A model generated the notes under the pieces. The model made no database searches and was not told the origin of the DNA. It was given only the letters and a program-made list of their open reading frames with translations. A DNA stretch of 64,000 bases from an uncultured Actinomycetes bacterium (GTDB lineage Bacteria > Actinomycetota > Coriobacteriia > Anaerosomatales > PHET01), in contig CAVOYK010000011.1 of the NCBI GenBank assembly GCA_963700665.1, forward strand, positions 122,527 to 186,526, in the 5' to 3' direction. Of this stretch, positions 1 to 64,000 are shown piece after piece. The position numbers and the translations under genes are program-made. Position 1 is the first letter of the stretch, and every line of letters begins with the position of its first letter.

Positions 1-1770
1 CTCGAGGCCCAGGCGCGTGAGGCGGACGCTGCGATCGCAGACGGTGAGCGCGGAATCGCTCTGATCGACGTCGACGAGCGGGTCATCGCTGCAGGGCCTG
101 AACTCTCGGCGGTACTCGACGAGACATCCGGGTTCCGTCAGAGGCTCGAGTCCATAGCGTCCGCCGAGAACGCCGCCGAGGACGTGGATCGTCGCGTCAA
201 GGCGACGGCACTACCCGAGGACGCACGCGATAGCGTTGAGAACCGCGCGGCCCTGGACGCATGGCGCGATCGCCTGGCCGAGCTGCGAGTCAAGGCGGAG
301 GCCGCCGAGGAATCGGCGCGCCGGGTGGAGGCGCAGGCCGCGAGCACCGAGAAGGTGGCCGCCGACACAGCGGTTGGGCCCGCCGCCTCGAACAGGCTTC
401 CTTTCGCCCTGGCGGTCGGTGCCGTGGTGGTCGGCGTCGCGTTCGTTGCGGCCGGGCTGATGCTCCGCCAGCCGCTCGCATCCGTGCTGGGAGCCGTCGT
501 GCTGCTGGTTGGTGCCATCGCGGGTGCCCTCGGGCTGTCGCGTCGACCGTCCTCTGCGGATGCGGGGACGAGTCTCTCGGCAGACGCGGCTCGGCTGCGT
601 GCGGATGCAGAGGCGCAGCGGACACTCGCGACCGCCGCGACAGCCGAGCTGGAAGTGGCGAAGGAGGAGTGGCGAGCATGGCTGGCGGCGGCCGGGCTCG
701 ACGCCCACGGCGACGACCCTGCGGCAGTGCGCTCGCTGCTGGACGAACTCGCCGAGCGCCAGCGTCTCCTGGTCGACGCAGAGCGCCACCGCGAGACGGC
801 ATCGCGCGAGCGGGATGCCGCGGAGGCGTGGGTCGTGCGCCTGGTGGACGCGATTCGCCGCTACGACGATTCGGGCGGGCAGATCGTGCCGCTCGCCGAA
901 GCCACCGGGCTAGCCGCGCGCGCGAAGCGTGATCTCGAGGTGGCACGCGAAGCGGCGGCTGAGCGTGCGCAACTCACCCGTGAGCTGGAGGTTGAGCGGA
1001 CCGAGCGCCGCCGGATCGGCGAGCGCCTCGACTCTGCGCGGGCGGTATCGGCCCAGATTGCGGGGCGCCACGAACTTGACCCCGCCACGGCACTGCCCGC
1101 GCTTCGTTCGCTTGTCGACCGGACGGCTGCGGAGCTATCCGACGTGCGTGCGGCCCACGACGCCCTCGCGCGCGAGCACAGCGAGCTCACGGGGCGGCTC
1201 AACACCGAGGGGCGCGACAACGCGATGGCGATCGTACGCCAGCAGATCGAAAGCGCTCGCGCGCAAGCCGCCGACGCGGCAGACAGGTACCTGGTGGCCG
1301 CGCTCGGCGTGAGCCTGCTCGACGGTGCGCGCGAGCGGTTCGAGCGCGAGCGCCAGCCTGAGGTGGTGCGGACGGCCGGCCGCGTCTTCTCGGCGATGAC
1401 CGACGGTCGCTACATCGACGTGCGCGTGCCGCTCGACAACAGTGGGATCTCCGTTGTCACGGCGGACGGGACGGTGCGCTCGACGGCGGATCTGTCGCGG
1501 GGAACCGCCGAGCAGCTCTACCTCGCGCTGCGGGTCGGGCTGATCGGCGCTCTGAAGGACCAGGGACGCTCGCTTCCGATCCTCATGGACGACGTGGTGG
1601 TCAACTTCGATCCCGAGCGTCGGAGCGGTGCGGTGCAGGCCGTCTCTGAACTTGCTGCGCTGCGGCAGGTCGTCTTCTTCACCTGTCATCCGGAGACCGC
1701 CGAGGCGCTGACAGAAGCGGTCTCGGGTGCCGTGCTCGTGACGCTCGATCGCTGCTCGCTTTCGGGCTAG
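1..1770 (+). CDS. SMC/YhaN-like AAA ATPase, C-terminal part (5' end lies outside the window)
   Basis: Frame 1 is open from nt 1, with no stop before the ORF-track Met at 184. A long Ala/Glu/Arg-rich coiled coil is followed by an ABC/SMC-type signature (TAEQLYLALRVGL), a Walker B/D-loop (LPILMDDVVVNFD) and FFTCHPE near the C-terminus. Confidence 0.6.
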   Translation, partial: LEAQAREADAAIADGERGIALIDVDERVIAAGPELSAVLDETSGFRQRLESIASAENAAEDVDRRVKATALPEDARDSVENRAALDAWRDRLAELRVKAEAAEESARRVEAQAASTEKVAADTAVGPAASNRLPFALAVGAVVVGVAFVAAGLMLRQPLASVLGAVVLLVGAIAGALGLSRRPSSADAGTSLSADAARLRADAEAQRTLATAATAELEVAKEEWRAWLAAAGLDAHGDDPAAVRSLLDELAERQRLLVDAERHRETASRERDAAEAWVVRLVDAIRRYDDSGGQIVPLAEATGLAARAKRDLEVAREAAAERAQLTRELEVERTERRRIGERLDSARAVSAQIAGRHELDPATALPALRSLVDRTAAELSDVRAAHDALAREHSELTGRLNTEGRDNAMAIVRQQIESARAQAADAADRYLVAALGVSLLDGARERFERERQPEVVRTAGRVFSAMTDGRYIDVRVPLDNSGISVVTADGTVRSTADLSRGTAEQLYLALRVGLIGALKDQGRSLPILMDDVVVNFDPERRSGAVQAVSELAALRQVVFFTCHPETAEALTEAVSGAVLVTLDRCSLSG

Positions 1771-4334
1771 GCCTTCCGTCCAGCGAAGCGCAGCCGCCAC
1801 GAGTTGGCGACCACCGCCAGCGACGAGAGCGCCATGGCCACCGCCGCTGTGATCGGGTCGAGCACGCCCGTCACCGCCAGCGGCACCGTCACCAGGTTGT
1901 AGGAGAACGCCCACAACAGGTTCTGGTTCACGACGCGCCGAGTCGAGCGCGCGATGTCGACCAGCGGCGCCAGCGAGGCCAGGGGCGAGCCCGACGCTGC
2001 CTCGATGTCGAGCGCGATGCCTTCCCGAGAAGCCGCAGCTCGGTAGCGCTCCGCGGCGACCGGGTCGCCCAAGAGCACGACGTCGGCCGCAAGCTGGGCC
2101 ACGTCACTCGCGCCCCCCACCGCCACGGCAAGGTCGGCTGCGGCGAGCGCTGCCGCGTCGTTGATCCCGTCGCCGACGAACGCGACGGACGCCCGGGCGG
2201 TCGTATCGGGGCCATCGAGTGCGAGTTCCTCGGCAAGCTCGCGAACGACACGCTCCTTGTCGTGCGGAAGCACTTCCGAGAAGACCCGTTTCGCACCGAG
2301 GGTCTTTGCCACGGCCGATGTGGTCGCCGAGGCATCACCGCTGACGATCGCCACTTCGATCCCTCGCCGCGCGAGCGAGGCGAGCGCGGGTGCGGCGTCG
2401 GCTCTGAGCCGGTCGGCGAGCACGATCCCACCGAGCACGCGATCGCCCCGGGCCACCCACACGACGATGCGGCCGGCCGCGCGCTCCAGCTCCGACGCGG
2501 ACCTGGACTCCGGCGGCAGACCGATGTCGTTGAGCCCGAGCAGCCGCTCCGAGCCCACGAGCACGACCTGTCCGTCGACGACGCCGCTCACACCCATGCC
2601 CGGCTGGCGGTCGACCGACTCGGCGGGCAGGATCTGGGCCTGACGGTCTCGAGCAGCGGATACGATCGCGCTGGCGACGGGGTGCGCGTCGCCCGCCTCC
2701 AGGGCGGCGGCCGCGCCCAGCAGGGTGGCGGTCTCGGATTCGGAGAGGGTCGCGGGAACCGTCCCCGCTACGCCCGGGCGACCCTCGGTGAGCGTACCTG
2801 TCTTGTCGAGGGCCACCAGACGCAGGCCGCCAGCGCGCTCCAGGGCCGGGCCACCGCGTATCAGGGCTCCGCGGTGGGTGCCGGCTCCGATGGCGTTCAC
2901 CACCGCGAGCGGTGTCGCCAGCCCCAGCGCGCACGGACACGCCACCACGAGCACGGCCACGGCGCGGGCGACGCCCTCACTCGGGCCGACGCTGAACGCA
3001 CCGATCAGGAGAGTCGCCGCGGCCACTGCGAGCACCACCGGTACGAACACCGCAGCCACGGCGTCGGCGAGCCGCTGTGCGTGCGACTTCGCGAAGACAG
3101 CGTCTTCGACCAGGGAGGCCAGACGGCCGGTCAGCGTCTCGGACGCAACGCGCGTCACGCGTACGGTCAAGACCCCGGTCAGGTTCACCGTGCCCGCCCA
3201 GACGTCGCTGCCAGGCAAGACCTCGACGGGCAACGGCTCGCCGGTGAGGCGTGACCGGTCGAGATCGCTCTGGCCGGCCTCGACCACCCCGTCGACGGGA
3301 ACCCGCTCTCCGGGCCGCACGGCGAGCAGGGCGCCAGGTTCCACGCTCTCCAGCGGTACGTGGACCGCCTCGACCAGGTCGCCCGACTCCGGCAGTAGCC
3401 AGGCCTGCTCGGCCTGCGTGCCCGAGGCAAGCGCCGCTATCGCGCGAGCTGCGTCCCGCTGGCCGAGAGACTCCAGCCAGCGGCCGAACAACACGATCGT
3501 CGTGATCATCGCGGCGGACTCGAAGTAGGTCGGACCGCCACCCCACAGCGTTGCCCACAGGCTGTAGAGCCATGCGGTCCACGTCCCCAGCACCACGAGC
3601 GTGTCCATGGTGGCGCGTCTGACGCGCGCCGCCCTCCACGCACCTGAGAGAAACGGCCAGCCTGAGTACAGGAGGACGATGAGCGATCCCACGGCGGTGA
3701 ACAGCTCGATCTGCTGCACTCCGCCGTACTCTTGGGAGAGGAACGCGGGATAGAGGATGAACAGCGTCGGCCACAGCACCCACATGCCGATGGCGGCGCC
3801 TACGAAGAATCGCAGAAACACGTCGGCTGAGTCCGAGGCGCCGGCGTCTGCCATCCGCGCCGGTTCCGCTCGGTAGCCCAGCAGCGAGAAGCGCTCGGTG
3901 AGCGCGTCGCGATCAACGCGTTTGGGGTCGTAGGTGACTCGCGCGAGAGATGCCGCGTAGCTCACCTCGGCGTCGAGCACTCCGTCCAAGCCCAGGAGCG
4001 CGTCTTCGAGCACCAGCGCACACGACGAGCACCACATTCCGCCCACGCGCAGGGTCTCACGACGAGCGCCGGCCGCCGCTGCGGCCTCAGCCTTGCGCTC
4101 GGCAGCTCGCGAAGCGCGCACGCGCCGGTCCCCGGGTGCGGACAGGAGCTCGGAGATGCCGTTGGCCTCGGCCGCGGTCCAGACCCGTTTGCATCCCTCG
4201 CAGCAGAACTCGTGCTCGCCATCGCGAAGCGGCCGACCGATGAGCGGCAGGCCGCACAGGTCACAGCCCTGGGCGCGCTCGTGGTGCGGCCGCTCGCCGC
4301 TCCCAGAATCCGCAACGTCCGGCGTGGCCGTCAC
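1767..4334 (-). CDS. ccoI: Copper-translocating P1B-type ATPase of the CcoI/FixI type
   Basis: Intact 855-aa ORF. It has an N-terminal Cys-rich CcoI-type metal-binding region (CDLCGLP...CCEGCKRVW) and an HMA domain with CSSC. It also has a CPC transport motif (ACPCALGLATP), a DKTGTLT phosphorylation site and a GDGINDAAALA hinge. It is the last gene of the cbb3 cluster and starts with GTG at 4334. Confidence 0.85.
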   Translation of the reverse strand: MTATPDVADSGSGERPHHERAQGCDLCGLPLIGRPLRDGEHEFCCEGCKRVWTAAEANGISELLSAPGDRRVRASRAAERKAEAAAAAGARRETLRVGGMWCSSCALVLEDALLGLDGVLDAEVSYAASLARVTYDPKRVDRDALTERFSLLGYRAEPARMADAGASDSADVFLRFFVGAAIGMWVLWPTLFILYPAFLSQEYGGVQQIELFTAVGSLIVLLYSGWPFLSGAWRAARVRRATMDTLVVLGTWTAWLYSLWATLWGGGPTYFESAAMITTIVLFGRWLESLGQRDAARAIAALASGTQAEQAWLLPESGDLVEAVHVPLESVEPGALLAVRPGERVPVDGVVEAGQSDLDRSRLTGEPLPVEVLPGSDVWAGTVNLTGVLTVRVTRVASETLTGRLASLVEDAVFAKSHAQRLADAVAAVFVPVVLAVAAATLLIGAFSVGPSEGVARAVAVLVVACPCALGLATPLAVVNAIGAGTHRGALIRGGPALERAGGLRLVALDKTGTLTEGRPGVAGTVPATLSESETATLLGAAAALEAGDAHPVASAIVSAARDRQAQILPAESVDRQPGMGVSGVVDGQVVLVGSERLLGLNDIGLPPESRSASELERAAGRIVVWVARGDRVLGGIVLADRLRADAAPALASLARRGIEVAIVSGDASATTSAVAKTLGAKRVFSEVLPHDKERVVRELAEELALDGPDTTARASVAFVGDGINDAAALAAADLAVAVGGASDVAQLAADVVLLGDPVAAERYRAAASREGIALDIEAASGSPLASLAPLVDIARSTRRVVNQNLLWAFSYNLVTVPLAVTGVLDPITAAVAMALSSLAVVANSWRLRFAGRKA

Positions 4335-4344
4335 GGGGGCGGTC

Positions 4345-5110
4345 TCACACGCTCGCGGCCAGGCCGACGCCCTGCCACACGACGACGAGGCCCAGCGCGA
4401 TCACGATCAGCCCGGAGGCGGTCGCGAAGGCCCCCCTGGCGCGCGCGCCGAGCAGGCCGCTTGCGGCACCGAACCCGGCAAGCGCGGGCACCGTGCCCAG
4501 GCCGAACATGAACATGGTCAGGGCTCCGTAGAGCGGATAGCCCGTTGCGAGTGCGGCTATCTCCACCGGCAGCAGCGGCGCGCAGGGCATGAGTCCCATC
4601 AACATGCCGAGCGCGAATCCCCAGCGTGGTCCGCGGTTCAGCAGCGACGCAGTGGCGCGCCCGAACCACGCCCTGCTCGTGACCAGGCGCGTCGGCTCCG
4701 GTATGCGCCATCCTCTGCCGCGCAGCGATCCCGCAAGCAGCACGACTCCTGCGAGCACCATCGCCACGCCGCCCGCCAGCTTGAGCCAGCGAGTCATCGA
4801 CTCAGGCGAGAAAGGTCCCGAGAGTGCGGCGAGCGCGCCGGCTTGGCCGAGCAGCCCGAGCAGCGCACCGAGCAGCGTGTAGGTCAGGATGCGGCCTCCG
4901 TGGTAGCCGAACTGGAAGCCGCAGCGGTCGCCGAGCCGCTCCGCCGCCACCGGCGGCTCGCACGCCACAGCCTTCGGCAAGCGAGGCTGCGGCGACGAAC
5001 GGCCCGCACATGGCCAAGCAGTGCCCGAACCCCCCGGTCAGGCCGAGGAGGAACGCTCCCCACAGGCCGGCCGCCCCGAGGCCGGCCATCTGCATGCTGC
5101 CGTGGTCCAC
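4345..5110 (-). CDS. DsbD_2/TauE-SafE-like polytopic membrane protein; one frame break in this sequence
   Basis: The N-terminus MDHGSMQMAGLGAAGLWGAFLLGLTGGFGHCLAMCGPF lies in ORF 4802..5110. The continuation (GYHGGRILTYTLLGALLG ... MLMGLMPCAPLLP ... GLGTVPALAGF) lies in ORF 4345..4980 in another frame. The switch is near 4975-4990. It sits between the FixP_N-like gene and ccoI. Confidence 0.55.
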
Positions 5111-5434
5111 CTACTTGGTGAGGAACTGGTCGAAGGCGCCCAGCGGTCCGTTCAGGGCTCGAACGAAGTACACGACGTAGAACACGAGGAAGACGACGTA
5201 GCCCACGATGATCCCCTTGATGATGAAGGGCACCTTGCCGTGGGCCTCTTCGAGACCGTCGGGGTAGTGGTGAACGGGCTCGGCGACATCGGGGACGGCG
5301 TCCTCGGCCGGAACGAGGTCATTGTCAGCCTTGCGAAACCACCCCGAGCGCACGGTGAAGTAGACCACGAGGAAGAAGGCGACGCCCACGGCGAGCGCCC
5401 AGAGCGTAGCTGCGAGTTGTTGCGACTGCGGCAT
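5111..5434 (-). CDS. Small two-TM membrane protein resembling the N-terminal (FixP_N) domain of cbb3 subunit CcoP
   Basis: The start is taken at MPQSQQ (ATG 5434), with AGGAG 8 nt upstream. The block VHHYPDGLEEAHGKVPFIIKGIIVGYVVFLVFY resembles the H-x-YDGI-x-E-x-DN-x-LP-x-WW block that precedes the TM helix of FixP/CcoP. It has no haem motif of its own. Confidence 0.45.
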   Translation of the reverse strand: MPQSQQLAATLWALAVGVAFFLVVYFTVRSGWFRKADNDLVPAEDAVPDVAEPVHHYPDGLEEAHGKVPFIIKGIIVGYVVFLVFYVVYFVRALNGPLGAFDQFLTK

Positions 5435-5438
5435 GACG

Positions 5439-5627
5439 TCACGCTCCTGTCTCTGTGTCGGCAGAGTCAGACTCGCCGGGGTAGGGGTCATCGATGGCAA
5501 GCACGACACCCGCCGCCCCCGCGAGGTCACGCCACTGACCGGCGGCGACCGACCACGCAAGTGCAACGGCGGCGATCGAGAAGAAGACGACGAACGTCGC
5601 GATGATCATGTAGACGGAGAGATCCAT
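5439..5627 (-). CDS. ccoS: cbb3 oxidase maturation protein CcoS/FixS
   Basis: 62 aa with one TM helix, then GQWRDLAGAAGVVLAIDDP. This matches the CcoS hallmark (SGQ[FY]DDL...ILxDD). Its start abuts the stop of the upstream cytochrome gene. Confidence 0.6.
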   Translation of the reverse strand: MDLSVYMIIATFVVFFSIAAVALAWSVAAGQWRDLAGAAGVVLAIDDPYPGESDSADTETGA

Positions 5628-7519
5628 CAGTTGGTCACCTCCGCATCCTTGGCGCCCACCAGGTCACGAGTGTAGAAGATGATGTCCCACTTCTGCTGGT
5701 CGGTGAGGATGAAGCGCCACGCCGGCATCGCCGTGGGATGCAGGTTGGTCTCGTCGCCGCCGTCGAACCCGACGACGCCCTGATCGAGGCGCCAGTACCA
5801 CCACTCGGCGGGCGAGGTGAGGGCCGGCTCCTCGGCGAGGTTCGCGGGTGTGGGCATGAGCGGCGGTCCGTACTGCCCGTCGCCGAGCGCCTTGGGGCCG
5901 TGGCAGCCCGCACACAGAGTGTTGTAGAGCTCCCCGCCGTCGGAGCGGGCCTGGGCGGTGTCGGGCCAGGGTGATTCGAGTGCTTGGTAGCGCACGGGCA
6001 GGTCGTCGCTGACGTCTTCGGGCTCGCTGGGTGAGATGAACGTCTTCTTGACGTACTGGATGGCCTCCCAGCGCTCTTGCTCGGAGAGGAGAACGCCCCA
6101 CTGCGGCATGCCGGTGTTGTTGATGCCGACGGTGACCTTCCAGAAGAGCTCGGACTCCGGCATCGTGTCGAACTCGTCGACCGTGAAGTTCGCGGGCGGC
6201 GGAACGAGGTTCTGAGCCGACTGGCCGTCGCCTTGCCCCGCGTCGCCGTGACACATCCAGCAGCGCTTCAGGTAGACCTCGCGGCCCCGCATGACGTCCG
6301 TGCCCGCGGGCATCTTGAGCGGTTCGACGTTGGCGGGAATCTCCGGGTCGCCCGGTTCGGCGTTCGGGTCGGGGAACAGCAGGATCGTGCGGACGTAGTT
6401 CGAGATCGCCCAGCGCTGGTCCTCGTCGAACCAGTACTTCCACTGCGGCATCGCCCGCATCGGGATCGATTCGCTGACGCGCCAGTAGTAGTCCTGCGGG
6501 GTCCACTCCGCGTACGTCGCCGTCTCGAGGAAGCTTGGCGCCGCAGGCTGCAGGCCCAGTGCGTCCGGACCGTCTCCTGCTCCACCGTAGCCGTGGCAGA
6601 ACGCGCAGTTCATCACCCACATGGCCTTGCCGGTGGCGATGACCTCCTCGGACTGATCCGCCGGCTCCTTCGCGCTCGCGTACTCTGCGGGCATGTCGCC
6701 CTCGTCGGTGAAGTGCGGGACCATGTCCATGAACGCGCCTTGGATGAACGCGATGGCCAGCCAGCGGTCCTTCTCGCTCATCGACTGCTCCCACTGCGGC
6801 ATGACGGTGCCGGGCACCCCCTCGCTCAGCCGCCAGAAGAAGTACGAGGGATCGAGGTTCCTGAACCGAGGCTGCCGCAGGTTCGCCGGACGAGCGTTGT
6901 TCATGTTCGCGTACGGCCCGTCGCCGCTTCCCGAGCAGCCGTGACACGTCAGGCAGTGCTCGGCGTAGATCTTGCGACCCGCGTTCCACGTCTCGATGTC
7001 GGTCGGGAAGGGCTGCTTCTGATTGTTGTACTCGGCGGGCACCATCAGGTCCGTGCTGGCGTTTTGCTTGTTGCCCATCCTGTTGAGGTAGGCGACGAGC
7101 GCCTCGAGCTGGCGATCGGTCAGGTAGCTGAACGCCGGCATGATCGAGTTGGGCGTGAACTTCCGAGGATCGCGGAGGTGATCCATCTCCCACCTGTCTC
7201 CGCGCTTGAATCCGATGTTGGCGAGGTCGGGACCGGTGCGAAGCGTGCCGAGCTGGTGCGGGCTGTCGTAGACGTACTCGCCGGCCCGGCTCGGCTTGGA
7301 GGTCGAGTGGTCGTTGGGGCGCGTGAACTGGCTGTGGCAGTAGACGCAGCCGTTCGACTTGTAGAGCTCGAGGCCCTCCTTCTCGAGCGCGGTGTACTGA
7401 TTCGTGATTATGGTGGGCGCTGGCTTGAACACCGCGACCGGCAGGAACACCACGACGGCGACGACGCTCAGCACTACAGCAAGGCCGCCGATGATGATCG
7501 TCTTGGGCGTCATGTGCAT
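5627..7519 (-). CDS. ccoO: cbb3 oxidase subunit CcoO fused to four additional c-type cytochrome modules (pentahaem)
   Basis: Intact 630-aa ORF. An N-terminal TM helix is followed by a FixO-like monohaem domain (CVYCHSQ ... GPDLANIGFKRGDRWEMDHLRDPRKFTPNSIMPAF). Then come CLTCHG, CAFCHG, CWMCHG and CAGCHG, each followed by an MPxW-type Met segment (VMPQW, AMPQW, GMPQW, AMPAW). That gives five CXXCH motifs in total. It starts 16 nt after the ccoN stop. Confidence 0.85.
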   Translation of the reverse strand: MHMTPKTIIIGGLAVVLSVVAVVVFLPVAVFKPAPTIITNQYTALEKEGLELYKSNGCVYCHSQFTRPNDHSTSKPSRAGEYVYDSPHQLGTLRTGPDLANIGFKRGDRWEMDHLRDPRKFTPNSIMPAFSYLTDRQLEALVAYLNRMGNKQNASTDLMVPAEYNNQKQPFPTDIETWNAGRKIYAEHCLTCHGCSGSGDGPYANMNNARPANLRQPRFRNLDPSYFFWRLSEGVPGTVMPQWEQSMSEKDRWLAIAFIQGAFMDMVPHFTDEGDMPAEYASAKEPADQSEEVIATGKAMWVMNCAFCHGYGGAGDGPDALGLQPAAPSFLETATYAEWTPQDYYWRVSESIPMRAMPQWKYWFDEDQRWAISNYVRTILLFPDPNAEPGDPEIPANVEPLKMPAGTDVMRGREVYLKRCWMCHGDAGQGDGQSAQNLVPPPANFTVDEFDTMPESELFWKVTVGINNTGMPQWGVLLSEQERWEAIQYVKKTFISPSEPEDVSDDLPVRYQALESPWPDTAQARSDGGELYNTLCAGCHGPKALGDGQYGPPLMPTPANLAEEPALTSPAEWWYWRLDQGVVGFDGGDETNLHPTAMPAWRFILTDQQKWDIIFYTRDLVGAKDAEVTN

Positions 7520-7535
7520 CTGTCAGACGTCCTTT

Positions 7536-8950
7536 CTAGGCGGTCGCGGCCGCATCGGCGGCGGGCGCCGTCTCGGCCTTCTCGGCGGGCATCTGTTGTC
7601 TGGCGAGCGTCCGAAACGCGTTGTACGCGAACAGGTACTGAGCCCCGATGATCACGGTGCCGAATGCCGCTCGGCCGATCCACATGGGTCTCACGCCGCG
7701 AAGAACCGCGATGAGCGGGATGCCCTGGGCGAAACCGGTGGCCTGCGTGAGGCCGGCGGCCGTGAGCACGAAGAAGAAGCCGAGGAACCCGACGGTCGTG
7801 AGCCACCAGTGAGTCCACGCGAGGCGCTCCGAGTACAGCGGGCGACCGGTGAGGCGCGGGAAGACGTAGTAGACGGTGGCCCACATCGTGTAGGCGACGA
7901 AGCCCAGCAGCGCCAGGTGGGCGTGGGCCACGCTCCAGTTGGTGAAGTGGACGTACTGGTTGAATCCGCGCAGTGCCTGGAGCGAGCCCTGGAGGCTCAC
8001 CGCCATGTACCAAAACGCGCCGGTCAGCGCGAAGCGCAGCGGTATCGGAGTAGAACGCCTTGCGCCACGATCCTCGCACGGTCATGAACATGTTGATCAC
8101 GAACGCCGTGACCGGGATGAGCAATCCGACAGACGTCACCACCGAGATGACCTTGAGCCACTCCGGTACCGGAGCCTGGAGGATGTGGTGCGTGCCCACG
8201 GCGGTGTAGAAGAAGGCCAGGAACCAGAATGCTATGAGCGCCAGCGTGTAGGCGTACAGCGGGCGCTTCACTTCCTTGGGGACGATGTAGTAGAGCAGCG
8301 GGATGGAGCCGGTCGTGAACCACAGGCCGAGGATGTTGTGACCGTAGAACCAGCCCCAGATCGCATCGTTGAGACCGGTGAGCGCGCCTGCGGGAGGAGC
8401 CCAGATGACGTTGCCGATCGAGAAGACGATCGGGAACCAGATGAGCGTGCCCATGATGTACCACAGCGACACGTAGAGGTCTTTCTCCTTGCGCCGCCCG
8501 ATCGTCATGAACAGGTTGAAGGCCTGTCGCTACGAGCAAGACCACGATGCCGATGTCGATCGGCCAGGCCAGCTCGGCGTACTCACGCGCCTGCGTCCAC
8601 CCGACGAACAGGCCGCCGACGCCGATCGCCAAGGCGAGGTTCCACGCGTACGCCACCACAACGGCGAGCGTCTCGGAGTAGATCTTGGTCTTGGTGAGGC
8701 GCGGGACGATGTAGTACCACCCGCCGACCATCGCCATCGACAGCCACCCGAACGCCAGGCCGTTGACGTGCGCCTGTCGCATGCGCGGGAACACCAGCCA
8801 CGGTATCCCGGCTGCGAAGTCCGGGGCGATGAAGTCGATGGCCTGCAGCAATCCGAGCGTGATGGCCAGCACGAGCCAGACGATCGCCGAGACCATATAG
8901 GTCTTGGCGGCCCGGTCCTCGTAGGGCCGTGCCACATCGGCGGCAGCCAT
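7536..8950 (-). CDS. ccoN: cbb3 oxidase catalytic subunit CcoN; two frame breaks in this sequence
   Basis: Three collinear pieces lie in three frames. Piece 1 (8950 to ~8520): MAAADVARPYEDRAAKTYMVSAIVWLV...HVNGLAFGWLSMAMVGGWYYIVPRL. Piece 2 (8508 to ~8040): LWYIMGTLIWFPIVF...GHNILGLWFTTGSIPLLYYIVPK...VGTHHILQAPVPEWLK. Piece 3 (8006 to 7536): QYVHFTNWSVAHAHLALLGFV. A GGGGAGGG Shine-Dalgarno lies upstream of ATG 8950. Confidence 0.85.
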
Positions 8951-9083
8951 AGTCCCTCCCCGTTCGCGTCTGAGCCGCCGACAAGCGACGGCTCCTCCCA
9001 CGCCATTCTAGCCGAGCGATGAGCGAGTCGTCCGTACACCCAATTGCGGGAACATGTAGATTGTGTGGATTCTGTTTGGGGGC

Positions 9084-9732
9084 ATGCGCGTGTTCAGAGA
9101 CAGACACGACGCAGGGCGACAGCTCGCCGAGGTGTTGCGCGCGTACGAGGGGTCGAGCCGACGCAGTCGTGCTCGGCATCCCGCGTGGTGGCGTGATCGT
9201 CGCGGCCGAGGTGGCCCGCGCGCTGGGTCTGCCGCTCGACGTCGCGGTGGCCGCAAAGGTCGGCGCGCCGGGCAATCCCGAGTACGCCGTCGGGGCGGTC
9301 GCCGCCGATGGCGAGGTGACCGCGAATCCGGGCGCTGGCTACTCGGCCGAGCAGGTCCGCGCCATCTCCGGAGCTGCGCACGCGAAGGTCGAGGCCCAGC
9401 TGGCCAAGGCTCGCGGCGACAGGCCGCCGCTCGAGCTTGCCGGCAAGACCGCGATCCTGGTCGATGACGGGCTGGCGACCGGTCTTACCGCGACGGCCGC
9501 GGCCGACTGGCTGCGCCGAGAAGGTGCCGCCCGTGTCGTTGTCGCGGTGCCGGTGGCGCCGCCCGACACCGTGCGGGCGATGAGCGCACACGCCGACGAG
9601 GTCGTCGTGGTCGAGGTGCCGCGCTTGTTCTCGGCGGTCGGGCAGTTCTACCGCGAGTTCGGCCAGACGGACGACGCCGAGGTTCGGCAGCGCTGGACGC
9701 TGCCGGGGAACGGCGCCGACGACGCGGGGTAG
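9084..9732 (+). CDS. Phosphoribosyltransferase-family protein; one frame break (~9150)
   Basis: MRVFRDRHDAGRQLAEVLRAYEG lies in the frame of ORF 9063. It continues as DAVVLGIPRGGVIVAAEVARALGLPLDV...KTAILVDDGLATGLTATAA in the frame of ORF 9019 (PRPP-binding VDDGxATG loop). Confidence 0.7.
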
Positions 9733-9811
9733 AATCGTCCGGCGTCGCCTCGAGCGAGTCGACGGCAGGTGCAGACCGCGCTGTCCGACCACGCGGCACC
9801 CGAGGAGAGCG

Positions 9812-10359
9812 ATGACCGACGACCGATGGGTCGCGATCGACTTCGAGACAGCGACACGCGAGCCCACGAGCGCGTGCGCGCTCGGCGTGGCGCTGATCGA
9901 CGGGCTCGAGGTGGTCGAGACCGCGAGCTGGCTGATCCGACCGCCGTTCAACGAGTACGAGTTCTGGAACACCCACGTGCACGGCATCTGCGCTCAAGAC
10001 ACCGAGCTCGCGCCGGACTTCGACGAGCTGTGGTGGGAGATCGGGCCGCTGCTTCGCGGGCCGCAGGCTTCTCGCGCACAACGCCGCTTTCGACATGCGC
10101 GTGCTCGGCGGCCCTCATCGAGACACGATCGCTCCCCGCGCCACGCTACGAGTACGCGTGCACGGTCACGATCGCGCGCAAGGCGATGCCGCAGCTGCCC
10201 AAGCACACGCTCGACACGGTGTGCGACCACTGCGGTATCGGGCTCGTGCATCACGACGCGGCGAGCGATGCCGAGGCGTGCGCCAGAGTCGCGATCGCGT
10301 GCGCCCACGCCGTGGAGGCGAACTCGATCGACGCGGCGCTGCGACGACGCTCGGCGTGA
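9812..10359 (+). CDS. DEDDh 3'-5' exonuclease (DNA pol III epsilon-like); two frame breaks (~10060 and ~10125)
   Basis: The ExoI motif is WVAIDFETATRE. The ExoII block LLAHNAAFDMRVLGG is readable only in a third frame. ExoIII lies in the frame of ORF 9769 (HTLDTVCDHCGIGLVHHDAASDAEACARV). Confidence 0.7.
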
Positions 10360-10421
10360 CGTGCGGTCTCGCTACCGTGGGGTAGAGTCGAGTTAGAGCA
10401 GTTCCCCGAGAGGAGATCCGC

Positions 10422-11554
10422 ATGAGCGCCGTCGTCTCGCAGCGCAGTCCCTCGTCGCAGTCGTGGCAGCGGCGCTGCTCGCCGCCTTGCTGCTCTGACC
10501 GGCTGCGGCGGCCCGAAGGTCCCCAACGTGGTAGGGATGCGACAGGCCGATGCGGTGCGGGCGATGCAGGAGGCCGGCTACCTGCTCGGGCGACGTGAGC
10601 GCGTGTCGCGACCGACCGCGTGGCCGTCGGCCTCGATCGCAGACCCAGGACCCGGCTGCCGGCGAGAGGCTCAGAGAGGGCGAGCCGATCAGTCTCGCGT
10701 CAACTTCAGCAACGGCATCGACGCCATCGTGCCCACCGTGACCGGGCTTGCAAGAGGAGACCGCGGTCAACGTCGCCAAGACGAGCAAGCTCGTGCCGCT
10801 CGTGACCGAGCAGTACAGCGACGACATGGCGGAGGGCCTCGTCGCGGCGCAGAGCCCCTCGCCGGAGTCTCAGGTCAAGACCGGCGACACGCTGGTGATC
10901 GTGATCTCGAAGGGCAAGGCTCCCGAGAAGGCCAAGGTGCCCGACGTCGCCGGCAAGTCGCAGAGCGACGCAGAGTCCGCGATCGAGAAGGCCGGCTTCA
11001 CGGTTCAGACGACCAAGGTCTACTACGACTCGGTCGCCAAGGGCAAGGTCATCACCCAGCAGCCCGAGGGCGGGAAGAGCGCCATCAAGGGCTCGAAGGT
11101 CCAGATCGTCGTGTCGCTGGGCAAGGGCACCGGCACCGCGACGGTGCCGTCGGTGAAGGGCAAGTCCGAGTCATCGATGCGAACAAGGCCATCACCGATG
11201 CCGGGCTCAAGGCCAAGGTCATCAAGCAGTACAGCGACTCGGTCGCCAAGGGCAAGGTCATCGACCAGTTCCCGGCCAGCGGCTCGAAGGCCGCATCCGG
11301 CTCGGAGGTGCTCATCGCGGTCTCGCTGGGCAAGGAGCCCGTCGGGAACGGTCGCCGTGCCCGACATCATGGGGATGTCCGAGGCCGACGCGGTGAGCGC
11401 CATCGAGGACGCGGGGCTCGTGGCGCAGGTGCAGCAGCTGGCCTCTGCGGACGTTCCTGCCGGCACCGTGGGCTACCAGTTCCCGGCGGCGGGTACCCAG
11501 GTGGCGCCTGGCTCGGAGGTGCTCGTGGCGGTGTCCTCAGGCCCGTCGGAGTAG
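10422..11554 (+). CDS. Lipoprotein made of five PASTA domains, with no kinase or PBP domain; at least 5 frame breaks
   Basis: ATG 10422 follows GAGAGGAG. After a shift, a lipobox-type signal is readable (LVAVVAAALLAALLLLTGCGG). Five PASTA-like modules can be followed across frames. Module 1: VPNVVGMRQADAVRAMQEAGY. Module 2: VPTVTGLQEETAVNVAK...TGDTLVIVISKG. Module 3: VPDVAGKSQSDAESAIEKAGF...GSKVQIVVSLG. Module 4: VIDANKAITDAGLKAKV...GSEVLIAVSLG. Module 5: VPDIMGMSEADAVSAIEDAGL...GSEVLVAVSSG. Confidence 0.65.
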
Positions 11555-11591
11555 GGGCGGCGTCCGAGCGCAGGTACGGTATGCTCGGCGC

Positions 11592-12656
11592 ATGACCACA
11601 TCGGCCCCAAAGAGCGAGCGGCTCTTCGTCCTTGACGCGCTCAAGGGCTTCGCCATCACGTGTGTGGTTCTGGGCCATGCGGTCCTGCGCACGGTGCCCG
11701 ACCCGGCGAGCAACGCCGTCTACCTGTTCCTCTCGGCGTTCGAGATGCCGCTGTTCATGTTCCTGTCCGGCTACGTCCTGCCCGGGAGAGTTCGCGGCTC
11801 GCGACTCGTGTGGGTGCGCAAAGCGCGCCGTGCGCCTGCTGGTGCCGTTCCTCGCGTGGCACGCGATCTTCTTCCTGTCGCGGCGCGTCACCACGCTGGC
11901 CGAGCAGCCGCCGCTTCAGCTCGCCGAGGGGCTGTGGCGCTATCTCGCGACCACGTTCGCGTCGCCCACGGCGGGGCTGTGGTACCTGCCCGCTCTGATG
12001 CTGTGCTCGATCGCACTCGCCGTCTTCTTCCCGCTGCGCACGCGCCCGCTGCTGCTGGCCGTCGTCGGCTGGGCCACGTTCGCCGCGCTTCTGTGGCTGC
12101 GCGGGCAGGATCGGGCTTGCGGGAGACTACGGCCTGCTCAAGACCTCGACGTACTGGGTGTTCTTCTCGGCGGGCTACGCGTGGGGCGAGTGGAAGCGCT
12201 CGCTCGAGCCGAGCAAGCCGCTGTGGCGCTGGTCGTGGTCGCTGCTGTATCCGCTGGTGGCAGTGCCCGTGATGCGCGTGATGCCGGCGCTGGGAGTGGC
12301 CGGCAACGGTGCCGCGAAGGTCGCGCTCGGGCTCGCGGGCACGGGGTTCTCGGCGGTGCTGCTCGAGATCGCCGAGCCGTTCGCCAAGCGCATCCGACTC
12401 GACACGTTGGGCCGGCTCACGCTGGGGGTCTACTGCTCGCAGTGGTTGTTCCTGCGCGCGGACACGTGGATCACCCCGCGTTTGGGAACCGGAGCGCTCG
12501 CGGTTCTCGCGCTGTTCGCGTTTGCCATGGTGGGCTCGATCGCTGACCACGTGGCTGATCGGCAAGGTGCCTGTCGTGCGCGGCGTGCTGCTCGGCGAGT
12601 GGCCGAGGAAGCCGGTCGTGGCCCTACCTGACGCGGACGTAGTCGGCCGTGCCTGA
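11592..12656 (+). CDS. Acyltransferase_3-family membrane protein; at least 3 frame breaks
   Basis: The N-terminus LFVLDALKGFAITCVVLGHAV...FEMPLFMFLSGYVL is typical of the family. Hydrophobic continuations lie in ORFs 11632.. and 12158.. . The likely C-terminus LTTWLIGKVPVVRGVLLGE lies in ORF 12309..12656. The 3' end is uncertain (12631 or 12656). Confidence 0.6.
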
Positions 12657-14819
12657 GCTGGCCGCGTTCTTGGCGTCGGCCGGGTGATACGCCACGAGCT
12701 TCCAGCGGCCCCTTGAGGTGAACTTCACGCGCGCCTTGTAGCCGGTCTTGGTCGACGAGTAGTAGACGTACCTGGCGGTGAAGGACCTCACGTAGTGGTA
12801 CCGGCCATCCGAGCGCTTCTTGTACGCCCTGATCTTCACGCGATTCGCGTCGCTCGTCAGATGTCTCGGCTGGATGTAGCCCTTCGCGTAGTACGTCCGG
12901 TTGCGGTAGCGGGTCTTCCAGGAGGTCGTCCGAACGAGCCTGACCTTGGGCCTCACGGTGACCGTCGTCGAGCTCGATCCGGCGTAGGGTGAGGCGGTGG
13001 TGAAGCGCGCGCGGTAGCTCACCTTGGTCTTGAGCCCGCTGACCCTCTTGCTGGCTCGGCCATCAGAACCGGTGACGGCCGAGCCGACGGGGACCCAACC
13101 GGAGCCGCTCCAGCGATCGAACACGATTGTCTGTCCGTCCAGCGCCGTCCCGTCCGTGTCTTTCAAGCTGGCGCGCAGCACCGCCGAGCCGCCGTACGCC
13201 GGCACGCTGGTCGGCTCGGTGAGTACGAGGGCGGTCGGTTGTGTGGTCGCCTGGACCGTGAGCGTGACCGTGGCGGGCGCCGAGACGGCGATGCCGTCAC
13301 TCACTCGATAGGCGAACGAGTCCTCGCCGACGTAGCCGGGGTCGGGTGCGTACACAAAGGACCCATCCGCGCCGAGGGTGACGTCACCGTTCGCCGGCCC
13401 TGCCATCAGCTCCGCAGTGAGCGTGTTGCCCGGAACGTCCGGGTCGCTGTCGTTGGCGAGCACGCCGGGAGCCGCGACAGTCCTCGTCGTGTCGAGAACA
13501 CCGATGTAGCTGTCGTCCGCTCCCGACGGCGCGCGGTTGACCTCGCGCACGGTGACCGTGATCGTCTCGCTGTCGATGGAGGGCCCGTCGCTTACGATGA
13601 CGCCGAACGTGTAGCTCCCCGGACCTTGGGCCTCGGTGGGAGTGAAGATGAAGGCGCCAGTCGCCGAGTCGATACGCGCGCCGGCCGGCGCTCCGCTCAG
13701 CCGGTAGGAGAGCGAGTCACCGTCGACATCGGTGGCTGACGCGACCAAGGTGAGCGTCTCGAGTTCGTCGACGGCTCGTGCGCCGATCGGAACCAGCACC
13801 GGAGCCGAGTTGCCCCGGGCAAGCGACATGAAGCGCGTCCGGTAGCTCACCGTCACCGGCGTGCGGGTTCCCTCGGCATAGATGCCGCCCGACAGCGTCA
13901 CGTCGAACTGGTCGCCGGCGGCGTAGCTCACCGAGCTTGGGTTCGGTCGGAAGATGAAGGCGTTCGCGACTCCGTAGCCGCCTGTGTCGAACGCGAAGAA
14001 CTCGCCGCTGGTGTTGGTGTCGGCGGCGGTGAAGGTCCAGGTCGTGCCGTCGGAGACCCGCTTCAGCGTGACCGTGTGTCCGGTGCTGTCCCAGTCGTAG
14101 CGAGCGGGGTTGAGCGTGAGCGACCAAGGCGTGTGACTATCGAAAAACCCCTCGTCCACGGGGAAGGGGCCTGCGGACGGATAGGCGATTGCCGAGTAGG
14201 ACACCGGGGTTGCCCGCGAACTGTCGAAGGCGTAGGTCGTGTGCCTGGACGCGGCGTAGCCGATACCGGTCTTGAGCATCTGTGGGTTGAGCAGCCAGCG
14301 CCTGTGCCCGACCCGGGAGATGTTGCCGCTGTCCTCGTCCGCCAGGCAGCCCATCTCGAAGCTCGCCGAGGTGGAATAGCCCCAGCCGATGTTGCTCGAA
14401 CTCGTGGATGCATAGCCCCGGTCGTAGAAGGCTTGCGGCATGTCGGAGGGCTTTGGCGGGGTGTGCGAGAAGGTGCCCGCGGCGAGCAGCACCGCGCCGT
14501 ACTGGGCGTCTGCGTTGCGGGCGGAGTCCAGCACCACGTCGTTGGGGACACCTGCGAGGAAGCGGGCGAAGTTGATCGTCTTAAGCCCGTCGTTGAGGAA
14601 GCCGGCGCTCACGGCGCCGGGTGCGTAGGGCGCGACGACACTGGGAGCGCTCGCATAGGTTGCCCCCGAGTAGCTGGGCCTCAGCTCGCTCCAGAGCGTG
14701 CGGACCTGCGCGTCGGTGTAGCCGGCGGTCTGAGCGATACCCATGTCGGCCGCATGCGCTGCGGGCGGCGCAAGGGCGCCGAGCAACAACGCGGCTGCCA
14801 GGAAGGTCGATAGCCTCAT
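12624..14819 (-). CDS. Secreted CAP/SCP-domain protein with cadherin-like/Ig-like repeats and a basic C-terminal module
   Basis: The start is taken at MRLSTFLAAALLLGALAPPAAHAA (signal peptide; ATG 14819). The CAP-like region is INFARFLAGVPN...GHRRWLLNPQMLKTGIGYA. Cadherin-like repeats are present (ATDVDGDSLSYRLSG..., VNRAPSGADDSY...GVLANDSDPD...DSFAYRVSDG). The C-terminal ~206 aa are Arg/Tyr/Lys-rich and shared with three other proteins in the window. Confidence 0.75.
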   Translation of the reverse strand: MRLSTFLAAALLLGALAPPAAHAADMGIAQTAGYTDAQVRTLWSELRPSYSGATYASAPSVVAPYAPGAVSAGFLNDGLKTINFARFLAGVPNDVVLDSARNADAQYGAVLLAAGTFSHTPPKPSDMPQAFYDRGYASTSSSNIGWGYSTSASFEMGCLADEDSGNISRVGHRRWLLNPQMLKTGIGYAASRHTTYAFDSSRATPVSYSAIAYPSAGPFPVDEGFFDSHTPWSLTLNPARYDWDSTGHTVTLKRVSDGTTWTFTAADTNTSGEFFAFDTGGYGVANAFIFRPNPSSVSYAAGDQFDVTLSGGIYAEGTRTPVTVSYRTRFMSLARGNSAPVLVPIGARAVDELETLTLVASATDVDGDSLSYRLSGAPAGARIDSATGAFIFTPTEAQGPGSYTFGVIVSDGPSIDSETITVTVREVNRAPSGADDSYIGVLDTTRTVAAPGVLANDSDPDVPGNTLTAELMAGPANGDVTLGADGSFVYAPDPGYVGEDSFAYRVSDGIAVSAPATVTLTVQATTQPTALVLTEPTSVPAYGGSAVLRASLKDTDGTALDGQTIVFDRWSGSGWVPVGSAVTGSDGRASKRVSGLKTKVSYRARFTTASPYAGSSSTTVTVRPKVRLVRTTSWKTRYRNRTYYAKGYIQPRHLTSDANRVKIRAYKKRSDGRYHYVRSFTARYVYYSSTKTGYKARVKFTSRGRWKLVAYHPADAKNAASSGTADYVRVR

Positions 14820-14872
14820 GTTCTGTGTAGTCGGCACGTTGCCGCGCGATGATGAGGCGTTGGCGAGAACGT

Positions 14873-16929
14873 CTACTCGCCGAGCAGCTTCTCGAGCTCC
14901 TCCGGAGTGGTGACGGGCCGCTCGCACGAGAAGTCTCGGCATACGTACGCGGTCGCCTTGCCCCCGACCGCTTCGCGACCAGCCAGTAGCTCGATCGTCG
15001 CGTCTGTCCCCGAGGTGCCGCACGCCACCACGAGATGGGGCCGGAACCCCGAGCGCGCGACCGCGAGAAGCGGAGCCGGGTCATCGCCGACGATCGCAAG
15101 CTCCCGGACGTCGGCCAAGCGCGAAGTCGAGCGCGCCGAGCCACTGCGCGAAGCCGAGCGGCGCGCGCTCCATCCACTCGCGCGTCTGCGCGAGCGCGGC
15201 GTGCGCCGCGTCGGCGTAGCGGCCGTCGCCGGTGTAGGCGGCGAGGCGCAGCAGCACCCCCGCCGCCATCGCGCCGCCCGAGGGGACCGCGCCGTCCTGC
15301 AGCCCCTTGGGCCGCACGATCAGCGCCTCGTGGTCGTCGCTCGTGTCGAAGAAGCCGCCGCCCGGATCGGCGAAGTGCTCGAGGATCGAGTCCCCAAGCT
15401 CGCGCGCCGCTTCGAACCAGCGCGGTTCGAACGTCGTCTGGTAGAGCTCGAGCAGGCCGTCGGCGACGTTCGCGTAGTCCTCGAGGTAGCCGTTGAGCTT
15501 GCCGCTGCCCGTCCTTCCAGGTGCGCAGCATGCGGCCCTCGGCGGTTCGCATCTCCGACAGGAGGAACTCGGCGTTGCTGCGGGCGACCGCCCGGTAGTC
15601 GTCGCGATCGAGCACCCGCGCCGCCTCGGCGAACGCCGCGAGCATCAGCCCGTTCCAGCCGGCGAGGACCTTGTCGTCGAGACCCGGCTTGACGCGCTGC
15701 TCGCGCGCGCCGAGCAGCGCTCGCCGAGCGCGCTCGAGGCGCGCCTCGACCACTTCGACCGACAGGCCGCGCTCCTCGGCCAGCTGGGCGGCCGTGCGCG
15801 ACACGAACAGGATGCTCCTGCCCTCGAAGTTGCCGCCCGGTGTCACCCCGTAGGCAGCCGCGAACAACTCGGCATCGCCGTCCGGGTCGTTCGGACGCGC
15901 CCTCGAGCGCGTCGCGGATCTGCTCGGGCGTCCAGACGAAGAAGCGGCCCTCTTCTCCCTCCGAGTCGGCGTCTTGTGCCGAGTAGAAGCCGCCTGCGGG
16001 ATCGAGCATCTCGCGCACGACGTAGTCGAGCGTCTCGGTCACGACGCGCCGGTACGAGTCGTCGCCGGTGACCTGGTAGCCGTGCAGATAGAGCCGCGCG
16101 AGCTGCGCGTTGTCGTAGAGCATCTTCTCGAAGTGGGGAACCAGCCAGATCTCGTCGGTCGCGTAGCGGTGAAAGCCGCCGCCCAGCTGGTCGTAGATGC
16201 CGCCGCGCATCATCGCGTCGAGCGTGCCGGTGACCATGCGCGAGCAGGTTGTCGTCGCCGGTCGAGCTGGTATCGCCGCAAGCACGAACTCGGCGATCGA
16301 CGGTTGCGGGAACTTGGGCGCGCCGCCCCAGCCGCCGTTGGTGGCGTCGTAGGCGCGGGCCAGCCCTCGTGTCGCGGTCTCGAGGGTCTGCGGGTCGAGG
16401 CGCGCGGAGTCGCCGCCGCCCGCGGGCGGCGCCTGCTGCAGCGCAGCCCGGAGCTCCTCGCCTGCCTCGATCACATCGGCGCGCCTGGTCTCCCACACCC
16501 CGGCGATCTGCGTGAGCACGTCCGAGAACGACGCCATCCCGTAGCGCGCCTCGCTGGGGAAGTACGTGCCGCCGAAGAACGGCACCGCGTCGGGGGTGAG
16601 GAACACGCTCATCGGCCAGCCGCCGCTGCCGGTCAGCGCCTGGACGGCGTCCATGTAGATCGCGTCGACGTCGGGGCGTTCTTCTCGGTCGACCTTCACC
16701 GAGACGAAGTGCTCGTTCATCAGCGCGGCGGTCGCCTCGTCCTCGAAGCTCTCGTGCTCCATGACGTGGCACCAGTGACACGCCGAGTAGCCCACGCTCA
16801 GGAAGATCGGCTTGTCCTCGGACGCGCGCCTGCGGCGAACGCCTCGTCTCCCCACGGATACCAGTCGACGGGGTTCTCGGCGTGCTGGAGCAGGTAGGGG
16901 CTGGTCTCATCGATCAGGCGGTTGGGCAT
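14873..16929 (-). CDS. Thioredoxin-domain protein of the DUF255/YyaL family; about 7 frame breaks
   Basis: It starts [31 protein letters not shown] (ATG 16929). The rest reads [98 protein letters not shown] and [22 protein letters not shown], spread over at least five frame segments. A compensating pair of shifts near 16237/16283 restores a TGDDNLL block. Confidence 0.8.
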
Positions 16930-17015
16930 CGGGACCTCTTCGCCGGCGGGTCTCTTGGGGTGGATACCCGAACCCGCGAGACTGCGGGTACCAAGCGAGA
17001 CCTCGGCGGGCATCA

Positions 17016-17076
17016 TTGACAGCGTCCTTACCGAGAACTTAGTATGCACTAAGTCACGGGCTTAGATAGTACTAAA
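17016..17076 (+). promoter_or_regulatory. Candidate promoter with two overlapping TTAG-N8-CTAA dyads upstream of the FTR1 permease
   Basis: TTGACA lies at 17016-17021, followed by an 18-nt spacer and TAGTAT at 17040-17045. The dyads are CTTAGTATGCACTAAG (17038-17053) and CTTAGATAGTACTAAA (17061-17076), whose starts are 23 nt apart. This is the most A+T-rich stretch of the flanking region. Confidence 0.35.
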
Positions 17077-17114
17077 CCATCCGGCAGAGATGCCCGTGCG
17101 AAAGGAGCAGTCCC

Positions 17115-17879
17115 ATGTTGCAGGCGATCTCCATCACCGTCCGGGAGGGGTTCGAGGCCGCTTTGGTGATCGGCATAATGCTGACCTATGCGGTCAAGAC
17201 AGGTCGGGCGGATCTCACGCGTCCGATCCTGTGGGGGACTGTTGCCGCGCTAGTACTGAGCGTGCTGGCTGCCTTGGGGCTGGGTGCCGTTGGCATCGAG
17301 GCTGAGAACGAGGCCGTCGAAGGCGTCTTGTACCTGGTCGCCGCCGGGTTCGTCTTCTCTATGGTCGTCTGGATGTGGCGAGCAGGCGGCAACCTGCGCG
17401 ACAAGGTCGCGAGTGGCATCGACCGTGCGGCCAGCTCGTCGACCGCCGCCGGCTGGGGTGTTGCGACCATCGCCTTCTTCATGGTCGCCCGCGAGGGCGT
17501 GGAGACCGTGCTGTTCATGTCTGCGAACGCTCTCGACCAAGGCCTCTTGCCGACGCTGATCGGCGGCGCCATCGGTCTCGCACTCGCCTTCGGCCTTGGG
17601 GCGGCGGTCTACTACGGCGCCGCACGTATCGACCTGAAGCTGTTCTTCTCGGCGACGTCGATAGCCCTGCTGCTTCTGGCGACTCGCTTTCTCGGCATAG
17701 GCGTCCTGGAACTCGGTGAGGCCGGCGTCATCGCTCTACCAGAGTTGATTGAAGAAGGTCTCGAACTGCTCGAGGAAGGCGCCTTGGCAACCATCGTGAG
17801 CGTGGCTGTCGTCGGTCTGCCGTTGGGGGCCGTGGGATGGTCGCTCATCCACGGCCGGTCGGCCAGTCCGGCGGTCTAG
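17115..17879 (+). CDS. FTR1/EfeU-family high-affinity iron permease
   Basis: Intact 254-aa polytopic ORF with the two family REXXE motifs (VREGFEAALV and AREGVETVLF). AAAGGAG lies upstream of the ATG. Confidence 0.85.
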   Translation: MLQAISITVREGFEAALVIGIMLTYAVKTGRADLTRPILWGTVAALVLSVLAALGLGAVGIEAENEAVEGVLYLVAAGFVFSMVVWMWRAGGNLRDKVASGIDRAASSSTAAGWGVATIAFFMVAREGVETVLFMSANALDQGLLPTLIGGAIGLALAFGLGAAVYYGAARIDLKLFFSATSIALLLLATRFLGIGVLELGEAGVIALPELIEEGLELLEEGALATIVSVAVVGLPLGAVGWSLIHGRSASPAV

Positions 17880-17983
17880 GCGACACTGTTCAGTCGTCTG
17901 GCAGCGGCACCTCCACGGGCGATGAAGCCCCAGTGTCGGCGCATTTCACAGCAGTCCTGTGGCAGAAGCTCTCTGAACGCACA

Positions 17984-18010
17984 GCGGGAGAGGGGTTCAC
18001 CCTCTCCCGC
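17984..18010. terminator. Strong hairpin between the FTR1 gene and the 3' end of tRNA-Arg
   Basis: GCGGGAGAGGG (17984-17994) pairs with CCCTCTCCCGC (18000-18010) around a 5-nt loop. There is no clear U-tract on either strand. Confidence 0.4.
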
Positions 18011-18023
18011 CTGCGGTTGTGCG

Positions 18024-18099
18024 TGGTGCCCCCGGCACGATTCGAACGTGCGACACCAGGTTTAGGAAACCTGTGCTCTATCCCCTGAGCTACGAGGGC
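18024..18099 (-). tRNA. tRNA-Arg(CCU): tRNA-Arg, anticodon CCU
   Basis: The reverse complement folds as a cloverleaf. Acceptor stem GCCCUCG/CGGGGGC, D arm GCUC-AGGGGAUA-GAGC, anticodon arm CAGGU-UUCCUAA-ACCUG. T arm GCACG-UUCGAAU-CGUGC, with an encoded CCA. Length 76 nt. Confidence 0.9.
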
Positions 18100-18247
18100 G
18101 TTTGACCTTGTTTCCGCTGGTAAGAGGCTCAAGAACTTGCCCGGCAGAAGGTGAAGCACCGGTCTTCGTGTTCGTTTGGCACCTGTGTGGCACCTGAGCA
18201 TCTTGTTTCACCAGAGTCGGAAGCGCTGTCAATGGTACCAACAACGC

Positions 18248-18565
18248 CTACGAAGCGCTCCTCGACCGGCGACTTGGGAAAGCGATGACGACAGCGTCAG
18301 TTGGCCCGTCGCCCTCCCGCACGACGTACTTGGCGATTGTCGCCGACGCACGCTCGTGATCCGTCTTCAGGACATGGGCATACGTCCTCCAGAGCAGGTC
18401 GCCGCTCTTGTCACTATGGCCCATCATCTGCGCGACCTTCTTCGGGTTGATCCCGTCCGAGAGCAGTACCGTCGCGAACGTGTGCCTGATGGAGTGCGCC
18501 GTGAACCCTTCGACTCCGAGCTCCTTCGTGATGGGCCGCAGAACACGCGACCCGAAGTTGCTCAT
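18248..18565 (-). pseudogene. C-terminal fragment of a tyrosine recombinase (phage-type integrase)
   Basis: Only ~105 codons remain. They carry the box II residues HSIRHTFATVLL...VAQMMGHSD...TYAHV (H-x-x-R, H, Y). The N-terminal two thirds of a normal integrase are missing, because the next gene starts at 18688. Confidence 0.7.
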
Positions 18566-18687
18566 ATTGGAGCGGGCGACCCGGCGTCGTGGCGTGCGAA
18601 AGCTGAGTCAATCGGGAATACCGCAATCAGTGCATGGCGCCGTACGGGAGGGGTTCCGCATATGACCGATGACGGAAGGGGCGACTG

Positions 18688-20034
18688 GTGGATTCTCTGG
18701 TGATCTGGCTGCAAGCGCTTGTGGTGCTCGGCGCAATCGTCATGGGCGTGCGGATGGGGGGCATGGGCCTCGGCATCTGGGGCGCCGTTGGCGTCTTCGT
18801 TCTGGTGTTCGTATTCAACCTGGCTCCGGGCGCGTTGCCCGGTTCCGCGATGCTCATCATCCTTGCTGTGATCACCGCCGCAAGCGCCATGCAGGCGGCG
18901 GGCGGTATTGACTGGCTGGTGCAGATCGCGGCCAAGATAATCCGGAAGCGGCCCAAGTCCATCACGCTCATCGCGCCGCTCGTGAGCTACGCGTTTACAG
19001 TGGGAGCCGGAACGAGCAACATCTTCTTCCCGCTGATTCCCGTTATCTACGAGGTCTCCTACGACAACGGTATCCGCCCGGAGCGGCCGCTCGGCCTCTC
19101 GGTGATCGCGACCGGCCTGGGTATCACCTCCTCACCCGTCTCGGCCGCGATGGCCGCGATGATTGCGCTCGTTGCAGTCGAAGGTGCCGAGCTGAACCAA
19201 ATCCTGCTCATAACCATCCCTTCATCGATCATCGCGATCGTTGTGGCTGCGTTTGTGTCGATGAGGCTTGGCAAGGAACTCAAGGACGACCCCATCTATC
19301 AGCAGCGGCTCGCCGAGGGTACGGTGCCGCCGCCGAACACAAGTGCATCTGAGACGGCGCAGGCAGAGCTTCCCCCCGGGGCTGCCCGGTCGGCATACAT
19401 CTTCCTTGCCGGTGTGATCTTCGTCATCCTGCTCGGTGCGTTCTCGGGACTCAAGCCTATGTTGCCAAGTGGTGAGGGTGGAGCACTTGTCCCGCTGGAC
19501 ATGACGACAGCAATCCAGTTGACGATGTTCGTGGTCGCGCTCCTGATTCTGCTGTTCTGCAATACGAAGGTCTCGGAGATCTACAATCAGCCGACTTTCC
19601 AGGCGGGCCTGACTGCCGTCATCGCCCTTTTCGGAATCGCATGGCTCGCGAATACGTTCATCGAGGCGCACCTCGAAGCCATCGTGGCGGTTCTGGGGGA
19701 TGCCGTCGCAGCCGTACCACTGGCTTTCGCGCTCGCGATCTTCATTGTTGCGGCACTCACGACAAGCCAGTCAGCCACCACGAACACGGTGGTACCGATA
19801 GGGCTCGCCCTTGGAACCCTCGGGGTGGGACCCATCATCGCGATGTGGCAGGCGCTCGCGGGCGTCTACTTCCTGCCCGCGAACGGCAATCAGCTCGCGT
19901 GTGTCGCGCAGGACCTAACGGGCTCGACGAAGATCGGCAAGTACGTTGTCAACCACTCGTTCATGGTTCCGTTGCTTGTGTGCACAGCCGTATCGGTGCT
20001 CGCCGGCCTGGCTATTCAGGCCGTTGTCTTCTAG
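18688..20034 (+). CDS. dcuA: Anaerobic C4-dicarboxylate transporter, DcuA/DcuB family
   Basis: Intact 448-aa ORF with a GTG start after GGAAGGGG. It is collinear with my recollection of E. coli DcuA: GGMGLGIWGAVGV..., ILAVITAASAMQAAGGIDWLV, RKRPKSITLIAPLVSYAFTVGAGTSNI, and RPERPLGLSVIATGLGITSSPVSAA. Confidence 0.8.
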   Translation: MDSLVIWLQALVVLGAIVMGVRMGGMGLGIWGAVGVFVLVFVFNLAPGALPGSAMLIILAVITAASAMQAAGGIDWLVQIAAKIIRKRPKSITLIAPLVSYAFTVGAGTSNIFFPLIPVIYEVSYDNGIRPERPLGLSVIATGLGITSSPVSAAMAAMIALVAVEGAELNQILLITIPSSIIAIVVAAFVSMRLGKELKDDPIYQQRLAEGTVPPPNTSASETAQAELPPGAARSAYIFLAGVIFVILLGAFSGLKPMLPSGEGGALVPLDMTTAIQLTMFVVALLILLFCNTKVSEIYNQPTFQAGLTAVIALFGIAWLANTFIEAHLEAIVAVLGDAVAAVPLAFALAIFIVAALTTSQSATTNTVVPIGLALGTLGVGPIIAMWQALAGVYFLPANGNQLACVAQDLTGSTKIGKYVVNHSFMVPLLVCTAVSVLAGLAIQAVVF

Positions 20035-20061
20035 GCAGATCGTTTCTCGGAAGGGGTCCTG

Positions 20062-21405
20062 ATGGAGCTTGAAGGGATTCAGACAAAGGTCACAGCCATG
20101 ATGCCGGAGATCATGGACGAGCTCGGCGTGCTCGTCAGCCACGCGTCGTGCGCGTTTCCCGGGTTCCCGGCCGAGCCGGTCGATGCGGCGCGAGCGCAGG
20201 TTATCAACATGCTTGCGAATGCAGGATTCGAGGCGGGCGAACTCGACCTTGAGGGCGGCGGATATCCCGCTGTGTGGGGAGAGATCCCCGCGCCCGAAGG
20301 CGCACCTACCGTTCTGCTCTACGGTCACTACGATGTCCAGCCGGCCCCGATGGAGCAAGGCTGGACGAGCGACCCCTTTGTGCCCGAGTGGCGTGACGGA
20401 CGGCTGTACGGTCGCGGCGCGGCCGACGACAAGAGCGGGGTCGCCATCCATGCAGGCACCCTACGCGTCTTTGAGGGGCGCCCGCCTGTGGGCGTCAAGG
20501 TCATCATCGAAGGCGAGGAGGAGACGCTCTCGAAGCTCGAGGCGTATGTCGAGAAGCATCCAGATCGCTTCAAGGCCGATGTGATGATCATCGCCGACAT
20601 GGGCAACATCACGTGCGGCGACCCGGTTCTGACGACGATGCTGCGCGGTCATGTTCAGTGCATCGTGGAAGTCCAGACCGTTGACCACCCACTCCATTCC
20701 GGTGTCTTTGGCGGGCCGGCGCCGGATGCTTTCGTTGCGCTCATCCGTCTGCTGAATTCCCTGTGGGACGAGCGGGGCAACACGGTCGTCCCTGGCCTTC
20801 ATAAGTTCGACTGGCCCGGTGCGGAGTATCCGGAACCGCTGTATCGCCAGATGGCCGGCATGCTCGACGGCGTCGAGATCGTCGGGGACGGCACCGTAGC
20901 CTCAAAGCTGTGGTCTAAGCCGAACGCGACTGTCATCGGGATCGATGGCCCGCCCTCGATTGCGGATGCCGGGAATGTGCTCATGCCGAAAGCGTCCGCC
21001 AAGGTGGCGCTACGTATTGCTCCGGGTGCCGACCCCGAAGCCGAGATCGCTGCTCTGATGGAATACCTCAAGGCGAACGCGCCTTGGGGAGTGAAGGTCG
21101 AGGTGACCCGAGTCAAGGCATCGGATGCTTTTCTCGCGCCAAAGGGCGGGCCGGCGATGGATGCCGCCGCTGAGGCACTCTCTGCGGCATATGGAAAGGA
21201 AACGTCGGAAGTCGGAAGCGGTGGGTCGATACCGCTGCTTGAAACGCTCGCGAAGGCGTCTCCGGGTGCCGAATTCATCCTGCTCGGCGCCGAAGATGCG
21301 CCCGCGAACATACACGGGGCGAACGAGAGCGTACATCCGGACGAGATCGAGCGGATGATAGTCGCGCAGGCGCTTCTGATCGACCGACTCGCCAAGACGC
21401 GGTAG
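20062..21405 (+). CDS. M20-family dipeptidase / metallohydrolase
   Basis: Intact 447-aa ORF with LLYGHYDVQPA, GRGAADDKSG and IIEGEEETLS metal/catalytic blocks. It starts 27 nt after dcuA. Confidence 0.8.
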   Translation: MELEGIQTKVTAMMPEIMDELGVLVSHASCAFPGFPAEPVDAARAQVINMLANAGFEAGELDLEGGGYPAVWGEIPAPEGAPTVLLYGHYDVQPAPMEQGWTSDPFVPEWRDGRLYGRGAADDKSGVAIHAGTLRVFEGRPPVGVKVIIEGEEETLSKLEAYVEKHPDRFKADVMIIADMGNITCGDPVLTTMLRGHVQCIVEVQTVDHPLHSGVFGGPAPDAFVALIRLLNSLWDERGNTVVPGLHKFDWPGAEYPEPLYRQMAGMLDGVEIVGDGTVASKLWSKPNATVIGIDGPPSIADAGNVLMPKASAKVALRIAPGADPEAEIAALMEYLKANAPWGVKVEVTRVKASDAFLAPKGGPAMDAAAEALSAAYGKETSEVGSGGSIPLLETLAKASPGAEFILLGAEDAPANIHGANESVHPDEIERMIVAQALLIDRLAKTR

Positions 21406-21750
21406 CCGGATTTCACGAACCGGACGCACTTTGAGCTCAAGGAGCTCTGGGTCTATTTCGGAATCGGATGCAGTGGCCCGATAGGGTCCCGAAGCATCCA
21501 GACCGATTAGATGGGGAGAGAACGGACTCACACATGCACTGGTCTGTTGCATAGGTCCCAGTTCGTCCGCTACTAGCTGGTGAAACGTGGTCCCGGTGCT
21601 CCTGAGAAGGAGGCCGGGACCACATGCACTTGGCGTGGACCGTAACTGCTTTCGGAGTCTTGGGGGTGAAACGCGATTCACCCTGGTTAGGACAGCCGCG
21701 GTAGCCACCCGGACTCGTCGGGAATAGGTCATGAATAGGCCGAAGCCCGA

Positions 21751-22131
21751 ATGGGGGGCGACGCGGGCCAACAGGACGAAGACCTGATGACGAGCAAGGG
21801 GCCGCCGATGCCAGACGAGCAAGTCATGTTCGGTCCGGTGACTGCGCCGCCAGTACCGCCTTCGGCAGTGGTGGAGCGACCCGGACTACTGGATCGGCTG
21901 GCCACGGCGCTACGTGGCGGAGTGGCACTTGTGATCGCCCCCTCGGGTCACGGCAAGACCACGTTGTTGAGCTCGTGGGTCGCGAGCCTGCGACAGACAT
22001 CCGATGTCGCTTGGCTTTCGCTACGGTCGGAGCACTGCGACCCGTCGGTGTTCGCCGGGCACCTAGCGCTGACGCTCGGCCCGCTGCTGCCGAGGCCCCG
22101 CGACCACAAGGACAGACATGACGCCAGGTAG
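21751..22131 (+). pseudogene. N-terminal fragment of a MalT/LuxR-type (LAL, STAND NTPase) regulator
   Basis: VERPGLLDRLATALRGGVALVIAPSGHGKTTLLSSWVASL...DVAWLSLRSEHCDP shows a P-loop and the W-L-S-L-D block of LAL N-termini. The ORF ends after 126 codons, whereas family members are several hundred aa longer. Its end overlaps the next gene. Confidence 0.55.
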
Positions 22132-23452
22132 CGCTTCATCGGCTGTGTCCCCGCAAGACGCGGCTGTTTCCTCTGACGACGTCCTGGCGATCAACTTCGT
22201 CGCTGATGCCGGGAAGGTGATGCTCGAATCCAGCTCGTCGGTCAGTGAGGTCGTCGAGAGGATTCGGGAACTCCTGCCCCATGTCGGCCTTGCTGGCTGT
22301 TCGATCGACGCCAACATGAGCTCGCTGATACTGAGCTACTGGCATCCCGGACAGCCGATCCCGCTCACGACGATGCGGGACCTGTTGGTTGCTCGCCCCA
22401 GCCTGGGTCGATTCACCGCCACCGATGCACTGCTCGACAAGGTCGAGAGCGGCGCCATGGCGATCCCCGATGCCAGCGCCCAACTAAGGCAGCTCACGGA
22501 GGCCGAGGAACCGAATCCGCGCCGCAGGGAGGCCGCGATGCTCGTTTCGGTGGCCGGTTGGGTGATGTTCTTGAACGGGTTCGATGCCATCACCGTGCTG
22601 GTCGCCCTCGTGGCCACACTACTGACCTTCCCCGTAGGGCGGCTGGTTCGCAAGCTGGGACTGCCGGATCTGTTCGAGGTGGTGTTGGTTGCGTTGATCG
22701 TCGCCGCGGTTCCGAATCTGCTCGCAGCGTGGGGTGCTCCCGTACTCGTCGGACCGGCGGTCGTGGGCGCGCTGTTCATCTATCTGCCCGGTCGCTCCTT
22801 CGTCTCGGCGGTCATCGATGGACTCGCCAACGCACCGCTGTCCTCGATATCGCGCGGTCTGCAGGCCGTTGTAACAGCGGGCGCGCTGGCAGTCGGGATG
22901 TTGCTCGGCTCGAAGGTTGGGCTTGGGCTCGGGCTGTCCTACGAACCGAACGTTGACGCTACGCCGCTTTTGATATCGATCGCGGGTGCGACTCTGGGCG
23001 TGGCTGGTATTGCAGCCGCGTGGAGCATGCAGCGGCGCCAGTTGCTCCCGACGATCCTCATCGGTGCCGTCGGCTGGTTCGTGGTGGCGCTCGCTCCTGC
23101 TGGTTCGGGCGCGGCTTGGGCGTTGTATGGGGCTGCTGCGGTCGTGGTGGGATTCGCGTCGGGCTTCGCGGCATGGCGACAGGGCGCAACGGCAAGCCTC
23201 TACTCGGGTGTGGCCATCCTCCCCCTCGTTCCCGGCTTCCAGCTCTATGCGGGCATGCTGGCGCTGGCGCAGGGCCGCACCGCTGAGGCGTTGAGTTCAC
23301 TGGGTACGGCGGCGCTCATCTCCTTGGCGATCGCCGTGGGTGTCGCCCTCGGTCTCGCCGTCAGCCGCAACGTGTTCGCCGCGTACAGGACTATCGGTGC
23401 CCGTCTGCCGGTCAAGACAAAGCGGCCGGCAGGCGTAGGGAGAAGACCATGA
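22118..23452 (+). CDS. ThrE-family (threonine/serine exporter-like) membrane protein
   Basis: Intact 444-aa ORF. The N-terminal cytoplasmic region AINFVADAGKVMLESSSSVSEVVERIRELL...SIDANMSSLILSY is followed by ~10 TM helices, as in DUF1212+DUF3815 ThrE-type proteins. Confidence 0.65.
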   Translation: MTPGSASSAVSPQDAAVSSDDVLAINFVADAGKVMLESSSSVSEVVERIRELLPHVGLAGCSIDANMSSLILSYWHPGQPIPLTTMRDLLVARPSLGRFTATDALLDKVESGAMAIPDASAQLRQLTEAEEPNPRRREAAMLVSVAGWVMFLNGFDAITVLVALVATLLTFPVGRLVRKLGLPDLFEVVLVALIVAAVPNLLAAWGAPVLVGPAVVGALFIYLPGRSFVSAVIDGLANAPLSSISRGLQAVVTAGALAVGMLLGSKVGLGLGLSYEPNVDATPLLISIAGATLGVAGIAAAWSMQRRQLLPTILIGAVGWFVVALAPAGSGAAWALYGAAAVVVGFASGFAAWRQGATASLYSGVAILPLVPGFQLYAGMLALAQGRTAEALSSLGTAALISLAIAVGVALGLAVSRNVFAAYRTIGARLPVKTKRPAGVGRRP

Positions 23453-23494
23453 GCAACAGGGGCTTCGGATCGCTGCAGAACATAGGAGGCATGG

Positions 23495-24595
23495 ATGGGT
23501 GACGACGGCACGTCGAACGCCACTCGGTTCTGGCCCAATGGGGTCCCTCGATGGGTCCGCGCCGTGGGCATGTGGGGCTGGATGATCGCAGGCACGGCCG
23601 CTGGTATCTACGCCATCGGATACGTGTTCTCCAGGGCAGCGAGCGTCATGGTCCCGCTCATAGTGGCCGTGGTGATCGGAGTCGTGGCCTACCCGCTCGT
23701 TGTCACACTGCAGAAGTGGAAGATCCCGGCGTGGCTGGGATCAGTCATCGTCTTGTTGCTCTTGTTCGTGATCGTGATCGCGGTGGGATGGATCACGGTC
23801 GCGGGGGTCATCGGCCAGTGGCCCGAGATCACCGCCGGCATCCAAAGCGGCATCACATCACTGGAGCAATCGCTCGCTGCGTTGGGCGCAGGGAGTGGCA
23901 ACGCCCAGTCGATCATCGACAGCATCCAGATGGCGGTCCAAGGTGCTGCTACCTCAGCCACGTCAGGCATTCTCTCGGCGGTGGGATCAGGGATCACGGG
24001 AGTCGTCTCGCTGTTCTTCGGCCTGTTCATCGGCACATTCCTGCTCTACTACGTGCTGAGCGACCTGCCGACGATGGCGAGCTTCGTCGACTCGCATATG
24101 GGCCTTCCGAAGGAGCTTGGCCACGGCGTCGTCGAAGATGCGGCAGCGTCGCTTCGAGGCTACTTCAGGGGCACCACCATCACGGGACTGGCCGTTGCGA
24201 TCGTGATCGGTGTGGGCGTGGCGCTGATGGGGGTGCCGCTCGCGATACCGATAGCGCTCGTCACGTTCCTTACCTGCTACATCCCGTTCTTCGGGGCCAT
24301 CGTGTCCGGCGCGTTCGCATTCCTGATCGCGTTCGGAGACGGCGGATTCGGTGTGGCGGTCGCGGTGCTGGTCCTTGTGCTGGTCGCCCAGAACCTCTTC
24401 CAGACGGTGATCAACGCGAAGGCGATGGGGACCTCGCTGGATCTCCATCCGTTTGTCGTTCTGGTAGTGACGATGCTGGGTGGCATCTTCGCGGGTCTTC
24501 TGGGCGCGGCACTGGCAGCTCCGCTGCTCGCGATGGTTCTGCGAGCCAGTGACCGCGTTCGGCGATACAGCCCTGAGCAGGTGCACAGGAAGTGA
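23495..24595 (+). CDS. AI-2E (PerM/UPF0118) family transporter
   Basis: Intact 366-aa polytopic ORF. AGGAGG lies 4 nt before the ATG. Family-like C-terminal blocks are FLTCYIPFFGAIVSGAFAFLIAF and LHPFVVLVVTMLGGIFAGLLGAALAAPL. Confidence 0.75.
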   Translation: MGDDGTSNATRFWPNGVPRWVRAVGMWGWMIAGTAAGIYAIGYVFSRAASVMVPLIVAVVIGVVAYPLVVTLQKWKIPAWLGSVIVLLLLFVIVIAVGWITVAGVIGQWPEITAGIQSGITSLEQSLAALGAGSGNAQSIIDSIQMAVQGAATSATSGILSAVGSGITGVVSLFFGLFIGTFLLYYVLSDLPTMASFVDSHMGLPKELGHGVVEDAAASLRGYFRGTTITGLAVAIVIGVGVALMGVPLAIPIALVTFLTCYIPFFGAIVSGAFAFLIAFGDGGFGVAVAVLVLVLVAQNLFQTVINAKAMGTSLDLHPFVVLVVTMLGGIFAGLLGAALAAPLLAMVLRASDRVRRYSPEQVHRK

Positions 24596-24643
24596 GCTGC
24601 AGCTGCGAACAAGCGTGAGAGATTCACCGCCTCACTCCTGCTC

Positions 24644-26017
24644 GTGCGGGAACAAGGCCGATCATTGATGGGAGGGTCGGAGCTAGTGGAGAAAGAGAAC
24701 TCCGGGAGCGCCGCTTCGATGTCGGCGCCGGCCGCGTTGTTCATCGGGGTGGGCGCGATGGTTGGTGCGGGCATCTTCGCTCTTCTGGGTCAGGCCGGGG
24801 CAGTCGCAGGTAGCGCCACGTGGCTGTCGTTTCTACTGGCAGGGGTCATCTCGCTGCTCCTCGGCTACTCCTTCGTCAAGTTGGGCATCCGGTACCCATC
24901 CAGGGGCGGCCTTATCGAATTCCTAGCAGTGGAGTACGGATCCGGTCCACTCACAGGTGGGCTCTCCCTTCTGACGCTGCTCGCCGGGATCATCACTCTC
25001 GCGATGGCTGCGCTCACCTTCGGCAGCTACGGGGCGACGCTCATTTCCGGAAGTGACTATGGCCCCCTCCTGGCGAAGGGCCTCGCCATCGGGCTCGTAG
25101 CGATTCTCACGGGAGTCATCGCAGCAGGGAGCGGGGCCATGAACACGGTGCAATCGATCTCCGTGGTCGTTGTCGTCGCAATTCTCGGCGGACTTTCGCT
25201 CATAGGGCTGACCACTATGGATGTCTCAAACCTCGCCCCGGAGACATATCCCCCGCCCTCGACTCTCGTGGCAAGTCTCGGGCTGACCTTTTTCGCGTAC
25301 ACAGGGTTCCAAATCATCGCGAATTCAGTCGAGGATATGGCACAGCCGCGGCGCGATTTGCCGCTCGCCATGTACGGCTCCATCGTCGTGGCAATCATCG
25401 TGTATGCGCTGACTTCGATCATGGTCTTTGGCAACCTGGGTACAGATGAGGTGGTCAAGCAGGCGGATGTCGCCATCGCCGTCGCCGCCCGAGGGGTGAT
25501 CGGGCAGTGGGGCATCGTTCTCTCGGTGATCGCAGCTGCGTTCGCGACGGTATCGACGGTGCTGGCGAATCTCTACTTCGGGCTGAATACGTCCTACTCG
25601 TTGGCTATCGACGGGAGGCTTCCCTCACGGTATGCGCGGCGGGCATGGAAGGGGGCAACTCACGGCTTGGTACTCACGGCCTTGATCGCTGTCGGGATCG
25701 TCGCGTTCCTGGATGTGAACCAGATCGCCTCCGCGGGGAGCATCGTCTACATGGTCGTCTTCTTCATGATCAACGTGGGTCACATGCGCCTGCGCTCCGA
25801 GACCGGCGCGTCACTGAGCATTCTCGCGGTCGGAACGCTCATGCTTGCCGTTGCAGCCATCCCTTTCCTACTTTCCACATGGGAGAACGAACCCGTTGTC
25901 GTCTGGTTCACCGGGGGCTCACTCGTTCTCGCGGTCATGCTCGAAACGTATCTCTTTAGGGTGAGACACCGCCACGTTCCAGCTCCAGACGCTTCACACG
26001 ACCATGCTGAAGGCTGA
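24644..26017 (+). CDS. APC-superfamily amino acid permease
   Basis: Intact 457-aa ORF with about 12 TM helices and the N-terminal signature ALFIGVGAMVGAGIFALLGQAG. The start is uncertain (GTG 24644, ATG 24668 or ATG ~24719). Confidence 0.8.
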   Translation: MREQGRSLMGGSELVEKENSGSAASMSAPAALFIGVGAMVGAGIFALLGQAGAVAGSATWLSFLLAGVISLLLGYSFVKLGIRYPSRGGLIEFLAVEYGSGPLTGGLSLLTLLAGIITLAMAALTFGSYGATLISGSDYGPLLAKGLAIGLVAILTGVIAAGSGAMNTVQSISVVVVVAILGGLSLIGLTTMDVSNLAPETYPPPSTLVASLGLTFFAYTGFQIIANSVEDMAQPRRDLPLAMYGSIVVAIIVYALTSIMVFGNLGTDEVVKQADVAIAVAARGVIGQWGIVLSVIAAAFATVSTVLANLYFGLNTSYSLAIDGRLPSRYARRAWKGATHGLVLTALIAVGIVAFLDVNQIASAGSIVYMVVFFMINVGHMRLRSETGASLSILAVGTLMLAVAAIPFLLSTWENEPVVVWFTGGSLVLAVMLETYLFRVRHRHVPAPDASHDHAEG

Positions 26018-26107
26018 AATGGAGTCGCGACCCAAAGTGGCGACGAAATCTGTATATGAGGATTCGTCCGATCTGGACGGATTCCTGAGACGAGGAGGAC
26101 GAGCTAT

Positions 26108-27610
26108 ATGAGCACGTACGACGTCGCGATCATTGGCGGGCGGGTCATAGACCCGGAGACCGGATTGGACGACATCAGAAATGTCGGCATCGATGGCGGC
26201 AAGATCGGCATCGTCACCGAGGAGCCGATCGAGGGCGTCGAGACCATCGATGCTACTGGGCACGTCGTCTGCCCGGGCTTCATCGACATGCACTTCCACA
26301 ACACCGCCCACCCCTTCGGGCAGAGGTTGGCGCTCTACGACGGCGTGACGACTCCGATGGAACTCGAGTTGGGCGTCTACCCAGTGGAGGAATGGTATGG
26401 CGCTTTGGAGGGCAAGTCGCGGACGAACTATGGTGCCTCGGTCGGCTCTATCCCGATCAGGGAGAGGATCCTCAACCCGGACTTCAGGGAGCTATCAGAG
26501 GGCGATTTCTTGCTCGATGCGCTCGGCAGGGCAAAGGAGTCGCAGACGAGCATGAAGTGGTCAAAGGAGCATGTGACTGCCCAACAGTTGGAGAAGTTCG
26601 AGCGCATGCTGGAAGAAGGCATGCGGCAGAAGGCCATTGGTGTCGGTCACGCAGTGGGATACATGGTGGCCGGTTGCTCACAGCAGGAGTCCGTGGTCGT
26701 GCAGAAGGTGGCCGGCAAATACGGCGTGTCGTGCTTCGTCCATGCGAGGTTCTCCAGTCAGATGGCGCCAACGAGCGGGCTGCTGGCGTTCTTCGAGATG
26801 ATGGCTCCTCAAGAGGTGTTCGGTGGAGGGATCGTCTTCCAGCACATGTCGGCGCAGGCTCTACGCGATACGGTGACTGCTCTCGAACTGTTCGACAGAG
26901 CTCGAGAGAAGGGGATTCAGGTGATCGGCGAGATCTATCCGTATGACTACGGCGCGAGTATCGTGGGCGCCGATTACTTGGTGCCGGACAACTACGGACC
27001 CAATATGGGGCGGGAGTACAAGGACATCATCGAGACCTCCAACTTGACGCCTCTGACCGAGGAGCGATACGAGGAGCTCATGAAGACGAACCCCCTGACG
27101 TCGATCATGTTCTACAACGCCTCTGAAGAGGACGTCCTCGCCGGGCTTACACACCCAGCCTCAGTCGTCGGCAGCGACGCCTTCCCCTATACGGTGCGTG
27201 AGACAGGAGAGATTGCTCTCGATTGGGACGTTCCCGTCGACGCCGTCAATGGTCATCCGAGAGGCGCCGGGACGCACGCACGTGTTCTTGCCTGGACCCG
27301 GGAAGGAAAGCTCGACATCCCGCTCTCACTCGCTGTCTCAAAGATGACCTACTTGATCGCCAAGTATCTTGAGGACAACGGCGTGGCGCAGATGGCGCAG
27401 AAGGGTCGCATCCAGGTGGGCAAGGACGCCGACATCACGATCTTCGATCCGGCCACCGTCAAGGACGAGGCGACCATGAAGGACGGCGCACTCCCATCGA
27501 GCGGGATCCCGTACGTTCTCGTGAACGGAACCGTCATGGTGAGGAACTCCAAGGCGGTGGACAACGCGTTCCCTGGCAAGCCGGTTTGGGGACCTGGGTC
27601 CGTCGCCTGA
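26108..27610 (+). CDS. Metal-dependent amidohydrolase, D-aminoacylase (N-acyl-D-amino-acid deacylase)-like
   Basis: Intact 500-aa ORF. The N-terminus YDVAIIGGRVIDPETG...IDATGHVVCPGFIDMHFH carries the HxH metal motif after a beta-sandwich lead-in, as in D-aminoacylases. Confidence 0.7.
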   Translation: MSTYDVAIIGGRVIDPETGLDDIRNVGIDGGKIGIVTEEPIEGVETIDATGHVVCPGFIDMHFHNTAHPFGQRLALYDGVTTPMELELGVYPVEEWYGALEGKSRTNYGASVGSIPIRERILNPDFRELSEGDFLLDALGRAKESQTSMKWSKEHVTAQQLEKFERMLEEGMRQKAIGVGHAVGYMVAGCSQQESVVVQKVAGKYGVSCFVHARFSSQMAPTSGLLAFFEMMAPQEVFGGGIVFQHMSAQALRDTVTALELFDRAREKGIQVIGEIYPYDYGASIVGADYLVPDNYGPNMGREYKDIIETSNLTPLTEERYEELMKTNPLTSIMFYNASEEDVLAGLTHPASVVGSDAFPYTVRETGEIALDWDVPVDAVNGHPRGAGTHARVLAWTREGKLDIPLSLAVSKMTYLIAKYLEDNGVAQMAQKGRIQVGKDADITIFDPATVKDEATMKDGALPSSGIPYVLVNGTVMVRNSKAVDNAFPGKPVWGPGSVA

Positions 27611-27628
27611 CGTGGGCGGTATGCGCCG

Positions 27629-28672
27629 ATGAGTCGACAGCAAACCAAGATTCCAGTCACGCTCATCGCGGGTTTCCTCGGCGCGGGCAAGACGACCCTG
27701 CTCAACTACATCCTGAGTGAGAATCATGGCCTCCGCGCTGCGGTCCTCGTCAACGATTTCGGTGCCATCAACATCGATGCGAAACTCGTGATCGGCGTTG
27801 AGGGCGAGGCGGTCAGTTTGGCCAACGGATGCATATGCTGCAGCATTCGTGACGATCTTGTGGGCGCCTGTCTGCGACTGCTGGAGAGACCCGATCTGCC
27901 CGACCACATCCTCGTCGAGATGAGCGGAGTGTCGGACCCCGTCCCGGTGTTGAACACCTTCACGGAGACACGGCTTGCGGACGCATTCGCCATCAACAGC
28001 ATCCTGACGGTAGTTGATGCAGATCAGCTGGCCAGACTGGAGGGGAAGGCGGCGCGGCAGGCACGGACTCAGCTCGAGGCAGCCGACATCGTCGTGCTCA
28101 ACAAGATGGACCTCGTGGACCGGGAGCGGCTCGATTCTGTCATGGAGCTCGTGCGCCTGGCGGCACCGGGATCGCGAATCATCGGAGTCGTTGGATGCCG
28201 GGTTCCGTTGGAGTTGGTTTTCGCCGAAGGTGATGTGGTGGCGCATGGGGCACAGTGGGAGGAGCGTCGGTCTACGGAGGACCCATCTCATGACCATCCG
28301 TTCGCCACATGGAGTTGGACGAGCGACCGCCCGCTTTCTCTGATACAGCTGCGATACGTGTTGGGGCAACTGCCCGAGACTGTCTACCGCTGCAAGGGTG
28401 TTGTGCAGCTTGAGGAGATGCCCGTAGCGCGCTATGTCCTGCAGATGGTGGGCAAACGTCACCGCTTGGAGGAATCCGGTTCCTGGGGCGATAAGCATCC
28501 CCAGTCCGAGATCGTCTTGATCGGCGTTCGGGGCGGCTTCGATCCCCAGGAGCTGCAGGACGCCTTCGACGGATGTGTCGGGACGGGAGATGATTCTCGT
28601 TCGCCGGTATTGCGGCTGGTCCGAAAGCTCGCTCCTGAACTGCTCGCGAACAACGTGGCGCGCGATAGCTGA
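27629..28672 (+). CDS. COG0523-family G3E GTPase (CobW/zinc metallochaperone-like)
   Basis: Intact 347-aa ORF with P-loop LIAGFLGAGKTTLLNYIL, metal-binding GCICCS, LNKMDL, and a C-terminal CobW_C-like domain. It starts 18 nt after the amidohydrolase stop. Confidence 0.85.
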   Translation: MSRQQTKIPVTLIAGFLGAGKTTLLNYILSENHGLRAAVLVNDFGAINIDAKLVIGVEGEAVSLANGCICCSIRDDLVGACLRLLERPDLPDHILVEMSGVSDPVPVLNTFTETRLADAFAINSILTVVDADQLARLEGKAARQARTQLEAADIVVLNKMDLVDRERLDSVMELVRLAAPGSRIIGVVGCRVPLELVFAEGDVVAHGAQWEERRSTEDPSHDHPFATWSWTSDRPLSLIQLRYVLGQLPETVYRCKGVVQLEEMPVARYVLQMVGKRHRLEESGSWGDKHPQSEIVLIGVRGGFDPQELQDAFDGCVGTGDDSRSPVLRLVRKLAPELLANNVARDS

Positions 28673-28680
28673 GTCGATTG

Positions 28681-28772
28681 GGAAACAGCCTCCTGTACAC
28701 GTGGCAGGGCAAGGATGCCTCTCTTGCCCCGGTGGTGCTGATGGGCCACCAAGACGTGGTACCAGTGCCGCG
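28681..28772 (+). pseudogene. Short internal fragment of an M20-family peptidase gene (gene scar)
   Basis: GNSLLYTWQGKDASLAPVVLMGHQDVVPVP matches the conserved block around the first metal-binding His of M20 carboxypeptidases. Nothing family-like is present before or after it. Confidence 0.4.
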
Positions 28773-28834
28773 CTACCTCGGGCAAACGCTAGAATCAAGT
28801 CAGCGCCGTGCAAGGCGTCCCCGGGGAGGAACGA

Positions 28835-29911
28835 ATGAGCTCGAAGTTCACCGAGGTTGTGTTCGGCAAGAAGGACAGGCCTCTTCTGTGGTCACTAGTC
28901 GGCATCCTCGTGCTGGCTCTTGCCGTGACCGCCTTTGCGGTTTCGGCGCTTGGGCTCTTGCGCCTGGTCCTGTACGCGATTGCGCCGGTGCTCGTGGTGG
29001 TGGCCACATCGATGCTGCACCACGATCGCTACCGCCAGCTACGAGCTATCAGCTTTGGCTCGATCGCCGCCCTGCTCGGTGCTTTGAGTCTTGTGACCTC
29101 GGGGAGTCCGCTTGTGGCAGGCGCCACTGCGGCGATCGTGTTCGGCGCGGCCACTGCGATGAAGGCGCTTCCCGAGTGGGAGTTCGAATCGGACCTGCTC
29201 TCGCTCTCATTCTTCCTCGGCGTCATAGTCTCCGCGCTCGGAGAGGCACCGCGGGGCGCCGCGCTCAACGTGTTGATCGTGGGCATGGTCGGTGTCGCCG
29301 GGGGCATGGTTGGAGAACTCCTGCGGCTGCTGGTGCTGAAGATACAGGGTACCGCTCGCCCGGCGGCAGGGGAGCTGGCGGGCCGCTCGCTCAGCGATCG
29401 ACTGAGGATCATGACCGACCTCAGGGTCCCGGTGGTTCGCTTCGCGATCGTGCGTGGACTCACGCTCGGAATCGGCGTATCCATTCTGGAGTCGGCTGGG
29501 CCCAACCGGCACGTCGCCTGGGTGCTCGTCGCTGTGTTCGCTGTGATGCGGCCCTTCACGGGCGACACGATGCGCACGGCGATCATGAGGTCGGTGACCA
29601 CGCTTGCCGGCGTGTTGATCGTCGGTCTTGTCGGGACGTTTGCGACAGCTCAGGTGACGCTACTTGTCGGCGTGGTGGCCTTGCTCGTGGGAATTCTGTT
29701 CCTGTTGCGAAGCCCTGTTCCAATTACGGTAGCCAGCGCGATGATCGCGGTAGCCGCTGCCGGCCTCCCCGGGCAGCAGTTCGCCACATGGGCCGTCTAC
29801 AGGTTCGTGGAGACCGTCGTGGGATCTGCGATCGCGCTGATCGTCATCTTCGTGTTCATGCCGCTGCTCGAGCGGATGTTCCCGGCCGAGGTGCCGGCAG
29901 AATCGCCCTGA
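28835..29911 (+). CDS. FUSC/ArAE-like integral membrane protein (tentative)
   Basis: The start is taken at MSSKF (ATG 28835, with GGGAGGA 5 nt upstream). The second half (RFAIVRGLTLGIGVSILE...VAWVLVAVFAVMRPFTGDTMRTAIMRSVTTLAGVLIVGLVG) resembles the FUSC core. Confidence 0.45.
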   Translation: MSSKFTEVVFGKKDRPLLWSLVGILVLALAVTAFAVSALGLLRLVLYAIAPVLVVVATSMLHHDRYRQLRAISFGSIAALLGALSLVTSGSPLVAGATAAIVFGAATAMKALPEWEFESDLLSLSFFLGVIVSALGEAPRGAALNVLIVGMVGVAGGMVGELLRLLVLKIQGTARPAAGELAGRSLSDRLRIMTDLRVPVVRFAIVRGLTLGIGVSILESAGPNRHVAWVLVAVFAVMRPFTGDTMRTAIMRSVTTLAGVLIVGLVGTFATAQVTLLVGVVALLVGILFLLRSPVPITVASAMIAVAAAGLPGQQFATWAVYRFVETVVGSAIALIVIFVFMPLLERMFPAEVPAESP

Positions 29912-30108
29912 CCTTCGGCGAGTCGCGCCCGATCCCCTGAGCCTCGAGCGCATTCCGGTGGCTGTGGTGTCAGTTGGGCGAAGGGGAATGAACAAACCAG
30001 TCGTCGCCCTATTGATGTATCCAGGGCCGCGCTGCCAGGGTCGCCCGTCGGGGCACGCGCAAGAGTGCGTGGATCGGGCGTCGGACACGCGACTAGTCCC
30101 GCCATCAT

Positions 30109-32300
30109 ATGCGTCGAGTAGTGATCGTCAGCAATCGCCTGCCCGTCACGGTGGAGAAGCGCAAAGGCGCGCTGTCGTATCGGGGCAGCGTGGGCGGGGT
30201 CTCCACCGGCCTCCAGTCTCTGCTCGAGGAGAGCAACGGCCTGTGGGTCGGCTGGGCCGAGATTTCGGCTTCGAGAGTCGATGCGGACGAGCGTGCGCAG
30301 ATCGCAGAGCGCCTGCAGGCCGAGCACTCCTCAACGCCGGTGTTCCTCACGAGCGCGGACATCCGCGGCTTCTATCACGGCTTCTCCAACCGCACGATAT
30401 GGCCGCTCTTCCACTACTTCATGCGGTTCGCCGAGTTCGACTCGGCGATGTGGTCGGCCTACCAGCGCGTGAACCGCAAGTACCGCGATGCCGTGCTCGA
30501 GGTCGCGAAGCCCGGCGACATCATCTGGGTGCACGACTACCAGCTCATGCTGTTGCCGCAACTGCTGCGCGAGGCGCTGCCGGACGCCTCGATCGGCTTC
30601 TTCCTCCACATCCCGTTTCCCGCGCTCGAGGTGTTCCGCGTGCTGCCGTGGCGCCGAGAAGTGCTCGCGGGGCTCTTGGGCGCCGATCTTGTCGGCTTCC
30701 ACACCTACGACTACGCGGCCAACTTCCTCGACTCCGTCCAGCACCTTACGAGCTACGAGGTCCAAGGCGAACGCGTGAACGTGGAGGGCCGCCTGTCGGT
30801 CGCCGAGGCGTTCCCGATGGGCATCGACTTCGAGCGGTTCGCGACGATGGCGACCACGCCCAAAGCGACGAGCGAGGCCCAGCGCATCGTCTCGCAGTCG
30901 GGTGGGCGCAAGCTCGTGCTCTCGATCGACCGGCTCGACTACACCAAGGGCATCCCCGAGCGCCTCCGAGCCTTCTGCGCGTTTCTGGAGCGCTATCCCC
31001 GAGTGGCGGGGCAAGGTGACGATGCTTGCCGTCGCCGTCCCATCTCGGACGCGTGTGGAGCAGTATCGCCAGCTCAAGAGGGAGGTCGACGGGCTCGTAG
31101 GCTCGATCAACGGGCAGTTCGCCACGATGGACTGGACGCCCATCCGCTATCTGTACCAGTCGCTAGCCCGGAGTCGCTTGCGGCGGCGTACCGAGCAGCG
31201 GACGTTGCGCTCGTCACACCACTGCGCGACGGGATGAACCTCATCGCCAAGGAGTACTTGGCGGCACGCATCGATGGTACCGGCGTGCTGGTTCTCTCGG
31301 AGCTGGCGGGCGCCGCGCGGGAGCTGGGCGAGGCGGTCGTGGTCAACCCGTTCGACCAAGAGTCGATCGTCGACGGGCTGCACGAGGCCTTGACGATGCC
31401 CGAGGAGGAGCAGCGGACCCACAACACCGCGATGAGAGCGCGACTGTCGCGCTACACGGTGAGCCGGTGGGGCGCCGACTTCGTCGAGTCGCTGGAGAAC
31501 GTGAAGATCCAGCAGCTCCGATCCGTCGAGTACGTGCTCGACGATCTCCAGCGCGAGCCGCATCGTCGAGGCCTACCGATCCAGCAAGAGCCGCTGCCTC
31601 GTGCTCGACTACGACGGCACGCTGACAGGCTTCGCTCCCAAGCCGGGCCTCGCCACCCCGACACCCAAGCTGCAAGAGACCCTCACGCGGCTCGGCTCGA
31701 AGCCGGGCAACCGGGTCGCGATCGTCTCGGGACGCGACCGTGAGACGCTTGAGGGATGGTTCGGCGACCTGCCCTTGCACCTGATCGCCGAGCACGGCGT
31801 GTGGGTCAGAGACCTCGGCGAAGCATGGCGTCTCACAGAACCCGTTGACGACGCGTGGAAGCCCAGGCTGCGACCCGTCCTGGAGATGTTCGTCGACCGC
31901 ACCGCCGGTTCGCTGCTCGAGGAGAAGGACCTACTCGCTCGTGTGGCACTACCGCATGGTCGAGCCCGAGCTCGCCGAGGTGCGGCTTCAGGAGCTGCGC
32001 GAGACGCTGGGCACGCAGGTGAGCAATCTGGGTCTCGCGGTGATGGAAGGCAACAAGGTACTCGAGGTCAAGCCTGCCGGCGTCAACAAGGGGCGAGCCG
32101 CGTACTCGTACCTGAACGAGGAGCCGCTCGACTTCGCGCTCGTCGCCGGCGACGACCGTACCGACGAGGACCTCTTCGAGGTCGCCCCTGAGACCGCATG
32201 GACCATCAAGGTAGGACGTGGCCCGACTCGTGCGCGCCTGTCGGTCGAGAGCCACAGAGACATACTGAATCTGCTCGGCGAACTCGCGGAGGTTGACTGA
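30109..32300 (+). CDS. otsA: Bifunctional trehalose-6-phosphate synthase/phosphatase (OtsA-OtsB fusion); about 4 frame breaks
   Basis: GT20 blocks are present: [76 protein letters not shown]. These are followed, without an intervening stop once frames are followed, by HAD phosphatase blocks: [40 protein letters not shown]. Breaks lie near 31010, 31165, 31600 and 31935. Confidence 0.85.
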
Positions 32301-33511
32301 TGAAGCGACTTGAGGACTACCGGGGAATCGTGGCCGACGACGTGCTCGCGGACCTGCACCATCGGGCGGCGAGCCTCTACGACCGCCACGTCGTCCACGT
32401 GAACTCGACGGCACAGGGTGGTGGTGTCGCCGAGATGCTCTACACCCTCATCCCGCTGATGAACGACGTCGGCGTGGACTGCGGATGGCGCGTTCTGGTG
32501 GGCAGCGACGACTTCTTCAACGTCACCAAGAAGCTCCACAACGGCCTGCAGGGCGAAAGCATCGCACTCACCGCGCAGAAGAAGCGCATCTACTCCCAGA
32601 CGAGTGAGGACTTCTGCCAGTACACCCACGTCAGGAATCACGACGCGATCATCGTGCACGATCCGCAGCCTCTGCCGATGATCAAGTTCCAGAAGAAGCG
32701 GCAGCCGTGGGTGTGGCGCTGCCACATCGATCTGACCGAGCCGGACCCGCGGCTCTGGGAGTACCTCAAGGGCTACATTCTGCGCTACGACATGGTCATC
32801 GTCAGCCACGACGACTACCTTCACCCCGACCTGCCCGTTCCACAGGTGGTGATCAATCCGGCGATCGATCCGCTCAACCAGAAGAACATCAGCCTGCCGG
32901 GGGCGACGATCACCAAGTACATGGAGCGCCACGGCGTGGTGCTGGACAAACCGCTGATCACGCAGGTGTCGCGCTTCGACAAGTGGAAGGACCCGGAGGG
33001 GGTCATCGAGGTCTTCAAGCGGGTGCGCAAGCAAGTCGACTGTCGGCTGGTTCTGGCCGGCAACTTCGCCACCGACGACCCCGAGGGCTACGAGATCTTC
33101 CAGCGTGTCCAGTCGAAGGCGGCCAAGCTCATCGAGAGTGGGGACGTGATCATCCTTCTGGGCGCGAGCGACATCGTCATCAACGCCCTGCAGCGCGTCT
33201 CCACCGTGGTTCTGCAGAAGTCGCTTCGCGAGGGGTTCGGCCTCACGGTCGCCGAGGCGTCGTGGAAGGGCGTGCCGGTCGTGGCCTCGGCGGTTGGCGG
33301 CATCCCGCTGCAGATCATCGACGGCCACACCGGCTTCCTCGTAGACCCTCGGGACTACGACCAGTGCGCCGAGCGCATCGCGAGCATCGTGCAGGACCCC
33401 GATTTGGCTGCGGAGATGGGTGCGAACGGCAAGGAGCATGTCCGAGAGAACTTCCTGATAACCCGTTTGCTGGGGCACTACTTGGCGCTTCTCGGCGATT
33501 TGCTGGGCTGA
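32300..33511 (+). CDS. treT: Trehalose glycosyltransferring synthase TreT-like GT4 glycosyltransferase
   Basis: Intact 403-aa ORF. It is collinear with my recollection of archaeal TreT: RLEDYRGIV, VHVNSTAQGGGVAEML, FFNVTKKLHNGLQG, VHDPQPLPMI, PWVWRCHIDL, ITQVSRFDKWKDP, DDPEG, REGFGLTVAEASWKGVPVV and GGIPLQIIDGHTGFLV. The ATG overlaps the otsAB stop (TGATG). Confidence 0.75.
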   Translation: MKRLEDYRGIVADDVLADLHHRAASLYDRHVVHVNSTAQGGGVAEMLYTLIPLMNDVGVDCGWRVLVGSDDFFNVTKKLHNGLQGESIALTAQKKRIYSQTSEDFCQYTHVRNHDAIIVHDPQPLPMIKFQKKRQPWVWRCHIDLTEPDPRLWEYLKGYILRYDMVIVSHDDYLHPDLPVPQVVINPAIDPLNQKNISLPGATITKYMERHGVVLDKPLITQVSRFDKWKDPEGVIEVFKRVRKQVDCRLVLAGNFATDDPEGYEIFQRVQSKAAKLIESGDVIILLGASDIVINALQRVSTVVLQKSLREGFGLTVAEASWKGVPVVASAVGGIPLQIIDGHTGFLVDPRDYDQCAERIASIVQDPDLAAEMGANGKEHVRENFLITRLLGHYLALLGDLLG

Positions 33512-33609
33512 CCGCAGAGCGGCTGAGCGGCCGAGGGCGCGCCGCTATCGACCGCAACGGGTATGCGGGCACAGGTCTGTCGCGAACGACGATCCTCTTC
33601 CTTGACTTC

Positions 33610-34420
33610 GTGGAGGTGGGGACGGTGGGGCCTGCGGCACTGGCGATGCTAGGCGGCCTCTTCACCTGGGCGATGACCGCGGCCGGAGCCGCTCTCGTGC
33701 TGGTGGGGCGCAGTCCCTCGAGGCGGCGCCAAGACATGATGCTGGGCTTCTCGGCGGGCGTCATGCTCTCGGCAAGCTACTTCTCGCTGCTCGGACCGGC
33801 GCTCGAGCTGTCGCGGGCCAGGACGCGGGCCGGCCTGGTTCGCTCCGACCGTCGGGTTCCTTGCAGGTGCGCTTGGCCTGTCCCTGCTCGACCGCGTGTT
33901 GCCCCACATACACAGAGCCCACCGCCGAGTACCGGTGACTCAGGGCCTGAGTACCCACTGGCAGCGCTCGACGCTACTGATCCTGGCAGTGACGCTCCAC
34001 AACATCCCTGAAGGGCTGGCCCTCGGGGTCGCGATCGGGGCGGCGGCCTCAGGCGACTCTGCGGCCTCGATGGGTGCGGCGGTCGCGCTGGCGCTTGGTC
34101 TCGGTCTGCAGAACCTTCCCGAGGGCCTCGCGGTGGCCGCGCCGCTGCGCCGAGAAGGTATGTCGCCGCTGCGCAGCGCCTGGTACGGTCAGCTTTCGGG
34201 CGCCGTGGAGCCGGTGGCTGCCGTGATCGGTGCGGTGCTCGTGAGTTCGTCGCAAGCGGCGTTGCCCTACGGCCTGGCGTTCGCTGCTGGCGCGATGATC
34301 TTCGTGGTGATCGAGGAACTCGTTCCCGAATGCCAGCGCTCCGGTCACGCCGACGCGGCGGTGCTCGCCGCTATCGTCGGCTTCGTCGTGATGATGGTGC
34401 TCGACATCGCGCTTGGATAG
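33610..34420 (+). CDS. ZIP-family divalent metal transporter (ZupT-like); one frame break (~33840)
   Basis: The N-terminal TM region (LAMLGGLFTWAMTAAGAALVL...GFSAGVMLSASYFSLLGPA) lies in one frame. The conserved core LILAVTLHNIPEGLALGVA...GLGLQNLPEGLAVAAPL...FAAGAMIFVVIEELVPE lies in ORF 33896..34420. The start codon is uncertain (GTG 33610 to ATG 33646). Confidence 0.75.
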
Positions 34421-34613
34421 GGCTCGCTGCGCGGATTGCACCGAATCTGGCGACATGCGCCGCTCCCAGCCTGGGAGTAGACGCGTGAGCGAGGTCACAG
34501 GCTATTTGCGCCTAGTGTGCTCGAATGCACACTCCTGCCCCCTGAGCTCGGCCGATACACCCCTCGACACGCTAGGCAGGCACGAACGCCTGCAGCAGGG
34601 AAGGGAGGGGTCG

Positions 34614-35909
34614 ATGCACAGGCGAGGAATACGTCCTCGAGTGTGGAGAGCTGGGCTCGCGGCAGCGCTCGTTGTGGCATTCGCCATCGTGGCGACGCCG
34701 GCGCATGCCGCAGCGACATCGGGGAGCATGAAGGCGACCTGCGAGCCTCAGGTCGCACTGTCTGTCGAAGCCACGGCAGCATACGACAGTGCATACGGGC
34801 GCTATCTTGACGGCATCATCTCCAACGATTCAACGGTGAACGTGAACTGCCCCGTCGTGCAGGTGTCGTGGCTCGAGGATTCCGAGCGAACCGATAAGGT
34901 GTGGCCTCGTGCAGACGGCATGGAGCCGGGTCAGTGGACGGCGTTTCACCTGCGCTGGCCCAAAGACGTTCCTGCCGAGTGGACGCCCGTGGTCTCGGCT
35001 GCAGGCAACCAGACCGACCGCAGCGCCCTCAGGCTTCGGGTCGACGAGGTGTCCGAGGCGGGCGGCGACATGTCCGGGCAGACGGTGAGCGGCGAGCCGG
35101 ACATGCGTTCCTACATCGCCACCGTGACCAACGATGCGGCGTTCCCGGTCTCCTCGATCGAGCTGATCGGAGCCGAGTGGGACGGGGATACCTTCGTGGA
35201 CGCGACGTTCTCGGGGTGCGCACCCTCCATGTTGGCACCCGGGCAAAGCGCTCGGATCGAGTTCCACGCGAAGGCACCGACCTCGGGCAGCCCGGTTCCC
35301 GACGTGTTCGTCGAGGCGCGGGAACGGCCGACGATCACGCTGAAGGCCAACACCCTCTCGCCGTACTACGGCTCGGCGATCACGTTCACCCTGGCGCTCA
35401 AGGACTCGAGCGGACAGCCGATCGTGGGCTGGCGCACGCTCAAGTTGTTCTACTCGGCGGACAAGAAGTGCTGGAACTACGTTCCGCAGCAGACCGAGAC
35501 GGGCACCGCGATCGTCAAGTTCGCGCCGGACAAGCCGCTGTACTTCAAGGCGCTGTACTGGGGCGACGATCAGTACGGGATGACCGAGAGCGCCGTCGTT
35601 CGGGCGACGCCCAAGATCGTCGCGGCCACGCCTCAGGCACCCTCGAGAGTCAACCACTACAGCAAGTTCAAGGTCTCCGGACGGACAACGGGTGGCGCCA
35701 AGAGCGCCGGCAAGCCGGTCTACATCCGCATGTACCGGTACAGCCGGGCTCGTCATCGGTGGATCTACAAGGGCTACGTGAAGACCGCAGCCGACTCGGC
35801 GGGCCGCTACTCGCGTACGTTGCGCATCTCCAAGCATGGTTCTTGGAAGCTGCGCACCTACCGAGCGGGCGCCGGGTACTCCAAGTACGAGTACCTCAAG
35901 ATCAAGTAA
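34614..35909 (+). CDS. Secreted protein: two beta-sandwich-like N-terminal modules plus the shared basic C-terminal module
   Basis: The start is taken at MHRRGIRPRVWRAGLAAALVVAFAIVATPAHAA (ATG 34614, after GGGAAGGGAGGGG). The signal peptide is clear. The C-terminal ~195 aa align with the C-termini of the proteins at 12624, 49837 and 63584. Confidence 0.6.
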   Translation: MHRRGIRPRVWRAGLAAALVVAFAIVATPAHAAATSGSMKATCEPQVALSVEATAAYDSAYGRYLDGIISNDSTVNVNCPVVQVSWLEDSERTDKVWPRADGMEPGQWTAFHLRWPKDVPAEWTPVVSAAGNQTDRSALRLRVDEVSEAGGDMSGQTVSGEPDMRSYIATVTNDAAFPVSSIELIGAEWDGDTFVDATFSGCAPSMLAPGQSARIEFHAKAPTSGSPVPDVFVEARERPTITLKANTLSPYYGSAITFTLALKDSSGQPIVGWRTLKLFYSADKKCWNYVPQQTETGTAIVKFAPDKPLYFKALYWGDDQYGMTESAVVRATPKIVAATPQAPSRVNHYSKFKVSGRTTGGAKSAGKPVYIRMYRYSRARHRWIYKGYVKTAADSAGRYSRTLRISKHGSWKLRTYRAGAGYSKYEYLKIK

Positions 35910-35946
35910 CCTCGCGTCCTGACTGCCGGGTCATGACGCTAGGACC

Positions 35947-35981
35947 AAGAGGGGCCGTCCATGTGGACGGCCCCTTCTCTT
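35947..35981. terminator. Bidirectional rho-independent-type terminator between convergent genes
   Basis: GGGGCCGTCC (35951-35960), loop ATGT, GGACGGCCCC (35965-35974). It is flanked by AAGA on one side and TTCTCTT on the other. Confidence 0.55.
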
Positions 35982-36013
35982 GCGGGTAATGAGCTCGGTC
36001 CGCGCGACCTCGC

Positions 36014-37853
36014 CTATGGTGCCCCGTCGACAAGGATGTCGACGGTGGAGCCACGCGCCACCTGGGTGTCAGGGCTCGGGGACTGTTCGAGGACAGTGCC
36101 ACTGTTCGAGTGCAGCTCGTAGGTGACCTTGGCCTTGAGCCCGGCGTTGTCGAGGGCCGCTTTGGCATCGGCCTCGGTCTTGCCGATGACGTCGGGCACG
36201 GCGATGCGCTCGGGGCCCTTGGACACCACGATGGAGACGGTCGAGCCCTTCGCTACCTCGATTCCCCTGTTGGGGTTCTGTGAGATGACGAGGCCCTTGT
36301 CGACCGACTCGCTGTACTCCTCGGATACCTTGACCTTGAAGCCGGCGTCCTTGAGCGTGGACTCGGCGGTCGAGCGCTTCTTTCCCACGACGTTGGGGAC
36401 TGCCACGGTCTCGACTCCGCGCGACACCACGTACTCGATCTGAGAACCTTCGTCGACCATCTCGCCAGCTGCGGGACTCTGCTTCATGACCGAGCCGATG
36501 GGCACCTTGCTGCTGGGCTGGTCGGCCAGTCCCTTGGCCACGAAGCCCGCGTCCTCGATCGCCTGGATGGCCTCGTCCTCCTTGAGTCCCACCACCTCGG
36601 GTACTTCGACCTGCCTGGGCCCCTTGCTGACCACGAACGAGATCGCCGAGCCCTCCTCGGCAGGCGCTCCCGGCACCGGTGACTGGTCGATCACGAGCCC
36701 GGCCTCGACCTCTTTGCTGAACTCTGGCTTGACCTCGCCGAGAGTGAACCCGGCTTCGGAGATGAGGAGCTGTGCTTCATCGGTGGTCTTGCCGGTGAGA
36801 TCGGGCACGGGAAGGCTCTGCACTCCGAGCAGTCCCATGCCCCACGCCACACCCAGACCGGCCCCCACCAAGAGCACCGCGAGCACGACCCACAACCATG
36901 CGTTGCTCTTGCGTCTGGCGGGCGGGCGTCCGCGGTCGCCGACGTCGGCGTAGGCATCCGACTCGGCTCTCGGCATCACCGAAGTCTGCGCCGCCGCAGC
37001 GGCGGCTCCAGCGGCCACCGCGGCAGCCGGGATCTCGCGGCCGCTCGCTACTTCGAGCAGGTCGCGGCGCATGGCCTCGGCCGTTTCGTAGCGAGCGGTC
37101 GGGTCCTTGGCCATCGCGGTGACGATGACGCCCTCGAGGCCCGGATCGATGTCGGGGTTGAACTGGCGGGGCAGCGGGAGCCGCTTCGTTCACCTGCTTG
37201 AGCGCGACGGCCACAGGAGTGTCCGCGTCGAACGGCAGCTGCCCGGTCGAGGCCTCGAACAGCACGATGCCCAACGAGTACAGGTCGCTCGCGGCCGAAA
37301 GCGGCTTGCCCTGCGCCTGCTCCGGGGACACGTAGTGCGCGGTACCAAGCACCGAGCCCGTCTGTGTCATCGTCGTGTTGCCGGCTCGTGCGATGCCGAA
37401 GTCCATGACCTTCACCGCGCCGTCCGGCGTGATCATGATGTTGTGCGGCTTGATGTCGCGGTGGATGACGTCGTAGCCGTGCGCGACCGAGAGCGCCGAG
37501 CAGACCTGCGCGCCGATCTCGGCCACGCGGCGCGAGTCGAGCGCGCCCTTCTGCTGGATGATCGACTTGAGGTCGGTGCCGCGCACGAGCTCCATGACGA
37601 TGTAGTACGTGTCGCCGTCCTGGCCCCAGTCGTAGATGTTGACGATGTAGGGGCTCTGCAGGTTGGCCGCGGCCTGGGCCTCTTGGCGGAAGCGCGCGGC
37701 GAACGTGGGGTCGGCGGCGTAGCGCGGGTGCATCACCTTGACCGCGACGGTGCGCCCGAGCACCTCGTCGACGGCCTTGTAGACCTCGGCCATGCCCCCG
37801 GAACCGATCTTCTCGGTCACCCGGTATCTGCGCCCGAAGACCATCTCTTCCAC
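36014..37853 (-). CDS. pknB: Ser/Thr protein kinase PknB with four PASTA domains; one frame break (~37180)
   Basis: The kinase domain shows GSGGMAEVYKA, VAVK, HRDIKPHN, DFGIA and GTAHYVSPEQ. After the shift come AKDPTARYETAEAM, a TM helix (WLWVVLAVLLVGAGLGVAW) and four PASTA modules (VPDLTGKTTDEAQ..., VPEVVGLKEDEAI..., VPNVVGKKRSTAE..., VPDVIGKTEADAK...). Confidence 0.85.
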
Positions 37854-37948
37854 GTGGTTCAGCTCCCGTGCTCGTTACCTGCGGGGATTCTCCCCGGCTG
37901 CCGTCATTCTAGCCGATACGACCGCTGCGAAGCATGCGAGCGGTCCAA

Positions 37949-39441
37949 CTACTTGCCTCCTTGTGCCCGAAGCGCCGCCTTGAGAACGGGCTGCGCCGCT
38001 GGAGCGGCCACACGGCCCCCGACTCCGCCGCCCTCGATCATGATCGCGAGCGCCACCGTGGGCTTGTCCGCGGGTGCGAATGCGATGAACCACGCGTTGG
38101 TCGGCTTGCCCTTGCCCACCTCGGCGGTGCCGGTCTTGCCGGCCACCTTGTACCCCGCCACCTTGGCTCGCGCGCCGCTGCCGGCCTCGACCACGTTTCG
38201 CATCGCCTGGGTCACCTGCTCTGCGGTCGCCGGGTCGGTGGCGGTCGTGAGACGGCGTGGAAGCGTGCGCGACGTGAGCGAGGCACCACCCGCAGGGTCC
38301 AGGACTCGGTCGATCACGAAGGGGCGCATCACGATGCCGTCGTTGGCGATTCCCGCCGAGACGAGCGCCATCTGCATCACGGTGGCTTGCGGGCCGGCGG
38401 GGCTCTCGTGCTCGCCCACCGGCTGGCCGACACCCGCCCACGCCGTCTCCCACGTGGTCATCTCGGCCGGATCGGGCATGAGCGAGACCTTCGCGGGCAG
38501 CTCGTAGCCAAGCTCCGCGTCGAAGCCGAACCGGTCGGCCTGCTGCACCAGCTGCTCGGCGCCCATGTCCACCGCGAGCTGTGCGAACACGGTGTTGACC
38601 GAGCGTGCGGTCGCCGTCTTCAGGTCGAGCCGTCCGTAGCTGCCGCCCTCGAAGTTGGTGACCGGCGCGTTGCCGATCTCGAGCGTGCCGGGCCCGCGAT
38701 ACGTGCTCTCGAGCGTTGCGGTGCCCGAGCCCAAGGCGCCTGTCAGCGTCACGATCTTGAACGTCGAGCCCGGCGCGTAGAGCGCCTGGCGTCCGCGGTC
38801 GAGCAGCCGCGCGCCCTTGGCTGCCGAGGAGATCTGCTCCCACTGCTCGTCGACGTCGGCGGGGTCGTAGGAGGGCGTGCTCGCCGCCGCGAGCACGGCG
38901 CCGGTCCGAGGGTCGAGGACGACGCAGGCGCCCCGCTCGCCGCGCAGCGTCTTCTCGGCGGCCTTCTGGATGCGCGAGTCGATGGTGAGCGCGACGTCGT
39001 CGCCTTGAACGGGGCGCCCGGTCGGCCGCGTCGATCACGTCGGCCCAGTCGTGTGAAGGTCCGCTTGCCCGCGAGCGCGTCGTTGGCGGCGGCCTCGACC
39101 CCGGCGCGCCCGTAGCGCAGCGAGTAGTAGCCCACCGTGTGGGCCGCGAACGTCCCTCGAGGGTACTGTCGCTCGAAGAAGGAGCGACCCACCGGAACCG
39201 ACTCGGCGAGCACGACGCCGTCGCGCGTGAGGATCGACCCGCGGTCGCTTCGGGCCTGCTCGGCCAGGTCTCGGCTGTTCGCGGGGTTGTTCACGAGCGA
39301 TCGGGCGCTGACGACCTGGATCCAGGTCAGGTTCACCACCAGGACCGCCAGCAGCACCGAGAGAACCGTCGCCACGCGCGTCAGGCGGCGACCCAGCGCC
39401 AAGCGTCCCAGCACCCCGAGATCGGTCGAGGTGGTCTGCAT
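37949..39441 (-). CDS. pbpA: Class B penicillin-binding protein PbpA (transpeptidase); one or two frame breaks (~39000-39060)
   Basis: The N-terminal tail plus TM helix is MQTTSTDLGVLGRLALGRRLTRVATVLSVLLAVLVV. The transpeptidase motifs are STFK, SVN and KTGT. Confidence 0.85.
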
Positions 39442-39448
39442 CTCGGTC

Positions 39449-40714
39449 TCAAGCCCCGTGCCCTCGTCGCCCGCGCGCAGCAGCAGCGCCAAGGCGATGA
39501 ACGTGGACAGCAGCGACGAGCCGCCGTAGCTCACGAACGGAAGCGTGACGCCGGTCAGCGGGATCAGCCGGGTCACGCCGCCGACGATCACGAACGCCTG
39601 CAGCCCGATCGACGCGACGAGCCCCACCGCCGTGAACGCCGCCATGTCGGTCTTCGCCCGAGCGGCGGTGGCGATTCCGCGGACGCACAAGCACCAGGAA
39701 GCACAGCACGACCGCGGCCGCACCGAGCAGCCCGAGCTCCTCGCCGATCGCCGAGAAGATGAAGTCGGTCTCGACGAACGGGATCCGCGTGGGCAGGCCC
39801 TGCCCCGGCCCGGTGCCGATCATCCCGCCGGCCGCCAGCGCGAACAGCGACTGCACGAGCTGGTAGCCGCGGCCCGCGGGGTCGGCGAACGGGTCGATCC
39901 AGATCGCGATGCGCGACTGCACGTGATCGAAGGCCCGGTAGGCGAAGTACGCCCCCGCGGCGAACAGCCCGAGTCCAACCACCACGTAGGCCGCCCGGCC
40001 GGTGGCCACGTAGATCATGACAAGGAAGATGCCGAACAGCAGCAGCGACGAGCCCAAGGTCGCGTTCGAACACGAGCACGAACAGCGAGGCGAGCCACAT
40101 CAGCAGCAAGCGGGCCGAGCGTTCGAGGCTCGGGCAGCCGCAAGCCCAAGAACGCGCCGTGTCGAGACCGACAGCATCTCGCGGTTCTCGGCGAGGTAGG
40201 CGGCGAGGAACAAGATGATGAAGATCTTCGCAAGCTCGCCGGGCTGGAAGGTGAAGCCGCCGAACTTGATCCAGAGCTTGGCGCCGTTGATCTCGCGGCC
40301 GATGAGTGCCGGCAGCACCAGCAGCACGATGCCCACGAGCATGATCGTGTACTTGTAGCGGGCCAGCCGTTCGAGCGACGGCACCGCGATCAGGGTGATC
40401 ACGAGCGCAGCGACGCCGATGAACAGCCACATCACCTGGCTGGCCGCCAGCTCGCGGTCGAGGCGCGTCACGAACGCCAGCCCCAGGCCGGACAGGACGA
40501 ACGCCGCCGGCAGCAAAGCGGGGTCGGCCTGCGGGGCGAACCTCCGCACGGCGAGGTGCGCGATCACGAACGCAACGAGCAGGGCCGCGGGGACGGCGAG
40601 GCTCGTCCACGCGAACTCCCGCGTCGCCTGGGTCTCGACGAGCGCGAAGACCAGCAGCACGGGCAGCGCCGCTGCCAGCAGGAGCAGAAGCTCTGTTGCT
40701 CGCCGTGTGCGCAT
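39449..40714 (-). CDS. rodA: SEDS-family peptidoglycan polymerase RodA/FtsW; at least 3 frame breaks, 3' end unresolved
   Basis: It starts MRTRRATELLLLLAAALPVLLV (ATG 40714). The rest reads KLWIKFGGFTFQPGELAKI, LLLFGIFLVMIYVATGR, GYQLVQSLFALAAGGMIGTGPGQG, ETDFIFSAIGEELG and LIPLTGVTLPFVSYGGSS, spread over several frames. The last block runs in frame into pbpA without a stop. A TGA at 39449-39451 lies in the middle-segment frame. Confidence 0.8.
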
Positions 40715-40719
40715 CTCGG

Positions 40720-41859
40720 TCAGGGGCTCGGGGTAGGGGTGGGCTCGACGCCGGGCGCGAGCCCATCCAGCATGAGCCCATTGGCTCCGGTGGGCGGGAG
40801 CATCTCCCGGTAGCTTGCCGCCAGGTGTACCGCCTCCTCGACGCTTGCCACCTGCTCGCCTTGCGCGAGCCGTTGCTGAGCCGAAGGGGGCAGCGCCGCG
40901 ATCGGAACGCCGGTATCGACGAGTCGCCACTTCAGCGAGACGCCCGCGATCTCGCCGGGCACGCCTCGGTAGACCACTACGACGCCGTTCTCGGCGATCA
41001 GGAACGCTCTGCGTTGCGCGTACAGGTAGGTCCCGTATCCGATGGCGCCAACGATCAGCGCGAGGGCGAGGACCCACAAGAAGACCGAGACAACGCCTCG
41101 AAGCCGCCGGTCGCTATCGCGCATCCCGCTTGCAGGGGTTGCGGTGGTGTCGATGTCGACCACGACCACACTGATGTTGTCGTGGCCGCCGGACTCGTTG
41201 GCCGCATCGATCAGCGCCCTGGCGGTGGTGTCGGGGTCGCGGTAGCCGCCGAGGATCTCGGCGATCCGTGCGTCTTCGAGCATCCCGGTCAGCCCGTCCG
41301 AGCACAGCAGCAGCCGATCGCCCGCAGTCGCGTCGATGTCGTAGGCGTCGGCGACCATGTTCACGTCGGTTCCCAGCGCACGAGTGATGACGCTGCGGTT
41401 CGGGTGTATGCGGGCGTCGGACTCGGTGATCTGGCCTCGGCGAATCATGTCGGCGACCATCGAGTGGTCTTGGGTGATGCGCTGGAGCGTGCCGTCGTGT
41501 AGCAGGTAGGCGCGCGAGTCGCCCACCTGCGAGAGTGCGATGCGGCCTCCCTCGACGATAGCCGCGGTGATCGTCGTGCCCATGCCCGACTTGCCGATGC
41601 CTTCACGGGCGGCTCGCATGACCTCTCGATTCGCCGCGCGCACGGCTCTGGCGAGGGCGTTCGAGTCGGCGTGGCGTGGCGCGTGATCGCGCAGCGTCTC
41701 GACCGCGATCGAGCTGGCCACCTCACCGGCCTCGTGACCGCCCAGCCCGTCGGCCACCACGAACAGCGGTGGTTGCGCCAGCACGGAGTCCTCGTTGTGC
41801 GAGCGGCTCAGGCCAACGTCGCTCAGTGAAGCGAAGTTCGGCTTGGGTCTCGCGGTCAT
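40720..41859 (-). CDS. pstP: PP2C-family Ser/Thr phosphatase PstP with a TM helix and extracytoplasmic tail
   Basis: Intact 379-aa ORF with SDVGLSRSHNEDS, VADGLGGHEAGEVAS, GTTITAA and CSDGLTGM. A TM helix (GVVSVFLWVLALALIVGAIGYGTYLY) is present. The ATG overlaps the fhaB stop (ATGA). Confidence 0.9.
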   Translation of the reverse strand: MTARPKPNFASLSDVGLSRSHNEDSVLAQPPLFVVADGLGGHEAGEVASSIAVETLRDHAPRHADSNALARAVRAANREVMRAAREGIGKSGMGTTITAAIVEGGRIALSQVGDSRAYLLHDGTLQRITQDHSMVADMIRRGQITESDARIHPNRSVITRALGTDVNMVADAYDIDATAGDRLLLCSDGLTGMLEDARIAEILGGYRDPDTTARALIDAANESGGHDNISVVVVDIDTTATPASGMRDSDRRLRGVVSVFLWVLALALIVGAIGYGTYLYAQRRAFLIAENGVVVVYRGVPGEIAGVSLKWRLVDTGVPIAALPPSAQQRLAQGEQVASVEEAVHLAASYREMLPPTGANGLMLDGLAPGVEPTPTPSP

Positions 41860-42272
41860 GAGCGGTCGACCTTCAGGCGCACGGCTCCGATGTCGATGGT
41901 GTCGCCGGGGCGCAGGGTCGTGGGCACCGAGAGCGGAAGGCCGTTGAGCAGCGTGCCGTTCGTGGAGCCCAAGTCCTCTGCGATGGCGTCGGTGCCGGCC
42001 GGCGACACGCGGGCGTGACGCGCCGAGACGAAGTCGTCCCCGATCACGATGTCTGCGCCCGGTGAGCGGCCGATGACCACCGGACCGTCGACGGGCACGG
42101 TGACGCCGAGGAGTTCGGGCGGCCCCTTCGCCACCGCGAGGGTGAAGCTCCCGGCGGAGGTTGTGCGCTGACCCGAGACAAGTCCGATGCCTGCGCGGAT
42201 CGCCGCAAGCAGGAACAGGTAGAGCAGGGCCAACAGGAGCAGTCTGCCGGCCAGGAGCACGACATCGATCAC
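41856..42272 (-). CDS. fhaB: Membrane-anchored FHA-domain protein FhaB/FipA
   Basis: Intact 138 aa. An N-terminal TM helix is followed by an FHA domain (VVIGRSPGADIVIGDDFVSARHARV...DLGSTNGTLLNG). Confidence 0.8.
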   Translation of the reverse strand: MIDVVLLAGRLLLLALLYLFLLAAIRAGIGLVSGQRTTSAGSFTLAVAKGPPELLGVTVPVDGPVVIGRSPGADIVIGDDFVSARHARVSPAGTDAIAEDLGSTNGTLLNGLPLSVPTTLRPGDTIDIGAVRLKVDRS

Positions 42273-42278
42273 TGCGAA

Positions 42279-43130
42279 TCAGCTCCTCGGCTCGTGGTAG
42301 ACAAGCTCCGAGGTACCTATCGTGACGGTGTCACCGTCCCGCAGGCGTACGCGATCGATCTTCTCCCCGTTGACGAGGGTGCCGTTGGTCGAGCCCAAGT
42401 CCACGACCACCCATCCGGTGCCCTCGCGCTCGAGGGCCACGTGCTCTCTGGACGCGTTCGCGTCATCGAGGCACACGTCGCACGTCTTCAGTCGGCCGAT
42501 GACGATCCGCTCGCCCGCAAGCGTCACATCCTGTGCGAAACCGGGAACCGTGACGGTCGCGACGCCGCTGGTGGCGGGTGGTCGGGCGGTCACCTCCGCG
42601 TCGAAGACGGCTGGCACGACCGCAGTGGGCTGCACGACCGCGGCAGGCGGTCTGACTGCGGCCGGTTCGTGGACCGAACCCTCCGGCTCTCCCAGTTCGG
42701 CGGCGATCTCCTCGGGAGAGAGAAGCTCGCCGATGACCATGAAGCGCCCGAGCTTGAGTTCGTCGTCGATAAGGAAGCGGACGACGGGCCGTGCCGCCAG
42801 TTTGTAGTCTCGCTCCCGCGCGTAGCTGACCAGGTAGGTCGCGAGCTCGCCGCCGAGAGTGTCGGCGAATCCGCCGAGCGCATCGCCGTCTTTGGGCGAG
42901 AGCAACACCGAGTACATGGTGGGCGCGTAGACCTTGCCGACACCCAGCTTCTTGCGCCGGTCCATCTCCTTGGCGCACGCTCGCGCGAGCTCGGCGGGTT
43001 GCACGGGAGAACGGAACACGCCGGCGAACACGCGCTCGACAGCGCCCGACACGCGATCTTCGAAGTCAGATAGGATGCTCAGCTCTCGATCAACTCCCGC
43101 GAATCGTGAGGGCCTAGCGCACCTCGTCAT
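42279..43130 (-). CDS. fhaA: FhaA (DUF3662 plus C-terminal FHA domain)
   Basis: The N-terminal block is LSILSDFEDRVSGAVERVFAGVFRSPVQPAELARACAKEMD. The C-terminal FHA domain is IVIGRLKTCDVCLDDANASREHVAL...DLGSTNGTLVNG. The start is uncertain: ATG 43130 overlaps the upstream kinase, and CTG 43082 has a better-placed GGGAG. Confidence 0.8.
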   Translation of the reverse strand: MTRCARPSRFAGVDRELSILSDFEDRVSGAVERVFAGVFRSPVQPAELARACAKEMDRRKKLGVGKVYAPTMYSVLLSPKDGDALGGFADTLGGELATYLVSYARERDYKLAARPVVRFLIDDELKLGRFMVIGELLSPEEIAAELGEPEGSVHEPAAVRPPAAVVQPTAVVPAVFDAEVTARPPATSGVATVTVPGFAQDVTLAGERIVIGRLKTCDVCLDDANASREHVALEREGTGWVVVDLGSTNGTLVNGEKIDRVRLRDGDTVTIGTSELVYHEPRS

Positions 43131-44855
43131 CCTCGGCGCGAATGGGAGCGCCAAGAGCGGTCACGAGCAGCATCAGTATAAGTGAGGCGCCCAAGGAGAT
43201 TGCGAGGCTGTTGCCTGCCCATTGACCGGTCGACTCCCAGACGTCAGCCACGCGAGCGGCGAGCAGGTAGGAGCCGGCCATCGCCGCAGTGCCTCCGAGC
43301 GCTCCGAGTACCGCCCCCAGCCTGGTCGCACGCGAGCACGCCAGCGACATTATCGCGGCCGCCAGCGGCCATCCGGCCAGGGCGACGTAGGCGGCAGGGG
43401 AGGTCGCAAGCGCACGGATACTGGCGAGTGCGAGTCCGCTTCGCCAGACGTCGAGCACGTAGGGCGGCCACACGTCGAGGTACGGCACACCCCTGGCCGA
43501 GACCGCTGCCGCCACCGCCGTGAGTACCCCGCCGAACAGCGCCGTGGCAGCTGCGGCGAGCGGGCGCAGGGCGAATCCTGCCAGAAGTGGCTGGAACGGT
43601 GCGACTTGGACCGCCGCAAGCACCGGACCCGCGAGGGGCAGGACCGCCGCGCCCGGGCTGCGGCGGGCAAGCAGCCACCACCACAACACGCCGGCGACGA
43701 GCATTCCCGCCCCAACGACCCACGCCCCGGACGCGAACACGCCGACGATCAGCAGGCCGAGCCCGAGTCCCATGCCAAGGGAGGGGGCGAGCGCTCCGGC
43801 GGCAGCGACGAGCCCTACCGCCCCAAGCATTGCTGCGGTCTCGAGGCCGAACGGCACGAGCCCGGACCACGCCAGCCATCCGGCCTCCACGGCGGCGACG
43901 GCGCGCAGAAGCAGCGAACCGAGCCGACCCTGCAGTCTGTCCCACACCCCGACGACCTCGAGACCGGGTGCTCTGCTCGGCCTCCTCGTCAGCGTAGGTA
44001 TCGACGAGTTCGGCGAGCGACTGCCTGCCCGCAGACGGGTCGCCGAGAAACACAGTGAGCGCTGCAGCGAAGTCAGACACCGAAGCGTAGCGGTCCTGTG
44101 GGTCGTCAGCCAATGCGGCGAGCAAGACGTCGTCGATCTGGCGTGGCAGCTCTGGCTCGTACGAGGAGGGGAGAGGCGGGTCGTAGGTCTTGAGCCGGCT
44201 CGATCGCTGCTTCGAGCGTATCCTCTGCGAAGGGGTTGTCCCCGGTGATCGCCTCGAAGACGAGCGCCGCAACCGCCCACTCGTCGGTGCGCTCGGAGAC
44301 CCGCTCGCCCTCCAGCTGTTCGAGCGGCATGTAGCCCAGCGTGCCCCCATACGCCGATGTGTGACCCGAGAGACTCGATAGCTCGGCGATGCCGAAGTCG
44401 GCCACCTTCACCCGCCCGTCGCGCATGACAAGGACGTTGTCCGGCTTGATGTCGAGGTGCAGCACGCCGTTGTCGTGAGCGAAGGAGAGCGCGCGCTCCA
44501 CGGCGTCGACGACCGCAGACGCTTCGTCGAGGGTCAGCGGTCCGCCCGCTCGGTCCAGCAGGTCAGCCAGGCTCGCCCCGTCGACGTACTCCATCACCAA
44601 GAACGCCTCGTCCGAGTCTGTGTCGAAATCGAAGACCGTCACGATGTTGGGGTGAGCGAGCATCGCCGCCGTCCGCGCCTCGGCCAGTCCGGGCGGCTGG
44701 TGGGGCCTACCACGGTTGTCGAGGGGAAAGGGGAGCCGCTTGATGGCGACTCGGCGCTGCATCCGAGTGTCCCAGGCGAGCGTCACGGTGCCGAATCCAC
44801 CCTCGCCGAGTTCTGCGAGGGGCCGGTACCTATCAAGAATGAGTTGACCCTCCAC
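43114..44855 (-). CDS. Ser/Thr protein kinase fused to a C-terminal polytopic (about 8 TM) membrane domain; two frame breaks
   Basis: GTG 44855 follows GGGGAG. The kinase blocks are GEGGFGTVTLAWD, VAIKRL, HLDIKPDNVLV, DFGIAE and GTLGYMPLEQ. After shifts near 44240 and 43960 there is a ~290-aa Ala/Gly/Leu/Trp-rich multi-TM region that I could not assign to a family. Confidence 0.75.
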
Positions 44856-44932
44856 CGCGCTCCCCGTGCGTAGGGCACCCTCTCGTGCGGGCGACGCCTT
44901 GAATTCTACCGCGAGATCGCCTGGCGGCTGGC

Positions 44933-44977
44933 TTGACGCTACGCTCGGTCCCGCATATAGTTCGAGACTCAAACTAT
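44933..44977 (+). promoter_or_regulatory. Candidate promoter and operator of the marR-RND unit
   Basis: TTGACG lies at 44933-44938, followed by a 17-nt spacer and TATAGT at 44956-44961. The inverted repeat ATAGTT-N9-AACTAT (44957-44977) overlaps the -10 element. It lies 24-68 nt upstream of the MarR ATG. Confidence 0.4.
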
Positions 44978-45000
44978 TCGACCGATGAAACGAACGGTGC

Positions 45001-45450
45001 ATGGACCAGATCAACGACGCGCTGCTCGACGAACTCGATGACGCGATTCTACGTATGGGACGCATCATGGCGGCTCGGCACACGGGGCCGGAGTGCTGTC
45101 CCGACTCGCTCACGTTGTCCCAGACCATGCTGCTGCGCGGTCTCGAGAGCTTCGGACCGAGCAAGATGAGTGACGTCGCCGCCATGATGGCGATCAAGCC
45201 CCCCGCCGCTTCAGCCGCGATCGCCGCGCTGGAGAAGGACGGCTACGTCGAACGCGTCCACGACGACGAAGACCGCAGGGTGACGCTCGTCCACGTCACC
45301 GACGAGGGAATCACCGCACTGCACAACGCCGAGAAGCTGAGGCGCGAGATGATGCGCCGCTACCTGGCTGTCCTTTCCGAGGACGACGTCCGCTCCCTGA
45401 TCCGTATCCATCACGTGCTGAGCACGGCGATGGACGAGGGGCGAGCCTAG
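45001..45450 (+). CDS. MarR-family transcriptional regulator
   Basis: Intact 149 aa. The winged-helix core is LTLSQTMLLRGLESFGPSKMSDVAAMMAIKPPAASAAIAALEKDGYVERVHDDEDRRVTLVHVTDEG. Confidence 0.85.
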   Translation: MDQINDALLDELDDAILRMGRIMAARHTGPECCPDSLTLSQTMLLRGLESFGPSKMSDVAAMMAIKPPAASAAIAALEKDGYVERVHDDEDRRVTLVHVTDEGITALHNAEKLRREMMRRYLAVLSEDDVRSLIRIHHVLSTAMDEGRA

Positions 45451-45525
45451 TCCACAGCGCGCCGTTCGCGCCCCCGCCCGACACTTCGACCTACCGCTCC
45501 GACCCACGAAAGCGAGACTCCACGA

Positions 45526-48500
45526 ATGGACCGCATCACACGCTTCTCACTGCGCAACAGCGCCGCCGTCATCCTCGTGGCCGTGCTCGTCAGCCTCGGC
45601 GGACTGTGGTCTGCCGGCCAGCTGAAGAAAGAGACGATGCCGGATATCAGCATCCCCATCGTCGCGGTGGTCACCCCCTACCCGGGCGCTGCGCCCGGCG
45701 ACGTCTACGACAACGTCACCGAACCGCTCGAAAAGGCGATGCGCGGTGTGGCCGGCGCCAAGCGGGTGAGCGCATCGTCTGGCGACTCCGTCTCGGCAGT
45801 CATAGTGGAGTTCACCTTCTCGGAAGACATGGAGAAGGCCGAGCAGAACGTCAACAAGGCGCTGCAGACCGTCAAGCTCCCCGAGAACGCGCTCGACCCC
45901 AAGGTGAGCCGCATCACCTTCGGCTCGGCTCCGATCATGAAGCTCGCGATCCTGGCACCGGGAACCAACTCAGAGCTGCTGCGGGCCGACGTGCGCGACA
46001 ACGTGATTCCGGCTCTGCAGGGCGTCGAGGGAGTGGGCGAGGCGAAGCTCGCCGCCGACTCGCCGTCGTCGATTCGGATCGCGCTCGATCCCGAGCGACT
46101 CAAAGACGAGGGCCTGACGGCCGAGAGCGTCATCCAGCAGCTGCAGGCGGCCAACCTGTCGTTCCCGATCGGTGCGGTCGACCTTGGCAAGACGACTCAG
46201 CCCATCCGCGTGGGCGGCACGATCGAGAGCGTCGAGGACATCGAGGACTTCCAGATCGCGGTCTATCCCGAACCAGAACGAGATCATGGGCGACGCGTTC
46301 GCCCAGATCGGCACCGGCATGGCGGGGTTGGGCAAGGCGGTCGGCGGGCTCGCGCAGGGCATGGGTGCGATGGGGCAGGGCATGGGCGCGCTCGGCTCGG
46401 CGACCGGCGAGATCGGCATGCAGGCGGGGCTGATCAACGGGATCCAGCAGCTGCAGGGGCAGATGTACTCGCTGAAGTACGACACGCTGCCGAGCTTGAA
46501 GGCGGCCGCATCGTCGATGCCTACGAGCACGCCGGAGTACGCTCAGCTTCAGGGTCAGATCACCTACATCGAGACGCAGGCTCTGCCGGGCATGCAGGCC
46601 GCCGTCGACGACATGCAGTCGCAGATCACCGCGTCGCAGAAGAAGCTCATGGCGCAGTCGGGCGGCTCTTCGTCGGCCATGCCGGCGTCGGGCGGCAGCA
46701 TGTCGATGCCGTCCGGCGGCAGCAGCAACTCCAAGATGAAGATGAAGATCGGCGCGGTGAGATTGGCCGAGGTCGCAGACGTGACGTACGGCCCGGCCGA
46801 CGGAACGGTGGGAAGTCGCGCGATGGGTGCACCGGCCGCGCTCATCGACATCACCAAGACGCAAGACGCGAACACCGTGGACGTCACCGAGAAGGTCCTC
46901 GCCGAGATGGACAGGCTCAAGACGGACCTGCCCAGCGAGCGCCAAGGTCATCACCGTCTACGACGCGAGCAAGGGCATCAACGCGTCGGTCGACGGCATG
47001 GTACGAGAGGGGCTCCTCGGCGCGCTGTTCGCGGTCATCGTGATCCTGCTGTTCTTGCGCAGCTGGCGCGCGACCGTCATCGCCGCGATCTCGATACCGC
47101 TCTCGGTGCTGATCGCGATGGTGATGCTCAAGTGGACCGGGGTAACGCTCAACGTCATGACGCTGGGCGGAATGACCGTGGCCATAGGCCGCGTTGTCGA
47201 CGACTCCATCGTCGTCATCGAGAACATATTCAGACACATCCAGCGCGGTGACGCGGCGACTCCGGACCTGGTTCGCGCCGCGACAGCCGAGGTCTCCTCG
47301 GCGATCACGAGCTCGACGCTCACCACGGTTGCGGTGTTCCTGCCTCTGGGGATCGTGACCGGCGTGATCGGCAAGATCTTCCTGCCCTTCGCGCTCACGG
47401 TCGCCATAGCGCTTCTTGCGTCGCTGCTCGTTGCGGTCACGATCGTGCCGCTGATGGCCAAGTGGCTCCTGCTTCGCTCGAAGGTGCCGGTCCTGGAGAG
47501 CGAGACCGAGTCGAAGCCCATGGGCGCGTATCGACGCGCGCTTGGCTGGTCTTTGCGCCATCGCTGGGCGGTGGTCGCCGGCGCGCTGGCGCTGTTCATC
47601 GGCTCGCTCGCGCTCATCCCGCTCATCGGCACCGGTTTCGTGCCCGAGACCAAGGAGAAGTACGTCCAGATCGAGGTGAGCTACCCCGAAGGCACCAAGG
47701 CCACCGAGGTCGACACCACCGTGCGCGGCATCGAGAAGGTGCTGGCTGCCGAGAAGGGCATCGAGCTCTATCAGAGCACGATCGGCGGATCGAGCGACTT
47801 CAGCATGTCGGGCGACCTGGGCGGTACGAACAAGGCGATGTCGTTCGTGCGCCTGAACTCAGGAGCGAACACCGATGCGGTCATCGCGAACCTCAGGAAG
47901 CAGACCGACGGGCTTGAGGTCGACGGCGCCAAGATCGTCTACCAGCGCGTGGACAGCTCGGGCACGAACAGTTCTCTCGAAGTGATCATCACCGGCGACG
48001 ACTTCGCCGACATCCGCACGGCGGCCGACCAGGTCGAGGCGACGATGCGCAAGAACGGGTCGCTTGAGAACGTGTCGAGCAACCTGGGTGAAAGCCGCAA
48101 GCAGCTCGTCGTGAACGTGGACCAGGAGAAGGCCGCGAAGTACGGCCTGAACGCCGCGATGGTCGCAGGTACCGTCCGCGGATTCGTCGCCGAGCAGACC
48201 GCCGGCAGCATCAAGGTCGACGGCAAGCCCACCGACGTGGTCTACACCCTGGTGCTGGACCCGGTGAAGAAGGCTACTGAGATGCGCAACCTCGAGCTTT
48301 CCACGCCGCTTGGCAAGACCATCAAGCTCTCCAAGATCGCCAAGGTCGAGGAGGCCGGTTCTCCCATCGCCGTGCTGACGCGTGACGGCAACCAGTACGC
48401 GTCTGTGAGCGGGCGCATCTCCGATCGCGACTCCGGCTCGGTCATCTCGGCTGTTACTGCTGACGTCGAGAAGCTCAAGCTCCCGGCGGGCGTGACCACT

Positions 48501-49082
48501 GAGATAGGCGGGACCGCCGAGCAGATGAACGAGTCGTTCTCCCAGCTGGGTGTTGCGATGCTGATCGCGATCGGCGCCGTCTACCTGGTCATGATCATCG
48601 CGTTCGGCGAGGCCATCGCTCCGCTGGCGATCATGTTCTCGCTGCCGCTTGCAGTCGTTGGCGGGCTCTTCGGCCTGCTCATCGCCGGCCTTCCGCTCGA
48701 CATCCCGGCGATGATCGGCGCGCTGATGCTCATCGGTATCGTTGTGGCCAACGCGATCGTGCTCGTGGACCGCGTCCAGCAGAAGCGCCACGAGGGCATG
48801 ACTCGCCGAGACGCGCTCGTCGATGCTGGCATGACCCGCATGCGACCGATCCTGATGACCGCTGCGACCACCATCATGGCGCTGGCTCCGCTCGCCTCAG
48901 GCTTCGCCGAGGGTGCGCTGATCAGTCAGTCGCTCGCGGTGATCGTCATCGGCGGTCTGACGACGTCGACGCTGCTCACGCTGATCGTGGTGCCGGTCGC
49001 CTACGACCTGCTCGAGGGTGCGAAGGAGCGGATCATGGGCACGCCTATCGCCGAGGAGTCGGCGGCGCCCGAGGGAGTGTAG
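45526..49082 (+). CDS. RND (AcrB/HAE-type) efflux permease with a ~159-aa insert; two frame breaks (~46272 and ~46935)
   Basis: The N-terminus RFSLRNSAAVILVAVLVSLGG...PDISIPIVAVVTPYPGAAP is typical. The conserved TM region reads REGLLGALFAVIVILLFLRSWRATVIAAISIPLSVL...TLGGMTVAIGRVVDDSIVVIEN, and the second half reads AIAPLAIMFSLPLAVVGG...GIVVANAIVLVD. The total is about 1185 codons once frames are joined. Confidence 0.85.
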
Positions 49083-49088
49083 CTGAGG

Positions 49089-49730
49089 CTATCTCGCCCC
49101 GCCCGGCCCGCAGTGGCATGCGAGCGACTTGATGTCGCATGGCATGCGGATCTGAGAGACGTTCATGCCCTCCGGCCTGACCAGGCCGAGGGCAGGCGTC
49201 AGGAGCAGCAGCCCCTCCAAACCGCCTCGGGCGCACAGATCGACGACCGTCTGCACGTGATCGGGCGAGCACGCCACCAACGCGACCGTGACGCCGAGCG
49301 AAGGGTCGAGGTCCGGTATCTCCGAGATGTGAAGGACAGGAATGCCCGCGACGGTGGATCCGACGTCCTCGAGATGCTCGGAGAAGAAGCCGACGGGCTC
49401 CACTCCCCACGCGTCCGCCGGAAACAGCGTCTCCAGGGCCCGCAGCATCTCGGCCGATCCCACCCAGATGACCGGGTAGCGGTCGGACAAGCCGAGGAAC
49501 GACTGGATCGCCTCGTGGAGCTGCCCCACCTGATAGCCGGCACCGGGCCGCCCGACGCTGCCGACGAAGGAGATGTCCCTGCGGACGGTCTCTTCGCGCA
49601 GCTCGAGCGACGCTGCAAGTTCCCGTGAGGTGATGTCTGCTCGGCCCTCGCGTACGAGCTCTCCCAAGAAGCAGTGGTAGAGGGAGAGGCGGTATATCGT
49701 CGGCTCGGGGGCGACTTCGGAATCGGTCAT
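49089..49730 (-). CDS. rex: Rex-family redox-sensing repressor homologue with an atypical dinucleotide loop and a Cys-rich tail
   Basis: The start is taken at MTDSEVAPEP (ATG 49730). The Rex DNA-binding block is IYRLSLYHCFLGELVREGRADITSRELAASLELREETVRRDISFVGSVGRPGAGYQVGQL. At the position of the GxGxxG loop it reads VIWVGSAEMLRAL. The C-terminus is MPCDIKSLACHCGPGGAR. Confidence 0.65.
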   Translation of the reverse strand: MTDSEVAPEPTIYRLSLYHCFLGELVREGRADITSRELAASLELREETVRRDISFVGSVGRPGAGYQVGQLHEAIQSFLGLSDRYPVIWVGSAEMLRALETLFPADAWGVEPVGFFSEHLEDVGSTVAGIPVLHISEIPDLDPSLGVTVALVACSPDHVQTVVDLCARGGLEGLLLLTPALGLVRPEGMNVSQIRMPCDIKSLACHCGPGGAR

Positions 49731-49836
49731 CGGACGTTGCCTTCCGCGATCGTATGCGGCCGGTTGCGCGCTACACGAGACTATAGGCGAGCTCAGTGCA
49801 GCGCGCACCGCGGCAAGGATACGTCCGACCGTTGCG

Positions 49837-51915
49837 TCAGTAGACCTTGTAGTACCTCCACGACGAGTAGGTCGTGAGATGGCTGGAGTCGCCGTGCACT
49901 GCTCGCACCCGCCAACTGCGAGGGACGCCCCTCACGTAGCGGTCGGCGTAGCGATAGCGCGAGTAGTAGCTGCCGTAGTCGGCGATCTTCACGGCAAGCG
50001 AGGTGTCGGTGCGCCATCTTCCTCGGTAGTAGTACTGGAACTGCAGGCGTATCGCGTTGGCGCCGTGAGTATGCTTCGGCTTCAGGTACCCGTAGAAGTA
50101 GTAGGTGCGATTGGGCCTGACGCGCGACGGGATGTTCTTGGGCGGGGTCACGTAGGCGTAGGAGTAGACAAGCGCCGTAGGGGTCACCGACGCGGCTGTT
50201 GCGTCGTCCCCGCTGTAGATCCACCGGAAGTAGGTCTTGCGGTACACCTTGGTACTGGCGGCGTAGAACCCGGTCGCTGAGATCGGAGAGGTGACCCCCG
50301 TCCAGTTCTTGCGGTCGTACGACCGCTGAAGCGTCATCTGCTTGGATGGCACAAGCACGCCGGCAGGGTTGCGCAAGCTCGCCCTGAGAGTGACCAACGT
50401 GCCGTACCTCACGATCAGGGAGCCGGAACGCGTCACGCGAGCCTTCGGCGCTGACCTGGCGATCCTGGCTACCGTCGGTTCGAGCACGTTGACGCTCACG
50501 CGGTGCGTCTGCGGGGCCGCGCCGAGGATCCGGACGGTCACCGTCGCCTCGTGGCTGCCGATGGCCAGGCCACTCGTGTCGGTCTTGAGCGTCAGCTTCT
50601 GAGAGCCGTTGCTGCTCGCCTCACCGCTTCCCGGTGTGGCCGTCAGCCACGCTTGGTCCGATTCAGCGGTGAACGTCACCGGTACTGAGCCGAGCTCGCC
50701 CCAGTTCGCGTTGAAGAACCGATCCGCGGCAGACTCTCCCTGGACCACGGTCACGGCCGTGCTCGTGGAGTCGAGCGAGAAGCTGGGGTCCGATATCGAC
50801 CAGTCCACGGTGTAGGTCGACGTGCCCGAGATGGCCGCGACGTTGAGGTAGTAGGCGCCGGCCTGCCCGGTGCGGGCGGTGAAGTCACCGACGTAGTCCG
50901 ATCCTTGGGTCACCGTCGCGCTGCTGATCGCACTCGCGGGATCCAGCGGCTCTGTGGCGTCCGGGCCGAAGAGGCCCACCGAGGCGGTCGCCTCGGTAGT
51001 CTGGGCCACGTCCACGTGAAGGAACTGACCCTCTGTCAAGTCGAAGCTGTAGACGTCACGCTTGTCGGTGACCGGGTCGACTGCTCCTTGGAACGGTGAA
51101 GGGGGAGCGGAGATACCCGGCAGCGTGTCATCGGGCTCGGATGTGTCCGGGTCGAGCACGTTGACGCTCACGTGGTGCGTCTGCGGGGCCGCACCGAGGA
51201 TCCGGACGGTCACCGTCGCCTCGTGGCTGCCGATAGCCAGGCCACTCGTGTCGGTCTTGAGCGTCAGCTTCTGAGAGCCGTTGCTGCTCGCCTCACCGCT
51301 TCCCGGTGTGGCCGTCAGCCACGCTTGGTCCGATTCAGCGGTGAACGTCACCGGTACTGAGCCGAGCTCGCCCCAGTTCGCGTTGAAGAACCGATCCGCG
51401 GCAGACTCTCCCTGGACCACGGTCACGGCCGTGCTCGTGGAGTCGAGCGAGAAGCTGGGGTCCGAAATCGACCAGCTCACGGTGTAGGTCGAGTCGCCCG
51501 AAATGGCGGCGACGCCAAGGTAGTAGTCTCCGGCTTGCCCGGAGCGGGCGGTGAAGTCGCTTGCGAAGCCAGTGCTGACCGAATCGATCGTCGCACTGCT
51601 GATCGCACTCGCGGGATCAAGCGGCTCTGTGGCGTCCGGGCCGAAGAAGCCTACCGAGGCGGTCGCTTCGGTGGTCTGGGTGACACCCAGCGATATGAAC
51701 TGACCCTCGGTCAGGTTGAATCGGTAGATATCGACCACGTCTCCGGTCGCCTCGACGGAGCCTTCAAATGGCGAAGCGGGAGCGGCGATACCGGGCAACG
51801 TGTCGTCTGACTCGGCGAATGCGGTGGCAGGCGCTGTGACGGCAAGCGAAGAGACCATCGCCGTGGCCATCAAGAGACGAAGGCCCCGCAGTGGTCGGCG
51901 CATGAACTTGGACAT
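49837..51915 (-). CDS. Secreted protein: signal peptide, two (PPC-like + BACON/Ig-like) units, and the shared basic C-terminal module
   Basis: Intact 692-aa ORF with GGGAGGA before ATG 51915. The signal peptide is LLMATAMVSSLAVTAPATAFA. Two pre-peptidase-C-terminal-like domains are present (DDTLPGI.AP.SPF.G...D.Y.F.LTEGQF...GDYYLGVAAISG.STYTV.WSISDP). Each is followed by a nearly identical ~110-aa domain. Confidence 0.7.
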   Translation of the reverse strand: MSKFMRRPLRGLRLLMATAMVSSLAVTAPATAFAESDDTLPGIAAPASPFEGSVEATGDVVDIYRFNLTEGQFISLGVTQTTEATASVGFFGPDATEPLDPASAISSATIDSVSTGFASDFTARSGQAGDYYLGVAAISGDSTYTVSWSISDPSFSLDSTSTAVTVVQGESAADRFFNANWGELGSVPVTFTAESDQAWLTATPGSGEASSNGSQKLTLKTDTSGLAIGSHEATVTVRILGAAPQTHHVSVNVLDPDTSEPDDTLPGISAPPSPFQGAVDPVTDKRDVYSFDLTEGQFLHVDVAQTTEATASVGLFGPDATEPLDPASAISSATVTQGSDYVGDFTARTGQAGAYYLNVAAISGTSTYTVDWSISDPSFSLDSTSTAVTVVQGESAADRFFNANWGELGSVPVTFTAESDQAWLTATPGSGEASSNGSQKLTLKTDTSGLAIGSHEATVTVRILGAAPQTHRVSVNVLEPTVARIARSAPKARVTRSGSLIVRYGTLVTLRASLRNPAGVLVPSKQMTLQRSYDRKNWTGVTSPISATGFYAASTKVYRKTYFRWIYSGDDATAASVTPTALVYSYAYVTPPKNIPSRVRPNRTYYFYGYLKPKHTHGANAIRLQFQYYYRGRWRTDTSLAVKIADYGSYYSRYRYADRYVRGVPRSWRVRAVHGDSSHLTTYSSWRYYKVY
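50480..50820. repeat. Copy 1 of a 341-nt near-identical intragenic repeat (period 672 nt)
   Basis: Manual alignment with 51152-51492 gives 6 mismatches in 341 nt, including a run of more than 200 identical nt. The flanking parts of the 672-nt unit are clearly more diverged. Confidence 0.85.
51152..51492. repeat. Copy 2 of the 341-nt near-identical intragenic repeat
   Basis: See copy 1. The plus-strand shadow ORFs 50609..50815 and 51281..51487 translate almost identically, which confirms the 672-nt offset. Confidence 0.85.
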
Positions 51916-52035
51916 GGTGGTCCTCCCATGGAACGCGTGTACACGCTACACGATGCAAGGCGTGTGCCGCATCGGACGGCACGCCTGCATAGCCGTACCG
52001 TACGCTATTGTATGCGCGGACGACGGGAGGGCATC

Positions 52036-52350
52036 GTGTTCGGCTGGGGCGTCAAGAAGATCACCACCGATGAACTGGCATTGCGACTGCGCGAAGGCTC
52101 GCCCGTGCTCATCGATGTGCGCGAAGAATACGAGTTCGCCGAGGGTCACGTGCCCGGAGCCGTGAACATCCCTCTCGGCGGTCTTGCCTCGGCAGCCGAG
52201 AAGCTGGACCCGAGTGTGGAGACGCTAGTGATCTGCCAAAGCGGCCACCGAAGCTCGACCGCTGCACGCACGCTCATGCGCAGAGGCTTCACGGAGGTGT
52301 ATAGCGTTCGCGGGGGCACTTCGGCGTGGACCGGGAAGCTGAAGCGCTAG
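52036..52350 (+). CDS. Single-domain rhodanese (sulfurtransferase)
   Basis: LIDVREEYEFAEGHVPGAVNIPL and the active-site loop CQSGHRS are present. The GTG 52036 start follows GGGAGGG. An alternative ATG lies at 52012. Confidence 0.8.
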   Translation: MFGWGVKKITTDELALRLREGSPVLIDVREEYEFAEGHVPGAVNIPLGGLASAAEKLDPSVETLVICQSGHRSSTAARTLMRRGFTEVYSVRGGTSAWTGKLKR

Positions 52351-52467
52351 AGCCGTCGCGTTCCCGTGCTCCTTCTAGTTCGTGTGCGGGAGCGTATGCT
52401 GATGACCTGATGAGAGGCCCGCCGATTGGGGCTTTTCGGGCGCCGGGCTGCAAAGGAGGCTGCGGGC

Positions 52468-53097
52468 GTGGACGACTACACATCGCCTTCGCCGCCGCCG
52501 CGGGGATTCTGGACGGGCGGTCGCAACGCGCTGCTCGCTGGTCCGCTCGCGCTCGTTCTCGCAATGTCGATCGCGGGCTATCTGGGATGGCGTGCGCCGG
52601 ACGACTCACCAAGAGAGGCTCTTGCCGGCATCGCGTCGGCGGCCGTCGAAGGCGATGTGGACACGGTGATCGCTTCGATCGACACCACGTCGCTCGTGGA
52701 CTCAGCCGTCGATGAGGCGCTGTCTCAGACCGACGAGCGCCGCGCCGCCTTGGTCGCGCGCTATCTCGCCACACACCCGGATACGACCGGCGACAGTATC
52801 AAGACCAAGGCACGCTCGCTTGTCGACGAGGAGATCCGAGAACACGTCGAGTCCGGAACGCTCCCCAAACGTATCCCGCTGGGCAACGAGTCCCTCAAGG
52901 AGCTCGCCGCCAAGGCGTATGCGCGCGGTTCGGTGCGCTCGGTGCGGATCGACGGCAATGTCGCGCATGTCGTGGTGACGGTGCCGTTCAAGGGCAAGAT
53001 GCTACGCGTTCACCTCAGGATGAAGCGCGCCGGCGACACGTGGAAGATCGACAAGGTCGAGAACCTTTCGGATGTCTTGAAGCAGGCGGGATACTAG
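52468..53097 (+). CDS. Membrane-anchored hypothetical protein
   Basis: GTG 52468 lies 8 nt after AAGGAGG. It has one TM helix (ALLAGPLALVLAMSIAGYLGW) and a ~150-aa extracytoplasmic domain with no motif I recognise. Confidence 0.5.
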   Translation: MDDYTSPSPPPRGFWTGGRNALLAGPLALVLAMSIAGYLGWRAPDDSPREALAGIASAAVEGDVDTVIASIDTTSLVDSAVDEALSQTDERRAALVARYLATHPDTTGDSIKTKARSLVDEEIREHVESGTLPKRIPLGNESLKELAAKAYARGSVRSVRIDGNVAHVVVTVPFKGKMLRVHLRMKRAGDTWKIDKVENLSDVLKQAGY

Positions 53098-53306
53098 CGG
53101 CCGGAAGGCCGACCCCCGGCCGCTCGCTGGCCTCGCGGATGCTGGGGTGTGACACGTACCTACTTCGCGGTGATGTATCGAGTTCCACGCTTCGGCCCAC
53201 GCGCATTCTGGGTGACGCGATGAGTGCGATGGACACCCGGACACCTCCGCCTGCGCTCGTCGCAGCAATCGGCTTTCGGTCGCATGCGCCGCCCTATCCT
53301 GCCCAT

Positions 53307-53335
53307 TTGCCCCCCTCCACCTGCGGTGCTACCAT
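53307..53335 (+). promoter_or_regulatory. Possible promoter of tRNA-Leu
   Basis: TTGCCC lies at 53307-53312, followed by a 17-nt spacer and TACCAT at 53330-53335, 15 nt upstream of the tRNA 5' end. The match is weak. Confidence 0.25.
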
Positions 53336-53350
53336 CACTACTCGCGCTAC

Positions 53351-53436
53351 GCGGGTGTGGCGGAATGGCAGACGCGCATGGTTCAGGTCCATGTGGGGGC
53401 AACCCCGTGAAGGTTCAACTCCTTTCACCCGCACCA
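53351..53436 (+). tRNA. tRNA-Leu(CAG): tRNA-Leu, anticodon CAG (class II, long variable arm)
   Basis: Acceptor stem GCGGGUG/CACCCGC, anticodon arm CAUGG-UUCAGGU-CCAUG, variable arm UGGGGGCAACCCCGUG. T loop UUCAACU, with an encoded CCA. Length 86 nt. Confidence 0.9.
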
Positions 53437-53448
53437 GCACACACGCCA

Positions 53449-53475
53449 GTGAGGCTCCGCAACCCGGAGCCTCAC
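53449..53475. terminator. Hairpin terminator between tRNA-Leu and the convergent gene
   Basis: GTGAGGCTCCG (53449-53459), loop CAACC, CGGAGCCTCAC (53465-53475), followed by TTCCGTTCT. Confidence 0.5.
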
Positions 53476-53493
53476 TTCCGTTCTAGGGCGCTT

Positions 53494-54159
53494 CTAGGGC
53501 ACTGGCGGCGGGTAGATGGCGTCGATACCGGTGACGATTTGACCTGCGGTGTCGAGCACTATCGGCGTCGCGAGGTCCATTGTCGGGGCGTACTGATACC
53601 ACTGGACTCCGGTGTGCACCGTGAACAGGCGCACCTTGTAGGTCCCAAGAGGGAGTCCGTCCCGAACGTAGGTGCCGTCCCAAGCGGTCTCGAGCACGGT
53701 CAGGTAGGCAGTGGGCCACGTCCCGTCGGAGTTCTGCTTGTAGAAGTAGACGAAACCGTGCAGGCCCGCTCCACTGTCGTTCGTGATCCGTCCCGAGATC
53801 GTAGCGGTGGGTGGAGGAACGGCAGCGAGCGTCACGTCCAACGTGTAGGCAACGCCGCTTGCTACCGTCAGCGTCTCGACGTGGTCAAAGAAGCCGTCCG
53901 CCGAGAAGGTGAACCGGTAGTCGCCCTTTCTGTCGCTGAACGTCCAGCTGCCGTCTGCGCCAGTGGTGAGCGTTGCGATGGGCTTGGGCAGCCCGCCACC
54001 GTTGATGCGATCGATGGTGACCGTCGCACCCGCTATCGCTCCCGTCGGTCCGTAGACCACGCCCGCGACCGTGCCGTCGGCGGCCGCCAAGGCCGGGACC
54101 GGAATAGCGAGCAGGACGAGAGCCGTCGCCAGCGCAACGAGTAGGATTCTGCATCTCAT
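53494..54159 (-). CDS. Secreted protein with two carboxypeptidase-regulatory-like (CarboxypepD_reg) beta-sandwich domains
   Basis: The start is taken at MRCRILLVALATALVLLAIPVPALAA (ATG 54159, after AGGGGGA). The two modules are GTVAGVVYGPTGAIAGATVTI...TGADGSWTF and ISGRITNDSGAGLHGFVYF...DGTYVRDGLPLGTYKVRL. Confidence 0.6.
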   Translation of the reverse strand: MRCRILLVALATALVLLAIPVPALAAADGTVAGVVYGPTGAIAGATVTIDRINGGGLPKPIATLTTGADGSWTFSDRKGDYRFTFSADGFFDHVETLTVASGVAYTLDVTLAAVPPPTATISGRITNDSGAGLHGFVYFYKQNSDGTWPTAYLTVLETAWDGTYVRDGLPLGTYKVRLFTVHTGVQWYQYAPTMDLATPIVLDTAGQIVTGIDAIYPPPVP

Positions 54160-54396
54160 GGCGTCCCCCTTTGCCGAGGCTGCAGAAGAGAGGCTCGAAA
54201 GTGCCTCTTCTATCACTCTACCCACTTCCGCTGGCGGCGCGTTTCGTCTGGGAGAGGCCGGAAGATCAAGTGGTGCGCTGTCCGACGAGGACGTCTTCTC
54301 GGCCGAGGGTACTATCCAATGGGCAGTCGGTGGTCACATGGAGCAAGAGGCGCCCGAAAGACCACCACGAACGGGTGTGATGTCGAGAGGGGACCA

Positions 54397-55943
54397 GTGG
54401 CAACACAGCGCAGAGTAGTGGTCGGGCTGGGCGCGCTCGAGCTCGCGGAGGTCGTCTCGGTCGCCCGCGCGGGCGTCAGAGTCGAACTGTCGCCCGAGTC
54501 GGTCGCCGCAATCGAGGCGTCGCGTGCCCACGTCGAGGATCTCGCGAGCAGCGGAAGGCCGGTCTACGGCGTCAGCACCGGGTTCGGTGCGCTCGCGACG
54601 CGCTACATCGAGCCGGCCCAGCGCGCGACGCTTCAACGCTCCCTGATCCGCTCGCACGCAGCCGGCTCTGGCCCGTGCGTGGAGACAGAGGTCGTGAGAG
54701 CGCTGATGCTGAATCGGTTGTCGACGCTCGCGACGGGGCGCACCGGGGTGCGGCTCGGCGACGGCGCGAGGCGTACGCGAACCTGCTCAACGCTCGCATC
54801 ACGCCGTGCGTTCCGGAGTACGGGTCGTTGGGCTGCTCGGGCGATCTGGCCCCGTTGGCGCACTGCGCGCTGGCGGTGATGGGCGAGGGCGAGGTGTTCG
54901 ATGCCGGTGGCGTGCGGATGTCGGCGGCCGAGGCGCTCGCATCTGCGGGACTCGCGCCGGTCGAGCTCGCCGAGAAGGAAGGCCTCGCGCTCATCAACGG
55001 CACCGACGGCATGCTCGGCATGCTCGTGCTCGCGATCGCCGATCTGACAGCCCTCGTGCGGGTGGCCGATATCGCCGCAGCGATGAGCGTCGAGGCGCTG
55101 CTGGGGACCGACAGGAGCTTCTCGGCGGATCTGGTCGCGCTCAGGCCACACCCGGGCCAGGGCTTCTCGGCAGCGAACATGACCCGACTACTGGCCGGGT
55201 CCCAGATCGTGGCCTCGCACGCCACAGACGACGTACGCGTGCAAGACGCCTACTCGCTTCGATGCGCTCCGCAGGTCGCGGGAGCCGTGCGAGACACCCT
55301 CGACCACGCCGAGAAGGTCGCGCTGCGCGAACTGGCCTCGGCTATCGACAACCCGGTCGTGCTTCCCGACGGCAGAGTCGAAAGCAACGGCAACTTCCAC
55401 GGCGCACCCGTCGCCTACGCACTCGACTTCCTCGCCATCGCGGCCGCCGATCTCGCCTCGATCAGCGAGCGGCGCACCGACCGCATGCTGGATGCGAACC
55501 GAAGTGGCGGGCTGCCGCCCTTCCTGGCCGAGAACCCGGGCGTGGATTCGGGGCACATGATCGCGCAGTACACGCAGGCGGGCATCGTGAGCGAGCTCAA
55601 GCGGCTGGCCGTGCCGGCGAGCGTTGACTCGATCCCGTCCTCGGCGATGCAGGAGGACCACGTCTCGATGGGGTGGAGCGCGGCTCGCAAGTTGCGCCGC
55701 AGCGTCGACGGCCTCACACGCGTGCTCGCGATCGAGGTGCTCACGGCCGCGCGTGCGCTCGACCTTCGGGCTCCGCTCGCACCCGCGGCAGGCACCGGTG
55801 CAGCGCGCGCCGTCATCCGCGAGCGCGTCGAAGGGGTCGGCCCCGACCGCTGGCTCTCGCCAGAGATCGAGGCTGCGGTGAAGCTCGTCGCGACCGGCGA
55901 GCTTCTGGACGGCGTCGAGCGCGCAATAGGCGGTCTTGACTGA
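54397..55943 (+). CDS. hutH: Histidine ammonia-lyase; one frame break (~54760)
   Basis: GTG 54397 follows GAGAGGGGA. Family blocks are YGVSTGFGALA, LIRSHAAG, the MIO loop GSLGCSGDLAPLAH, LALINGT, QDAYSLRC and NFHGAPVA. Confidence 0.85.
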
Positions 55944-55973
55944 GTTCGAAGAGTCGGACGAGGAGCAGTCACC

Positions 55974-57661
<1,688 letters not shown>

Positions 57662-57665
<4 letters not shown>

Positions 57666-58831
57666 CCTCGACGCTCATCACCAACATAGGCGAGCTCGTC
57701 ACCAACGACTCCGCGCTGGGTGACGGCTCGCAGCTCGGCATCATCACCGACGCCGCGCTCGTGATCGACGACGACCGTGTCGCGTGGGTGGGAAGCGCGG
57801 GCGATGCACCTGCGGCTGACGAACGCGTTGACGCCCAGGGGCGCGCCGTCATACCGGGGTTCGTGGACAGCCACACGCACCTCGTGTTCGCAGGCGATCG
57901 CAGTGCGGAGTTCGCGGCGCGCATGGCGGGGGAGCCCTACACGGGTGGCGGGATCGCTACCACCGTCGCTGCGACGCGGTCCGCGACCGACGGAGAACTT
58001 CGTCAAGGTGCCGGTCGTCGCCTGGGGAGATGCGCGCTGGCGGCACCACCACTGTCGAAGCCAAGAGCGGCTACGGTCTGGACGTCGAGACTGAGGCGCG
58101 GCTCCTGAGCATCTCGCGCGAGTTCACCGCCGAGACCACGTTCCTCGGCGCCCATGTCGTGCCGCCTGAGTATGCCGACGACCGGGCGGCGTACGTCGCG
58201 CTGGTCACGGGCACCATGCTCTCGGCGTGCGCGCCGCTCTCGCGCTGGATCGATGTCTTCTGCGACGTCGGCGCGTTCGACGAGGACGAGTCGCGCGCGG
58301 TCTTGTCGGCGGGTGTGGCGGCCGGCCTCGGGGTACGGCTGCACGGCAACCAGCTCGACTTCGGCCCCGGCGCGAAGCTGGCCGCCGAGTTCGGCGCGGC
58401 GAGCGTGGACCACTGCACGTATCTCACCGACGGCGACATCGCCGCGCTTCGCGACGCGGGCGTGGTCGCAACGCTGCTGCCTGCCGCCGATTTCTCGACG
58501 CGCTCGCCGTACCCGAACGCGCGCCGCCTGCTCGACGCAGGCGTCGACCGTTGCGCTGGCCACCGACTGCAACCCCGGTAGCGCGTACGTGACGTCGATG
58601 CCGCTCGTGATCGCGCTTGCCGTGCGAGAGATGCGCATGACGCCCGCCGAGGCGCTCTTCGCCGCGACCGCCGGTGGCGCCAAGGCGCTTCGCCGAGACG
58701 ACATCGGGCGGCTGGCGCCCGGATCGGCCGCGGACATCGCCATGCTGGATGCGCCCACGTACCTGCATCTGGCGTACCGACCCGGGTCGCCGCTCGTGGC
58801 GCACACCTGGGTGGCGGGGACCGCCGTCTAG
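57662..58831 (+). CDS. hutI: Imidazolonepropionase; two frame breaks (~58005 and ~58555)
   Basis: The ATG overlaps the hutU stop (ATGA). Family blocks are [58 protein letters not shown] and [12 protein letters not shown], spread over three frames. Confidence 0.85.
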
Positions 58832-58834
58832 CCC

Positions 58835-59704
58835 TCAGCGACCTCGTGCGTCGTGCTTCACGAACGTTCCGGCCCGGTATTCGGCGAACGCGCGCTCGAG
58901 TTCTTCTCGGCTGTTCATGACGATGGGGCCGCCCCAGGCGATCGGCTCGCCCAGCGGTTTGCCGCTGACCAGCAGCATCCGGGCTCCGTCCGGTCCCGCG
59001 GTTGCTGCTACTTCGTCGCCATCGTCGAACAGCACGACGGTGCCGTGCTCGGCGCAGACCTTCTCGGCATCGGACCCGAAGCACGCCTCGCCGCCGTACA
59101 GGTAGGCGAACACGGTGTGCCCGAGCGTGGTCGGGTGAGTCCAGGTCCGGTGGGCGTAGACATCCACGTCGAGGTACTCGGGCTCGATCACGATGTCTCG
59201 GACCGGTCCTATCGTGTCATCAACCTGGCCGCACACTACCCGCACTCGCGCCTCGTCCGTCTCGACCACCGGGATCGTCTCGGCCTCGATGCCGCAGTAG
59301 CGCGGGTCTATCATTTTGTGGCTCGCGGGCAGGTTCGCCCACAGCTGAAATCCTCCCATGCGACCGGCCGAGTCACCTTCGGGCATCTCTTGGTGGATGA
59401 CGCCGCTACCCGCAGTCATCCACTGGACGTCGCCAGGACCGATGCGCCCCTCGTTGCCCATCGAGTCGCCGTGCTCGACCTCGCCGTCGAGCATGTAGGT
59501 GATCGTCTCGATGCCACGATGGGGGTGCCACGGGAAGCCCGCCGAGTAGCTGGCGGGGTCGTCTCCGCGAAAGTCGTCGAGCATCAGGAATGGGTCGAAG
59601 AGTCTCTCCTGCCCGGACCCGAACGCTCTGCGCAAGTGCACGCCGGCGCCCTCCGTGGTCGGGCGACTCGAGAAGACGTGCTGTACGGCGCGTGTGGTGG
59701 GCAT
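58835..59704 (-). CDS. Pirin-family bicupin protein
   Basis: The start is taken at MPTTRAV (ATG 59704). Family blocks are FDPFLMLDDF, GFPWHPHRGIETITYMLDGEVEHGDSMGN, VQWMTAGSGVIHQEMP and WGGPIVMNS. Confidence 0.85.
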   Translation of the reverse strand: MPTTRAVQHVFSSRPTTEGAGVHLRRAFGSGQERLFDPFLMLDDFRGDDPASYSAGFPWHPHRGIETITYMLDGEVEHGDSMGNEGRIGPGDVQWMTAGSGVIHQEMPEGDSAGRMGGFQLWANLPASHKMIDPRYCGIEAETIPVVETDEARVRVVCGQVDDTIGPVRDIVIEPEYLDVDVYAHRTWTHPTTLGHTVFAYLYGGEACFGSDAEKVCAEHGTVVLFDDGDEVAATAGPDGARMLLVSGKPLGEPIAWGGPIVMNSREELERAFAEYRAGTFVKHDARGR

Positions 59705-59776
59705 GCTGCGCTCCTTTCGGGCGGGCGAACCTGGGGAGCGAAGCGTATGCCACAAAGGTGACAAGACAAGTCAGGA

Positions 59777-61153
59777 TTAGTCGGTCGACCCGCCAGTGCC
59801 GCCCGCCGACCCTTCAGGACTACCGCCCGTTTGGGCAGCAGTGCCTCCGCTAGCACCCCCAACAGTGCCACCGCTCGTAGGCCCAGCAGCGCCACCGCTC
59901 GTAGGTGCCGGCGTCGTGTCGGCGGGACCCTTCTGTGTCGTCCGAGCGGCTGGCTGGCCTGATGCGACAGGTTCGCGTTGCGGCTCGCTGGGCGCGCGTG
60001 ATCCGGACGATCCCCCGCTGCCGGGAACTGACGCACCGCCGGAGCGAGCGCCCGCTTGCGATTCGCCGGAAGAAGCCGTGGGTCCGGCCGCCTGAGGCTG
60101 CCGCCCTGTATCGGCCGCGGCAGCGCGTTCGCGCTCGTACTGGCGCCGCTGTGACCGCTCTGCCGAGGCCGATGACACCGGCACACCCACACGTTTGGTC
60201 GCACTCTCTACGACGTGCGACCGAGCATCTTGACCAACGGCCTGGGGCTCGGGCGCGGTCGTCACGGCAGCGGTGAGCACGATTGCTGCGGCGACAGCAG
60301 ACGCGACGGCAGCATGTGCGGCCTCGGGGGCCACGCGCGAGATCAGCGGGTCCAGCCAGTGCTGGGACTGTGTCCACCAGCGGGAGAGCACCGGCAGAGC
60401 AAACGCCCCGCGAAGCGCCGCGAACCGCTCGGAGCGCGCGAAGCGACGTGCCTCTCGGCTGCACGACTCGCACTCTGCAAGGTGTTGCTGAAGACGGACT
60501 TCCTCGGCCTGCGAGGCGCCCTCTCGGTTTCGGCGATAGAGGATGTCTATCGCCTGCGTGCACGACTCCGACATCTCCTCAGCCCTCGCGTACGCGGAGT
60601 TGAAGGCCTCCCGCGCGCGTGAGAGCAGTGTGTAGGTTGCGCCTAGACCGATGCCGAAGGCCTTCGCGATCTCGGTCGCTGACTGAGCGTGCATCTCGTG
60701 CATCACAAGCGCGGTGCGATACCGGGGGTTCAGTCCCTTGAGCGTGATGGCGATACGGGCTCCGTCTTCGCGTGCCGTGACGTGCTGTTCGGTGTCGAAG
60801 GAGTCGATCAGCTCGTGTGAGCCAAGTTCGGTCGCGATCTCACGACTCTGGCGCCGGGAGGCGTCGATACAGACGTGTCTCGCGACTCCAAAGAGCCACG
60901 GGAGCGGCCTTGAGATCGAACCTGGCTCGGCGGAAAGCAGCCGGACGAAGACTTCCTGCGCGGCGTCCTCTGCGGTCGTGGGTTCGAGCAGGCGGGAGAG
61001 ACAGAATGCGTACACCGGCGTGTGGAAGCGGCGGTAGACTTCGGCGAAGGCCGCGGGATCTCCGCGAACAGCAGAATCGACCAGCTCCACCTCGGGAGCA
61101 CGGCGCAGAGCCAGTCCCCGTAGTGATGCGGTGTTTCCACGCACCTTGGTCAC
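59777..61153 (-). CDS. ECF sigma factor fused to a ZAS (zf-HC2) anti-sigma domain, a TM helix and a Pro/Gly/Ser-rich tail
   Basis: GTG 61153 follows AAGGAGGA. Region 2 reads FAEVYRRFHTPVYAFCLSRLL...AEDAAQEVFVRLL...WLFGVARHVCID. Region 4 reads LNPRYRTALVMHEMHAQSATEIAKAFGIGLGATYTLLSRAR. The ZAS motif is C-x27-HLAECESC. The TM helix is AAVASAVAAAIVLTAAV. About 140 aa of low-complexity tail follow. Confidence 0.75.
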   Translation of the reverse strand: MTKVRGNTASLRGLALRRAPEVELVDSAVRGDPAAFAEVYRRFHTPVYAFCLSRLLEPTTAEDAAQEVFVRLLSAEPGSISRPLPWLFGVARHVCIDASRRQSREIATELGSHELIDSFDTEQHVTAREDGARIAITLKGLNPRYRTALVMHEMHAQSATEIAKAFGIGLGATYTLLSRAREAFNSAYARAEEMSESCTQAIDILYRRNREGASQAEEVRLQQHLAECESCSREARRFARSERFAALRGAFALPVLSRWWTQSQHWLDPLISRVAPEAAHAAVASAVAAAIVLTAAVTTAPEPQAVGQDARSHVVESATKRVGVPVSSASAERSQRRQYERERAAAADTGRQPQAAGPTASSGESQAGARSGGASVPGSGGSSGSRAPSEPQREPVASGQPAARTTQKGPADTTPAPTSGGAAGPTSGGTVGGASGGTAAQTGGSPEGSAGGTGGSTD

Positions 61154-61176
61154 ACCTTCCTCCTTCTCAGTCTGTA

Positions 61177-61223
61177 CCCCGCGTGAGCATCTGCGATTCC
61201 CCCCAATCGCCGCTCACGCGGGG
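61177..61223 (-). promoter_or_regulatory. Long nested hairpin between the Cys-repeat gene and the sigma gene
   Basis: The outer arms are CCCCGCGTGAGC (61177-61188) and GCTCACGCGGGG (61212-61223). The inner arms are GCGATT (61193-61198) and AATCGC (61205-61210), around a CCCCCC loop. No U-tract follows on the coding (minus) strand. It ends 23 nt before the sigma-gene start codon. Confidence 0.4.
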
Positions 61224-61276
61224 TCAGACCGGTTCGCCAGCAAGTCCAGGGTACGCGCTTGCCGGCACGTCGGGGT

Positions 61277-61789
61277 CTAGCTGTTGCCGGCGGCCTTGTC
61301 ACAGCTGCCGTCCTTGAGCTGCTCACGCTTCTGTTCGCGAGCCTGCGTCGGTTCGGCTGCCGTCTCGCAGCTGCCGTCCTTGAGCTGCTCACGCGTCTGC
61401 TCGCGCTCGCGCGTCTGGACCGCTGCCGTCTCGCAGCTACCGTCCTTGAGCTGCTCACGCTCTTGCTCACGCGCTCGCGTCTGGTCGGCGGCCACCTCTT
61501 GGCAGCTACCGTCCTTGAGCTGGTCCTTGATCTGGTCCTTGACCTGGTCGCGAGTCTGCGTCTGGTCGGCGGCCACCTCTTGGCAGCTACCGTCCTTGAG
61601 CTGGTCCTTGATCTGGTCCTTGACCTGGTCGCGAGTCTGCGTCTGGTCGGCGGCCACCTCTTGGCAGGTACCGTCTCTGAGCTGATCGCGCTGGCGAGTC
61701 CCGTTGGCACCAAAGGCGGCCACCGCGCCGCCGAGCATCATAGCGGCCACGATTCCCGCGACGACCGCTGTGGCCATCTTCCGTCTCAT
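61277..61789 (-). CDS. Small secreted or membrane-anchored protein made of six QL(K/R)DG(S/T)C repeats
   Basis: ATG 61789 lies 7 nt after GGGAGGT. The signal/anchor is MRRKMATAVVAGIVAAMMLGGAVAAFGA. Six units follow, each ending in DG(S/T)C and separated by Gln/Glu/Arg/Asp/Thr-rich 15-20-aa spacers. There are exactly six Cys and I recognise no family. Confidence 0.6.
   Translation of the reverse strand: MRRKMATAVVAGIVAAMMLGGAVAAFGANGTRQRDQLRDGTCQEVAADQTQTRDQVKDQIKDQLKDGSCQEVAADQTQTRDQVKDQIKDQLKDGSCQEVAADQTRAREQEREQLKDGSCETAAVQTREREQTREQLKDGSCETAAEPTQAREQKREQLKDGSCDKAAGNS
61302..61685. repeat. Coding tandem repeat array (periods 66, 66, 69, 81, 81 nt)
   Basis: The core CAGCT(G/A)CCGTCCTTGAGCTG recurs at 61302, 61368, 61434, 61503 and 61584, with a variant at 61665. 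The 81-nt unit starting at 61481 is repeated perfectly at 61562 and partially at 61643. Confidence 0.9.
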
Positions 61790-61935
61790 CGCCCTTACCT
61801 CCCTAGCTCGCTTCACGTCGAGGGCGGTGCCCCCGCTGTTGGTATGTCGAGCCTGGGCGGCGAACCTTACACGCATGAGTCGAAGAAGTTGTGAACGAGC
61901 CGCTGGCGCGTGTCCAGCCCGCGTTGCGTGACGCA

Positions 61936-61967
61936 CAGGGGGCCCCGGTTTGCACCGAGGCCCCCTG
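61936..61967 (-). terminator. Hairpin downstream of the FKBP gene
   Basis: CAGGGGGCC (61936-61944) pairs with GGCCCCCTG (61959-61967) around a 14-nt loop that can pair further. There is no clear U-tract. Confidence 0.35.
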
Positions 61968-61992
61968 GATTCGGGTGATGTCAGAACGAGCG

Positions 61993-62421
61993 CTAGCCCT
62001 CGACGATTTCAACGAGAGTGATCTCGAAGGTCAGGTCTTCGCCGGCAAGTGGGTGGTTGAAGTCGAGCACGACATTGTCGTCGTTGACCTCTGCCACGGT
62101 TGCGGGTACGCGCTGCCCGTCTTCGGTCGCGAGTTCGACAGCCCACCCGACTTCGGGGACCTGGCCGCCGAAGAAGTCCAGCGGGAACGTCTGGACGGCT
62201 TCGTCGTTGCGCTCCCCGTAGGCCTCGGTCGCCACGATGGTCACGACCGTCGAATCACCCGAGTCGAGCTCGCACACCGCGACATCGAACCCGGGGATGA
62301 CCTGGCCCGAACCCACCTCGAACTCGAGGGGCTCGCGTCCCTCACTGCAATCGAACTCGGTTCCGTCCGCGAGGGTCCCGCGGTAGTGGACCCGGACGGT
62401 GTCTCCTGTCTTGGCTGCCAT
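61993..62421 (-). CDS. FKBP-type peptidyl-prolyl isomerase, SlyD-like (with IF insert, no His-rich tail)
   Basis: The start is taken at MAAKTGDTVRVHYRGTLADGTEFD (ATG 62421, after GAGGAGG). Family blocks are EFEVGSGQVIPGFDVAV and NHPLAGEDLTFEITLVEI. Confidence 0.8.
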   Translation of the reverse strand: MAAKTGDTVRVHYRGTLADGTEFDCSEGREPLEFEVGSGQVIPGFDVAVCELDSGDSTVVTIVATEAYGERNDEAVQTFPLDFFGGQVPEVGWAVELATEDGQRVPATVAEVNDDNVVLDFNHPLAGEDLTFEITLVEIVEG

Positions 62422-62560
62422 GGCGCCTCCTCGGCGGATAGTGGTCGGAAGTGCACACTCTAGCGCATACCGTGCCCTTGAGAGCCGGTGTGCAAACGCA
62501 GCGAGACCGGCACGCACGGGGCGCTGCCGGTCTCGACAGAGTGCCTCTGGGGTGGAGGAG

Positions 62561-63472
62561 CTACTTCACGAGCGACTTCAAGGTGCCGGAGACCAGGTCG
62601 AGGAAGCGGGCAAAGAACTGCTCGAAGCTGCCGATCTCGTCGTTGCTACCGTCGGGCTCGAAGCGAGCATCGAAGTCGCCGCCGGCAACGCGCACGGAGA
62701 TGTCCTCCATGCTTGCTACCATCCGGTTGAGGCGGTTGAAGATGAACGAGTTGAGCATGAGCGCGATCAGTGCTGTGGAGATCACGAGTCCGAACATGAT
62801 CACGAACATCGTGCGGACTTGGGACGTACGGGCGGCGTTCGCTTGGGCGCTGATGTCCTTCATGACATAGACGACACCCAGGCTCTTGCCGGTGGAGTCG
62901 AGTGCGGGAAACACGCCGTGCGCGCGCGTGGAGGAGTCCTTGCTCCAGCGGACCTTCCAGTAGTCACCGGAACCTTCAACAGCCCCGTGGCAAGTCTTGG
63001 AGCACGCGCCGTTCTCGACGCCGACGAGCTTGCCGATCTCGGGTACCGTGTCCGCGGTTGCACCCAGCTGCATGTCTTCGGCGGCAGTCTCGTCGGTGGC
63101 GGCGATGAGCACGTAGTTCTCGCGCTCGTCCCAGTTGTCGGGTTGTCCGGCGGCGCCACGCGCCTCAGCGTAGGCAGCCTGGTCCAAGGCGGCCTTGTCG
63201 ATCATCAGGCCAACCTCTGCGCCCGTTATCTCCTTGGCCGCATCCACGTACTTCTGGGCTGCGGCGGAGTCGGTGATCGAGCCGAACTCATCGCCGCCGA
63301 GCGCCGTCAGCTGGTCCCATGTCGCGCGTCCGACCGAGAGCGTCTCGACCCCCGCCACATCCAGCTCGCCGGAGTACGCCTGGTGCAAGTAGATCATCAC
63401 CGTGACCATACCGACGAGATTGACGAGGACCACTCCAAGGAGGATCTTCGTCCTGATCGACATGTTCTTCAT
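62561..63472 (-). CDS. Membrane sensor: TM, extracytoplasmic domain with one CXXCH haem-c motif, TM, HAMP; no output domain
   Basis: The start is taken at MKNMSIRTKILLGVVLVNLVGMVTVMIYL (ATG 63472, after GAGGGAG). The ~190-aa outer domain contains GACSKTCHG. The second TM helix is MFVIMFGLVISTALIALML. The HAMP domain is FNRLNRMVASMEDISVRVAGGDFDARFEPDGSNDEIGSFEQFFARFLDLV. The ORF stops 10 aa later. Confidence 0.6.
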   Translation of the reverse strand: MKNMSIRTKILLGVVLVNLVGMVTVMIYLHQAYSGELDVAGVETLSVGRATWDQLTALGGDEFGSITDSAAAQKYVDAAKEITGAEVGLMIDKAALDQAAYAEARGAAGQPDNWDERENYVLIAATDETAAEDMQLGATADTVPEIGKLVGVENGACSKTCHGAVEGSGDYWKVRWSKDSSTRAHGVFPALDSTGKSLGVVYVMKDISAQANAARTSQVRTMFVIMFGLVISTALIALMLNSFIFNRLNRMVASMEDISVRVAGGDFDARFEPDGSNDEIGSFEQFFARFLDLVSGTLKSLVK

Positions 63473-63583
63473 CGCTCTCCCTCTCTCGTCGTGCACGCTC
63501 TGCGTGCGCGATGCCCCCCATGAGCGTATCGGCCTTTCACGGTCACTACTTTATTCGCTCCGTCTCGAGCCGACGCTGCGTCC

Positions 63584-64000
63584 CTAGCGGACGGTTACCT
63601 TTCTGATGGTCGCGGTCGACCCTCTGTGGCTGGGATCGCCGGCGAACACGGTCTTGATGTAGTAGGTGCCGCGAGACCGCGGTCTCCACCTGTACGAGTA
63701 GGCGCTGGTGCTGCTCAGCGTGCGAGTCGCAAGCCTGCGCCAGCTGCTACCGCTCCGCTTGTACTGGATGGTGACCTTCGCGCCCGCATGTCTCGGCGAA
63801 ACTGCGCCCTTGATGATGAGCGAGCGACCACGCGCGATCCTTGACGCCGAGAGGTACGTGTACGTCTTCGAGCCGAAGGTGATCGTGGCGCCAGCGGAGT
63901 ACACGTTGACTCCGCTCTTGGGCGACCAGACGACCTTGTAGCTGGTCGTGCCCTTCGGCCCGACGGCGAATCCAAAGTCGCCGTCATCACCGACGGTGGC
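63584..64000 (-). CDS. C-terminal part of a secreted Ig-like repeat protein (5' end outside the window)
   Basis: The frame stays open to nt 64000 upstream of the ORF-track start. The C-terminus IIKGAVSPRHAGAKVTIQYKRSGSSWRRL...GTYYIKTVFAGDPSHRGSTATIRKVTVR is the plainest version of the module shared with 12624, 35322 and 49837. Confidence 0.55.
   Translation of the reverse strand, partial: ATVGDDGDFGFAVGPKGTTSYKVVWSPKSGVNVYSAGATITFGSKTYTYLSASRIARGRSLIIKGAVSPRHAGAKVTIQYKRSGSSWRRLATRTLSSTSAYSYRWRPRSRGTYYIKTVFAGDPSHRGSTATIRKVTVR

Follow-up and report, generated by a model that had tools for sequence, protein, structure and literature searches.

A probable mosaic of accessory DNA beside tRNA-Arg(CCU) in an uncultured Actinomycetes bacterium

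Results

The window analyzed here, a stretch of 64,000 nucleotides from a contig of an uncultured Actinomycetes bacterium, contains an intact tRNA-Arg(CCU) gene on the minus strand at 18024–18099 (ARAGORN; Rfam RF00005, 63 bits) whose 5′ end points toward a block of plus-strand genes. Identical copies of its 76-nt sequence are found at 11 metagenome loci. Directly past the 3′ end, a G+C-rich hairpin can be read on the minus strand, GCGGGAGAGGG-GTTCA-CCCTCTCCCGC (17984–18010), and it is kept beside the identical tRNA in L097, L098, and L101; this hairpin is likely the native terminator and a conserved native flank of tRNA-Arg. Also on the tRNA's 3′ side lies a gene for an FTR1-family iron permease (17115–17879, plus strand; PF03239, E = 2e-31) with a G+C content of 64.8% and a GC3 of 0.80. 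Its homologues, at 75–85% amino acid identity, occur in unrelated contexts; the gene is sporadic and probably a further accessory piece of the mosaic proposed below.

On the 5′ side, the tRNA is followed by the C-terminal stump of a tyrosine integrase (18248–18583, minus strand). The 105-codon ORF of this stump (18248–18565) matches positions 112–169 of the 172-position PF00589 (Phage_integrase) model, which is the C-terminal third, at E = 1.2e-10, and the HxxR, GH, and catalytic Y motifs are visible in its sequence. It corresponds to residues 128–232 of the integrase on metagenome contig L102 at 95% amino acid identity, with a 1-nt indel near 18567. The N-terminal part of the integrase was sought across the whole window and was not found. 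The spacer between tRNA and stump (18100–18247, minus strand) is also part of the integrase element; it holds two 9-nt direct repeats, TGGCACCTG, at 18177–18185 and 18188–18196, which on sequence grounds are possibly arm-type sites, and a putatively functional extended −10-like motif, TGGTACCAT, on the minus strand at 18232–18240. Analogous repeat arrays are found in L093 and L101. L102 carries the same tRNA and is 91% identical to the window at the nucleotide level over 18023–18583, where the homology stops, and the two sequences have unrelated flanks on the 3′ side of the tRNA. These searches confirm both the tRNA and the adjoining recombinase remnant of a preliminary description of this DNA, and support the decayed integrative element that it placed there.

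The same description had cautioned that a position on the 5′ side of the tRNA is not the classical geometry for integration. This arrangement is indeed in the minority, but it is real and is no bar to an integrated element. Three different integrases, in L093, L101, and L102, lie on the same strand and the same 5′ side of this tRNA, and L095 has a type I R-M methylase on that side. In the Islander collection, 159 of 3919 islands have a 5′ tRNA fragment (PMC4383910). Like these 5′-fragment tDNA islands, with their anticodon-loop ‘A’ crossover, the window has a tyrosine integrase beside an intact tRNA with the element 5′ of it, and the full signature is present at the same tRNA in L093, where the integrase is flanked on one side by the full tRNA and on the other by an exact 38-nt repeat of the tRNA's 5′ half, spanning anticodon loop through 5′ end. 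Unlike them, the window keeps only the tRNA-proximal end of the element, with the last third of the integrase and no distal tRNA fragment, and its adjacent genes cannot be tied to the element as cargo.

Near full-length family matches were obtained for all eight plus-strand genes that had been named beyond the stump (DcuA, M20, ThrE, AI-2E, APC, amidohydrolase, COG0523, and FUSC_2). The first encodes a DcuA/DcuB-type C4-dicarboxylate (aspartate/fumarate/succinate) transporter (18688–20034; PF03605, E = 4e-128; NCBIfam PRK09412, 470 bits, passing the cut-off), and 27 nt past it begins the gene for a dipeptidase-like M20 metallopeptidase of the PRK07907 subfamily (20062–21405; 524 bits against a cut-off of 300). 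Three membrane transport families follow: a ThrE-family (threonine/serine exporter-like) protein (22118–23452; PF06738, PF12821), an AI-2E family transporter (23495–24595; PF01594, E = 4e-43), and an APC-superfamily amino-acid permease (24644–26017; PF13520). The APC permease has 99% identical counterparts on three contigs from sample ERZ25039600, the next relatives being at 78–80%, 70%, and 68%. The start of the ThrE gene is overlapped by 14 nt by a 126-codon N-terminal stub of a MalT/LAL-type regulator (21751–22131, plus strand), and L088 has the same stub. It aligns with residues 9–82 of the NCBIfam MalT model at E = 1.8e-10, with a score far under the model's cut-off and a weak AAA_16 match.

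The amidohydrolase gene (26108–27610, plus strand; Amidohydro_3) belongs to the PRK09061 subfamily, scoring 392 bits against an NCBIfam cut-off of 340 over nearly the full length of the model (positions 23–512 of 517). We take this subfamily to be D-aminoacylase- or N-acyl-D-amino-acid deacylase-like and to group with D-glutamate/D-aspartate deacylases; NCBIfam itself calls it merely an ‘amidohydrolase family protein’, and the substrate and stereospecificity of the window enzyme are putative. Its partner, a CobW/ZigA-like COG0523 metallochaperone GTPase (27629–28672, plus strand; PF02492, PF07683), scored under the cut-off of every NCBIfam equivalog (CobW, ZigA, YjiA-like) and is therefore not assigned to CobW or ZigA proper. 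COG0523 metallochaperone genes reportedly pair with metal-dependent enzymes (Haas et al. 2009, BMC Genomics), as in the cases of ZigA and the nitrile hydratase activator. The window follows this pattern, since 18 nt separate its GTPase gene from the metal-dependent amidohydrolase-superfamily gene upstream and the pair is kept in 4/4 versions of the cluster, but the protein lies outside the characterized subfamilies and its metal role is putative.

The block also differs in composition from its surroundings. Its G+C content is 62.3% (18100–29950) against 67.4% elsewhere in the window, gene GC3 is 0.767 against 0.838 (Mann-Whitney p = 3.6e-6), and tetranucleotide distances of 0.022–0.031 set 17–30 kb apart as an outlier zone from the values of 0.010–0.020 outside. 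The G+C drop that had been estimated by hand is thus real and significant, and codon usage and k-mers bear it out, but its size is smaller than the 55–60% versus 75% first given. The lower-G+C zone begins near 17.0 kb, on the far side of the tRNA, so that the FTR1 gene is also inside it. Part of the lower GC3 could be explained without a foreign origin, by the function of the genes or how strongly they are expressed. A rival reading takes the cluster as native and vertically inherited, attributes its lower G+C to the level of expression or the share of membrane proteins, and sees a mere neighbor in the integrase stump. ThrE, M20, APC, and amidohydrolase genes do stay together in relatives of 68–80% amino acid identity, the fall-off in identity of the APC permease resembles that of FTR1, and the G+C difference is just 5 points. 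However, the shift is not confined to amino-acid-driven positions but also marks third codon positions and tetranucleotide usage, and the soluble enzymes (M20, amidohydrolase, COG0523) are shifted as much as the transporters. Together with the low G+C of the related L087 cluster, 4 points below its own flank, and the existence of several arrangements at >92% identity, this makes native inheritance quite unlikely.

Frame breaks occur in the flank genes, among them rodA/pbpA, hutH, otsB, and acrB, at a rate of about one in 7 kb, and have the look of long-read indel errors. The block, as had been pointed out, has zero breaks in 12 kb; at the flank rate this has a chance of roughly 20%, and the unbroken frames are therefore uninformative.

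The cluster recurs, at 92–98.5% nucleotide identity and with differing gene orders, on three contigs of a single other sample. L088 has the order of the window plus a DUF1269 gene, L087 reads ThrE′-APC-amidohydrolase-cobW-DcuA-M20, and L090 reads AI-2E-APC-amidohydrolase-cobW-DcuA-M20. The 646-nt segment with the DUF1269 gene is missing from the window at 21656/21657, and because DUF1269 is also near ThrE in L089, a 70% relative, we infer a deletion in the window. A more distant version, L091 (80% at the amino acid level), has ThrE-M20-APC-amidohydrolase on a contig of 61% G+C throughout. The L087 cluster is 96.7–98.5% identical to the window, while the FTR1 homologue near it is inverted and only 78% identical; this FTR1 copy may be a paralogue, which would weaken the argument from discordant identities. 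Within 9.8 kb upstream of the L087 cluster, no integrase or tRNA was found. A cluster so similar in other arrangements and contexts fits exchanged accessory DNA. The sister contigs come from one long-read metagenome assembly, have consecutive numbers, and end at repeat boundaries, so their arrangements could partly reflect assembly-graph resolution. Our search found no close relative with the window's own flanks, which leaves no empty-site comparison.

Comparison with these contigs places the ends of a 10.1-kb unit at 18588 and 28684. The window is homologous to L102 up to 18583 and to L087 and L090 from 18588 onward, so the intervening 18584–18587 is the deletion or recombination junction between the integrase stump and a relic of a cobW (COG0523) gene. 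The relic (18588–18618, plus strand) is 31 nt long and consists of the last 19 coding nucleotides, including the stop codon, and 12 nt more, after which comes DcuA. Together with a right copy at 28654–28684 (plus strand), which it matches at 27/31 positions, the relic forms an imperfect direct repeat; the homology to L087 and L090 ends with the right copy. In those two contigs, the full cobW gene runs uninterrupted through the 31-nt sequence into DcuA. The junctions at 18584–18588 and 28684 are read from the window's own contig alone.

The repeats raise the idea that the unit is a mobile or amplifiable cassette, with the 3′ end of cobW as its recombination site and the cobW-DcuA adjacency of L087 and L090 as the junction of a closed circle or tandem array. 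Exactly one unit, with 31 nt extra, is present in the window, contigs break at unit boundaries, and a single circular order accommodates nearly all adjacencies of the window, L088, and L090. The exception is L087, which enters the unit from a divergent ThrE directly into APC, without AI-2E, and is better explained by segmental duplication. Moreover, the 31-mer has no further occurrence in any locus compared, its two copies are imperfect, and the unit encodes no recombinase. An older duplication and one deletion account for the same facts, and we regard a cassette as very unlikely. The least probable reading is an assembly artefact, in which the contig would be a chimera joined at 18.58 kb, at 28.68 kb, or at both, because the cluster is a multi-copy, multi-strain repeat of a long-read metagenome. 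While the many indel-type frame breaks in the window are typical of uncorrected long reads and the sister contigs stop at the same points, the left junction joins sequences without a common repeat, unlike repeat-induced misjoins, and the left compositional transition starts ahead of it, at FTR1.

Past the unit lies an internal scar of a different M20 peptidase gene (LYTWQGKDASLAPVVLMGHQDVVPVP; 28693–28770, plus strand), recognized by its translation into the M20-like peptide VVLMGHQDVVPVP and dissimilar in nucleotide sequence to the M20 gene of the block itself. Both gene scars first reported, this one and the MalT/LAL stub, are thus present. The last gene encodes a FUSC_2-domain membrane protein (28808–29911, plus strand; PF13515) whose sole homologue found (72%) is in an unrelated context; it is a sporadic accessory gene outside the shared unit.

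A single 11.9-kb island bounded by an 11-nt repeat had been the original proposal. The sequence ATCCCCTGAGC is present exactly twice, at 18080 and 29932; a further exact 11-mer match is at 30750. The right-hand copy (29927–29954, plus strand) extends to 22/28 against tRNA positions 18075–18102, and, self matches aside, nothing matches the tRNA region better than this bracketing repeat (19/23, or 22/28). As a bracket it is at chance level: its score was equalled in 15% of Markov shuffles, and a profile search (nhmmer) of the masked window with the 5′ half of the tRNA and its native flank found neither a second tRNA fragment nor a full attachment repeat. The suspicion that the repeat is coincidental was well placed.

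It is therefore unlikely that 18.1–29.95 kb entered in a single step, through an integrase acting at the tRNA 5′ half, with the eight genes as cargo and the 29.93-kb repeat as a decayed distal attachment site. In favor of such an entry, the integrase stump adjoins the tRNA, the geometry is validated by L093 and Islander, the composition shift covers roughly the same interval, and the repeat is intergenic and located where the composition changes. Against this, the match is limited to the D-arm and acceptor of the tRNA, with none in the anticodon-proximal 10 nt expected of a 38-nt core of the L093 type. The integrase is truncated and joined to the cobW relic, so that the left edge is a deletion junction, the shared unit ends at 28684 and not 29950, FUSC is distributed separately, and the L087 cluster has neither integrase nor tRNA nearby.

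Discussion

We favor, at a probability of about 0.58, the interpretation that the DNA between roughly 17 and 30 kb is no single island but a mosaic of accessory pieces, located at a variable tRNA-Arg(CCU) site. It is supported by an L102-like stump fused to a reshuffled cluster, the cobW relic, and the other gene orders. The mosaic may have formed in four steps. A tyrosine-integrase element would first have integrated 5′ of the tRNA, supplying a new tRNA 5′ half; its survivor would be the tRNA-proximal end (18100–18583), namely the spacer with its repeats and the last 105–112 integrase codons. Through a deletion or illegitimate recombination at 18584–18587, the remainder of the integrase would then have been lost along with whatever came next, leaving the stump joined to the last 19 nt of a cobW gene that formerly preceded DcuA. 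The lower-G+C cluster (18588–28684) would circulate in closely related populations, reshuffled by duplication and deletion, with the cobW-DcuA adjacency intact in two sister contigs and reduced here to the relic. After it come the scar of the other M20 gene and the sporadic FUSC gene. Before the internal deletion, the cluster could once have been cargo of the integrase element.

With metabolic (fitness) islands and strain-variable clusters, the cluster shares deviant G+C and tetranucleotides, transporters and hydrolases in place of core functions, a polymorphic arrangement among near-identical relatives, and scars of neighbor genes; it differs in lacking both its own mobility genes and defined ends. 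Its composition suggests a horizontal origin from a relative of about 61% G+C. Since its closest relatives, with 68–80% amino acid identity and the same gene partners, apparently belong to the same broad lineage, any transfer was probably within that lineage.

The gene families, their tight spacing, and their partial conservation in the 80% relative point to a possible role of the cluster in the scavenging of amino-acid derivatives. DcuA and the APC permease would take up C4-dicarboxylates or aspartate and amino acids or their conjugates, and the M20 dipeptidase and PRK09061 amidohydrolase would cleave the imported substrates. The COG0523 GTPase may supply metal to the adjacent amidohydrolase, and the ThrE and AI-2E proteins may export the products.

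Gene content and composition of the block

The block at 18.1–29.95 kb, which the preliminary description read as a single decayed island, carries eight plus-strand genes that, as had been described, all give near full-length family matches: a DcuA/DcuB transporter, an M20 peptidase (PRK07907), ThrE, AI-2E, an APC permease, a PRK09061 amidohydrolase, a COG0523 GTPase (cobW) and FUSC_2. DcuA spans positions 2–365 of 368 in PF03605 and scores 470 bits with NCBIfam PRK09412 (cut-off 369), a full-length match above the curated cut-off that places it among the DcuA/DcuB transporters. The amidohydrolase likewise belongs to its D-aminoacylase-like subfamily (PRK09061, 392 bits, cut-off 340, positions 23–512 of 517). 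The COG0523 protein falls below the equivalog cut-offs for CobW (162 against 332) and ZigA (151 against 600), and matches only the general cobW and CobW_C domains. Most spacers are indeed short (18–135 nt), the exception being 712 nt between M20 and ThrE. Both of the inner gene scars reported earlier were recovered: this gap contains the N-terminal stub of a MalT/LAL regulator, and an internal M20-like peptide is readable downstream of cobW. A promoter and terminator scan gave counts at background level, and the whole block had no match in a plasmid database. Judging by gene families and linkage, the products would serve import (DcuA, APC), hydrolysis (M20, PRK09061 amidohydrolase), metal delivery (COG0523) and export (ThrE, AI-2E).

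The block is the lowest-G+C stretch of 11.85 kb in the window (62.3%, against 67.4% in the rest) and differs in GC3 (0.767 against 0.838, Mann-Whitney p=3.6e-6), with 'host' composition represented by the other 52 kb of the window only. Tetranucleotide distances in 4-kb windows are 0.022–0.031 inside 17–30 kb and 0.010–0.020 elsewhere. The compositional shift is thus significant, but hand counts had overstated the contrast. Deviant composition, a supporting and non-defining character of islands in the Islander scheme, is therefore present relative to those 52 kb. The low-G+C zone begins at about 17.0 kb, taking in the permease gene FTR1 on the opposite side of the tRNA.

An integrase relic beside tRNA-Arg(CCU)

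An intact tRNA-Arg(CCU/CCT) gene was identified at 18024–18099(-) by ARAGORN and Rfam, so that the block lies on the tRNA 5′ side and one end carries the intact tRNA or tmRNA gene of an Islander-type island. Rfam found two tRNAs and no other match over the window. Next to the tRNA, an ORF at 18248–18565(-) matches PF00589 Phage_integrase at positions 112–169 of 172 (E=1.2e-10), bearing out the C-terminal tyrosine recombinase remnant of the preliminary description. The stump retains box II HSIRH (HxxR), GH and the catalytic tyrosine in RTYAHV. Its box I arginine region is deleted, and on this reading of the motifs the remnant cannot be active. Of the integrase gene that Islander expects inside an island, the last 105–112 codons alone remain.

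A longer version of this integrase occurs beside the same tRNA in the metagenome contig L102 (Ga0101944_10083746), which is 91% identical in nucleotides to window 18023–18583; the stump corresponds to residues 128–232 of the L102 protein at 95% identity. The L102 flank on the tRNA 3′ side is unrelated to that of the window, so that different hosts share the tRNA-spacer-integrase piece. The integrase end is a true element relic. Viral contigs searched with the integrase and with the tRNA 5′ half gave no match, and in a phage database the best match to the integrase was a generic phage integrase at 34% identity.

The tRNA and the integrase stop codon are separated by a spacer with a 9-nt direct repeat, TGGCACCTG, in two copies 11 nt apart (18177–18196). 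Analogous arrays are present in L093 and L101, two loci in which other integrases adjoin this tRNA. An extended -10-like motif, TGGTACCAT, lies at 18232–18240; several loci have it upstream of this tRNA too, although not at a fixed distance.

A probable deletion junction and a reshuffled gene cluster

Homology to L102 stops at 18583, and a match to two other metagenome contigs, L087 and L090, begins at 18588. The first 31 nt of this match (18588–18618) are a relic of the cobW 3′ end, comprising 19 coding nt with the stop codon and a further 12 nt, and are identical at 27 of 31 positions to the end of the window's own cobW (28654–28684). L087 and L090 each have a full-length cobW that continues across this 31-nt sequence directly into DcuA-M20. 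From these alignments the gene block is best read as having a deletion junction at its left edge. Insertion of the block into the integrase gene was ruled out: the N-terminal two-thirds of the integrase are absent across the whole window, so that the block is not a simple insertion and the remainder of the integrase has been lost. The 31-mer was also considered as a recurrent site and rejected, being present at the four expected places only.

Three contigs from one ENA sample (ERZ25039600) carry the cluster in different arrangements. L088 is 92–95% identical to the window in nucleotides and keeps its gene order, with an added 646-nt DUF1269 gene at window position 21656/21657. L090 (96–97%) reads AI-2E-APC-amidohydrolase-cobW-DcuA-M20, and L087 (96.7–98.5%) reads divergent ThrE-APC-amidohydrolase-cobW-DcuA-M20. 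Since they differ from one another mainly by substitutions, they represent distinct variants. No tRNA or integrase was found within 9.8 kb upstream of the cluster in L087, where the cluster is 4 points below its own flank in G+C and the neighboring FTR1 homologue is only 78% identical and inverted. More distant relatives retain parts of the cluster as a group: L091 (80% amino acid identity) has ThrE-M20-APC-amidohydrolase in a contig of 61% G+C throughout, and L089 (70%) keeps DUF1269, ThrE and APC together.

Homology of the window with L087 and L090 ends at 28684, and the M20 scar and FUSC beyond this point are not shared. Had the scar derived from the M20 gene of the block, a simple tandem duplication would have been supported; this reading was rejected because the two show no nucleotide similarity. 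The search for a right-flank anchor recovered a single FUSC homologue, 72% identical and in an unrelated context.

The cobW-to-DcuA junction could stem from a circle, from a tandem array or from segmental duplication into two copies; duplication is favored by L087, in which the unit is entered from a divergent ThrE without AI-2E. A more specific proposal is that the 10.1-kb scavenging cluster (18588–28684) is an integrase-less mobile cassette, circularising or amplifying at a 31-bp site that overlaps the COG0523 stop codon and moved in trans by tyrosine integrases targeting the 5′ half of tRNA-Arg(CCU). Such a cassette would account for the presence of exactly one unit and 31 nt against the integrase stump, as well as for the closed cobW-to-DcuA junction in the sister contigs. 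We consider it very improbable.

Attachment sites and 5′-side use of the tRNA

The preliminary description bracketed the block with an 11-nt identity between the tRNA (18080) and a site past FUSC (29932). This sequence, ATCCCCTGAGC, is present twice in the window, extends to 19/23 or 22/28, and is the top non-self match to the tRNA region in an ungapped scan of the window. Its score is equalled in 15% of Markov-shuffled windows, and 30750 is the site of a further exact 11-mer match. When the tRNA 5′ half and native upstream flank of six loci were combined into an nhmmer profile, the masked window gave no match at a threshold as loose as E<=100. We treat the repeat as coincidental. The search for a full attachment repeat, as had been proposed, was thus carried out by ungapped scan, shuffles, gapped alignment and profile, and nothing exceeded chance. 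As for the displaced tDNA end fragment that Islander places at the other end of an island, the best candidate (29932–29954) has the orientation and side correct for a 5′ tDNA fragment and scores at shuffle level.

The position of the block on the 5′ side had been listed as a caveat, and this one can be withdrawn. The exact 76-nt tRNA was found in 11 metagenome loci. In L101 and L093, different integrases (<=33% identity to the window stump or the L102 integrase) lie on the same side and strand. The L093 integrase is bounded on one side by the full tRNA and on the other by an exact 38-nt copy of the tRNA from its anticodon loop to its 5′ end, beyond which comes native-type upstream flank. This is the 5′-fragment class of the Islander database, a configuration seen in 159/3919 islands (PMC4383910). 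Given both the L093 copy and this class, the non-classical 5′-side geometry is genuine for this tRNA, and the same tRNA sequence is the target of at least three unrelated integrases.

Several of these loci deserve separate mention. The L093 element (1–1964, Ga0194063_10031786) is a minimal one of 1.85 kb whose sole content is a 466-aa tyrosine integrase, and offers a clean example of 5′-fragment integration. In L096 (112–1475, ORXB01004016.1), the identical 76-nt tRNA-Arg(CCU) lies in a contig of 44.7% G+C, so this tRNA sequence is common to very different genomes; there a large serine recombinase ORF, of a different type and on the opposite side, overlaps the tRNA 3′ end by ~65 nt. In L095 (5718–7220, Ga0123353_10036400), a type I restriction-modification HsdM methylase lies on the tRNA 5′ side in lower-G+C DNA, another kind of accessory cargo at this site.

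Flanks, synteny and assembly quality

No relative sharing both window flanks was found among the recovered loci. L099 shares PRTase and Big_9 on the tRNA 3′ side; in this locus the orthologue of the window's AcrB-like gene (46.4–49.0 kb) adjoins the tRNA, inverted (L099 11431–14401 against window 46358–49040, ~70 nt from the tRNA 5′ end). Its place beside the tRNA suggests a larger, ~30-kb rearrangement relative to the window, with one breakpoint at the tRNA.

FTR1 was rejected as a synteny anchor because each of its 75–89% homologues has unrelated surroundings of a metal-resistance type. In this lineage, tRNAs and metal-resistance genes are recurrent neighbors of FTR1, as in L086 (9693–10762), where a 78% homologue lies directly downstream of tRNA-Phe(GAA). 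In L081 (5877–8943) and L082 (676–3742), the region upstream of an 84% homologue has an integrase and, after it, Multi_ubiq, DUF6791/ThiF and BubE genes, which form a ubiquitin-like conjugation operon of the phage-defence-linked kind. OtsA, used to scan genome contigs, gave no synteny information either; in species-representative genomes its best matches reach only 54% identity and are scattered over many phyla. In the window, otsA belongs to a trehalose cluster (30109–33511) together with a frame-split otsB and a gene for a TreT-type trehalose synthase.

The wider window holds an actinobacterial-type fhaA-fhaB-pstP-rodA-pbpA-pknAB cluster and a tRNA-Leu. At 5111–8006 lies a cbb3-type oxidase cluster with a FixO domain fused to multiple cytochrome c domains and a COX1 fragment, adjoined by a DsbD_2 protein and a heavy-metal P-type ATPase. 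Such a cluster is uncommon in an actinobacterial-type genome.

Several flank genes are frame-split or truncated: otsB (31601–32300), rodA/pbpA (37949–40057), the AcrB-like gene (46397–49082), hutH (54319–55943), and the ccoN (7536–8006) and ZIP (33896–34420) fragments. Since essential genes are among them, long-read indel error seems a likelier cause than pseudogene formation. The window comes from an error-prone long-read assembly, so that the lack of frame breaks in the block, correctly reported before, carries no information.

Interpretation

The simplest history has four steps. An integrase element would have used the 5′ side of the tRNA, and a deletion would then have fused the integrase stump to the end of the cobW copy preceding DcuA. 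The cluster itself would have been duplicated or rearranged earlier, and FTR1, the M20 scar and FUSC, as accessory genes of the flanks, would each have a history of their own. The cluster may or may not once have been carried as cargo by the integrase element. The original observation is thus confirmed in part, and the single-island reading at tRNA-Arg is only partly supported. The region amounts to ordinary accessory DNA, variable between strains, at a tRNA used for integration, and is to be annotated as an integrase relic and a separately evolving accessory cluster, not as one island with att ends.

The current understanding of genomic islands is unchanged by these findings. They add a documented case of the uncommon 5′-side use of a tRNA by integrases in an uncultured actinobacterial-type lineage. 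The conserved amidohydrolase-COG0523 pair, linked to DcuA, APC and M20 genes, may furthermore be a candidate system for taking up and hydrolysing dipeptides and acylated or D-amino acids.
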